This document shows, piece after piece, positions 1 through 34,825 of a stretch of DNA of 34,825 nucleotides. The stretch is from an uncultured Gammaproteobacteria bacterium (lineage in GTDB: Bacteria; Patescibacteriota; Patescibacteriia; Patescibacteriales; UBA12465): assembly GCA_964572055.1 (NCBI GenBank), contig CAZNDY010000003.1, positions 3,928 to 38,752 on the forward strand. The letters run 5' to 3'. The position numbers and the translations under genes are program-made. The stretch's first letter is position 1; each line of letters opens with the position of its first letter. The notes below the pieces were generated by a model. The model was given only the letters and a program-made list of their open reading frames with translations, was not told the DNA's origin and did not search any database.

Positions 1-323
1 GTTATGAAATTATTAATAAAATTGGAGCTATTTTAGTTTTGGCTGATAAATCTGATGTTCATAGAAATAGAGTTAAAAATAAAACTCCGGAAAATATCAA
101 AAAAGATATTCATGATCGGGTTAATTATTCCGTTATCGAGTCTACTTTTAAGTTTAATAAACAAAAAAAAGAAGTAGTTTTAAAGTTAAAAATTGACACT
201 AAAGTTACGGGAGCTATGGAGTATTTTGAGATATTTAATGATAGGATGATATTTTGTCGAAAGGCAGCTGAATTTTTAGGCTGTAAATTTGTTTTGATTA
301 TTAATAATTTTAAGTTATCTTAA
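1..323 (+). CDS. HD-domain phosphohydrolase, C-terminal part (5' end outside window)
   Basis: The frame is open from position 3 (YEIINKIGAILVLADKSDVHRNRV...DIHDRVNYSV). The LADKSDVHRxRV/DIHDRVNY motifs are typical of an HD-hydrolase family. The TTG at 39 is not a real start. Confidence 0.7.
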   Translation, partial: YEIINKIGAILVLADKSDVHRNRVKNKTPENIKKDIHDRVNYSVIESTFKFNKQKKEVVLKLKIDTKVTGAMEYFEIFNDRMIFCRKAAEFLGCKFVLIINNFKLS

Positions 324-329
324 TTAACT

Positions 330-1136
330 ATGATTGGAGTTTTTGATTCAGGCGTTGGCGGCTTAACTGTTCTTAGTGGATTCTTAAAAAATCATTCAGA
401 ATATGATTATATTTATTTAGGTGATAACGCTAATGTTCCTTATGGTAATAAGTCAATGGAGACCATTTATAATTACACGGTTAAAGCTGTTGATTTTTTG
501 TATAGTCAAAATTGTAAATTAATAATAATAGCTTGTAACAGCGCTTCAGCTCAAGCTCTTAGAAAAATTCAGCAAGAATATTTACCAGTAAAGTACCCAG
601 GCTTAAAGGTGCTCGGAGTTATTCGTCCCATAGCTGAAGAAATAGTTAGTCTTAAAAATATTAAAAAAGTTGGTATTATTGGTACTAAAGCAACAATAAA
701 TTCTGATGTTTATGGTAGGGAAATAAGAAATTTAAGTAATGATTTAGATGTTTTTCAAAAAGCAACGCCACTTTTAGTTCCTCTAATAGAAGAAAATTGG
801 CTTAAAAAACCAGAAACAAAAATGATTCTTAAAAAATATTTGAGAGAATTTAAAGTAAAAAAAATAGAAGCCTTGGTTTTGGCTTGTACTCATTATCCTT
901 TTTTGCTAAAAGACATTAAAAGATTAATGGGAAAAAATTGTCAAGTTCTTGATACAGAAAAAATAATTAGTGATAGTCTCTTAAATTATCTGAATCGTCA
1001 TCCAGAATTAGAAATTGAAAAAAAAACAAACCCGCAGCTTAAATTTTATGCTACTGATAATGTTGATAAATTTAAAGAGTTGGGAGAATTTTTTTTAGGA
1101 AGAGATATGGATAATGTTCAAAAGGTTGTGTTGTAG
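330..1136 (+). CDS. murI: glutamate racemase
   Basis: IGVFDSGVGGLTV, ACNSAS and LACTHYP motifs with both catalytic cysteines. Confidence 0.97.
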   Translation: MIGVFDSGVGGLTVLSGFLKNHSEYDYIYLGDNANVPYGNKSMETIYNYTVKAVDFLYSQNCKLIIIACNSASAQALRKIQQEYLPVKYPGLKVLGVIRPIAEEIVSLKNIKKVGIIGTKATINSDVYGREIRNLSNDLDVFQKATPLLVPLIEENWLKKPETKMILKKYLREFKVKKIEALVLACTHYPFLLKDIKRLMGKNCQVLDTEKIISDSLLNYLNRHPELEIEKKTNPQLKFYATDNVDKFKELGEFFLGRDMDNVQKVVL

Positions 1137-1823
1137 TTACCATTTACTAGTATCGATTTTATAGCCTCGTCCTTTAATGGTATGGATTAAATCTCGCTTG
1201 TCTTGAGTGGGATTTATTTTTTTTCTAATTTTTAAAATATGCGATTCTATTGTATTGGAGAAGGGGTCGGCATTAAAATCCCAAACATTTTCCATTAGAA
1301 CTGTTCGAGAAAGAATTTTTCCTTGATTTTTTAAAAAATATTCCAAAAGCATTAATTCTTTAAAGGTTAAATATATTTTTTCTTTTCCTCTTTTTACTTG
1401 ATGTTTTTCAACGTCAACGTATAGGTCATCAATTTTATAAATTCTTCCTTTAGTTTCTTGTGGTCGACGCATAACGGCCTTAATTCTTCTTAACAAATCT
1501 TCAAATATAAAGGGCTTGGTGATGTAGTCATCGACGCCCAAATCAAACAGCTTGTTTTTCATTTCTTGCTCTCCTTCGACAGTTAGCATTATTATTGGTA
1601 TTTTTTTGTTTATTTCTCTTATTTCTTTAATTAATTCTTCTCCATTTTTGTCTGGCAAATTATAGTCTACTAGAATCATGTTGTAGACATTGGTTTGAAA
1701 TTTATAGAAAGCATCTTGGCTATCATTAGCCAAATCTACCGTGAACAGTTCTTTTTTTAAAGAGCTCTTCAATAATTGACAGATTTTTTTGTCATCATCA
1801 ACTATTAAAATCTTCATAAGCAT
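1137..1823 (-). CDS. OmpR/PhoB-family DNA-binding response regulator (no adjacent kinase)
   Basis: Receiver domain (ILIVDDD, LVDYNLP, GVDDYITKPF) plus winged helix (LTFKE..LL, SNTIESHILKIRKKI, IHTIKGRGY). Confidence 0.93.
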   Translation of the reverse strand: MLMKILIVDDDKKICQLLKSSLKKELFTVDLANDSQDAFYKFQTNVYNMILVDYNLPDKNGEELIKEIREINKKIPIIMLTVEGEQEMKNKLFDLGVDDYITKPFIFEDLLRRIKAVMRRPQETKGRIYKIDDLYVDVEKHQVKRGKEKIYLTFKELMLLEYFLKNQGKILSRTVLMENVWDFNADPFSNTIESHILKIRKKINPTQDKRDLIHTIKGRGYKIDTSKW

Positions 1824-1913
1824 TTTATCAATAATAAATATTGATTTTTTAATTATAATTTTTAGTATTTTAAAATAAACAAGATAAATTCTTCTTAAAT
1901 TTATTATAAATTA

Positions 1914-1942
1914 TTGTTTTTAACTCTTCTTTATGCTATAAT
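1914..1942 (+). promoter_or_regulatory. sigma70-type promoter of the glycosylation operon
   Basis: TTGTTT-N17-TATAAT with an extended TG motif, 9 nt before ATG 1952. Confidence 0.6.
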
Positions 1943-1951
1943 TTGTTCATT

Positions 1952-3406
1952 ATGGAGATTGATAAAAAGGTAAAAAATATAGCCAAAAACACTTCTTATT
2001 TGACAATAGCCTTGATAATACAAAAGGTTATTTCTTTTTTGTATTTTGTTATTTTAGCTAGAAATTTAGACCCAAGTGATTTGGGAAAGTATTATTTTGC
2101 CATTTCTTTTACTACTATTTTTGCTATTTTTATTGATTTAGGCTTGGTTAATTATTTAACCAGGGAAACAGCTAAAGATCGTGCAGGGGCAACTGGGCTC
2201 TTGTCTAATATTTTAGGAATGAAACTCGTTTTTAGTTTTTTTACTGTTTTGGCTGTTTTTTTATTTATAAATATTTTAGGTGATTATGATATTTTAAGCA
2301 AACAATTAGTTTATATTTCGTCAATTTGTATGGTGCTTGATTCTTTTACTTTGACCTTTTTTGGATCGGCTCGTGGTTTTCATAATCTAAAATTTGAAAG
2401 TGTCTCTTCGGTTCTTTTTCAGTTAATTGTTTTGTCTTTTGGATACTTGTTTATTTATTTGAAAATGGACTTGAGAGTAATAATGATCTCTTTGGTTTTA
2501 GCTAGTATTTTTAACTTCCTTTATTCTTATTTAATTTTAAAGTATAAAATAAAATTGAATATTAAAATTTCTTTTGATTTTAAATTTATAAAAAAAATAA
2601 TATTACTTAGTTTTCCTTTTGCTTTGTTTGGTATATTTCAACGCTTATATACTTACCTAGATTCTGTTTTGCTATCTTTTTTTTCTGGGGATTATTCAGT
2701 TGGCATCTATCAGGTTTCTTTTAAAATTATTTTTGCTTTACAATTTTTACCAATGGCTTTTACGGCCTCTCTTTATCCAGCTATGAGTTATTATTGGAAA
2801 GAGAATAGGGAGCAATTAAAGATAACTTTTAGAAGGTCAATTGATTATTTGCTTTTAATTTCTGTGCCAATTTCTTTCGGAATATTTCTTTTATCTGATA
2901 AAATTATTAGTATTTTTAAAGAGGGTTATTTTGAAGCTAATTGGCCTTTAAAAATTTCTATAATTTCTTTAATTTTTATTTTTTTAAATTTCCCGATTGG
3001 GTCATTGCTTAATGCTTGTGATAAACAAGCTAAGAACACGAGAAACATGTTAATAACTTTAATTTTTTCAGTTTCTTTGAATACTTTCTTGATACCAAAA
3101 TTTGGGGTAATTGGAGCTTCAATGGTTGTTCTTTTGAGTAATATTTTAATGTTTGTCTTGGGTATAATAGAGAGTAAGAAAATTATTGTTTATAAATTTA
3201 AGGAAAATTTTTCTATTTTTTTGAAAATTATTTTTTCTTCTTTTTTGATGGGAGTTTTTATTTTTATCCTAAAAGATTCTTTAAATATTTTCTTGTTATG
3301 TCTGTTGTCGGCAATTATTTATTTTTTATTAATATTTTTCTTGGGTGGCTTTAAAAAAGATGAAATAATTTATATTATAAATTCTTTTAAATTATCTAAA
3401 AAATAA
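1952..3406 (+). CDS. Wzx-type oligosaccharide flippase (MOP/MATE superfamily)
   Basis: Many TM segments; NIAKNT..L, ARNL.PSDLGKY, DLGL..YLTRE, YTYLDSVLL, LIPKFGVIGAS. ATG 1952 preferred over TTG 1943. Confidence 0.9.
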   Translation: MEIDKKVKNIAKNTSYLTIALIIQKVISFLYFVILARNLDPSDLGKYYFAISFTTIFAIFIDLGLVNYLTRETAKDRAGATGLLSNILGMKLVFSFFTVLAVFLFINILGDYDILSKQLVYISSICMVLDSFTLTFFGSARGFHNLKFESVSSVLFQLIVLSFGYLFIYLKMDLRVIMISLVLASIFNFLYSYLILKYKIKLNIKISFDFKFIKKIILLSFPFALFGIFQRLYTYLDSVLLSFFSGDYSVGIYQVSFKIIFALQFLPMAFTASLYPAMSYYWKENREQLKITFRRSIDYLLLISVPISFGIFLLSDKIISIFKEGYFEANWPLKISIISLIFIFLNFPIGSLLNACDKQAKNTRNMLITLIFSVSLNTFLIPKFGVIGASMVVLLSNILMFVLGIIESKKIIVYKFKENFSIFLKIIFSSFLMGVFIFILKDSLNIFLLCLLSAIIYFLLIFFLGGFKKDEIIYIINSFKLSKK

Positions 3407-3412
3407 TAATTT

Positions 3413-4513
3413 ATGAAATTTTTATTATTAACATCTGAATATTTTCCCTTTAAGGGTGGTGTGGCTAATTATTATACTAACATGATTTATCATTGGCCAG
3501 AATCTTCAGAGATAATTGTTTTGGATAATAATAATGATAGACTGATTAAGAAAGATGGTGTTTTAAGATGGTTTCCAGCTATTTCAAAAACATGGACAGA
3601 GATTAAAAAAAATAATATAGACAACGTTTTAGTGGGGCAGATTTTACCTTTAGGTACGGTTGTGTTTATTTTGTCGTTTTTTTTAAAAATCAAATATACA
3701 ATTTTTTTTCATGGAATGGACCTCTCCTTGGCCTCTAAAAACAATTGGAAAAAGTTTTTGACAAAAAAAATAATTAAAAGAGCTGATAAAATAATTTGTG
3801 CCAATTCTTTTGTTTCTGAAATGTTAAAAAATATTTATAGAATAGATAGTAAGGTTGCAATTGTTAATCCTGGCGTGAATGATTTTAATTTTAATAATGA
3901 ATCAAAAAGGGAAGAGTTAATTAAAAAATATAATTTGTCAGGTAAAAAGATTTTATTTAGTCTAGGTAGACTGGTTAAAAGAAAAGGTTTTGATTATACT
4001 ATTTTGTCTTTAGAGAAAGTTTTTCAGTCCAGCGATTTTTTAAATAGTAATTTAAAGTATATTATAGCTGGGACTGGTCCCGATGAGAGTTATTTAAAAG
4101 ATTTAGCATTTAAAACTTTTGGTGAAAATTTTCGAGAAAAAATAATTTTTACCGGCGAGATAAGCGAAGAAGAAAAATGGACTTTTTTGTCTCTATCTGA
4201 TATCTTCATTATGCCTGCTAGAAATATTGCTGGTGATTTTGAGGGTTTTGGTATAGTTTTTTTGGAGGCGGGTCTTTTAGCTAAGCCAGTTATTGCTGGT
4301 AAAAGCGGTGGTATATCTGATGCTGTTTCTCATAATTATAGTGGTTTAATGGTTGATCCTGAATCTAAAAATGAAATTTCGGAAGCTATTTTAAAGTTGT
4401 TAAATAACAAAAACTTAAATCATGATTTGGGTGAGGGGGGCAGAGAAAGGGCTTTAAATAAATTTAATTGGAAAAAACAGACAAAGAATATTTATGATTT
4501 TTTAAATAAATGA
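3413..4513 (+). CDS. glycosyltransferase family 4
   Basis: PFKGGVANY, GRLVKRKGFD, EGFGIVFLEAGLLAKPVIAG (EX7E motif). Confidence 0.93.
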   Translation: MKFLLLTSEYFPFKGGVANYYTNMIYHWPESSEIIVLDNNNDRLIKKDGVLRWFPAISKTWTEIKKNNIDNVLVGQILPLGTVVFILSFFLKIKYTIFFHGMDLSLASKNNWKKFLTKKIIKRADKIICANSFVSEMLKNIYRIDSKVAIVNPGVNDFNFNNESKREELIKKYNLSGKKILFSLGRLVKRKGFDYTILSLEKVFQSSDFLNSNLKYIIAGTGPDESYLKDLAFKTFGENFREKIIFTGEISEEEKWTFLSLSDIFIMPARNIAGDFEGFGIVFLEAGLLAKPVIAGKSGGISDAVSHNYSGLMVDPESKNEISEAILKLLNNKNLNHDLGEGGRERALNKFNWKKQTKNIYDFLNK

Positions 4514-5211
4514 TATCAATAATAATCCCTGTTTATAATGGGGCTAAAACAATTATAAATACTGTTAAAAGCATAGAAGCTCAAACTTATCGTGATTTTG
4601 AGGTTATTATTGTTAATGATGGCTCAAGAGACAACACTCGCTCTGTTTTTGAAAGATTTTTAGAAAGTTTTAAGGTTGGTAATAATTACTATTTCATTAA
4701 TCAGGAAAATAAGGGTGCTCCAGCTGCTAGAAATAGGGGTTTGAAGGAGTCTAGAGGTAGCTACATTCTTTTTTGTGATTGTGATGCTATTTTAAAGTCT
4801 GATGCTTTGGAAAAAATGTTACAAGCTTTAGAATCTAGGCCCGAAATTGCTTATGTTTATTCTTCTTTCTATTGGGGTAATAAATTATTTAAGTTGTGGC
4901 CTTTTGATGCTGATAGGCTTAAAAAAATGCCTTATATTCACACTATGTCGCTTATTAGAAGGGAGTTTTTTCCTGAAGGTGGGTGGGATGAAAGTATTAA
5001 AAAATTACAAGACTGGGATTTGTGGTTGACCATGCTAGAGAATGGACATGGCGGGTTTTTTATTGATGAAGCTTTGTTTAAAATAAAGCCAGGTGGGACT
5101 ATTTCATCTTGGTTACCAGCTTTCGCTTACAAAGCTTTCCCTTTTTTACCAGCTGTTAAAAAATATAAGAAGGCTATGAAAATTATAAAAGATAAACATA
5201 ACTTGATTTGA
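4510..5211 (+). CDS. glycosyltransferase family 2
   Basis: ISIIIPVYN, IIVNDGSRD, NKGAPAARNRG, FCDCD (DxD), QDWDLW. Confidence 0.93.
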   Translation: MISIIIPVYNGAKTIINTVKSIEAQTYRDFEVIIVNDGSRDNTRSVFERFLESFKVGNNYYFINQENKGAPAARNRGLKESRGSYILFCDCDAILKSDALEKMLQALESRPEIAYVYSSFYWGNKLFKLWPFDADRLKKMPYIHTMSLIRREFFPEGGWDESIKKLQDWDLWLTMLENGHGGFFIDEALFKIKPGGTISSWLPAFAYKAFPFLPAVKKYKKAMKIIKDKHNLI

Positions 5212-5215
5212 TAAA

Positions 5216-6739
5216 ATGTTTAATATCTCTTGGTCAAAATCCGATTATAAAAAAATATTTTTTATTTTTTTGATATCATTTTTATTAGAAATGATATCTT
5301 TTGTTTCTTTTAATTTTAGCTTATTAAATACTTTATTTTTTTTCTTATTAGTTTTGTTGTTGGCGGTCCTTAGTTTTGTTAATTTAAAATGGGGAGCTTA
5401 TTTACTTTTAGCTGAGATTTTTTTAAACTCAATGGGTTATATTTTTTATTTAGAAAATGGAGGTTTAAAAATTTCACTAAGGATAGCTTTTTGGTTGGTT
5501 TTTATGGCTATTTTTTTAAGTAAATTTATTTTTTCATTTATAAAAGATAGGTCAAATATAATGAATTTTTTTAAAAATTTTATTTTTGGTAAAAATTTTC
5601 TTTTTTTATCTATTTTTTTGGCTTTTTCTTTTATCTTTGGCTTAGTTAATAACGGATTTTCTGATGCTTTTTTTGATTTTAATTCTTGGCTTTTTTTGAT
5701 TTTGATTTTACCCTTTTCTTATATTATTTATTTCTCTAAACAAGAAAATAAGGATGATTTTTGGAAAAATGTTTTTTTAATATTCATTTCAGTTGGTTTT
5801 TATATGATTTTTAAATCATTGTTTTTCTTGTTTTCTTTTTCACATGACTTAAGACCGATTATTTCAGATCTTTATTCTTGGAGTAGGGTATATGCTTTAG
5901 GGGAAATAACTAACATGAATAATGGTTTTTATCGAATATTTTTTCAGAATCAAATTTTTTCTTTTTTAATTTTTTATTTTAGTTTTATATTTTTAATAAA
6001 AGAAAATAAAAAAATTAAATACAATTTTTTATTAATTTCGATTTTGTCTTTATCGGTAATTATTTTAAGCTTTTCTAGAAGTTTCTGGTTTGGCTTTTTG
6101 TCAGCTTTTTTAGTTCTTGTGTTTTTTGTTTGGCATAAGTATGGTTTTAAAAAATTTTTAAAAACATTTTTTTTGGGATTGTTATCCCTGGCGGTTTCTT
6201 TGTTGTTGATTTTTATTATCGTTAAATTTCCTTGGCCAACAGTTAAAAATTCTTTTAATATTGATTCATTTTCTGAAAGAGCCAAGGTAACTGCCAATGA
6301 ATCAGCTATATCTTCTCGTTGGGCTTTATTAGATGCTATGAAAATTGAAATTCAGTCTAATTTCTTTTTGGGTAAGGGTTTTGGAGCTCGCATAGAGTAT
6401 ATTTCTAGTGATCCTAGAGTTCTTCAAAGTAGTCCTGATGGTAAATATTCAACTTATGCTTTTGAATGGGGTTGGTTGGATATTTTATTAAAAATGGGAT
6501 TTTTAGGTTTTGTAATTTACTCCTGGTTGATTTTATTATTTTTGAAAAAAAATTTAATCGCTTTTTATGATAGTGGTGATTATTTATATTTAATTATAGT
6601 TTCATCTCTTTTGAGTTTGTGTGCTGTTAATTTTTTTACTCCTTATCTTAATCACCCTCTAGGAATATCTTTGTTGATTTTATTAATTTTATTTTTTGAT
6701 TATTTCAAGAGCCAAAATAATAAAATATGTTTAAAATAA
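5216..6739 (+). CDS. O-antigen ligase / Wzy_C-family membrane protein
   Basis: Polytopic membrane protein; LSFSRSFW, S..SRW, FFLGKGFG, WLDILLKMGFLG. Confidence 0.8.
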   Translation: MFNISWSKSDYKKIFFIFLISFLLEMISFVSFNFSLLNTLFFFLLVLLLAVLSFVNLKWGAYLLLAEIFLNSMGYIFYLENGGLKISLRIAFWLVFMAIFLSKFIFSFIKDRSNIMNFFKNFIFGKNFLFLSIFLAFSFIFGLVNNGFSDAFFDFNSWLFLILILPFSYIIYFSKQENKDDFWKNVFLIFISVGFYMIFKSLFFLFSFSHDLRPIISDLYSWSRVYALGEITNMNNGFYRIFFQNQIFSFLIFYFSFIFLIKENKKIKYNFLLISILSLSVIILSFSRSFWFGFLSAFLVLVFFVWHKYGFKKFLKTFFLGLLSLAVSLLLIFIIVKFPWPTVKNSFNIDSFSERAKVTANESAISSRWALLDAMKIEIQSNFFLGKGFGARIEYISSDPRVLQSSPDGKYSTYAFEWGWLDILLKMGFLGFVIYSWLILLFLKKNLIAFYDSGDYLYLIIVSSLLSLCAVNFFTPYLNHPLGISLLILLILFFDYFKSQNNKICLK

Positions 6740-7341
6740 TTGCCATAGCAACAATGTTAATTGATCATGTTGGTTTGGTTTTTTTTCCAGATCAGATTAT
6801 TTTTAGGCTTATTGGTCGTTTAGCTTTTCCATTCTTTGCCTGGGGGATAGCTAATGGTTATGCTAAAACTAAAAATGTTTATAAGTATGGATGGAGATTA
6901 TTGTTGTTAGCTTTAATTTCCCAACCTTTCTTTTATTTGGTTATAGATAAAGAGGTTTTAAATATTTGTTTCACTTTGTTATTGGGGTTGGCTGCTATCT
7001 TTTTTTATGAAAACAGGTTGAAAAATAAATTGTTAAGTTATTTTTTATTGTTTATTATTTTAATATTACCCTTTGTCATTCCTTTGGATTATGGTCTTTA
7101 TGGAGTTATCATGATAATGTTTTTTCATGTTTTTAAAGATAAACTTGTCATTCCTTTGCAGTCTGGATTGACTGTTGTTAGGGTTTTTTTGTTACCTCAA
7201 TCTTTTTGGCAGGTTTTTGCAATCCCTTCTTTTCTTATAATTTATTATTTTAAAAAATATGATTTTAAGATTAATAAATATTTACAGTATTCTTTTTATC
7301 CGCTTCATTTACTAATCATTTATTTAATAACTTTAATATAA
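6727..7341 (+). CDS. TraX-family membrane protein (putative acyltransferase)
   Basis: KIIA..TMLIDHVG, IGRLAFPFFA, LALISQP, NI.FTL, DYG.YG, YSFYPLHLLII. Confidence 0.88.
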   Translation: MFKIIAIATMLIDHVGLVFFPDQIIFRLIGRLAFPFFAWGIANGYAKTKNVYKYGWRLLLLALISQPFFYLVIDKEVLNICFTLLLGLAAIFFYENRLKNKLLSYFLLFIILILPFVIPLDYGLYGVIMIMFFHVFKDKLVIPLQSGLTVVRVFLLPQSFWQVFAIPSFLIIYYFKKYDFKINKYLQYSFYPLHLLIIYLITLI

Positions 7342-7347
7342 TTTTAT

Positions 7348-7376
7348 TTGCATTATTTATTAAAAATTGATATATT
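7348..7376 (+). promoter_or_regulatory. sigma70-type promoter of greA-lysS
   Basis: TTGCAT-N17-TATATT with an extended TG motif. Confidence 0.55.
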
Positions 7377-7420
7377 TTAAAAGATTATTTTAAAACAATC
7401 TAATAATATAATTAAAAACT

Positions 7421-7882
7421 ATGGAGAATCAAATTATAACACAAGAAGGTTACAATAAGATTAAGGAAGAATTGGATTTATTGAGTGTGGTTAGAAGAAA
7501 GGAGATCGCTGAAAGAATTGAAAGAGCTAAGGAATTGGGTGATTTGAGTGAAAATGCTGAATACAGTGAGGCTAAGGATGCTCAAGCTTTGAACGAAGGT
7601 CGAATTTTAGAATTAACAAATATTTTAAAAAATGTAACTGTAGTTGAAACTGTTGGTTCTAACAAGGGTGAAATTGAAATGGGCTCTAGCGTTAAAGTGT
7701 CTTGTAATGGTAAGGAAAAGGATTTTGTTATAGTTAGTTTTAACGAGGCCGATCCTTTAAATGGTAAAATATCAAATGAATCTCCAATTGGAATGGCTTT
7801 TTTAGGAAAAAGAAAAGGAGATGAGGTTATGGTTACTACTCCTAAGGGAGAATTTAAGTATAAAATTCTTGAAATTAAATAA
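7421..7882 (+). CDS. greA: transcription elongation factor GreA
   Basis: GDLSENAEY and ISNESPIG.A.LG motifs. Confidence 0.97.
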   Translation: MENQIITQEGYNKIKEELDLLSVVRRKEIAERIERAKELGDLSENAEYSEAKDAQALNEGRILELTNILKNVTVVETVGSNKGEIEMGSSVKVSCNGKEKDFVIVSFNEADPLNGKISNESPIGMAFLGKRKGDEVMVTTPKGEFKYKILEIK

Positions 7883-7883
7883 T

Positions 7884-9353
7884 ATGGAAAATAAAACACC
7901 TATTAACTCTAGCAGTGAAAGAGTTGAAAGGGAAATAAAACTTAATAAGATTTTAGAAGTAAAAAATCCTTACCCTAGCAAAACAGCAAGAACTCATTCT
8001 ATTACTGATGTTTTGTCTAATTTTTCTAGTTTAGAGGAGGGTAAAGAAAGTGTTGTTTTGGCTGGAAGAGTTATCAATTTAAGGACTCATGGTAATCTTA
8101 GTTTTGCTAATTTAAAAGATTTTTCTGGTGAAATTCAATTAGCTTTTTCTAAAAATGAATTGGGCGATAATTATAAGTCATTTGTAAAGTTAATTGATAT
8201 GGGTGATTTTTTAGAGGTTAGCGGTGTTTGTTTTGTTACCCATAAAGGTCAAAATAGTTTATTAGTTAAGGACTATAAGGTTTTGAGCAAGGCTTTGTTA
8301 CCATTACCAGAAAAGTGGCACGGATTAAAAGACGAAGAGGAGAGATTGAGAAAGAGGTATTTAGACTTACTTACCAATGATGATTTACGAGAAATGTTTG
8401 TTAAAAAGTCAAAATTTTGGCAAGTTACTCGTGATTTTATGATAAAAAAAGGTTTTTTTGAGGTGGAAACTCCTGTTTTAGAAACAACTACTGGCGGGGC
8501 AGAGGCTAGACCTTTTAAAACTTATCATAATGATTTTGATTTAGACGTTTATTTAAGGATATCAGTGGGTGAGTTATGGCAAAAAAGATTAATGGCTGCT
8601 GGTTTTGAAAAAACTTTTGAAATTGGTAAGGTTTTTAGAAATGAAGGTAGTAGCCCTGATCATTTGCAGGAATTTACTAATTTAGAATTTTATTGGGCTT
8701 ATGCTAATTATAGAGATGGAATGAAATTATCTCAAGAGTTGTACAGAGAAATAGCTGTTCAAGTTTTTGGTACAACGAAGTTTAAAACTAAAGGTTATGA
8801 ATATGATTTAGCGCAAGAGTGGAGAGAAATAGATTATAAAGAGGAGATATTAAAGCAGACAGGAATAGATGTTTTAAGTGCTACTAAGGAAGAGATGGCT
8901 TCTAAATTGCAAGAATTGAAGGTTAAATATGATGGTCAAAACAGGGAAAGGTTGATGGATACTTTATGGAAATATTGTCGAAAAAATATAGCTGGACCAG
9001 CTTTTTTAATAAATCATCCCAAATTAGTATCTCCTTTGGCTAAGTCTAAGGAGGAAAACCCTGAGTTGACTGAAAGATTTCAAATAATTATAGCTGGCAG
9101 TGAGGTTGGTAATGGTTATAGTGAGTTGAACAATCCAATTGAACAGAGAAAAAGATTTGAAGAACAGCAAACCTTAATTGATAGGGGTGATGAAGAGGCT
9201 ATGATGCCTGACTGGGAATTTGTTGAAATGCTTGAGCATGGTATGCCACCAACCTGTGGCTTTGGTTTTGGTGAGAGATTATTTGCTTTTTTAAACGATA
9301 AACCAGTAAGAGAGACAACTCTTTTTCCTTTATTAAAGCCTAGAGTTGATTAA
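7884..9353 (+). CDS. lysS: lysine--tRNA ligase (class II)
   Basis: OB-fold N-terminus, LPEKWHGL, R.RYLDL, GGAEARPF, FRNEG, GYSELNNP, GMPPTCGFGFG. The true start is ATG 7884, just after the greA stop. Confidence 0.97.
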   Translation: MENKTPINSSSERVEREIKLNKILEVKNPYPSKTARTHSITDVLSNFSSLEEGKESVVLAGRVINLRTHGNLSFANLKDFSGEIQLAFSKNELGDNYKSFVKLIDMGDFLEVSGVCFVTHKGQNSLLVKDYKVLSKALLPLPEKWHGLKDEEERLRKRYLDLLTNDDLREMFVKKSKFWQVTRDFMIKKGFFEVETPVLETTTGGAEARPFKTYHNDFDLDVYLRISVGELWQKRLMAAGFEKTFEIGKVFRNEGSSPDHLQEFTNLEFYWAYANYRDGMKLSQELYREIAVQVFGTTKFKTKGYEYDLAQEWREIDYKEEILKQTGIDVLSATKEEMASKLQELKVKYDGQNRERLMDTLWKYCRKNIAGPAFLINHPKLVSPLAKSKEENPELTERFQIIIAGSEVGNGYSELNNPIEQRKRFEEQQTLIDRGDEEAMMPDWEFVEMLEHGMPPTCGFGFGERLFAFLNDKPVRETTLFPLLKPRVD

Positions 9354-9369
9354 TTCTTTTATATTTATA

Positions 9370-9398
9370 TTGACTTTTTTGAAAAATCCTTTTATAAT
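9370..9398 (+). promoter_or_regulatory. sigma70-type promoter
   Basis: TTGACT-N17-TATAAT. Confidence 0.7.
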
Positions 9399-9440
9399 AA
9401 AAGGATTTTTTTATTGTTGAACCTTAAAAATTTGAAATAT

Positions 9441-10331
9441 ATGGACATATCTGTTGTTATTGACAAGTTGATATCTGATGGCAAGATAGACGAAGCTTTA
9501 ACTTTAGTCAGTTTGAATATTGATGAAGATAAAAGTATTCTTGGTCTTCTTATTGAGAAGTTTATTTCTACTAATGACTGTTTGTCTCTTTTAAAATGTT
9601 TCGAAAGAACAGGGGAGAGGCCAGATGAAGAAGAAGTTGAATTTCTTTTTCATCATTTTTGTCTTTTTTCTCATAGTAATGATTATTCATCAGCTGAAAG
9701 AATCGAAAGATTACTTGAAAGGAATTTGTTTATCGAGAGTGACCTGAAGAGAATTTTGGAAAATAATTTGAAAACAAAAGTTGATTTAAAAATAATTTTT
9801 AAAATTTTTCAAAGAATTGAAGAAATCAAAAAAAACGATGAAGAAAAAAGTGTCGATGGGAAAAAAAATAAAAAAGAAAAAGATTCTTTTTTACAAGAAA
9901 AAGCCAGAGAAGTGATTGATTCTTATTTTGGTGATAAATTGATGTTAAAATTTTTTCGGTTTTTGCCAGACAGATCTATTGTTAAAAAAAATATTGAGTT
10001 TAAGGTATTTCAAGCAATAGAAGGCGGTGATTTTGATGAGGCTAAAGATTTGGTTTATTTTTTGGAGAGAAAATTAACCAGATCAGAGTTGGAATTAATT
10101 TTGGAAAAAAATTTGGAAAAAAGTTCTTGCACTACAATAGAAAGAATTTTAAAAATTTTAAAAAGAAAATTAACACAGGAAGAGTTAAAAAAGAGATTTT
10201 TGTATTTAGTTAAAGACAACGAAAAAGAAAAATCTTTAAACATGCTTTATCTTTTTTCTGATAAAAATAAGGTAAAAATGATTAAAATTTTTGTTAGAAA
10301 ATTTGGTTATGATAAAAAAATTCCAGATTAA
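9441..10331 (+). CDS. hypothetical alpha-helical repeat protein
   Basis: Long ORF with its own promoter and terminator; repeated 'L(E/K)RKLTxxEL'-like helical units. No family recognised. Confidence 0.7.
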   Translation: MDISVVIDKLISDGKIDEALTLVSLNIDEDKSILGLLIEKFISTNDCLSLLKCFERTGERPDEEEVEFLFHHFCLFSHSNDYSSAERIERLLERNLFIESDLKRILENNLKTKVDLKIIFKIFQRIEEIKKNDEEKSVDGKKNKKEKDSFLQEKAREVIDSYFGDKLMLKFFRFLPDRSIVKKNIEFKVFQAIEGGDFDEAKDLVYFLERKLTRSELELILEKNLEKSSCTTIERILKILKRKLTQEELKKRFLYLVKDNEKEKSLNMLYLFSDKNKVKMIKIFVRKFGYDKKIPD

Positions 10332-10346
10332 TAAGCTCGGAATTTT

Positions 10347-10375
10347 AAAAGCTCCTATAAAAAGGAGCTTTTTTT
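10347..10375 (+). terminator. intrinsic terminator
   Basis: AAAAGCTCCT-ATAAAA-AGGAGCTTTT followed by a T run. Confidence 0.75.
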
Positions 10376-10381
10376 ATTTAC

Positions 10382-10410
10382 TTGAAAAAAAAATAATTTA
10401 ATGTTATAAA
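10382..10410 (+). promoter_or_regulatory. promoter of tRNA-Gln
   Basis: TTGAAA-N17-TATAAA with an extended TG motif, 17 nt before the tRNA. Confidence 0.6.
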
Positions 10411-10427
10411 ATTCTTATATAAATTAT

Positions 10428-10498
10428 TCGGGGATCGTCTAATGGTAGGACAACAGGTTCTGGTCCTGTTTATCTGGGTTCGAATCCTAGTCCCCGAG
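10428..10498 (+). tRNA. tRNA-Gln (anticodon CTG), CCA not encoded
   Basis: Acceptor TCGGGGA/TCCCCGA, D-arm GTC-TAATGGTAG-GAC, anticodon arm ACAGG-TTCTGGT-CCTGT, T-arm CTGGG-TTCGAAT-CCTAG, discriminator G. Confidence 0.97.
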
Positions 10499-10499
10499 C
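10480..10499 (+). repeat. putative attL (3' end of tRNA-Gln)
   Basis: TCGAATCCTAGTCCCCGAGC, matched by 28565-28584. Confidence 0.65.
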
Positions 10500-10560
10500 A
10501 GATGTTTCTCTTTTGTGAGAGACCGACTTGCATCCTTATTTTATAGGGATAAAGTGAAGG

Positions 10561-10652
10561 GAACTGGCTTATGCCAGTTCTTTTTGTTTTAGTCAAATTG
10601 AATAAAATGTCAGTAATTAGATGACTTAAGTGGTTCGAATTCATTTAGGTTT
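10561..10652 (+). repeat. ~92-bp intergenic direct repeat, copy 1 (terminator hairpin plus TTCGAAT-loop hairpin)
   Basis: Aligns by hand to 11448-11540 with about 15 mismatches and 1 gap over 93 columns. Begins with GAACTGGC-TTAT-GCCAGTTC-TTTTT. Confidence 0.85.
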
Positions 10653-10733
10653 TGAAATTTTAGAAAAATTATTTTTTTAATCTCTTAAATTATGCTATAA
10701 TTTTTATTAAAAGATATATAATTATTAACTTTG

Positions 10734-11372
10734 ATGAAATTTATGAACAATCTTCCAGAAAAAGGAACAAAAGAATACGCATTAGCAGATGTTCTTTCTA
10801 GACCTAATGCAATTAATGGTTTATATAGAAAATTAAAATTACCTTTGGAATGGGAAAATTTAAATAAAAAATCCGCCATCTACATAACACATGTGGCAGA
10901 TTTAGCAGACAGAGTTATACAAGAAGCTAGGGATAACGGAAAGGATTTGGATAACAGTAAAGTTCAGGAAGAGATACAAGCTGCTTTTTATGGTGGTTCA
11001 ACTAGTGCATCTATTTCTTTCGTTTATTTTAAGTACAAATTATTAATTTTTGGAGTAATAACCTATATACTGTCTGTTATGTCCTCGGCAGAAGATGTAC
11101 AAGGAAATTCTGTTGCGCCAATTTTCATAATCGTCTTATCAATAATAACAACAATAGTGTTTATGATTATGGCAGTAGCTCGTTTGTGGAAAAAAAATAA
11201 AATTACTTCGATATTGTTGTTTGTTTTTTCTTCACTTAATTTAGTTATATCATCATTGTTGATTCATTGGATTAGTTTTTTTGTTTTCCTTTGGGCGATG
11301 TATCTTCTTTGGAAGTTGGTGAAAAATGAAAAATCTACTAACCAAAATACTCTAAATACTTTTTCTAAGTAG
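10734..11372 (+). CDS. hypothetical membrane protein (soluble N-terminus, about 4 C-terminal TM helices)
   Basis: ORF with hydrophobic segments; TGC-TATAAT extended -10 at 10693-10701. The start could also be 10743. Confidence 0.7.
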   Translation: MKFMNNLPEKGTKEYALADVLSRPNAINGLYRKLKLPLEWENLNKKSAIYITHVADLADRVIQEARDNGKDLDNSKVQEEIQAAFYGGSTSASISFVYFKYKLLIFGVITYILSVMSSAEDVQGNSVAPIFIIVLSIITTIVFMIMAVARLWKKNKITSILLFVFSSLNLVISSLLIHWISFFVFLWAMYLLWKLVKNEKSTNQNTLNTFSK

Positions 11373-11447
11373 TTTTTAGTTTTTTTTAAAGTCTAATTTT
11401 GATATTTAGTTCGTATATTTCTCTTTACTTTATAGAACAAATAAAAA

Positions 11448-11540
11448 GAGCTGGCTTATGGCAGTTCTTTTTATTTTAGTTAAATTAGATAAAATGACCG
11501 AAAATAAAGGATTTAAGTGGTTTGAATCTCACTTAGGTTT
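11448..11540 (+). repeat. intergenic direct repeat, copy 2
   Basis: GAGCTGGCTTATGGCAGTTCTTTTTATTTTAGTTAAATTAGATAAAATG...ATTTAAGTGGTTTGAATCTCACTTAGGTTT. Confidence 0.85.
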
Positions 11541-11626
11541 TTTTATTTTTTCTTTATATAAATTTTAATTGAATTTTGAATAAATTTGTGATAAAATTTG
11601 TATAAATTAATTTAAATTTATAATAT

Positions 11627-12784
11627 ATGAAAGAAATAAGTGATGTAATTATAAAAAAATCGGATCAACTAAAAAATTTGGGTATAAATTATTTAAAAAG
11701 TTGTTTTTCATCATTGGAGGACCAAAATTCAATTAGACAAAAATTTTCAAATATTTCTGGAAAAACGGGACAATATTTTGTTCCTGAAAAATTATTTCAA
11801 AAAAGAACGGCAAGGAAAAATCGAGCCTTAATTCCGTTTGAACACGTTGTAAAATCCAATTTAACATATGAACAGCTAGACACTTTTGAAGGTGGTGTTG
11901 TTGTTGAGTTTGTTAATAATGACTATTTTGATCAACTCAAATTGCCAGAACATCAACAGAATGAAGTGTTTAAAAAAATTAAAGATAGACTCGGGTCAAA
12001 TGATAATGTTTCAGGGATAATTGATATTAGAAGTGTTGGTGATTCTTCTTCTCATGTTCAAAGAATAGCCCTGGAGAAATTAGAAGAATTTTTGAATAGT
12101 AGCAACAAAAGAATAGAAGAAGTGTTACTCAAAAGAGATCATAGGATTAATTATACTGGTCAAGGCAATGACAAATGGAGCGGTTACGTTTATTATTCTG
12201 TAAAAGGCGGACAACAAAATGCAAGAGATTCTCATGATGAGTACAGTATTCCATCGCAAGAAATTCAATTATTTAATCCTTCCGTAGAGTATGCAGGATC
12301 AATTGTTTCTAATGATATTACATTAGTTTTGATTTATTTTGCAATGTTTTCAGTGCCCGAAAAAAGAAGAAATGATAATTGGAAAAATTTAATTACACAA
12401 TATTTAAAATATTTTTCTACTAGAAAATACAACAATAAAACACTTAGTGATTATGTTACCAATCATATTTCTTTAAAACTTGAAGAGGGAAAGTTGCTAG
12501 ATCCTATTCAAGTTAGCCCGATTCATATAGAAGATTTTGCAATTAATAGTCGGGAAGAAAATTCTTTAGATATAACCCATCAGACATCTGTAAATAGATA
12601 TAGTTATATATGGGATGAAGAATTGGGAATATTATTGACTGCGGCAAGACCAACTAATTTATTTTGGTCTAAACATTTATCAAATATGATGCAACAAGAT
12701 TTTTCTTTAAAGGAATATTTTATGCATCAACGCGAAATAGTGTCAAAATGGGATGAATACGGAATTGATAAACTAGACGAATAA
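11627..12784 (+). CDS. putative type II restriction endonuclease (tentatively BstXI-like)
   Basis: Convergent with a DNA methylase. The N-terminal KTGQ...LFQKRTARKNRALIPF recalls the BstXI-family N-terminus (from memory, unverified). Confidence 0.6.
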   Translation: MKEISDVIIKKSDQLKNLGINYLKSCFSSLEDQNSIRQKFSNISGKTGQYFVPEKLFQKRTARKNRALIPFEHVVKSNLTYEQLDTFEGGVVVEFVNNDYFDQLKLPEHQQNEVFKKIKDRLGSNDNVSGIIDIRSVGDSSSHVQRIALEKLEEFLNSSNKRIEEVLLKRDHRINYTGQGNDKWSGYVYYSVKGGQQNARDSHDEYSIPSQEIQLFNPSVEYAGSIVSNDITLVLIYFAMFSVPEKRRNDNWKNLITQYLKYFSTRKYNNKTLSDYVTNHISLKLEEGKLLDPIQVSPIHIEDFAINSREENSLDITHQTSVNRYSYIWDEELGILLTAARPTNLFWSKHLSNMMQQDFSLKEYFMHQREIVSKWDEYGIDKLDE

Positions 12785-12793
12785 AAAAATAAT

Positions 12794-14878
12794 TTAACTG
12801 TTCTGCGATTTTTCTATTCTTTCGCATGCAAGTTTAAAATATTCTTTATTTATTTCAAATCCAACATTTTTTATTCCCTTATTTTGCATTAATATACTGG
12901 TAGTTCCGCTACCTAGGTATGGGTCGACAATGGTTGATTTTTTGTTTAAAAAAGGAATTAGAAGTTCAGGAATTTCTTCTGGATATGGCGCGGTGTGACC
13001 TACTATATTTTTTCCTTTTGAATTAATCTTTTTGACGGAGTCTATTTTTTTCACTTGAGTAGATTTCATTTTTGTGAATTTATTTTTTGCAAATATAATA
13101 CAATGTTCGTACGAATTAATTGGGTTAATATAACCCGCAAAAAGATTAGAGGTTGAGTTTCTTTTGCTTTCTACCTCTCCTTTGTCCCAGATAATGTTAG
13201 AAATTGTTTTAAATCCAATGAGCTCAAATATAAAGATTGAATAAAAGCCTAGCATTTGCCTTCTTTTAGACATGTTTGATTGAATATATATGTTATCTTG
13301 TCCAACAACATCGCCTATGTTGTAAATATATATTCCATTTTTATCCATTGATGTTATTACTGCCTTGGCATTTATCATCATGTCTATTAAATATAATAGT
13401 AAATTTTGCCATTGGGAATATTCTCTTGCGTTGTAGTAAGGAGGAGAAGTTACGGCTCCCTGAAATTTAGGTATATTAAGTTTTTTGTTTAGAAATGGTA
13501 GGATGTAAGAAGAGTCACCATTTATGATAGTACTGTTATCTATTTGCTTAATATTATAGTTTGTATTTTTTTCTTTGAATTTTATATTTTCAGCAATAGA
13601 ACTAAATAGTTTAAAAATTAGCAAATTATTAATCCTATTTTTATTGTCGAAAGAAAAATATTTAGATTTTTTAACTCTTCTATTTTTAAAAATTTTTTGT
13701 TCAAAATTTGTATTTATTAAAAGAATAGAATCGTTAGCCCATGTATATAAAGAAATTAATTTTTCAAGTAAAGATCCTGTTGGTTTAATAATATCTCTTC
13801 TCATGTGAAAATAAATTTCGTTGTCTATTTTGTCAAAATTATCATTTCTCTCTAATAATACCTGTCTTTTTGCTGCGAGTAGGTCATATCTTTTGCCACG
13901 ACCAATTTTACTTCTGGCCGGGCAAGAGGGATTTGTGCATTCGAAGCTTTTATATAATATCCTTGAGTAAGAATTGCCACGAACCAATTCCTTGTGACAA
14001 GCTGGACATTTTTTAGGCTGTTCGTCTAATTCAAATTTTTGCATAACAAGAATTTGGTTTATTCCATCTTCAGTAATAAACAAATCTTTAAATTGAAAAC
14101 CGTATGATATGCCATCATAAAATGCATTTACCAAATTATCGATTTGATGTGAATATTTAATTTGAGGGTGGCTTTTTAAAAAACAAGTAAGTTCTTTGAT
14201 TCTTTCGTCTCTATTTCCTCTATTGAATACATCAAAATTTTTTTCAAGTCGAAAATTTTCCATATAAACTGAAACATCCGAAATAATTTTCCAATCAACT
14301 TTAGAGTCTTTATTATTAAAAATTAATATCATGTGATGATAGTTGGATAGATTAGAATAATTGTTTTCAATAATTTCAGCAATATTGTCTGATGAATAAT
14401 GGTCGTTATTATTTATTGTTAATACAATTAACTCATATTTATCTTTTTGCAGATTGTGGATATATTCTATATATTTTTTAGAATAATTTTTTTCTTTATT
14501 TAAAACCAATTTTTTAATTCTGGCAATTAAAGATTTTTTCATGAGTGGCTCATTCTTGTTAAATCCTTTTTTGATTAGCATATAGGCCTTGTTTATGTCA
14601 TTATTATCAATATCTATCTTTTTTATATTTTTGAATATATTTTTATCTTTAAGTGGATATCCTAGAAGATATTTTCTTATTGTTTCTTTTTCTACGGAAT
14701 TGATTTTGATATCTTTTTTAGACTTTATATCATTAATAATTGATGTTAACTTATTATCTATAACCCGAGTTATATCTAAAACTAAGACGTCAAGAATCTT
14801 TTCATTAAGCGAATAATCTAGTTTTAATTTTTTGAGGTCATTATTGAGTATTGCAAGAATGTTTTTTTTATTATACAT
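12794..14878 (-). CDS. large beta-class amino-DNA methyltransferase (probably N4-cytosine) with internal zinc ribbon
   Basis: VTSPPYYNAREY (motif IV) precedes HTAPYP and DPYLGSGT (motif I); CPAC...CTNPSC zinc ribbon; long N-terminal extension. Confidence 0.88.
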   Translation of the reverse strand: MYNKKNILAILNNDLKKLKLDYSLNEKILDVLVLDITRVIDNKLTSIINDIKSKKDIKINSVEKETIRKYLLGYPLKDKNIFKNIKKIDIDNNDINKAYMLIKKGFNKNEPLMKKSLIARIKKLVLNKEKNYSKKYIEYIHNLQKDKYELIVLTINNNDHYSSDNIAEIIENNYSNLSNYHHMILIFNNKDSKVDWKIISDVSVYMENFRLEKNFDVFNRGNRDERIKELTCFLKSHPQIKYSHQIDNLVNAFYDGISYGFQFKDLFITEDGINQILVMQKFELDEQPKKCPACHKELVRGNSYSRILYKSFECTNPSCPARSKIGRGKRYDLLAAKRQVLLERNDNFDKIDNEIYFHMRRDIIKPTGSLLEKLISLYTWANDSILLINTNFEQKIFKNRRVKKSKYFSFDNKNRINNLLIFKLFSSIAENIKFKEKNTNYNIKQIDNSTIINGDSSYILPFLNKKLNIPKFQGAVTSPPYYNAREYSQWQNLLLYLIDMMINAKAVITSMDKNGIYIYNIGDVVGQDNIYIQSNMSKRRQMLGFYSIFIFELIGFKTISNIIWDKGEVESKRNSTSNLFAGYINPINSYEHCIIFAKNKFTKMKSTQVKKIDSVKKINSKGKNIVGHTAPYPEEIPELLIPFLNKKSTIVDPYLGSGTTSILMQNKGIKNVGFEINKEYFKLACERIEKSQNS

Positions 14879-14982
14879 ATTTTTTGTTATTTTTTAGAAT
14901 TAAGTTGTTGTTATAACTTGTTGTTTTAATCATTTAATTTGTTGTAGTTTGATTCTATCATAAATTAGAATTTTTTACACTA

Positions 14983-16338
14983 TCAATTTTTAAGCCATAT
15001 TTTTTTATTTTTCATAATTAATTTGCTTTCCATATTTCCCAATATTTCTCTTTTTTCTAATAAATTTCCTTCTCTTAAAACATACTTAACATAATTTCTC
15101 ATATCTATCTCTTTTTGCTTATCAAAATCAATATCAGTTTTTCCAAGTATTCCTTTGCTAAACTTATAGTATCTCTCAATTTCTTCATTAAATTGATGTT
15201 GTATGCCTAATTCATTAATATCTATTTCGTCTATTATTTTTATTAATTGCTCAATTAATTCTTCTTCTCTAATATAACCACATTTACAGTTAATATCCTT
15301 ACCTCTAGTACAGCCATAATAGACATATCTTCTAACTGAGCCATCGTTCAGTTTTTTAAATTTTTCTTCAGCTGTTATACTCGATCCACATAATCCACAT
15401 TTCATTAATTTAGTGAAGGCAAATTCCTTGCATTCATGTCTTTGAATATTATCTCTACTTAATTGTTCGTTGGCTTTTAAATATAAATCTTTTGATATTA
15501 TCGGATCATGATTTCCTTGATACCACTTATCACTCCCAATAGGGTATTCAAATTCTCCATAATAGAAAGTTTCTTTAATTAATCTATAAAGCATACTAAG
15601 AGTCATATTTTTATTATTCTTAGTTTTAAAATTGGTTTCTTCTTTAAGCCATTTATATATCTTTCTGCCACTTAATTTATCATAGGCAAATTTCTCAAAT
15701 ATCTTTTTAATTATCGGAGCTCTCTTGGGATCAGTAAATACTCTTTTGCCACCTTTATCACCGTACTTGTCGTGAAGATATCCTAGAGGAGCTGGTCCTG
15801 GTCGCCAACCTTGCTCACATTTAGCTCTAAGTCCTCGTTTTACATTTTGCCCTTTATGGTCATTTTCTAATTTAGCCTGAGAACCTAGTATCATCAGCAA
15901 GAATTTCTCATTAGGATTATTAGTAAATTTCTGTCCATGAGTTCTGATTTCTTTAATTAGTCCTTGATCCATTAAATCTACTATTGCTCCTAAGTCCCCA
16001 GCATTTCTACTTAATCTATCGGGAGCCCAACAAAGTATTCCGTTAAACATCCCTGATTTAATATCAGTAATTAATTGATTAAATATTGGTCTTTGTCCTG
16101 AATCTTTAGCGCTATGACTTTCTTTTCTAACCTCTACTATATCCATATTTTCACTCTTAGCCATTTCTAACATTTCTTTGATTTGAGAATCTATAGAAAG
16201 GGCTTGAAGTTCGTCTGATTCGGTTGATTTGCGAGCGTATAGGCAATACTTTGTTGGAATCTCAATTAGCTCCAAATTAGCCCTATTTTGCTCCCTAATG
16301 GCTGTACTTGGTCCATAAGACCTTAGTTCTTGATTCAT
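14983..16338 (-). CDS. large serine recombinase (resolvase + recombinase + zinc-ribbon domains)
   Basis: YARKS catalytic motif, SIDSQ, PDRLSRN, PLGY, FYYG, HDPIIS, CGLCG...YYGC...C. Confidence 0.95.
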   Translation of the reverse strand: MNQELRSYGPSTAIREQNRANLELIEIPTKYCLYARKSTESDELQALSIDSQIKEMLEMAKSENMDIVEVRKESHSAKDSGQRPIFNQLITDIKSGMFNGILCWAPDRLSRNAGDLGAIVDLMDQGLIKEIRTHGQKFTNNPNEKFLLMILGSQAKLENDHKGQNVKRGLRAKCEQGWRPGPAPLGYLHDKYGDKGGKRVFTDPKRAPIIKKIFEKFAYDKLSGRKIYKWLKEETNFKTKNNKNMTLSMLYRLIKETFYYGEFEYPIGSDKWYQGNHDPIISKDLYLKANEQLSRDNIQRHECKEFAFTKLMKCGLCGSSITAEEKFKKLNDGSVRRYVYYGCTRGKDINCKCGYIREEELIEQLIKIIDEIDINELGIQHQFNEEIERYYKFSKGILGKTDIDFDKQKEIDMRNYVKYVLREGNLLEKREILGNMESKLIMKNKKIWLKN

Positions 16339-16493
16339 ACGTTTTATTCATTAATTATTAATACTAATCAATGAATGACGTAAAGACCGAACTAAGTCTA
16401 GATGCTGAGAGTAGGTAAGAAGTTAATAACTTTTGCTTTATTTTTGGTTAAATTTATGTTAAAGTTAGATAATAAAAAAATTAATTATTTTTT

Positions 16494-17186
16494 ATGAATC
16501 CTGGATATATTGGATTGATCGAATCTATTTTAAAGAGCAAAAAACTCGAAGATTTTATAGGTGTTGAAGAGAGCCTTGAATTTGAGGTCAAAAACAGTAG
16601 TCCTTATGATTTTTCTTCGCCAGGAGATAGATATGAATTGGCAAAAGATGTCTCTTCTTTGGCTAATAGTAAGGGTGGTTATATCATTATTGGACTTAAA
16701 ACCGATCCGTTACAAGAGAGAAAATCTGATATTGTTTCTGAATTAGATCTAATTAAAAAAGAAGATTTTAATTCAGCTATTTATTCTGGAGTTATTAAAG
16801 ATAATATTTTTCCCAATATTGAAAAGATTGATGTTGGCTGGGTGGAAGATGATAGTAAGACTGGCTTTGGCATTGGGTATATTTATATACCGATACAAAA
16901 TGATAATAAAAAATATTTTATTACAAAGAATATAATAGAAGATAATGAAAAAATAAAAAATATAGTTTTTGGTGTATCCGAAAGAAAGGATGGGGATAGC
17001 ATCCCGTTAAATGAAGATAAAATTTACAAGACCTTACAAAGCGGGAAAAGCTCAGTTTCCGAAAGACTAACATCCATAGAAGGGAGTATTAATAAACTAT
17101 TTAGTTTGATTTTAAAAAAAGATAAAAACAAAAAATTAAATAATTTTGATAAAGATATCGAAAATAAAATAAAAAATATTTTATGA
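16494..17186 (+). CDS. Schlafen/AlbA_2-domain protein
   Basis: ESLEFEVK, ELAKDVSSLANSKGGYIIIG; coiled-coil-like tail. Confidence 0.85.
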   Translation: MNPGYIGLIESILKSKKLEDFIGVEESLEFEVKNSSPYDFSSPGDRYELAKDVSSLANSKGGYIIIGLKTDPLQERKSDIVSELDLIKKEDFNSAIYSGVIKDNIFPNIEKIDVGWVEDDSKTGFGIGYIYIPIQNDNKKYFITKNIIEDNEKIKNIVFGVSERKDGDSIPLNEDKIYKTLQSGKSSVSERLTSIEGSINKLFSLILKKDKNKKLNNFDKDIENKIKNIL

Positions 17187-17896
17187 ATATAAAAGAGCCA
17201 CTATATATAATAATCGCTAAACCTTTAGATGATTGTAAAATAAATAATTTTTTTTCTGCAGATGTTGGAGGCGCAAAACATTTATTAGAGCATCCTGGTG
17301 GATTAAGATATGCTGGATGGGATTTAGAAACTTTAGATAATGCTAGGTTGATTAAGGGGGAATATTATGAAGTAGTAAATGGAGATAGAAAAAAAATTCG
17401 TCTGTACGAAGATGGGGTATTAATTATGAAAGTGAGCGCAAATCAAAATTTTTTAGGATGGGGCAGAAATCCAGATAATTTTTTAAATAGCCCAAGATTG
17501 AATCCCATTGCCTTAATAGAGGTTACTTATAATTTTGTTTATTTCTATTCAAGGCTAATTAGTTTTTTTGATAATGATCCAAAGAGTATAAAATTTGTAA
17601 TTCAATTTAGAGATACTTTTTTGTCAGAAAATAAAAAATTGTATTTAAATCCATATGGAAATGATAGTTTAAATTTTGCCTTTGATGATTATCCTCAAGA
17701 ATCACCAGAGAATTTTATGGAAAAAGATGCTTTATTTTCAAGTCAAGAAATTATAAGCAATAATGCTAGATGTTCTTATGAGTTGATAAAGAAAATTTAT
17801 AATTGGTTTGGCATTACTGATGAAAAAATTCCATTAGTGATAAAGGATGATGGCGGCCTTGATGTTATAGATATTGAAAAGATAAAAAAGATGTAA
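17183..17896 (+). CDS. hypothetical protein translationally coupled to the AlbA_2 gene
   Basis: ATGA overlap with the upstream stop; LRYAGWD motif; shared terminator downstream. Confidence 0.75.
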   Translation: MNIKEPLYIIIAKPLDDCKINNFFSADVGGAKHLLEHPGGLRYAGWDLETLDNARLIKGEYYEVVNGDRKKIRLYEDGVLIMKVSANQNFLGWGRNPDNFLNSPRLNPIALIEVTYNFVYFYSRLISFFDNDPKSIKFVIQFRDTFLSENKKLYLNPYGNDSLNFAFDDYPQESPENFMEKDALFSSQEIISNNARCSYELIKKIYNWFGITDEKIPLVIKDDGGLDVIDIEKIKKM

Positions 17897-17924
17897 ATAA
17901 TGGTAAAGTTTTGATAACATTTAG

Positions 17925-17950
17925 AAAGGCGAGGATCTCCTCGCTTTTTT
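17925..17950 (+). terminator. intrinsic terminator
   Basis: AAAGGCGAGG-ATCT-CCTCGCTTTT followed by T's. Confidence 0.8.
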
Positions 17951-17978
17951 GTTGTAGATAAGTTGTTGGTAATTTTGC

Positions 17979-18007
17979 TTTACTTTTATGTCTTTTTAAG
18001 CTATATT
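17979..18007 (+). promoter_or_regulatory. sigma70-type promoter driving the structured RNA
   Basis: TTTACT-N17-TATATT; the predicted start (~18012-18014) coincides with the first stem. Confidence 0.55.
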
Positions 18008-18011
18008 TATA

Positions 18012-18167
18012 GTGCAAAACTACATTTATATATACGTGAGGATTGAGCCATTTTTTTGGTTTATTTTTTCCTATTCATGCACAGGAACGGACACTTCGAC
18101 CAGCATGAGTAGGATCCTCACGGATACCCAAAATGTAGTTTTGCAACTAGGTCGGGTGTCCGTTTTT
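18012..18167 (+). ncRNA. structured RNA / regulatory leader, C4/CI antisense-RNA-like architecture
   Basis: Nested stems 18013-27/18131-45 (15 bp perfect), 18035-43/18114-22 (9 bp) and 18070-80/18103-13 (11 bp). Loop 18086-18101 is complementary to 18150-18164, which is followed by a T run. Confidence 0.7.
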
Positions 18168-18210
18168 GTTAAATTATATTAATTTTAATTTATATATAAT
18201 TATTAAGATT

Positions 18211-18807
18211 ATGAAAAATAAAATTATAAGAAATATTTTTTTTATTATTTTTTCAGCAATCGTTATATTAGTAAGTTTTATTATTGGCAATCTTTTAGGT
18301 GGCTTTGTCGGTGGTGCTTTGGGTTCTTTGTTGGCAGTAATTTATATTGAATATCGCTTATCCAAAAAAAATATTAGTCTGATAAGAATTAACTTAAATA
18401 AGAAAGATTATACACTTATTATTGTTGTCTTTTTGGTAGTTACAATTATTTGTTCTGTATTATATTTTGTTTCCAATAGAGACAGCAAAAAAGAAGAAGA
18501 GGATATTTATGTTAAAAGCCCTGGAAAAGAAATTAAAGAAGAGTTAGATTTTTCTGTAGTTGATGTGGGGCGTTTTTATGACGGCCTGGATGGTTTTTCA
18601 ATTTCTATTCCGTCTGGAAATATTTCTGTTTGTGTCTGGACTTATAATGCTGGTAGTGGTGTTATTCCAAATCTAATTACGACAGAGGCAAGAACTGCGA
18701 CAGAAAAGCATACCATTTCTGTTTATGGAGATGAAGGAGATTTAAAGGTGTTCTGTGTTGACGATTTTGGTGATAAATATATTGGTGTATTTCCAGAAAA
18801 TAATTAA
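18211..18807 (+). CDS. hypothetical membrane protein (about 3 TM plus C-terminal soluble domain)
   Basis: ORF with hydrophobic segments; ATG 18211 preferred over TTG 18166. Confidence 0.7.
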   Translation: MKNKIIRNIFFIIFSAIVILVSFIIGNLLGGFVGGALGSLLAVIYIEYRLSKKNISLIRINLNKKDYTLIIVVFLVVTIICSVLYFVSNRDSKKEEEDIYVKSPGKEIKEELDFSVVDVGRFYDGLDGFSISIPSGNISVCVWTYNAGSGVIPNLITTEARTATEKHTISVYGDEGDLKVFCVDDFGDKYIGVFPENN

Positions 18808-18817
18808 TATAAAAAAT

Positions 18818-19450
18818 ATGAAGAAAAATTTTAAAATGTTTGCAATATCCATAATTTCAATTTTAGGTATTTCAATATTGTTATTTAAAATTTTTAATAG
18901 CCTAGAAACACATTTTTTATTTAATAAAAGCAATAATGAAGAAGATGTAATAATAGAGAAAAAAATTATCATGGAGCAAATAGAAGTAGCAACTTTTTCT
19001 AATAATGAAAAAATATTGGCTTATAGAAAAAATAAAGTTGGGGATATTGTTTACGCCGAAGTGCTTACTATTGATTTAATAACAGGAGAGGAAAAAACGT
19101 ATGTAAAAGAAATATCATCTATAAACCCAGAAGGAGTTTATATTATTAAAGACGTTTTTCTTTTAAAAGATGAAAAACATATTTTAGTTTTAGATAGTTT
19201 TTCTTCTTATCGCACTGGCGATCTTTATTTAATTGATCTAGAAAGTGGTGATATGAAACCCATAAATGATGGGAATGATCCAAAATTAATAAAAGAAGGA
19301 AAATATAAGGACTATCTGCTTCTTCAAAAACATGCTTATGAAGCTATACCAACTTTTGATTATTATGTGATAATTAATCCTTTAACAGGTGAAGAGATTG
19401 AAAATTTAGGAGACAACATAGATAACTTTGATTTTTTAAATATAAAATAA
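18818..19450 (+). CDS. hypothetical membrane-anchored/secreted protein, beta-propeller-like
   Basis: N-terminal signal/anchor; repeated TIDLITGE / LIDLESGD / IINPLTGE blade-like motifs. ATG 18818 preferred. Confidence 0.65.
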   Translation: MKKNFKMFAISIISILGISILLFKIFNSLETHFLFNKSNNEEDVIIEKKIIMEQIEVATFSNNEKILAYRKNKVGDIVYAEVLTIDLITGEEKTYVKEISSINPEGVYIIKDVFLLKDEKHILVLDSFSSYRTGDLYLIDLESGDMKPINDGNDPKLIKEGKYKDYLLLQKHAYEAIPTFDYYVIINPLTGEEIENLGDNIDNFDFLNIK

Positions 19451-19454
19451 TTTT

Positions 19455-20219
19455 ATGAGCAATTTAAAAGAAATAATTTCAAAAAATTATAAACTAAAAT
19501 TTCCCGCTTTAATGTATAATGTTTTAAAATGGGAAAAAGAGAGAGTTGATAAAAATTTTACCAAAGGTTCTTACTTTGAAGACATCAATGATAAATTTGG
19601 AATTTTTCCAAAAACTAAACTATATCCAATGTATTTTTATGGCAATATTGAAAATCCTAAAAATAAATATGTTTTTGTTGGTATAAATCCTAGTTATACT
19701 GGCGGACTAGAAGAAAACGAATATTTAGAAGAAAAAGAATCAGTTGCTAAATACTACCACTTTCTAAAAAACGCTTTTATTTGGTGGAATATTAAACTTG
19801 ATCACAAGTTTCTTCCTTATTTTAATAAAATTTCTTTATATCTAAGTGAAACAGAGAATATAAAAAGAGAAGAGATTAGTTATAAATGGTTACAAGAAAA
19901 TGTTATTAATTTAGAATTAATTCCTTATCACTCTAAAAGTGCTGATGGTTTGTTGGTTAATAATATTGAAGAATATTATCAAACATATTTTGAATTATTT
20001 AGAAAAGCCATAAAACATATTAACCCTAATAAAAAAATAGTTTTTTTTGGTTCGTCTAGTTTTGAAAACATATTTGTTGATAATAATATTTTTAACAAAG
20101 ACATTATTATTGAAAAAAACAACAGTATCTATTCTGGAAAAATATTTGGTAAATATGATTTTATAGTCTTACCCTTTAGATTTTCCAAAAATATTTTATC
20201 AAATCAGGGCAGAGATTAG
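19455..20219 (+). CDS. uracil-DNA-glycosylase-superfamily protein (Brig1-like, putative anti-phage)
   Basis: PMYFYGN...YVFVGINPS and LELIPYHSK motifs; IVFFG. Confidence 0.55.
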   Translation: MSNLKEIISKNYKLKFPALMYNVLKWEKERVDKNFTKGSYFEDINDKFGIFPKTKLYPMYFYGNIENPKNKYVFVGINPSYTGGLEENEYLEEKESVAKYYHFLKNAFIWWNIKLDHKFLPYFNKISLYLSETENIKREEISYKWLQENVINLELIPYHSKSADGLLVNNIEEYYQTYFELFRKAIKHINPNKKIVFFGSSSFENIFVDNNIFNKDIIIEKNNSIYSGKIFGKYDFIVLPFRFSKNILSNQGRD

Positions 20220-20236
20220 GTCATTTGGTGTTCATT

Positions 20237-21373
20237 TTATTTCTCTCTTAGTATTCTTTTAATTTCTTCCAATGCATCGATAGGTTTGTTTTTTTCATAA
20301 ATATTTTTTTCTTGATTTAGTTTTCTTAATTCATCAGCTTTTTTTTCTTCTAAAATTTTAGATTCCTCACATTCTTTATTTCTTTTTTCAGCTTCTCTCA
20401 CGATATCACTTAGATAATAAATTGCAGATGATCCTGGTAATTCTTTGCTAGATTCATAATTGTGAATATCTTTATTTATAGATTCAATTTTTCTATTACT
20501 AAAACCAACTCGTCCATCTTTAGTTTTTAGTAAATATTCTTGTAGATAAGTATCTTTAGGTATATTTTTTATTGTATCACTAACAATATCTTCATTCTTA
20601 AATTTTTCTGACCATAAAACTTTATCGTTACTATCAAATAATGGGTATAGTTTAAAAACTCCTTTTATTCTTTCTTCTAAAATATCTTTCATTAAATTAA
20701 ATAATATAGAGCTTGTAGAAATAGGGGTTCCTAATACTATTATTTTAGTATTAAAATCACCGCAGGATAAAACGTCTTCTTTGAACCATTCATATTTTGT
20801 GTTATTTTTTCCCCTAGAGTAGGTAACAAATTTGTTCTCTAGGTCATCACAGATAATTAAATCTGGTCTTTTACTTTTATATCTCAATCCTCTCAGAGAT
20901 TGTTCGGTTATGGCAATTATTATTTTAGCTTCAAGCTTTTCAAATTCTATCATGGTTAAGTTTTTGGTCAGTTTTCTTTCATTAATCAAATCAAAGTCAT
21001 TTATTAATAATTCGTTTTCTCTTAATTCTTCAATGATATTTTTTATTTGGGTTTTAGCTTGAAATATTGATTGGCTAATTATGAGAACAAACTTTTTTTG
21101 AGGTTTGCCCAATATTGACCACAGAGCCATTGATAGATTCAGGATTGTTGATTTTCCAGCCCCACGAAAAGCACTAATGACAACTAAGTTTATTTCAGGA
21201 TGTTCAGATAGTCCAAACATTTGTTTATGAAACCAAGAAAAAGGATATTCCATGTAATGGTTTAAATATAATCTAAAAAACCATTCATGACTTTGATAAG
21301 CCAGTGCTTGTCTAAAAGTTTTACTATTTTTGCATTCTTTAATTATTTTATTTAATTCATTATTTTTTTTCAT
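20237..21373 (-). CDS. terminase large-subunit-like ATPase, no C-terminal nuclease domain
   Basis: WFHKQM, Walker A AFRGAGKST, LRGLR..RPDLIICDDLE (Walker B), IVLGTP, YLQEYL; then a charged helical tail. Confidence 0.8.
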   Translation of the reverse strand: MKKNNELNKIIKECKNSKTFRQALAYQSHEWFFRLYLNHYMEYPFSWFHKQMFGLSEHPEINLVVISAFRGAGKSTILNLSMALWSILGKPQKKFVLIISQSIFQAKTQIKNIIEELRENELLINDFDLINERKLTKNLTMIEFEKLEAKIIIAITEQSLRGLRYKSKRPDLIICDDLENKFVTYSRGKNNTKYEWFKEDVLSCGDFNTKIIVLGTPISTSSILFNLMKDILEERIKGVFKLYPLFDSNDKVLWSEKFKNEDIVSDTIKNIPKDTYLQEYLLKTKDGRVGFSNRKIESINKDIHNYESSKELPGSSAIYYLSDIVREAEKRNKECEESKILEEKKADELRKLNQEKNIYEKNKPIDALEEIKRILREK

Positions 21374-21755
21374 AGTTCTTATTATTAATTATATACAAAG
21401 CTTTTTCTAGAAGCCTTGATTGTTCTAGACTTAATTTTTCTTGAACTATTTTTATTTGTTGATTTTTTTCTGTAAAATCAGGATGATTGTTTTTGAGCCA
21501 ATAGATAATGGCGGTTATATTTCCTGATTTAATAAGTTCAATAAGCTTAGAATAAGCTAAATCATTTATAACTAGTTTGCCGTTTTTTATGGCGTTTTCG
21601 CAGGCTTCTTTAAATTTGCTGTCTTTTTCTAGCCAACGATAATAGGTAGTTCTGGTTATTTGAACTTTTCGGCAGACAAACTCAATAATTGGATTTGTCT
21701 CTAAAAAATTTATAATCAGTTCTTTTATTTTTTCTTTATCTTTAATTTCATTCAT
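21360..21755 (-). CDS. terminase small-subunit-like HTH protein
   Basis: CRKVQITRTTYYRW HTH; GNITAIIYWLKN motif; directly upstream of and overlapping the TerL-like gene. Confidence 0.75.
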   Translation of the reverse strand: MNEIKDKEKIKELIINFLETNPIIEFVCRKVQITRTTYYRWLEKDSKFKEACENAIKNGKLVINDLAYSKLIELIKSGNITAIIYWLKNNHPDFTEKNQQIKIVQEKLSLEQSRLLEKALYIINNKNYEKK

Positions 21756-22516
21756 AACTTTATCTCATCTATCAAAACAGATTTCTTTCTACTTAATTTT
21801 TCCCATCTAGAAATAATTGTTTGACAATGCTCTTTGTCAAGCTCCACCATTAAACATTTTCTTTTTAAATGTTCTGAAGCTATTAGTAGTGATCCAGAAC
21901 CACCAAAGCCATCAAAAACCACATCATTTATTCTAGTGCTATTTAAAAGAATTTTTCTAAGCAGTCCAACCGGTTTCATGGTGCTATGTAGTTTACTTTT
22001 ATTTGGTTTGGGGTAAAAAATGACGCTCTTATCCTTGCTTCTTATAAATTCATGTTTCTTATACCAACCATAAGCGATTAATTCGTGTTGGGGCAGATAA
22101 TCTAGTCGTCCCACCACTGCTTGAGATTTTATCCAGATAAGTAATTGAGAGAATTTAAATCCAGCTCGAAGCATAGCTTCTTTTAAGGGAAATATCATCT
22201 TGTCAGAATTAAATATATATATAGAATTTTTTCTTTCTAAATATTCTTTGATGTTATTTAACCAAGCAAGAGTAAATTCTTTATATTCTTCATCTGTTTG
22301 GGTTTGGTCGTTGGCTATTATTTTTTCACAGGCTAATTTTTGTTTAAAGCCAATTTTACTTTCAACATAAGCTACACCATAAGGAACATCGGTTATGATG
22401 CTCTTTATCTTATCCTGAGCTATTAGTCTTTTAAGTAAATCTTTATCATTAATATCCCCGCAAGCTAGACGATGATCACCCAATTTAAAGATGTCTCCAT
22501 ATTTAATGTTTTCCAT
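21752..22516 (-). CDS. beta-class amino-DNA methyltransferase
   Basis: LGDHRLACGD, ITDVPYG (variant DPPY), HSTMKPV, DGFGGSGS. Confidence 0.9.
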   Translation of the reverse strand: MENIKYGDIFKLGDHRLACGDINDKDLLKRLIAQDKIKSIITDVPYGVAYVESKIGFKQKLACEKIIANDQTQTDEEYKEFTLAWLNNIKEYLERKNSIYIFNSDKMIFPLKEAMLRAGFKFSQLLIWIKSQAVVGRLDYLPQHELIAYGWYKKHEFIRSKDKSVIFYPKPNKSKLHSTMKPVGLLRKILLNSTRINDVVFDGFGGSGSLLIASEHLKRKCLMVELDKEHCQTIISRWEKLSRKKSVLIDEIKL

Positions 22517-22520
22517 ATAA

Positions 22521-23792
22521 TTATTTATTTAAAAGTACTGCTTTTGCGCCAGTTAACTTTTCAAATCTATTAATTATTAGTTGGCAAAATATCGGGCTTT
22601 GTTCAATTAAATAAGCCCTTCTTTTTAATTGCTCACAAGCAATCAGAGTTGATCCAGAGCCACCAAATAAGTCTAGTATAATGTCATTGACCTTTGAACA
22701 TCTTCTTAGGGCTTTCTCGTGAAGTACCGGAGGTTTAGATGTTGGGTGTTCATAATCTTGTCCTGGCATTCGTTTAACCAGCCAAATATCTAGTATATCT
22801 AAGATATCTTCAATAGCTCTATTACCAGTTCCTATTTCTTTATTTAAAAGTTCATTTAAATTTTGAGCAGGGGACAAGTAAGGCGAACCAACAGTTCCAT
22901 AAACACATGGTTCATAGCATTTATTAAAAGCTATTTTAGGTGTTGGATTAAAACCATTTTTAATCCATAAACAAACTCTTTGATTGTTTATTTTTAGATC
23001 AGAGTAAATGCTTTGTAGTAGGCCAATATATTTTTGGTCGCAGTAATAAAAGAAGTGAGAATCGGTCATACTGACCGATAAAGCATTTTTAATAGTTTGT
23101 TCTAAAAATATTTTATAATCTTTATAACTTTTTTTGTCATTAACTTTTCCTCCATAGTTTTGTTTATTTCCAAGACCTTTATTGTAATCCAGTGATATAT
23201 TATATGGAGGGTCGCAATATATCATTCTACCTTTATTATCTCCCATTAATTTTTTAACAGAAGATTCTTTAGTAGAATCAGCACATAATAAGCGGTGATT
23301 TCCTAGAGAAAATAAATCCCCACTTTTTATATTAGTTTCTTTTATCTTTTCTAATTCCTTTTCTTCTTCAAAATTATCATCTTCAATTTCTAAAACATCA
23401 TCCCAAATATCATTTAATTCTGTATCACTAAAACCAACATCAAGCAGTAAGCTGGAGTCAAATTCTCTAAGTAGGTAAAAATCCCATGATCCAGTGTTTT
23501 TATTGAGTCTTAAATTAAGCTCTCGTTCTTTTTCTTTATTTAAGTCTAAAAACACCACAGGCACCTCTTTATAGCCTAATTTTTTAGCTATTTTTAATCT
23601 TTGATGACCGCCAATAACTATATTTTGTCTGTCTTTATTAGAATTAACCAAAATAGGATCAACCAAACCAAAGCTTTTAATGCTTTCAGTTAAATCAGCT
23701 TCTTGCTTACTGTCTAACTTTCTTGGGTTATATTCAGCCATTCTTAGCAAATCTACATTTATTTCAACGATTTTTAAATTGTTACTTAACAT
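22521..23792 (-). CDS. ParB/Srx-domain fused beta-class DNA (adenine) methyltransferase
   Basis: AEYNPRK, FGLVDPILVN, IGGHQR (ParB-like); LGNHRLLCAD, CDPPYN, HPTSKP, DLFGGSGST. ATG 23792 preferred over TTG 23837, which lies in a hairpin. Confidence 0.92.
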   Translation of the reverse strand: MLSNNLKIVEINVDLLRMAEYNPRKLDSKQEADLTESIKSFGLVDPILVNSNKDRQNIVIGGHQRLKIAKKLGYKEVPVVFLDLNKEKERELNLRLNKNTGSWDFYLLREFDSSLLLDVGFSDTELNDIWDDVLEIEDDNFEEEKELEKIKETNIKSGDLFSLGNHRLLCADSTKESSVKKLMGDNKGRMIYCDPPYNISLDYNKGLGNKQNYGGKVNDKKSYKDYKIFLEQTIKNALSVSMTDSHFFYYCDQKYIGLLQSIYSDLKINNQRVCLWIKNGFNPTPKIAFNKCYEPCVYGTVGSPYLSPAQNLNELLNKEIGTGNRAIEDILDILDIWLVKRMPGQDYEHPTSKPPVLHEKALRRCSKVNDIILDLFGGSGSTLIACEQLKRRAYLIEQSPIFCQLIINRFEKLTGAKAVLLNK

Positions 23793-23821
23793 AAAATTAT
23801 ATTTAATTATAAAATTAGTTA

Positions 23822-23857
23822 AATAATAAAAAATCAACGTTTTTAACGTTGATTTTT
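23822..23857 (-). terminator. intrinsic terminator/attenuator in the leader of the methylase operon
   Basis: Minus strand AAAAATCAACGTT-AAA-AACGTTGATTTTTTATTATTT, about 30 nt upstream of ATG 23792. Confidence 0.65.
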
Positions 23858-23937
23858 AGTGTTTTTTGTACAAAAAAAGACAAATAAGCATTAAAATATA
23901 TGCGCTAAAAGCGAAGATATCTCAATTCAAATTCGTC

Positions 23938-24109
23938 TGTACATCTATGGTAAATGTACACTCGTGTATCTAGCTGAGCAGCTGACGACAATTTTGGCAC
24001 CTTTTATTAGCTACAACCCTTTTATTACAATAGAGGGCGAAACTATGGGTCTAATACGGTTGCATGAGTGTATTTATTTATTAATTAACTTAAGTCTTTC
24101 AACTTATCT
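23938..24109 (-). ncRNA. structured 5' leader, candidate SAM-I-like riboswitch variant
   Basis: Closing stem TACACTCATG/CACGAGTGTA; GCAACC-(GTATTAG...CTAATA)-AAAGGTGCCAA; AGCT hairpin then AGAT; lies between a promoter and a terminator. Confidence 0.45.
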
Positions 24110-24115
24110 AATAAC

Positions 24116-24144
24116 ATTATAGCATATTTAAACATATATTTCAA
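24116..24144 (-). promoter_or_regulatory. strong sigma70-type promoter of the methylase-terminase operon leader
   Basis: Minus strand TTGAAA-N17-TATAAT with an extended TG motif. Confidence 0.75.
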
Positions 24145-24209
24145 GGATTTTTTTGACTAAAATGTGTAAAATAGGTTGAAAAAAACTGGACAGTTTAGCT
24201 ATAATTATC

Positions 24210-24238
24210 TTGAAGCCATGTATTTTTAGTGGTAAAAT
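24210..24238 (+). promoter_or_regulatory. sigma70-type promoter of the HEPN gene (divergent)
   Basis: TTGAAG-N17-TAAAAT with TG; a second candidate TTGAAA-N18-TATAAT at 24176-24205. Confidence 0.55.
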
Positions 24239-24258
24239 GAAGGTGTAATATAAAATTT

Positions 24259-26037
24259 ATGTCTGATAGAAACATATACATTTCTCAATACTTCAAAAAT
24301 GTATTTAATTCAAATATAATCGATTCTTTTAGACCTAGATACTCTAACGTACATATTATATTGGAAGAACTTTTGGATACGTGCAAATTAGTTGAAAAAA
24401 ACATTATATCTAACTATTATTTACCTAAAATTATTGAGGAGGCGATTATCCTTATTAACGACGACGTAATTTTAAACCAAGATAAAAATATAAAAAGAAG
24501 AAATTTTTTATTGAAAAAATTGAGTTTGACCGGAAAAAAGATTGGAGAAATAGATTGTTTTATTCAATTTTTAAAATTAGAATTGGTTTTCATGAGAAAA
24601 AAATATCTCAATTCTCTTAAAGAAGAAATTTTTGCAATTAGTGATAAGAGAAAAAAAGTTGATAAGTATCCAAAACAAAAGATTAGGAGATTGTTGGGCT
24701 CTTTTATTAGTGAATGTATGTTCGTTGGGGTTTCCTTTAAATCTTTAAAAAAATTAGGATCACTAAAAAAAGAATATTCAAGAACAGATATAAAGAAAAT
24801 AATAGATAAAATATTAAGTAAAAAATCATTTAATTTTTATTTATTATTATTTGGTGTTGATAATAGTGCAATTGATTTTTTTGTAAAAACATTTAAGAAC
24901 ACTAAAGATAAGTCATTTTTGGTTCATAAAAAATGGCCAACAAAAATTATTCCAAAAGCTTTTAAATCAGAAATGAGTAGAAGAAAATATGTTGTTTTTG
25001 AAATTAAAAAACGGAAATTTTTGGATTGTTATGGAGGATTATTGGAAATCAGAACAGCCCTAGAACCAATAGTTAATATTGTTCATATATTCTATCCAGG
25101 AAAACAATTATATTTTTTTAATAAAGGTTTTATAATGGATTATTCTTCAAACAAGAAATCATCAACAATTAACTATATTGATGTTGTAAATTATAGATGT
25201 GTTAACAATGAAACAGTCGATGAAAAAATATTTTCTTGTTTTAATTTACCAGAAGAAATACAAAACAAGTTGTTTAATTCAGCCTCTTACTTAAATATTA
25301 GTTTAAATGAATTTAATATAATAAACAAATATTTAAATGCTTGGGTTTCTATCGAAATTATTTTTAATACTGTTAAGAATGACAGTGGAGATGAGAATGG
25401 AAAAACAGTTGGTTATATTAATGAGTTTGTCCCAAAAATTTTTAGTATTTTTTATGTATCGAAAATAATTAAATTTTTATTTCAGAGAGTTTTGAGTTTG
25501 AAATTAGATATTAATGAAAAGTTTATTATTAACAACAAACATGATGTTATTGTTTTTTTGGAATATTTAAAAAAAGAAGAAAATAAAGCTATTTTGTTTA
25601 ATAGACTGGTTGGAGAAGAAGAATTGCGCGAGACTTTGTTTTATTTTGTTGATATAATATTTGATAATAAAAAACTTTCTAAACTATTAGAAAAACATAA
25701 AGAAAAAATATTGTTTCATTTACAGAGGTTGTATCGGTTGCGCAACATTTTAATTCATGGAGGAGAAAAAAACATTAAAGCGGATGGTCTATATAATATT
25801 TCTTCGATTGCTATGTTGTGTACCAATTGTCAAGAATATTCAACACAGCTTATAAGTTATATTTCCGAAATTTATATTAATTTGCCAGAAAAATATGAAC
25901 GAGATAAATTAACCATGTTCAATATCTTAAATCTTTTTTCGGTGTTATATGATAAAATTGTATACAAATTAGATAAAGATGACTTTGATTTTAATGAATT
26001 AAAAAAAATGTTTTCACCAATTGATTTTATAGAATAA
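24259..26037 (+). CDS. ApeA-like HEPN-domain protein (putative RNase effector)
   Basis: C-terminal KYLNAWVSIE helix and LYRLRNILIHGG (RxxxxH). Confidence 0.7.
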   Translation: MSDRNIYISQYFKNVFNSNIIDSFRPRYSNVHIILEELLDTCKLVEKNIISNYYLPKIIEEAIILINDDVILNQDKNIKRRNFLLKKLSLTGKKIGEIDCFIQFLKLELVFMRKKYLNSLKEEIFAISDKRKKVDKYPKQKIRRLLGSFISECMFVGVSFKSLKKLGSLKKEYSRTDIKKIIDKILSKKSFNFYLLLFGVDNSAIDFFVKTFKNTKDKSFLVHKKWPTKIIPKAFKSEMSRRKYVVFEIKKRKFLDCYGGLLEIRTALEPIVNIVHIFYPGKQLYFFNKGFIMDYSSNKKSSTINYIDVVNYRCVNNETVDEKIFSCFNLPEEIQNKLFNSASYLNISLNEFNIINKYLNAWVSIEIIFNTVKNDSGDENGKTVGYINEFVPKIFSIFYVSKIIKFLFQRVLSLKLDINEKFIINNKHDVIVFLEYLKKEENKAILFNRLVGEEELRETLFYFVDIIFDNKKLSKLLEKHKEKILFHLQRLYRLRNILIHGGEKNIKADGLYNISSIAMLCTNCQEYSTQLISYISEIYINLPEKYERDKLTMFNILNLFSVLYDKIVYKLDKDDFDFNELKKMFSPIDFIE

Positions 26038-26112
26038 GTTTTATCTTTTGTGTTGGTGTTATTAGTGTTTTTAATATTTTAATATAATTTATAACTTTAA
26101 TAATTTTTACCA

Positions 26113-27342
26113 ATGAATAACGATAATAAATTAAACAGAAAGTTTATAGTTTGGAGTATTTTTATTGGAGCAGTTTTTAGTTTTTTAATTAATATTATTT
26201 CTAATGCTTGTTATGATGTTTTTGTTTCAAAAAGCATAGAATTGAATAATTTGGATTGGCGTATTTGTACTTTTTGCATTTTGTTTTTAATTGCTTTAAT
26301 TGGATACTCTTTCTTTTTTATATACGACTATCCAGAGACACCAAAATTAACATTTAAGTATTTGGAAAGATTTTGGTCTTATTTTAATAATATTTTTTTA
26401 TTGGGTAGGATTTTGGGGCTTATTTTTGCGATTTATATTTTATTGTTTTCGTTAGTGTTGTTAGCCCCGGTCTATCTTTTATTGTGTAAGCTTTTGGGAA
26501 TTTGGTGGGGCTCAATTATGTTTATAATTATTTTTGTTTTTGTTTGGAAAGAAGATAAGTATAATAGAAAATATATGAAAAAAATATTTATTAAAAATCG
26601 TAAGAATCAAAACATCTCTGTTCTTATAGAAAAATCAAAAAATCAAAAAGGTTTGGCGTTTGTAATGCATGGTCTCGGTGGTTTTAAAGAGCAGCCTCAT
26701 ATTGAAACATTTGCCAAAGCTTTCAAAAACAATAATTATACGGTTATTAGATTTGACACAACTAATTCCTTTGGCAAAAGCGATGGTGATTATGCCGATG
26801 CCACCATAACTAATTATTATGAAGATTTAGAAGATGTTATTGATTGGTTTAAAGAGCAAAAGTTTTATCAAGAACCATTTGTTTTATGTGGTCATAGTTT
26901 GGGTGCTATTTGTTCAGCCTTGTATGCTGAAAATTATCCCGAAAAAGTTAAGGCTTTAGCGCCCATCTCAACCGTGATCAGTGGTGAATTGAGTCAGCAA
27001 ACATATTCCAAAGAAGAATTAGAAGATTGGCAAAAGACTGGTTTGCGAACGACAATTGGGTATAGTAGTGGTATTAAAAAAACTATCAAATGGGCCGAAA
27101 TGGAGGATAGATTAAAATATAATTTATTATTAAAGGTTGATAAATTAATAATGCCCGCTTTAATGCTTGTTGGCGAGCTCGATACCTCCACTCCACTAAA
27201 ACACCAGCAAATTTTATTTGATAAATTACCAGGTAAAAAGGAAATGCACGTTATAAAAGGGGCTCAGCATACTTTTAGGGATGAAAATCATTTGGATGAG
27301 ATTTATAATATTCTAAATAAATGGATCGAGAAGATTGATTAA
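26113..27342 (+). CDS. alpha/beta hydrolase with in-frame N-terminal ~4-TM segment
   Basis: HGLGG, GHSLG nucleophile elbow, GELD, GAQH. The hydrolase domain begins at an internal ATG 26575. Confidence 0.85.
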   Translation: MNNDNKLNRKFIVWSIFIGAVFSFLINIISNACYDVFVSKSIELNNLDWRICTFCILFLIALIGYSFFFIYDYPETPKLTFKYLERFWSYFNNIFLLGRILGLIFAIYILLFSLVLLAPVYLLLCKLLGIWWGSIMFIIIFVFVWKEDKYNRKYMKKIFIKNRKNQNISVLIEKSKNQKGLAFVMHGLGGFKEQPHIETFAKAFKNNNYTVIRFDTTNSFGKSDGDYADATITNYYEDLEDVIDWFKEQKFYQEPFVLCGHSLGAICSALYAENYPEKVKALAPISTVISGELSQQTYSKEELEDWQKTGLRTTIGYSSGIKKTIKWAEMEDRLKYNLLLKVDKLIMPALMLVGELDTSTPLKHQQILFDKLPGKKEMHVIKGAQHTFRDENHLDEIYNILNKWIEKID

Positions 27343-27492
27343 TTTTTTTAAAGAAATCTTATTAATATAAGAACCATAATACGATTGATTTGCATGAAAA
27401 GATCAAGAATGATAATAATAATTAGCAACAGAACTTTATTGCTATTTTTAAATTAATTTATTATAAAAAATAATTAAAACAATTTAATTTTT

Positions 27493-27651
27493 ATGGAAAA
27501 CAATAAAAAACAAGAAATACTTATTAGTCTTTCTAATCTCGAAAATTTAGTATTAAATTGTCTATTAGGTGAATCTGAAAAAGAGAAGAGGGTTTACCAT
27601 ATAATAGACAGAAACATAACAAGCATTAAAAAACAAATAAAAAATCTTTAA
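27493..27651 (+). CDS. small hypothetical protein (52 aa; not in the ORF track)
   Basis: MENNKKQEILISLSNLENLVLNCLLGESEKEKRVYHIIDRNITSIKKQIKNL*, with the AT-rich TTTTATG start context typical of neighbouring genes. Confidence 0.45.
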   Translation: MENNKKQEILISLSNLENLVLNCLLGESEKEKRVYHIIDRNITSIKKQIKNL

Positions 27652-27727
27652 GAATAACACTTCTCAAGGTAGATAAATATCTTTTTTATAGTGTAATATT
27701 TGTAACATTTAATATTTTTATAATTAT

Positions 27728-28384
27728 ATGGATCAACAAGAAACACAAACTAATATGGAAATTTACAATAAGCAATATGATAAAGTTAATAAGAATCAAA
27801 AAGAAGTGTCAATGCTTTATTTTGATGTTCGTCTTAAGAATATAGAACAACTTAGAAATTTCTTACTTAATTTAATGATTTTATCTTCTGCTATCATTGT
27901 TTCCGTGTTTCCTTTTTTGGTTAAAGACGTTTCTTACTTAAAAAATTTAAAATTAACAATAATAGGTGTCGTTTTATTAATATTAGTGGATTTGATAGGG
28001 ATTTTTTATATAAATAAAATTTTAATTAGAGAAAATAAGCATTTGAGTGAGCAGAATGAATTTCATATAAACCACATGAATGAGGAAATAAAAATGTTGT
28101 TAGAGGTGATGGGTCAAAAAAGAAACCATGAAGATTGGAAAGAAGAATATCTTAATTTTTTAAAAAACACAGTTAAAGAAGAAAAAATTATGAGAGAAAA
28201 ACAGGAATATAAAAAAATAGCTAAATGGTTTGATAGGAATTTTTCTAATTTTTTAGTTTATTTAATGATATCGGGTGTTATTTTAATAGGCATTTCTTTT
28301 TTAAATTTAGATAGTATTAGTTTTTGGAATAATCCTGTAACTTCAGAAACAGAGACTCAGTATTTTATTTGTCCTATTTTCTGA
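27728..28384 (+). CDS. hypothetical membrane protein (2 TM + coiled coil + TM)
   Basis: ORF with three hydrophobic segments. Confidence 0.7.
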   Translation: MDQQETQTNMEIYNKQYDKVNKNQKEVSMLYFDVRLKNIEQLRNFLLNLMILSSAIIVSVFPFLVKDVSYLKNLKLTIIGVVLLILVDLIGIFYINKILIRENKHLSEQNEFHINHMNEEIKMLLEVMGQKRNHEDWKEEYLNFLKNTVKEEKIMREKQEYKKIAKWFDRNFSNFLVYLMISGVILIGISFLNLDSISFWNNPVTSETETQYFICPIF

Positions 28385-28476
28385 TTTAAACCCCGACCGA
28401 GCTACGTTATTTTGATCTATGAAATATATCCAAAAACCCTTGTAAAACCTCAGTTTGCTAGTTTCTAGATCTGAGT

Positions 28477-28560
28477 AGGGAGCGAATAAAAAAAGACATC
28501 GAAAGATGTCTTTTTTGAATGAGCGAAGGGGAAGCGAAGTGCCTGCGCACTTCGCGACGT
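28477..28560 (+). repeat. GC-rich double-hairpin element abutting attR
   Basis: AAAAAAGACATC-GAAA-GATGTCTTTTTT (28489-28516) and GCGAAGTGC-CTGC-GCACTTCGC (28534-28555); GAGCGAA occurs twice. Confidence 0.6.
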
Positions 28561-28564
28561 GTAA

Positions 28565-28586
28565 TCAAATCCTATTCCTCGAGCCA
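28565..28586 (+). repeat. putative attR: degenerate tRNA-Gln 3' end with CCA
   Basis: TCAAATCCTATTCCTCGAGC-CA versus tRNA TCGAATCCTAGTCCCCGAGC (17/20). Confidence 0.65.
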
Positions 28587-28590
28587 CGCT

Positions 28591-28620
28591 CAAAAACACT
28601 TGTATTAATAAGTGTTTTTG
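28591..28620 (+). terminator. terminator-like hairpin after attR
   Basis: CAAAAACACTT-GTATTAAT-AAGTGTTTTTG. Confidence 0.7.
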
Positions 28621-28651
28621 TATTTTGATGAGTAATAGAAAATAATCGTAC

Positions 28652-28703
28652 TTGACAATAATGTTAGAATGATATAACATATAAATAGTTAGAAATAATT
28701 AAC
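28652..28703 (+). promoter_or_regulatory. promoter with two palindromic operators
   Basis: TTGACA-N17-TAACAT; GTTA-N8-TAAC at 28663-28678 and 28688-28703. Confidence 0.6.
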
Positions 28704-28711
28704 AAAAAAAT

Positions 28712-29098
28712 ATGACAAATAAACAGTATCATTATTGTCGTTTGGTAATTGTTATTATATTGAGTGCGTCTATTAGTATTTCGATTACAATGAATAATTA
28801 TTATCTTCCAATTGTATTTACGTTAAGCGCGATGGCTGGTATGTATTATTGTCGAAAACAACTTAAGACTAAAGCAGTGCTAGCAGATGAAAGAGACTAT
28901 CAAGTTGCTGGAAATGCTGCTCGCTATTCAATCTTTATTTATGGTTGGATAGGTGCTATTGGAACATTTGTTTTAATGGCAATCTCAGAAAAACAAGGTG
29001 TGCTATATGCAATAAGTCAGTATTTAGCCTTTAGTGTTTGCTTTCTTATGCTTCTCAATGCTATTTTGTTTAAATATTTAAGCAAAAGAGAGAAATAA
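28712..29098 (+). CDS. DUF2178-family membrane protein
   Basis: 4 TM helices with a central DER...GNAAR motif; paired with an Xre regulator. Confidence 0.75.
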
Positions 29099-29099
29099 A

Positions 29100-29288
29100 A
29101 TGAAAAACGATATAAAGAAAAAAAGAAATAACCTTGGTTTGACACAGCAAGAATTAGCTGACAAAGTTAGTGTTCGCAGAGAAACAATTATTTTTTTAGA
29201 AAAGGAAAAATATGTTCCATCTTTAAAATTGGCAATGGATATTGCCAAGGTTTTTAAAATGAAGGTGGATGATCTTTTTTATGATTAA
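29100..29288 (+). CDS. Xre-family HTH transcriptional regulator
   Basis: [32 protein letters not shown]. Confidence 0.92.
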
Positions 29289-29296
29289 CAGTTTTA

Positions 29297-29354
29297 GTTC
29301 GAATATCAACGATGTCGAGCAAATTTTAAAACACCTGTATTTACAGGTGTTTTT
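29297..29354 (+). repeat. second tRNA-3'-end relic plus terminator
   Basis: GTTCGAAT-N11-CGAGCA, then AAAACACCTGTA-TT-TACAGGTGTTTT, a hairpin related to 28591-28620. Confidence 0.45.
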
Positions 29355-29444
29355 ATGTATACTTTGGCCCTGATCCTTGTTGGGTAATAAATTTAATTAT
29401 GTTATAATTTTAATTAATCAATATACAGACTAATTTGTTAGTTT

Positions 29445-30643
29445 ATGAATCAAATAAATAAATTTTATCTAGCTTCTTTTTTGAAAAATCAAATTTATTT
29501 TGTTCCGATTATGATTTTGTTTTTTCAGGATATTGGCTTGAATTATGCTAATATATTCTGGATTTTTACTATTGCCTCTGTTTTCTCATTTATTATCGAA
29601 ATTCCAACGGGTGTGTTTGCGGATAAGTATGGAAATAGAAAAAGTATTATATTGTCTAAATTTTTAATATTCGCAAGTTTTATAATTTTTGGTTTTGCCA
29701 ATAGCTTTATTGTTTTGCTTGTTGCTAATTTAATATACGAGCTTGGTAAAAGTTTTCGTTCGGGCACAGAAACAGCTTTTATTTTTAATTATTTATCTCA
29801 AGATAAAAATCATCCCAGTTATACTAAAATAAAAATTAATCAAAAGTTTTATGCGCGTATTTCAGAGAGTGCATCCGCTTTAATTGGTGGCTTTATTGCT
29901 TATCGCCTGGGATTTAATATTGTTTTTTTATTGCTGCTATTCCAGCTTTAATAAACTTTATTCAGACTTTAAGTTGGGAAAAAATTAAGACTGACGAAGA
30001 AAATAAAGAAAATGAAATTAGCCTAAGGGAAAATTGGGAGTTTATAAAAATTGCTTTTTCAGAAATAAAAAACAATAAAACAGTACTTAATATAATTTTA
30101 AATATTGCCTTTTTCTCTGCTTCTTTTTCTGCTTTGGAAAAATTTGTTCAACCTTATATGAAAAATTCTGGTATTGAACTTCAATACTTCGGTATTTTTT
30201 ATTCAGTTTTTTTAATAATCATTGCTTTGATAGTTAAAGCAATTTCTCGCCTGGAGGATAAATGGAGCGCAAAAAAAATTATGAATTATTCTGGTTTTAT
30301 TGCTTTTCTAGCTCTTATCCCTCTTGGCTTGGGTGGAAATTCGGTTCTGATGGTTGGTTTGTTTTTTATAGTCCTTTTGCTTGAAAATTTTAGATCACCA
30401 GTTGCCAATAATTTATTTCATGAACAAGTGCCAAATCAAAAAAGAGCAACTATGGGTTCAATTTTGGAGTTATTTAAATCTTTGAATAAGTTATGGATAT
30501 TGCCATTTATTGGTTATGTTGCTGATATTTATTCAATGAAAACGGCTATTTTAATTATTTCTATTTTAATTTTAATTAGTGCTTTTGTTTTTTTAATTCC
30601 AGACAAAAAGAAGAGAGGTGAAAAAATTTTGGAAACCAACTAG
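29445..30643 (+). pseudogene. MFS transporter with a frameshift in a T homopolymer
   Basis: EIPTGVFADKYGNRKS and FRSGT..A motifs. Adding one T to the T7 run at 29923-29929 reads VFFIAAIPALINF... continuously into ORF 30134..30643. Confidence 0.85.
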
Positions 30644-30777
30644 ATGTTTTAAAATGTTTGTAATCTTTTATATATATTTTTTTGTAAAAAAATATATGTT
30701 ATATTTTTAAAGTGTAATTTTTTATCGTAAAAATAAGATATTTTATAGCTCAAAATAATAAAACTTAATTTAAAAAA

Positions 30778-31356
30778 ATGACTAATATAAAATCAGCTCA
30801 ATTCGTAAAGGGGATTGTTGGATTAGATCCAATATTGAATGATAGTAAACCGCAAATTGCTCTTATTGGTAGGTCTAATGTTGGCAAATCAAGTATTATC
30901 AATTCTTTGACTAATCAAAAAAACTTAGCTAAAACAAGTGCTTTGCCAGGTAGAACCAGAGAAATAAATTTATTTTTGATTAATAATTCTTTTTACTTGG
31001 TTGACCTGCCAGGTTATGGTTATGCTAAACTTCCCAAAGAAATGAGATTTAAGGTAGAAAATTTAATTAATTGGTATTTATTCTTAACTACTTATGAACA
31101 AAAAAAAGTTTTTTTAATCATTGACGCTAAAGTTGGGCCGACAAAAGATGATTTAGAAATTTTTCAGGCTTTAAAAGAGCATGATAAAAAATTAGTAGTT
31201 ATTGTTAATAAGATTGATAAATTAAAAAGTTCGGAAAAGATGAAGCAACTTAATCAAATAAATAAAATATTTAGTGGCTATAAAATTCTTATTTGTTCAA
31301 CCAAGAATAGGACTGGAATACGGGAATTAATAGAAGAAATTTTATTGCCGTCTTAA
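30778..31356 (+). CDS. yihA: ribosome biogenesis GTPase YihA/YsxC (EngB)
   Basis: GRSNVGKSS, PGRT, DLPGYGYA, NKID. Confidence 0.96.
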   Translation: MTNIKSAQFVKGIVGLDPILNDSKPQIALIGRSNVGKSSIINSLTNQKNLAKTSALPGRTREINLFLINNSFYLVDLPGYGYAKLPKEMRFKVENLINWYLFLTTYEQKKVFLIIDAKVGPTKDDLEIFQALKEHDKKLVVIVNKIDKLKSSEKMKQLNQINKIFSGYKILICSTKNRTGIRELIEEILLPS

Positions 31357-31476
31357 GCATTGGTTTAATTGTTTTTATGTGCTATAATTTTTGAGCAAGA
31401 ATAATGCGTCTCAAAAAGTAGTCGATTTTTAAACTCTTTATTAAATTGCAAATTTAACAAGTTAAGTCTAAAATTT

Positions 31477-31674
31477 ATGACAGGTACTATTAAAGCCTTA
31501 AATGATAAGGGTTTTGGTTTTATTGTTGTTGAAGGTCAAGATAAAGATCTTTTCTTTCATAGTAACTCATTAGTTGATGTTCAATTCAATGAATTACAAC
31601 AAGGAGATACAGTTTCTTTTGAAACAGAAATGTCTCCAAAGGGTATGAATGCGGTTAATGTTAAGCGCGTTTAA
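31477..31674 (+). CDS. cspA: cold-shock domain protein
   Basis: KGFGFI (RNP1), DLFFH (RNP2), KG..A.NV; TGC-TATAAT about 90 nt upstream. Confidence 0.93.
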   Translation: MTGTIKALNDKGFGFIVVEGQDKDLFFHSNSLVDVQFNELQQGDTVSFETEMSPKGMNAVNVKRV

Positions 31675-31684
31675 TCAAGTTAGT

Positions 31685-31719
31685 TATCCCGCCTTAGAAA
31701 TTTGGCGGGATATCTTCTT
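31685..31719 (+). terminator. terminator-like hairpin after csp
   Basis: TATCCCGCC-N10-GGCGGGATA-TCTTCTT. Confidence 0.55.
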
Positions 31720-31763
31720 GGATTGTTTGTAAAGATTAATTAAATAATATTTATTATAATTTT

Positions 31764-32486
31764 ATGAGAGATTTTAATAGAGATAGGAATTCTAGAAATA
31801 GAAAAAGTGGTGGTTTTGGTGGCAGAGATTCTCACAGAAATACTAATTTTAGGGGAGGTAAGTCAGAGATGCATAAAGCTGTTTGCGCTGAATGTGGTGT
31901 TGTTTGCGAAGTTCCTTTTAAACCAAGAGGTGATAAGCCTGTTTATTGTAGTAATTGTTTCGCTGATAGAGAAAATTTGAATTCTAGAGGTTCTAGTGGT
32001 AGAGATTTTTTTAAATCAAAAGATTCTCACAATCGAGAGAGAGAAATGTTTAAGGTTGTTTGCGATGAGTGTGGAAAGGATTGTGAAGTTCCTTTTAAGC
32101 CATCACCTGACAAGCCAGTTTATTGTGATGAGTGTTTTGGCAAGGGTGGTAATTCTAGAAAATCTTTTGAAAATAATAATTCTTTAGACAAACAGTTTGA
32201 GCTTTTAAATTCAAAATTAGATAGACTTATAGATATTTTAACTCTTAAAAATAATGTTATTAAGTTATCTAACAATAATGATAAAAAAAGTGAAGTTAAA
32301 AAAACAGATGATAATGATAATAAAAAGAAAATAACCAAGAAAGATGTAAAAAAAATAATTTCTAAACCAAATAAAAAAGAAGTAAAAAAAGAGGTTAAGA
32401 AGGTCGAAACAAATAAAAAGACTGTTTCTCCCAAGAAAAAAACCGTTTCTTCTGAGAAAAAAAATGTTAAAAAAACTAAAAAGTAA
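31764..32486 (+). CDS. CxxC-x17-CxxC zinc-ribbon protein (two copies) with Lys-rich tail
   Basis: CAECG..CEVPFKP..DKPVYCSNCF and CDECG..CEVPFKP..DKPVYCDECF. Confidence 0.9.
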   Translation: MRDFNRDRNSRNRKSGGFGGRDSHRNTNFRGGKSEMHKAVCAECGVVCEVPFKPRGDKPVYCSNCFADRENLNSRGSSGRDFFKSKDSHNREREMFKVVCDECGKDCEVPFKPSPDKPVYCDECFGKGGNSRKSFENNNSLDKQFELLNSKLDRLIDILTLKNNVIKLSNNNDKKSEVKKTDDNDNKKKITKKDVKKIISKPNKKEVKKEVKKVETNKKTVSPKKKTVSSEKKNVKKTKK

Positions 32487-32582
32487 TAAATAATTTTTAG
32501 AAATAAAAAAACTGCTGAATAAAAGTAGTTTTTTATTTTGTTTATTTTATTTTTTTTGTTAAAATATTTATTATTAAATTTT

Positions 32583-34043
32583 ATGAATAGATTATCAAAA
32601 AACAATAAAAAAGCTTTTACTTTACTGGAAATAATTTTGGTTGTTGCTTTAATGACGATTTTGTCCATTATAGTTATATTGGCTATTAATCCAGTAAAAC
32701 ATCTTCGAGATACTAACAATGCTAAGAGAATGGTTGATATTAAAACTATCTCTAATGCCATTACTCAATATGTCATTGATAATGAAGGTGTTTTGCCAGA
32801 AGAGATAAGCACAGAGAAGAGAGAAATATGTAAAACAGACGCTGTTAATTGTCTTAATTTAGCAGATTTATCTTTTTTAACTAATAATAACAAGTATCTT
32901 AAGGCTATACCTACTGATTCTAAAGAGGAATCAATTAACGGTAGTGGTTACGAAATTTTTAGAACTTCTTATGATGGTTTTAGGGTTGTTTCTCCTTATA
33001 TAGAATATGAGGAGAGTTCTTATTTTGTAAATCAAGATTGGCTTCCAGGTTTTACTTATAGAAAAAAAATAACAATAGACAATTCTCTTATAGATACTAA
33101 TTTGAATAATTTTCCGATTTTAATAAAATTAAATAATTCTAATTTTGATTTTTCAAAGACTCAAGTTACTGGAAATGATATAAGGTTTGCCAGCATAGAT
33201 TCTCAAGTTGTATTTTCACACGAAAAGGAGTTATACGATCCTTTAAACAATGAAGCTGAATATTGGGTTAAGATTCCAAGCATATCTTCTGATGATGATA
33301 CTGAGTTTTTCATTTATTATAGCTCTGAAAGTTCACTTGACACCTCCGCTCCTTCTTCTGTTTGGAGTTCTAACTATAAATTAGTTTGGCACTTAAAGGA
33401 TCTTAATAATTCGATTGTTGCCGATAGTACTTCATATTTTAATCAGGGTAATAAAGCGAGTTTTAATAATCCATTAGAAGTGAGCTCACTAATAACTAAA
33501 GGACAATTTTTTTCTTCTAATAGTTACATAACATCCAATCCATCAGACTCGTTTAATCTTGGCCAGAGCCTAACTTTATCTAATTGGTTTAACTGTTCTC
33601 CTTTTTCTATGGGAACTATTAGTAGTGCTACTGGTGGAAGAATGATAAATTTTCATAGAGTAAGTCCAGGCACAACAATTGCAACAGTTGTTGGTAGTGA
33701 TGGTTTGGGATATTATAATAGTGGAGCCTTGACTTTTAAATCTGATGGAGTAAATCCTTGTGATAATAATTGGCATCTAGCCACTCTTACTTTAGACTCT
33801 AGTGGTAATTTAAGGTTATATAAAGATGGCTTTTTAGTTGTTTCGGGTTCTGGTGGATCAGTGAGTTATTCTAACTATCCACTACATATAGGGTCTTATG
33901 ATGGTTCTAGTAGATTTTTTAAAGGAACATTAGATGAAGTTAAAATATCCGATATTGCTAGATCTGACGCCTGGATAAAAGCTGAATATTATTCCGAAAT
34001 CAATAGTTTGATCAGTTATGGTGAAATTGAAATTAAACCATAA
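32583..34043 (+). CDS. type IV pilin-like protein with DUF2341 and LamG/concanavalin domains
   Basis: KKA|FTLLE prepilin cleavage motif; YRKKITID, GNDIRF, WVKIP (DUF2341); WHL, LYKDG, GTLDEVKIS..ARS..WI (LamG). ATG 32583. Confidence 0.88.
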   Translation: MNRLSKNNKKAFTLLEIILVVALMTILSIIVILAINPVKHLRDTNNAKRMVDIKTISNAITQYVIDNEGVLPEEISTEKREICKTDAVNCLNLADLSFLTNNNKYLKAIPTDSKEESINGSGYEIFRTSYDGFRVVSPYIEYEESSYFVNQDWLPGFTYRKKITIDNSLIDTNLNNFPILIKLNNSNFDFSKTQVTGNDIRFASIDSQVVFSHEKELYDPLNNEAEYWVKIPSISSDDDTEFFIYYSSESSLDTSAPSSVWSSNYKLVWHLKDLNNSIVADSTSYFNQGNKASFNNPLEVSSLITKGQFFSSNSYITSNPSDSFNLGQSLTLSNWFNCSPFSMGTISSATGGRMINFHRVSPGTTIATVVGSDGLGYYNSGALTFKSDGVNPCDNNWHLATLTLDSSGNLRLYKDGFLVVSGSGGSVSYSNYPLHIGSYDGSSRFFKGTLDEVKISDIARSDAWIKAEYYSEINSLISYGEIEIKP

Positions 34044-34074
34044 AAATAAAAAAAACCGCATAAGCAGGTTTAAT

Positions 34075-34624
34075 TTAGATTTTACCAGAGAAAAAATAAT
34101 ATAAACGTACAAATATTTCTCGAGCTATGAAGAAAAATTTATTCCTAGTCCATATTTGTTTTGATTTTTTATTATATGGACAAGTGCTGGTGTCAGCTAC
34201 ATAAATTTTTGCCCCTAGCTTCTCCATAACTTTTTTTATTCTCCACAGATGATCAGGGTGAGCAAAAAACTAGAATTTTTTTGAGATTTATTTCTTGACA
34301 ATAATTAAAGCATTGTCTGCAAACTTTAAAAGTGTCTAAATACTTAGATTCTTTTTGATGCTTACTAATAGTAAAATTTACTATAACATCTGACAAATAA
34401 TCTGCTATTTCTTTTTGAATAATTATTATCACTCTTTTTTGTAAGTAGTATTTTTCTAAAATAAGAGCTAAGACTTGATTACTTGAATTTGGATAGCTAT
34501 TATCTCCAAATGATGGGCAAAAATAAATATAAGCATCTTCAGGTTCGTCTTTTTTGTTTTTTTTAACTTTCCAAACAAAAAAACAATCCAAAAATATAGT
34601 TATTTTTTCTTTTAATTTTTTCAT
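34075..34624 (-). pseudogene. hypothetical (DUF218/YdcF-like) gene with a homopolymer frameshift
   Basis: A shift at the T6 run (plus-strand A6, 34264-34269) continues as AHPDHLWRIKKVMEKLG...PYNKKSKQIWTRNKFFFIAREIFVRLYYFFSGKI* to 34075. Confidence 0.7.
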
Positions 34625-34703
34625 TATTATTTAGTTTTTAAGGTTCTTTTTTGACTTATTATTGTATAGTATTTCTATAAGAAAATCAATAAAGAAATAT
34701 TCT

Positions 34704-34825
34704 TTAAAATATTCTCGCTAGATAAAAACCGCCCAAGAATAAGAAAATGATAGCAGCTAATAAATTAAAGGCATTTATAAATTTAGGAGATACAATTTTT
34801 ATTTTAAGAGTGAAAAAAGCTATTA
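34704..34825 (-). CDS. C-terminus of a membrane protein (possibly LysE-like), partial
   Basis: Open frame from the window end: IAFFTLKIKIVSPKFINAFNLLAAIIFLFLGGFYLARIF*. Confidence 0.55.
   Translation of the reverse strand, partial: IAFFTLKIKIVSPKFINAFNLLAAIIFLFLGGFYLARIF

Follow-up and report, generated by a model that had tools for sequence, protein, structure and literature searches.

An island of about 18 kb in the genome of an ultra-small (CPR) bacterium retains genes for phage packaging, DNA methylation and integration, and virus-shell genes are absent from it. The island occupies positions 10500-28483, approximately, of the window (the whole 34,825-nucleotide stretch of DNA that was analyzed), where it is integrated at the 3' end of a tRNA-Gln gene. 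It is very probably a mobile island belonging to a capsid-less terminase-recombinase family of Patescibacteria, for which no published description was found. Its life cycle is most likely of the phage-satellite type, wherein the recombinase would carry out excision and integration of the island, TerS (plus TerL where this protein is complete) would steer island DNA into the capsids of a helper phage, and the methylases would protect or mark that DNA. The window copy belongs to a reduced branch, with an ATPase-only TerL under relaxed selection and nearest relatives lacking TerL, and its packaging specificity might be provided by TerS acting with the terminase of the helper, as in PICIs. We assign a probability of roughly 0.5 to the whole account, which joins a tRNA-Gln mobile island, a capsid-less family, a satellite life cycle and a reduced branch. 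Transfer in helper-phage capsids, for which we infer the packaging step, has at best even odds.

The backbone of the island begins with four tightly coupled minus-strand genes: the first two lie 4 nt apart, the second and third overlap by 4 nt, and the third and fourth by 14 nt. The first encodes a fusion of ParB_N and N6_N4 methyltransferase domains (22521-23837; PF02195, 4.8e-12; PF01555, 2.4e-29) whose likelier start is the ATG at 23792 (423 aa), and whose YNPRK and GGHxR motifs are conserved among 72 homologues. It is followed by a second N6/N4 DNA methyltransferase of 254 aa (21752-22516; PF01555, 3.9e-28), by a TerS-like HTH protein of 131 aa (21360-21755; phrog_309, 4.2e-10; PF13022, 2.1e-8; weak match to Sf6 TerS) with a conserved family alignment (A4), and by a TerL-like protein. 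Beyond five plus-strand genes downstream of TerL lies a co-oriented large serine recombinase of 451 aa (14983-16338, minus strand), the presumed integrase, which carries Resolvase (PF00239), Recombinase (PF07508) and Zn_ribbon_recom (PF13408) domains, matches the phrog_95 integrase family (1.9e-63), and has a YARKST motif that includes the nucleophile Ser38 plus a DRLSR motif. This arrangement, with five coupled or co-oriented genes and the intervening cargo on the opposite strand, is as the preliminary description had it.

The same description had reported no portal, capsid, tail, replication or relaxase genes, and no such family was matched by any ORF of at least 60 aa between 10.7 and 28.4 kb in searches of Pfam, PHROGs, NCBIfam and PADLOC. 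Similarly, no island ORF matched a primase-replicase module (Pfam, PHROGs, NCBIfam), and no AlpA/MerR/Stl-type regulator was found next to the integrase or elsewhere in the island (Pfam, PHROGs). An HTH_3 gene at 29100-29288 is located outside the island.

Both ends of the island can be defined by comparison with relatives. The integration target is the 3' end of tRNA-Gln(CTG) (10428-10499, plus strand; ARAGORN and Rfam), which constitutes the left half of attB, now in attL, and the same tRNA comes after LysRS in relatives. At the tRNA/island junction, the attL core GAGC-AG-ATG (10496-10504, plus strand) was aligned with attR, with the attB of one genome (G017) and with the joined form of a related locus (L251). 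The attL sequence is tRNA...CCCCGAGC-AG-ATGTTTC and attR is ...GTAGGGAGC-GA-ATAAAAAAAG, while G017 carries an uninterrupted, attB-like tRNA...GAGC-GA-ATGAAAAAAA flank. In L251, the far end of the island (arm F; 28388-28487, plus strand, including the attR core GAGC-GA-AT at 28480-28487) is fused straight onto the tRNA-proximal end (arm A; 10500-10610, plus strand, with a terminator-like hairpin), which gives an attP-like junction. This set of attL, attR, attB and attP-like junctions supports an island integrated at the tRNA-Gln 3' end, and agrees with the original view of an att-bounded integrative element. The L251 junction adjoins a gene for an aminoacyl-tRNA synthetase, on a contig of 53.9 kb, and could represent a tandem or relic junction rather than a free attP; a search of two collections for a further attP-type junction yielded none.

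Other relatives carry the same arms. Arm A is 88-91% identical to the arm of locus L253, to the start of the L252 contig and to the L251 joined form, and arm F is 82-88% identical to the far ends of G009, L251 and L252, the last of these being an integrated relative that bears both arms. In L253, arm A abuts tRNA-Asn, and the recombinase is 95% identical to that of the window. Beyond arm F is the flank that directly abuts the tRNA in G017. Within this host-side flank (28484-28584, plus strand) are two hairpins, a terminator and a conserved GC-rich one of 9 bp, and also a relic of the tRNA 3' end (28566-28584) matching at 16 of 19 bases, where 0.00 such matches are expected by chance. Across the family, a tRNA 3' end faces the recombinase side in 18 of 60 loci scanned, and no long repeat lies upstream of the ParB-methylase in 16 of 18 loci checked. 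The junction sequences are consistent with a short GAGC(GA)AT core. Insertion at the tRNA-Gln 3' end was most likely carried out by the large serine recombinase, which is tied to the att sites by association only, and we infer that the island can also be excised.

The preliminary description had placed the core at 14983-23792 and had termed the element minimal, but the whole element is far longer, and it has three slots for swappable cargo: one separates TerL from the recombinase, the next runs from the recombinase to the tRNA, and the last lies upstream of the ParB-methylase. The first slot (16494-20219) holds the five plus-strand genes, namely an SLFN_AlbA_2 gene (16494-17186), 17183-17896, a membrane-like gene (18166-18807), 18755-19450 and 19455-20219; only the last has a counterpart in L251 (75.6% aa identity), where the remainder of the slot is different. 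The second slot includes a 213-aa protein without an assigned function (10731-11372, plus strand; no family match in Pfam, PHROGs, NCBIfam or PADLOC), which is missing from the L253 relative. It also includes a possible type II restriction enzyme of 385 aa (11627-12784, plus strand), whose sole match is a weak one to PADLOC REase_II (E = 0.0056), adjoining a 694-aa type II DNA methyltransferase (12794-14878, minus strand; PF01555, 1.5e-19; PADLOC MTase_II, 4.4e-60); this pair is kept in L253. In the third slot (24259-28384, plus strand), a 592-aa protein, tentatively ApeA/HEPN-like, is accompanied by a 409-aa alpha/beta hydrolase (26113-27342) and a 218-aa protein without an assigned function (27728-28384), and the gene content differs in L251 (DUF5677, Abi_C, AAA_13) and in G009. 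The proposal that the island carries defense cargo is only partly borne out in this copy, by the type II methylase with its weak REase-like partner, the AlbA_2 protein and the tentatively ApeA/HEPN-like protein.

A non-coding control region (23829-24258) separates the third slot from the backbone. It contains a perfect palindrome with a 13-bp stem (23829-23857) and divergent promoter-like sites (24144-24116 on the minus strand and 24176-24205 on the plus strand), and 120 nt of it are conserved in both G009 and L251. The two best promoter consensus matches (11/12) flank the region upstream of the ParB-methylase, but the total of 54 matches shows no excess over the 55.6 found in shuffled sequences, and the promoter previously called intact is a consensus match only. 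The region matches no Rfam family and its predicted fold is not significant (z = -1.4). The tRNA is the sole Rfam match, whether the whole window is searched at gathering score or 10300-16600 and 23600-28800 at E <= 1.

The five-gene synteny without structural genes, which was sought in CPR genomes, recurs in hundreds of loci, with the second methylase as an optional member. Searches for relatives of this TerL gave at least 561 from species genomes and 539 from IMG/VR. Among 400 genomes sampled from the phylum, 44 carry such a TerL, and within the genus of the window a relative was found in only 3 of 20 genomes, at 36-38% identity. When 81 sources (80 loci and the window) were compared, the methylase cluster was present in 79, TerL in 80, TerS in 59 and the recombinase in 53, and the next commonest cluster occurred in 20. 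Three samples of island-context loci have a co-oriented recombinase downstream of TerL in 40 of 78, 30 of 42 and 36 of 78 cases. As for mobility, the closest neighbor by TerL also ranks among the five nearest by recombinase at 29 of 53 loci, versus about 5 by chance. Recurrent neighboring cargo consists of defense or metal-resistance genes and never of structural genes, and no capsid, head-tail adaptor or connector gene is present in the window island or in the recurrent neighbor clusters.

These distributions bear on whether the island is merely a decaying prophage whose structural genes have been deleted and whose surviving genes are being lost. Some observations are compatible with decay, including the truncated TerL, its neutral tail and relaxed ATPase domain in the lineage of the window, the version of the island in G009 that lacks the core genes, and the failure to observe excision in assembled contigs. 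However, not one of the 198 island-context loci in the three samples has a portal or capsid gene beside the backbone, and these loci, which hold the closest TerL relatives, have the same capsid-less synteny rather than that of complete prophages. Independent decays would be expected to interleave island and phage terminases in a tree, but the island-context TerLs form one clade (125 rows, support 98), and those followed by portal and head genes are more distant and fall outside it. The same arms occur at tRNA-Gln and tRNA-Asn, and near-identical blocks are found in different species; for example, a block of 6.4 kb is 91% identical between two loci from different species (L056 and L063), whose flanks are otherwise unrelated. 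Purifying selection acts strongly on the ParB-methylase, the second methylase and the recombinase. The recurrence of the backbone in hundreds of Patescibacteria loci and the exclusion of portal- and capsid-linked phage TerLs from the clade indicate a capsid-less lineage rather than simple prophage decay, as had been suspected at the outset, and a decaying remnant is highly improbable. The island is a member of this family by its synteny, TerL clade and tRNA junctions, and its own TerL is without a nuclease domain.

Most members of the family encode a complete, nuclease-bearing TerL, and aligned full-length relatives have the nuclease domain that the short forms lack. The window protein (378 aa; 20237-21373, minus strand) consists of an ATPase domain, a linker and a long helix. 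Its match to phrog_38 (2.8e-39) is confined to residues 13-286, the ATPase part, in which Walker A (GAGKST at 71), Walker B (ICDDLE at 174) and the C-motif (LGTP at 214) can be recognized. When the AlphaFold model was used in Foldseek, the top matches were all TerL ATPase domains, from nuclease-bearing TerLs of the T7, T4, Sf6, P74-26, D6E and HK97 type. There is no PF17289 match to a C-terminal RNase H-like nuclease domain in this protein, and the model past residue 288 continues as a disordered linker followed by a long helix, with no vestigial nuclease fold. The label TerL-ATPase given initially is therefore exact. The protein sits in a short, nuclease-less clade (29 rows, support 99), and loss of the domain happened essentially a single time, in one TerL sub-clade.

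A single long-lived clade of nuclease-less proteins with intact Walker motifs, one sub-clade of which, other than that of the window, is under purifying selection (omega 0.02-0.09), could instead point to a domesticated anti-phage module. The island would then be mainly a defense island, in which the ParB-methylase, TerS and ATPase-only TerL disturb the packaging of invading phages, for instance by poisoning the phage terminase ring or competing for it. Defense cargo in the islands fits such a role, and known satellites are described as disturbing helper packaging. Yet the complete TerL of most members is a better fit to packaging than to interference, TerL is relaxed or lost in the lineage of the window, and PADLOC defense models match the core proteins only as generic methylases. 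This explanation is unlikely.

Selection is uneven across the core. Between the window and L251, omega is 0.046 for the recombinase, 0.05 for the second methylase and 0.055 for the ParB-methylase, and in the lineage of the window TerS and TerL have values of 0.16-0.26 versus 0.05 for neighboring genes; within TerL, the ATPase domain is at 0.18 and the tail at about 1.1 (neutral). As judged from these substitution rates, the methylases and recombinase are tightly constrained and TerS and TerL relaxed. The relaxed selection that the preliminary description had named as evidence against its reading is thus seen in part, for the terminase pair of this copy. Furthermore, of 13 informative close relatives, 6 have no TerL, and neither does a second island copy on another contig (C13) of the same genome. 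The truncation and relaxation of this TerL, together with its absence from relatives and from the second copy, render its packaging role doubtful.

The same evidence lends some weight to an SCC-like cassette, that is, a serine-recombinase island that has no packaging role of its own and is moved by other means, such as natural transformation or generalized transduction. The ParB-methylase, methylase and TerS-like protein would then serve in self-protection, epigenetic marking or regulation, and TerL would be a dispensable leftover. The best NCBIfam match of the recombinase is CcrB (6.3e-32), at 110.9 bits far under the cut-off of 900. Neither a helper phage nor a packaged form was seen: no excised circle or empty-site read was observed, no assembled contig joins the island ends in a search that covered contigs only, and none of 65 whole contigs is circular. 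Resident virion genes were found neither in the genome of the window (92% complete) nor in five near-complete genomes bearing this TerL, in a search with three portal and capsid Pfam families that divergent virion genes would escape. Against a cassette of this kind, the family nearly always keeps TerS and full-length TerL together (a TerS-anchored sample has a long TerL in 53 of 61 loci, a short one in 4, and none from which it is absent), and TerL is under strong purifying selection wherever this is measurable. To our knowledge, a complete terminase has no role outside of capsid packaging. We regard the cassette as a possible but doubtful explanation.

Several known systems resemble the island in part. 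The phi29-type gp16 protein is a packaging ATPase that has no working nuclease domain, and in this respect is like the window TerL; however, gp16 is not among the Foldseek matches listed, by either sequence or fold, and the C-terminus of the window TerL is a linker and long helix rather than a vestigial nuclease fold. P4-like satellites have conserved core genes around variable slots that hold defense systems, and the window island likewise has core genes flanking variable slots, but the core genes are unrelated, and P4 has a tyrosine integrase and is not known to have a terminase. SCC elements such as SCCmec, which integrate at rlmH/orfX, share with the window island a cassette of cargo, a site-specific large serine recombinase (Ccr in the SCC elements) and the lack of transfer machinery of their own. 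In contrast, the window island targets a tRNA 3' end and carries a terminase and ParB-methylase module that SCC elements are not known to have.

The reduced branch can also be compared with the PICIs, for example SaPIs. As outlined by the PICI core gene list in PMC10085698, these elements are, like the window island, integrated, with an integrase at one side, their own TerS, accessory or defense cargo and no virion genes, and their TerS-only logic resembles that of the branch in which TerS is kept and TerL is truncated or lost. Measured against that list, the window island lacks a primase-replicase, an AlpA/MerR/Stl-type regulator and a capsid-morphogenesis gene. The family further differs from PICIs in that its integrase is a large serine recombinase, the ParB-methylase is a core gene, most members have a complete TerL, and the hosts are Patescibacteria; serine and tyrosine recombinases are treated as exchangeable by SatelliteFinder, according to its account in PMC10085698. 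The cfPICIs are satellites with genes for TerS as well as TerL (PMC10085698), and match the family in this pairing. They also bring their own capsid, head-tail adaptor and connector, whereas the window island and its related loci have none of these.

The island is organized around five genes on the minus strand. A fusion of a ParB_N domain with an N6/N4 methylase (22521-23837, with the ATG at 23792 as the likely start) leads into a second methylase (21752-22516), a TerS-like HTH protein (21360-21755) and a TerL-like protein of 378 aa (20237-21373), and the junctions within this four-gene cluster are a 4-nt gap, a 4-nt overlap and a 14-nt overlap. A large serine recombinase (14983-16338), which carries Resolvase, Recombinase and zinc-ribbon domains and the serine motif YARKST, is co-oriented with TerL, and the five genes lying between the two (16494-20219) are on the plus strand. 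Searches of Pfam, PHROGs, NCBIfam and PADLOC returned no portal, capsid, tail, replication or relaxase match for any ORF of the island. Gene calls and profile searches together confirm the preliminary description, which had proposed tightly coupled methylase, TerS and TerL genes and a co-oriented recombinase, with cargo on the opposite strand and no virion genes. The YNPRK and GGHxR motifs are invariant in the ParB_N domain of the fused methylase. The window has a G+C content of about 27%, and the source genome (876 kb in 84 contigs) is 92% complete. The island is present in sludge and digester communities. Also, a perfect palindrome with a 13-bp stem, AAAAATCAACGTT TTT AACGTTGATTTTT, is located at 23829-23857, where it separates the best promoter-like site from the start of the ParB-methylase, and could function as an operator or as a terminator/attenuator. 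The tRNA is the sole Rfam family matched among structured RNAs in the window, and no significant fold was obtained for 23838-24160 (z -1.4).

The genes outside this core fall into three slots. Between TerL and the recombinase are an AlbA_2 protein and four proteins without assigned function. In the slot between the recombinase and the tRNA, a type II methylase (PADLOC 4.4e-60) is partnered by a protein that weakly resembles an REase (E 0.0056), and a protein of no assigned family is also present; the slot upstream of the ParB-methylase holds a 592-aa protein, an alpha/beta hydrolase and one protein without assigned function. The predicted structure of the 592-aa protein (Atlas model) resembles clusters labelled ApeA/HEPN at TM 0.82-0.85, which is a lead only. 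The defence cargo proposed earlier is plausible but only partly shown, through the methylase with its REase-like partner, the AlbA_2 protein and the ApeA/HEPN-like lead.

Taken at the level of sequence, the junctions of the island establish site-specific integration at the 3' end of a tRNA gene. LysRS, a 305-aa gene and tRNA-Gln are conserved across genomes of the same genus, and on the far side MFS, EngB and CspA genes recur in the related genome G009, with EngB and CspA recurring in another, G013; the content between these two sides is variable among genomes. At tRNA-Gln, attL reads ...CCCCGAGC-AG-ATGTTTC (core 10496-10504), and attR at 28478-28487 reads ...GGGAGC-GA-AT, followed by a flank that directly adjoins the tRNA in a third related genome, G017, where the uninterrupted site is ...CCCCGAGC-GA-ATGAAAAAAA.... 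In a close relative on the metagenome contig L251, whose ParB-methylase, methylase and recombinase are 91%, 90.5% and 95% identical to those of the window, the island ends are joined in the order far arm (F), GAGC-GA, tRNA-proximal arm (A). A second relative, L253, has arm A adjoining tRNA-Asn, a 95% identical recombinase and the same pair of methylase and REase-like genes, and a third, L252, is integrated and bounded by arms A and F. As read from these alignments, the four junctions tRNA/flank, F/A, tRNA/A and F/flank are the attB, attP, attL and attR combinations, respectively. Because of these junctions and of the relatives at tRNA-Asn and in L252, the island is taken to span about 10500-28483 (~18 kb). 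The serine recombinase is the only recombinase of the island and would be the enzyme that acts on the att sites.

A different boundary had been considered, in which the element is a 13,555-bp insertion, relative to G009, between copies of the 8-mer TAAAATGT at 10603 and 24158. This reading was dropped as a statement of the element limits because the tRNA-end junctions were found. The breakpoints between G009 and the window do coincide with this 8-mer, of which the window has six copies. At its tRNA-Gln, G009 has a homologous island (L087, about 9960-16808) with arms A' and F that is without the 13.5-kb core; it has no methylase, terminase or recombinase genes and carries other cargo (5'-nucleotidase, DUF5677). 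The G009 island is better read as a derivative without the core genes, with insertion into an older island as a possible alternative.

The joined ends in L251 may represent a tandem arrangement or a relic instead of a free attP. The contig is 53.9 kb long, with 39% of it examined, and has an aminoacyl-tRNA synthetase gene next to the junction; relic arms are common at these tRNA sites, as in G009 and G017. A search with an exact degenerate pattern found 0 further attP-type junctions in the viral_contigs and genome_contigs collections, and of 65 whole contigs with the module or with related TerLs, 0 showed a terminal overlap indicative of circularity. None of the assembled contigs from runs with window DNA joins the island ends, the listed joints having sides of 20-30 nt in low-complexity DNA. 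The assembly graph of one of these runs, X1, has a branch point at the 3' end of tRNA-Gln (window 10470-10499), and a 2.5-kb contig of lower depth (14.7 versus 38.8) opens with the last 30 nt of tRNA-Gln before continuing into other DNA, a hint that a variant with other content here may co-exist.

Several other features of the neighborhood were recorded. A copy of the tRNA 3' end at 28566-28584 was rejected as attR, since it is past the true junction, in the host flank, and recurs as a relic in G017 and G009. It closes a conserved unit downstream of tRNA-Gln that consists of a terminator hairpin, a GC-rich hairpin with a 9-bp stem (...GCGAAGTGC CTGC GCACTTCGC...) and then the relic tRNA end. 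This unit occurs once in the window (28484-28584), once in G017 (L089, about 17183-17257) and twice in G009 (L087, 9960-10126 and 8474-8551); its GC-rich hairpin is unusual for a genome of 27% G+C, and the unit matches no Rfam family. Just outside the island, an MFS transporter is split into two ORFs (29445-29951, 168 aa; 30134-30643, 169 aa), and in the closest relative, G009, it is a single 399-aa ORF (L087:6383-7582). The gene at 31764-32486 encodes two treble-clef zinc-finger (zf_Tbcl_2) repeats in one protein, seen in the DNA as a 96-nt direct repeat of 75% identity (31865-31960 and 32042-32137).

The same architecture is widespread. Relatives of its TerL number at least 561 in a scan of one genome per species and at least 539 in IMG/VR. 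Among 81 sources (80 loci and the window), the methylase cluster is found in 79, TerL in 80, TerS in 59 and the recombinase in 53, and the next commonest cluster in 20; no structural family is recurrent among the neighbor genes. Downstream of TerL, a recombinase in the same orientation was found in 40 of 78 genome loci, 30 of 42 IMG/VR loci with island context and 36 of 78 TerS-anchored loci, and many of the loci without one end at contig borders. In 15 of the 40 genome loci nothing lies between the two genes, and the intervening ORFs of the set are mostly on the opposite strand (66, with 10 on the same strand). Recurrent cargo of the defence type includes type I R-M, SMODS/SAVED, GmrSD, reverse transcriptase, KAP NTPase, an Eco57I-type enzyme and SNase, and a copper/redox group comprises P-type ATPase, CsoR, DsbD-HMA and DUF305. 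A tRNA 3' end faces the recombinase side in 18 of 60 scanned loci, at a distance of 144-5982 nt (4484 nt in the window). Of 400 genomes sampled evenly across the phylum, 44 have this kind of TerL, and in the window's own genus only 3 of 20 genomes have it, at 36-38% identity. Contigs with a Patescibacteria-type island (L002, L009, L021, L033, L056, L063 and others) bear record titles such as 'uncultured Gammaproteobacteria', 'Bdellovibrionales', 'Rhizobiaceae', 'Methanoregula' and 'Thermoplasmata'; these are probably mislabelled or mis-binned and give no evidence for a wider host range.

The earlier view that the island does not reflect simple prophage decay is borne out by its relatives and by TerL phylogeny. 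Relatives in IMG/VR at about 30% identity or more have the capsid-less synteny, and in more distant ones TerL is followed by portal, head-morphogenesis, protease and major-head genes. In a FastTree phylogeny of 158 TerLs, those with island context group in a single clade (125 rows, support 98) that excludes the portal-linked TerLs. Two loci from different species, L056 and L063, have in common a 6.4-kb block of 91% identity that ends about 27 nt inside tRNA-Ser, and their flanks are otherwise unrelated. The nearest TerL neighbor is among the five nearest recombinase neighbors for 29 of 53 loci, with about 5 expected by chance, and the always-adjacent ParB-methylase gives 27 of 53, both counts being inflated by shared host ancestry. 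This measure was used because the global distance correlation with TerL is a test without power, being equally weak for the recombinase (r 0.09, p 0.18) and for the ParB-methylase (r 0.05). A split-prophage or GTA-like arrangement was rejected, given that the three portal and HK97-type capsid Pfam families tried gave no match in the source genome or in any of five near-complete carrier genomes. When 88 structural-region proteins from the nearest phages served as queries, 3 weak matches were obtained, one of them with a GroES-like query.

The TerL of the window lacks half of the usual enzyme. A PHROG terminase profile covers residues 13-286 only, and alignment to relatives shows that Walker A, Walker B and the C-motif are intact and that the RNase H-like nuclease domain, present in relatives of about 500 aa, is absent. 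An AlphaFold model (56-sequence input, mean pLDDT 85) predicts an ATPase domain with confidence at 1-288, a disordered linker at 290-321 and a long helix at 314-361. The top Foldseek matches to this model are without exception TerL ATPase domains (T7-like PhiV-1 terminase, T4 gp17, P74-26, Sf6, D6E, HK97 and T7); a sequence search of solved structures gave weak terminase matches only (4bij, 7.5e-6; 8dgc, 6.6e-5). Among related loci, PF17289 was found in 40 of 56 TerL ORFs of at least 430 aa and in 0 of 23 shorter ones (79 of 83 ORFs scanned, the 4 running to a contig end being excluded). In the FastTree phylogeny, the nuclease-less TerLs, including that of the window, form one sub-clade (29 rows, support 99), in which the window row has a long branch and an uncertain exact position; the remaining short rows are ORFs cut by contig ends. 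Within a Saccharibacteria-type part of this sub-clade, purifying selection on the short TerL is strong: in pairs with dS of 0.18-1.1, omega (dN/dS) is 0.02-0.05 in the ATPase domain and 0.04-0.17 in the tail. The TerLs of islands L019, L028, L044, L059 and L174 are longer, at about 700 aa, because their C-terminus extends about 200 aa past the nuclease domain, and this extension has no Pfam match; two tandem full-length TerL paralogues, from different parts of the tree, are present per island in L022, L038, L051 and L072 (species genomes) and in L104, L109 and L115 (IMG/VR).

Selection on the core of the window's own branch is uneven. Against L251, constraint is tight for the ParB-methylase, methylase and recombinase (omega 0.046-0.055) and relaxed for TerS (0.16) and for both parts of TerL (ATPase domain 0.18, tail about 1.1), at dS values of 0.6-1.5 that are near saturation and with a poor alignment of the tail. 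Identities follow the same division, at about 91-95% for the first three proteins and 56-66% for TerS and TerL, and this mosaic backbone would reflect either faster evolution or exchange of the terminase cassette. A recombinase-anchored scan yielded 22 loci, 13 of which show the interval from ParB-methylase/TerS to the recombinase; TerL is absent in any frame from 6 of these, full-length in 3, short in 3 and interrupted in 1. A second island copy in the source genome (C13:7289-11808, on another contig), located beside tRNA-Asn (C13:2659-2733), has one opposite-strand gene of 189 aa and no TerL in any frame, and its ParB-methylase, methylase, TerS and recombinase are 66%, 64%, 44% and 75% identical to those of the window. 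In the TerS-anchored sample, TerL adjoins TerS in all 61 loci with a called TerS ORF (53 long, 4 short, 4 cut), a further 18 loci having no separately called TerS ORF. Because of these 61 loci, a complete terminase is regarded as the family standard. In the window's branch, TerL is being lost and TerS, the methylases and the recombinase are retained, and TerL looks dispensable in this copy.

A complete pair of TerS and TerL is not known to act in anything but the packaging of DNA into procapsids. The presence of a terminase in a family without procapsid genes therefore follows the logic of a phage satellite. The interpretation in the preliminary description is partly supported: the integrative, capsid-less, terminase-derived island is real, and the satellite life cycle, in which such an island would be packaged in capsids of a helper phage, is inferred. 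Because its siblings are TerS-only and its TerL is relaxed, this particular copy would depend on the terminase of a helper phage, as PICIs (phage-inducible chromosomal islands) do.

CPR/Patescibacteria have tiny genomes, and we know of few phages and almost no described mobile elements for them. As a family found in about one of nine genomes, these integrative islands would be a major means by which genes move through the phylum, and packaging genes without capsid genes, carried along with defence and metal-resistance cargo, would imply unseen helper phages. This copy adds att sites defined at tRNA-Gln and at tRNA-Asn, on which a recombination assay could be built, a naturally nuclease-less TerL clade and TerL-less siblings. 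Together, these three resources offer a way to test which terminase parts a satellite needs. The literature searched, including PMC13059738, PMC7739484, PMC12960796 and PMC10085698, yielded no description of this architecture.

Overall, we tentatively propose, at a probability of roughly 30%, that Patescibacteria harbor a large undescribed family of satellites with terminase and serine integrase, and that the window displays its reductive path within one genome, from self-sufficient TerS and TerL through an ATPase-only TerL to TerS-only copies. The ATPase-only TerL would have arisen once and been conserved in some branches; it may form a split terminase together with the fused methylase, through the ParB-like nuclease-type domain of the latter, or act as a packaging-interference factor against the helper phage. 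For comparison with known satellites, the core gene lists of PICIs and capsid-forming PICIs (cfPICIs) in PMC10085698 were used. The window's branch is likened to PICIs in that these rely on the helper terminase while having their own TerS, and the difference between cfPICIs and PICIs is paralleled by that between island copies with TerS and TerL and those with TerS only.

Follow-up and report, generated by a model that had tools for sequence, protein, structure and literature searches.

A conserved leader with tandem terminator-like hairpins as a candidate termination gate on a DNA-methylase/terminase operon of a Patescibacteria-like genome

In the late cassette of lambdoid phages, the PR' promoter gives a short '6S' leader RNA that ends at the terminator tR', and antitermination depends on Q. 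Antitermination by BglG and LicT relies on an RNA-binding protein acting at a RAT hairpin, and the put element of HK022 is a cis-acting antitermination RNA. Type III toxin-antitoxin (ToxIN-like) loci combine a promoter, a repeated antitoxin RNA, a terminator and a toxin gene. Methyltransferases of the N6_N4 family use SAM; the known SAM riboswitches control genes for SAM and methionine supply and are not known to control DNA methylases. The proteins Q and N of phage lambda are described as antiterminators in PMC4914094.

Here we describe a minus-strand untranslated leader of about 315 nt that precedes a methylase/terminase operon in a DNA stretch of 34,825 nt (the window). The operon is best read as part of a compact mobile island in a very small, AT-rich Patescibacteria-like (CPR) genome, and we consider it probable that the leader is a termination/antitermination gate on this operon. 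As in the lambdoid late cassette, a strong promoter, a leader RNA and an intrinsic terminator stand before terminase genes, whose expression would require termination to be overcome. Unlike that cassette, however, the locus has no Q-like gene upstream, where the neighbouring gene is divergent and unrelated, has two terminators instead of one in a leader of ~315 nt, and has DNA methylase genes in first position, on an element without structural genes in a CPR host.

The resemblance to the BglG/LicT RAT and to put lies in a small conserved hairpin (H3) set against the 5' arm of a terminator-like hairpin (T1), with an extension that would exclude the base of T1; by analogy, the conserved part of the leader may correspond to the binding-site-plus-terminator part of those systems. 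In contrast to them, the leader shows no sequence or Rfam similarity to either element, and its second terminator-like hairpin (T2) would escape such a mechanism; unlike at BglG/LicT loci, a search of the island ORFs found no CAT-domain or other RNA-binding regulator nearby. With ToxIN the locus shares the succession of RNA, terminator and protein gene in one transcription unit, but the leader (23793-24160) contains 0 direct-repeat families and the downstream gene encodes a DNA methylase, not an endoribonuclease.

Promoter and hairpins of the leader

An earlier note on this DNA had described a near-consensus minus-strand promoter, a leader of about 315 nt, a GAAA-tetraloop hairpin, a closing stem, a hairpin overlapping that stem and an intrinsic terminator about 30 nt before the ATG, and we found all of these (Table 1). 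The closing stem pairs ACACUC (24069-24064) with GAGUGU (23964-23959), with two further pairs beyond a mismatch; the overlapping hairpin is H3, and the terminator is T2, whose U-run ends ~30 nt 5' of the ATG at 23792. T1, a second and longer terminator-like hairpin, had been overlooked. It is long and AU-rich with an irregular loop and bulges, and for that reason was not called by a simple terminator scan.

Table 1. Features of the leader and of the operon behind it, in window coordinates. MFE values are in kcal/mol; z compares the fold with shuffled sequences.
Feature	Coordinates	Strand	Details
Promoter	24144-24116	-	-35 TTGAAA (24144-24139), 17-nt spacer, extended -10 TGcTATAAT (24124-24116)
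5' GAAA-tetraloop hairpin	24106-24091	-	6 bp; MFE -3.4; z -4.05
AU-rich linker	24090-24070	-	almost unchanged among relatives
Variable core ('SAM-I-type core' of the earlier note)	24069-23978	-	includes GCAACC (24063-24058) and GGUGCC (24001-23996)
Conserved 3' block	23977-23807	-	171 nt; H3, T1, T2 and linkers
H3 hairpin	23959-23939	-	9 bp, 3-nt loop; MFE -6.2; z -4.70; abuts 5' arm of T1
T1 terminator-like hairpin	23938-23878, U7 23878-23872	-	61 nt, imperfect; MFE -19.0; z -4.02
T2 terminator-like hairpin	23857-23829, U-run to 23821	-	12-13 bp; MFE -11.9; z -4.48
AT-only spacer	23820-23793	-	between T2 and ATG 23792; without Shine-Dalgarno
ParB-N-domain/N6_N4 DNA methyltransferase fusion (ParB-methylase)	23792-22521	-	423 aa, first operon gene; PF01555 2.2e-29, PF02195 4.5e-12, phrog_498 2e-97
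Second DNA methyltransferase	22516-21752	-	254 aa; PF01555 3.9e-28; phrog_498
Small terminase-like HTH protein	21755-21360	-	131 aa; PF13022 2e-8; small-terminase PHROGs, e.g. phrog_309 4e-10
Large-terminase-like ORF, truncated	21373-20237	-	378 aa; phrog_38 2.8e-39

The promoter scores 11/12 plus TG and, judged from the sequence, would start the RNA near 24109. Both hexamers and the TG are unchanged in 4/4 aligned homologous sequences, and the sequence around the hexamers (spacer) differs at 18% among the homologues. Promoter-like matches as a class number 12 in this AT-rich stretch and 14.2 ± 4.3 in shuffles, and so show no enrichment. The form TGnTAnAAT is the usual one 5' of ORFs in the host genome, where extended -10 boxes peak at 6 nt and at 20-40 nt before start codons, so that a leader of 315 nt is unusual for this genome. 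The whole leader folds better than shuffled sequences (z -4.1; -4.6 for the version in the relative L144). No conserved ORF was found among the small ORFs of the leader checked against relatives, and tblastx with 84 upstream regions gave nothing convincing for a decayed gene in the intergenic stretch (best E 0.005, in a tiny database). One frame of five codons, 23944-23927, is still open in L144; we gave it no weight.

The spacer behind T2 was scanned for a second promoter, and none of at least 9/12 was found on the minus strand between T2 and the ATG. A TATAAT at 23811-23806, 13 nt 5' of the ATG, has neither TG nor a -35 box and reads TATAAA in 3/3 relatives; it may be a weak promoter, as promoters without TG or -35 may work in this host. 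The final 16 nt of the leader vary at 7/16 positions among relatives. Shine-Dalgarno sequences are rare in the host genome (17 of 482 long ORFs). An AT-only low-complexity row also covers 23791-23831, beside the ATG.

The leader family comprises four sequences, from the window and from its close relatives L143, L144 and L145, all within 90% protein identity of the gene. Between the window and L144, 2/41 positions of the 5' hairpin and linker (alignment columns 1-41) differ. The loop-closing pair 24101:24096 of the hairpin is U.G in the window, U-A in L143 and C-G in L144 and L145, and these variants also occur in contigs of other runs. In the MFE fold the linker pairs with 23829-23817 as an all-A-U helix, which has no variation.

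The 3' block differs from the window at 6/171 positions in L144 and at 7/171 in L145, next to a gene that differs by 13-15% overall and by 27-32% at third codon positions; even at a rate of 13%, the binomial probability of so small a number of differences is 2e-5. In three separate relatives of unequal divergence the block is sharply bounded on either side by more variable sequence, and the conservation pattern is repeated in contigs from other sequencing runs; a look-up of runs found no RNA run that contains the region. All nine pairs of H3 are unchanged, the sole change being C to U in its loop. The stem of T1 carries two changes in the relatives, both pair-keeping (A-U to G.U and G.U to A-U), one-sided and at the base; its remaining changes all lie within the internal loop. 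T2 was called by the terminator scan on both strands and has an A-run on its 5' side, which makes it terminator-like both ways; its pair 23846:23840 is U-A in the window, C-G in L143 and U.G in L144 and L145.

Folds of truncated RNAs predict that H3 is extended by a 4-bp helix between 23990-23987 and 23937-23934 that would form at the expense of the base of T1. In L144 and L145 one U-A pair of this helix is C-G, with odds of about 1 in 5 for such a compensatory change by accident. Three pair types are seen at 24101:24096 in the 5' hairpin and at 23846:23840 in T2. Covariation was not significant (189 of 500 shuffles scored at least as high as observed); the four sequences, effectively two to three haplotypes, are too thin for covariation to prove the fold.

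The operon, its island and related cassettes

Between the window and L144, the ParB-methylase gene shows 40, 13 and 116 differences at the three codon positions, indicating purifying selection; the operon must therefore be expressed somehow. Homologues of the large terminase have ~490-520 aa, of which just residues 6-290 align, to window 21376-20528. Because the large terminase is truncated, the original function of a gate at this operon may be partly lost.

The gene upstream of the leader is divergent, with its ATG at 24261, and encodes 592 aa in the window and 111 aa in the relatives. It has no family match in Pfam or PHROGs, and homology with the relatives stops exactly at its ATG. The island encodes a large serine recombinase in addition to the terminase genes. 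No Q-, N-, NusG- or RinA-like antiterminator was matched in Pfam or PHROGs among the neighbouring island ORFs, nor was any antiterminator matched among the upstream neighbours of other cassettes. The upstream-neighbour proteins from 100 loci form unrelated clusters, and 0 of 36 such proteins from other cassettes have a homologue in the window's own genome.

At least 148 relatives of the ParB-methylase/terminase cassette occur in species genomes, and 244 on contigs from metagenomes. We considered a plain decaying prophage and dropped this reading on the large-terminase flanks in 14 related loci, those that contain the end of the large terminase, and on the absence of a portal match. The largest ORF 3' of the large terminase is convergent in 11 of these 14 loci and is a co-oriented serine recombinase in the other three, and no portal gene was matched in the 10 of them that were scanned.

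Sequence searches placed the leader itself only before this operon. An nhmmer profile of the four sequences, run against 219 loci and the window's own genome, matched four loci, one being the window's own, and nhmmer with the single leader matched none of 92 loci. DNA searches of the own genome and of 60 related genomes gave short AT-rich matches only, none over 24074-23898, and a DNA search of a phage collection gave no match. When upstream regions were compared all against all by blastn, that of the window had no match, and homologous operons carry leaders unrelated in sequence to that of the window. The pattern GGTTGTAGC-N6-AAGGTGCC had nine matches in viral contigs, which we rejected: they belong to one unrelated family in ~2.8-kb contigs, with no wider similarity. 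A 20-mer from the invariant block had 0 matches in the viral contigs. At gathering score, the only Rfam family found in 20 related loci was LOOT, and no riboswitch was among the results; PMC5737381 has no description of the LOOT RNA in its main text.

The position of the terminator is nevertheless general: although the leader sequences are unrelated, a terminator-like hairpin before the methylase recurs across the cassettes. The comparison covered 33 non-redundant related cassettes whose upstream neighbour is divergent and separated from the ParB-methylase by at least 150 nt. In 23 of them a sense-strand terminator-like hairpin ends 16-87 nt 5' of the ParB-methylase start, and just two of the 33 have one within 100 nt of the start of the divergent gene. 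In eight of the 23, no more than 30 nt separate the end of the hairpin from the ParB-methylase start, too little for a promoter to fit between them.

The variable core and the riboswitch question

The earlier note had proposed that the leader holds a reduced or novel SAM-I-type core and forms a SAM-sensing, or otherwise regulated, attenuator. The two strings on which this was based, GCAACC and GGUGCC, are present on the minus strand, 56 nt apart. They resemble conserved core stretches of the SAM-I clan (RF00162), a terminator lies downstream as in that clan, and the downstream enzymes, as members of the N6_N4 family, use SAM. The pattern GCAACC...GGTGC had one match in the sequence and none in shuffles, but this count is uninformative on function because the pattern was picked after being seen.

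The evidence does not support a SAM-I-type core. Rfam gave no SAM-I, SAM-IV or SAM-I/IV match at gathering score over the whole window, and at E<=10 the 601 nt of 23700-24300 gave ten matches, none to a SAM family, eight of which cover just the terminator hairpin. Loss of the motif from homologous leaders had been named in the earlier note as grounds against its proposal, and in L144 and L145 the strings read GUAGCU...AGUUCC; of the three relatives only L143, with a methylase 95% identical in protein to that of the window, keeps them. The three parts of the core differ between the window and L144 at 5/20, 4/35 and 21/37 positions, the better-conserved sub-block being 24049-24015, and the core as a whole diverges at close to the pace of synonymous sites, about the neutral rate. 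The core stretch with its closing stem (24071-23957, 115 nt) has a z of -0.79, with 41 of 200 shuffles folding equally well or better. Its helices show no covariation and no two-sided changes, only C-to-U and A-to-G changes that yield G.U pairs, and the window and L144 haplotypes are predicted to fold the core differently.

On this sequence and folding evidence, the leader is not a SAM-I-clan riboswitch, and we reject a reduced member of the clan that senses SAM or SAH as extremely improbable: besides the failure of the covariance models, the unconserved motif and the unstable core, the 5' AUC-AGAG, the kink-turn and the pseudoknot are missing, as the earlier note itself had recorded, a four-way junction is absent from the predicted folds of the window and L144 leaders, and the genes downstream are two DNA methylases and terminase subunits, where the known SAM riboswitches control SAM or methionine supply. 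A ligand riboswitch of a new class, with its aptamer in 24069-23940 and control of T1 through 23990-23987/23937-23934, would fit a long structured leader followed by terminators, the fairly conserved sub-block and the alternative helix that rivals the base of T1 with its one compensatory change. We hold it to be highly improbable, however, since the candidate aptamer is the least conserved part and the terminators are nearly unchanged, the reverse of riboswitches; the low z and differing folds of the core, the confinement of the family to four closely related sequences, the unrelated leaders of homologous operons and the Rfam result on the 20 related loci also speak against it. What stands of the proposal is an otherwise regulated attenuator gating the methylase-terminase operon, with promoter, leader and terminators conserved and a layout that recurs. 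A false riboswitch lead is thereby removed; to find a SAM riboswitch in front of DNA methylases on a phage-like element would have been unexpected.

A candidate termination gate and its rivals

The hairpins exist and are conserved, and their layout recurs in related cassettes; we infer that T1 and T2 terminate transcription, that read-through is regulated, and what kind of regulator acts. In the gate that we consider probable, the extended -10 promoter would start an RNA of ~315 nt that runs through the GAAA hairpin, a loosely constrained middle and H3 into T1, with its U7, and T2, with its U-run, in tandem. In the default state, transcription would mostly end at T1 or T2, so that a short RNA of ~240-290 nt is made and methylase and terminase stay scarce; suppression of termination would let the operon be expressed. 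The suppressor would most plausibly be a protein or an RNA polymerase-modifying factor encoded elsewhere, for example by a helper phage or the island, and one possible route would be to stabilise H3 together with the extension that overlaps T1 at its base.

A more specific version, to which we give only a small chance, is that the 171-nt block is a new cis-acting RNA device of CPR mobile islands, setting read-through of the two terminators alone, in the manner of the polymerase-modifying RNA put of HK022, or through a helper-phage or island protein, with analogous devices of unrelated sequence in the related cassettes. If so, expression of the methylases and packaging enzymes would be coupled to phage infection.

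Two rival explanations take the same hairpins in another way. The leader could be a free-standing small RNA gene of ~240-290 nt ending at T1/T2, its product acting in trans or being a stable by-product, with the operon expressed from a separate weak promoter or through leakage. A strong promoter leading to two tandem terminators suggests efficient ending, conserved 5' and 3' hairpins around a variable middle are found in many small RNAs, and the TATAAT 13 nt 5' of the ATG could serve the operon in a host with many leaderless or short-leader genes. Yet that TATAAT lacks TG and a -35 box and is not kept in the relatives, the leader was seen only before this operon (window and L143-L145 of 219 loci, own genome and 60 related genomes), and unrelated terminator leaders occupy the same site in 23 of the 33 cassettes, eight of them without room for a promoter, which points to a role in cis. 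The complementarity of the variable middle to the start of the operon mRNA is also at the level of shuffles, a result on which we rejected cis-antisense action of the P1 c4 kind as well. We therefore regard a small RNA gene as unlikely, with a chance that is still appreciable.

Conservation of 23977-23807 as DNA, on the other hand, would explain why loops and linkers are conserved as well as stems. The block could be an operator on the perfect 16-bp palindrome TTTTTTGTACAAAAAA (23877-23862) between T1 and T2, for which a dimeric regulator is a candidate binder, a site for packaging or recombination of the island, or a recent recombination tract, in a region at the synteny break (24261) of an island that bears a large serine recombinase and terminase genes. 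Against this, the rare changes in the block are in loops or keep pairs, H3, T1 and T2 all fold better than shuffles, and the palindrome is made up of the U-run of T1 and the A-run of T2, a two-way terminator. What unrelated cassettes share, moreover, is the position of a hairpin and no common DNA motif, and a single recombination tract poorly explains the sharp variable flanks in three relatives. A DNA site thus seems to us quite improbable.

Termination and antitermination as a gate remains the reading that we prefer. The cassette is widespread in ultra-small CPR bacteria and regularly has terminator hairpins in its own leader, which suggests that termination/antitermination is the common switch for these packaging genes, in organisms on whose gene regulation almost nothing is known. 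The antiterminating factor, once found, would show how such islands sense phage, and the 171-nt conserved block offers a defined target for experiments. The second cassette of the window's own genome (L129) has the same layout of leader and terminator.

Elements of the methylase leader

The region 23793-24258, between two divergent genes, is gene-free DNA. The minus-strand promoter proposed in the earlier note was recovered here (TTGAAA-17-TGcTATAAT, 11/12 with the TG), together with the GAAA hairpin, the closing stem ACACUC/GAGUGU, the strings GCAACC and GGUGCC, the competing hairpin (H3), and a terminator-like hairpin with U-run (T2) that stops ~30 nt short of the ATG (position 23792). A further terminator-like element that had been overlooked, T1, is a 61-nt imperfect hairpin followed by U7. 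A promoter scan revealed no good separate promoter behind T1 and T2, between the terminator and the ATG.

Promoter-like strings are not enriched in the AT-rich window (12, versus 14.2 ± 4.3 in shuffles), and the promoter is credited because it is conserved in relatives and because TGnTAnAAT is the usual promoter form in the host genome. Genome-wide, these extended -10 boxes show one peak exactly 6 nt ahead of the ATG, a hint of many leaderless mRNAs, and another at 20-40 nt; for such a genome, a leader of ~315 nt is unusually long. Shine-Dalgarno motifs are rare (GGAG, GAGG or AGGA at -20 to -4 in 17 of 482 long ORFs), and their absence before the methylase is normal for this genome.

The whole leader folded more stably than shuffled sequences (z = -4.1), a signal to which four hairpins give rise: the one at the 5′ end (z = -4.05), H3 (-4.70), T1 (-4.02) and T2 (-4.48). 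Among homologues, the pair that closes the loop of the 5′ hairpin varies as U.G, U-A or C-G, as does one pair of T2 (U-A, C-G or U.G). At the T1 base, two pairs carry one-sided changes and are still paired, the remaining T1 changes lying in its internal loop. Covariation across the four sequences was not significant (189 of 500 shuffles scored at least as high as observed), with a two-sided change at one pair only. The hairpins are supported by folding energy and conservation, and not proven by covariation.

Features of the window, with differences between the window and the close relative L144 for leader segments
Feature	Position	Strand	Differing positions
Divergent ORF, 592 aa, unannotatable	start 24259	+	
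Spacer upstream of RNA start			26/147
Promoter	24144-24116	-	
5′ hairpin and linker			2/41
GAAA hairpin	24106-24091	-	
Core, part 1			5/20
Core, part 2			4/35
Core, part 3			21/37
GCAACC	24063-24058	-	
GGUGCC	24001-23996	-	
Block of H3, T1, T2 and linkers	23977-23807		6/171
H3	23959-23939	-	
Five-codon frame	23927-23944	-	
T1 hairpin	23938-23878		
Palindrome	23877-23862		
T2 hairpin	23857-23829		
Last 16 nt before ATG			7/16
ParB-N-domain/N6_N4 DNA methyltransferase fusion, first operon gene	23792-22521	-	
Second methylase	22516-21752	-	
Small-terminase-like HTH protein, third in operon	21755-21360	-	
Large-terminase-like ORF, fourth in operon	21373-20237	-	
Five-gene block	16494-20219	+	
Large serine recombinase	16338-14983	-	
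tRNA-Gln	10428-10499		
MFS_1-like ORF, 168 aa	29445-29951	+	
MFS_1-like ORF, 169 aa	30134-30643	+	

Conservation of the leader and alternative readings

A similar upstream region was found in none of 80 species-genome loci, 12 viral-contig loci and 19 related-genome loci. A metagenome scan for methylase relatives, of which the best 80 of 244 were kept, revealed the same leader in three close relatives, L143, L144 and L145, whose methylases share 95%, 91% and 90% protein identity with that of the window and whose methylase genes differ from it at 6.4%, 13.3% and 15.1% of positions. The leader belongs to no RNA family, and the four sequences in which it was found come from related strains. The methylase gene is under purifying selection, since the differences fall mostly in third codon positions (116/169 in L144). 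At the whole-gene rate, six or fewer differences in the 171 positions of the block from H3 to T2 have a probability of 2e-5. Contigs from other public DNA runs, aligned to the leader region, gave the same conservation picture.

The earlier note had read the middle of the leader as a SAM-I-type core. In an Rfam search of the whole window at gathering score, a tRNA was the sole match and no SAM family was found. With permissive filters, positions 23700-24300 gave 10 matches at E ≤ 10, none to a SAM family; every one scored far under the gathering cut-off, and 8 are simply alignments to the terminator hairpin. The earlier note had itself tied the reading to conservation of the motif in homologous leaders; in this test, which was decisive, GCAACC...GGUGCC reads GUAGCU...AGUUCC in L144 and L145, and the SAM-I reading was rejected. 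The 115-nt core has a fold z of -0.79, with 41 of 200 shuffles folding equally well or better. The supposed aptamer is the leader's fastest-evolving part and the terminator region its most constrained, which is the opposite of a riboswitch pattern. A SAM-I riboswitch deserves next to no credence, and a riboswitch of a new class is very improbable.

The conservation could also reflect a DNA site. T1 and T2 are separated by a perfect 16-bp palindrome, TTTTTTGTACAAAAAA, which is invariant in 4/4 sequences and which may be merely the T1 U-run joined to the A-run of a two-way terminator T2, or a protein site. We consider it quite unlikely that a DNA site explains the conservation, palindrome included. 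That the region encodes a free-standing small RNA is likewise unlikely, if less strikingly so; hairpins with T-runs recur before the methylase at related loci, as follows.

Terminator-like hairpins at related loci and the proposed gate

Loci with a divergent upstream neighbour, where a terminator would have no upstream gene to serve, were chosen, giving 33 non-redundant loci with a gap of at least 150 nt; the window's own locus, whose neighbour runs off the locus, was left out and would be a further positive. A sense-strand hairpin with a T-run ends 16-87 nt before the ParB-methylase start in 23 of the 33. Stability is very high for many of these hairpins (-17 to -36 kcal/mol), and tandem arrays of two or three occur at several loci. 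The start of the divergent gene served as an internal control, and such a hairpin lies within 100 nt of it in only 2 of 33. In 8 of the 23 loci the hairpin ends ≤30 nt from the start (starts were extrapolated from alignments and may be off by a few codons), and therefore no promoter fits behind it.

The leader is most likely of a classical kind, a terminator-gated operon leader. Most transcripts would stop at one of the two hairpins, T1 or T2, and read-through into the operon would require that termination be suppressed, possibly through H3 acting as a RAT-type protein-stabilised hairpin or through a put-type RNA. Searches of the island and the genome turned up no antiterminator gene, and the factor may therefore come from a helper phage. 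Folds of truncated RNA extended H3 by 4 bp (23990-23987 with 23937-23934), which would exclude the T1 base; in L144 and L145, one of these pairs is C-G where the window has U-A. The predicted extension hints at a candidate antiterminator structure, with odds of about 1 in 5 that it is accidental. The lambdoid late cassette is arranged as PR′-leader-tR′, and would be the closest working analogy to the leader gate. A narrow literature search did not find the layout described in print, and we make no claim that it is unpublished.

A five-codon frame (AUG UAC AGA CGA AUU UGA) runs from the 3′ arm of H3 into the 5′ arm of T1, and is still open in L144 and L145 (AGG CAA there). Its translation, if true, would melt the T1 base.

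Rfam scans of 20 related loci found no riboswitch in the leaders; the sole matches at these loci were LOOT RNAs (RF03000; 71-94 bits, gathering score 46) in four, either outside the leader or on the opposite strand: L050 4920-5043(-), L079 2089-2204(-), L026 5734-5855(-) and L163 5150-5260(-). LOOT is always opposite in strand to the cassette, in L079 falls within the gap that precedes the methylase, and by Rfam is absent from the window. In another clade of cassettes, a different conserved element immediately precedes the methylase. It is situated ~130-200 nt before the ParB-methylase start in L035, L043, L047, L061, L064, L069, L085 and L097, and occurs in L167, L180, L188 and L213 too; it comprises a long hairpin, GCCCACTTCG...CGAAGTGGGC, and then CTTTCTCGTTATTA, has 70-87% identity across loci, and partly overlaps the end of a ~117-aa upstream ORF.

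The cassette and its host genome

The window lies on contig 3 of a genome of 0.88 Mb (30% G+C, 92% complete); genomes across the host's order span 0.6-1.4 Mb. The majority of methylase homologues are in genomes labelled Patescibacteria/CPR, and the host is called a CPR-like ultra-small bacterium from genome labels only.

Of 160 loci with sufficient downstream sequence, 153 have a small-terminase homologue after the ParB-methylase; 99 of them have a separate second methylase. Full-length large terminases in relatives are ~490-520 aa, and the window's is truncated, because only homologue residues 6-290 align; ~97 further codons without similarity follow the matched part. Between it and the recombinase and another methylase, both on the operon strand, are five plus-strand genes, one Schlafen/AlbA_2-like and the others without a family. 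In relatives the recombinase can come right after the terminase, and in the window an insertion of the five-gene block seems to have interrupted the large terminase. At 14 loci that include the end of the large terminase, the largest ORF beyond it runs convergently in 11 and in the same orientation in 3. Ten of the 14 were scanned with Pfam: all 3 co-oriented loci have a serine recombinase, the 7 convergent ones scanned gave either unrelated families or none, and no portal appeared. These data fit a view of the cassettes as putative compact islands, not decaying prophages.

The same genome holds a second cassette on contig 13 (L129, 1498-3159), comprising ParB-methylase, methylase and small-terminase genes at 66% identity, where a large terminase was not detected. 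There, a separate extended -10 promoter precedes a ~175-nt leader with a ~75-nt hairpin and U6 ending 23 nt before the ATG, and this leader shares no sequence with that of the window.

Homology with the three close relatives spans the whole intergenic region and ends at the divergent gene's ATG (24259-24261), and a recombination or insertion junction is therefore placed at that start codon. The slot holds the 592-aa ORF in the window, versus a 111-aa membrane-like ORF in L143 and L144 (1197-1532). Elsewhere in the window, two neighbouring short ORFs each match the N-terminal half of MFS_1, and may represent a duplicated or broken transporter gene.
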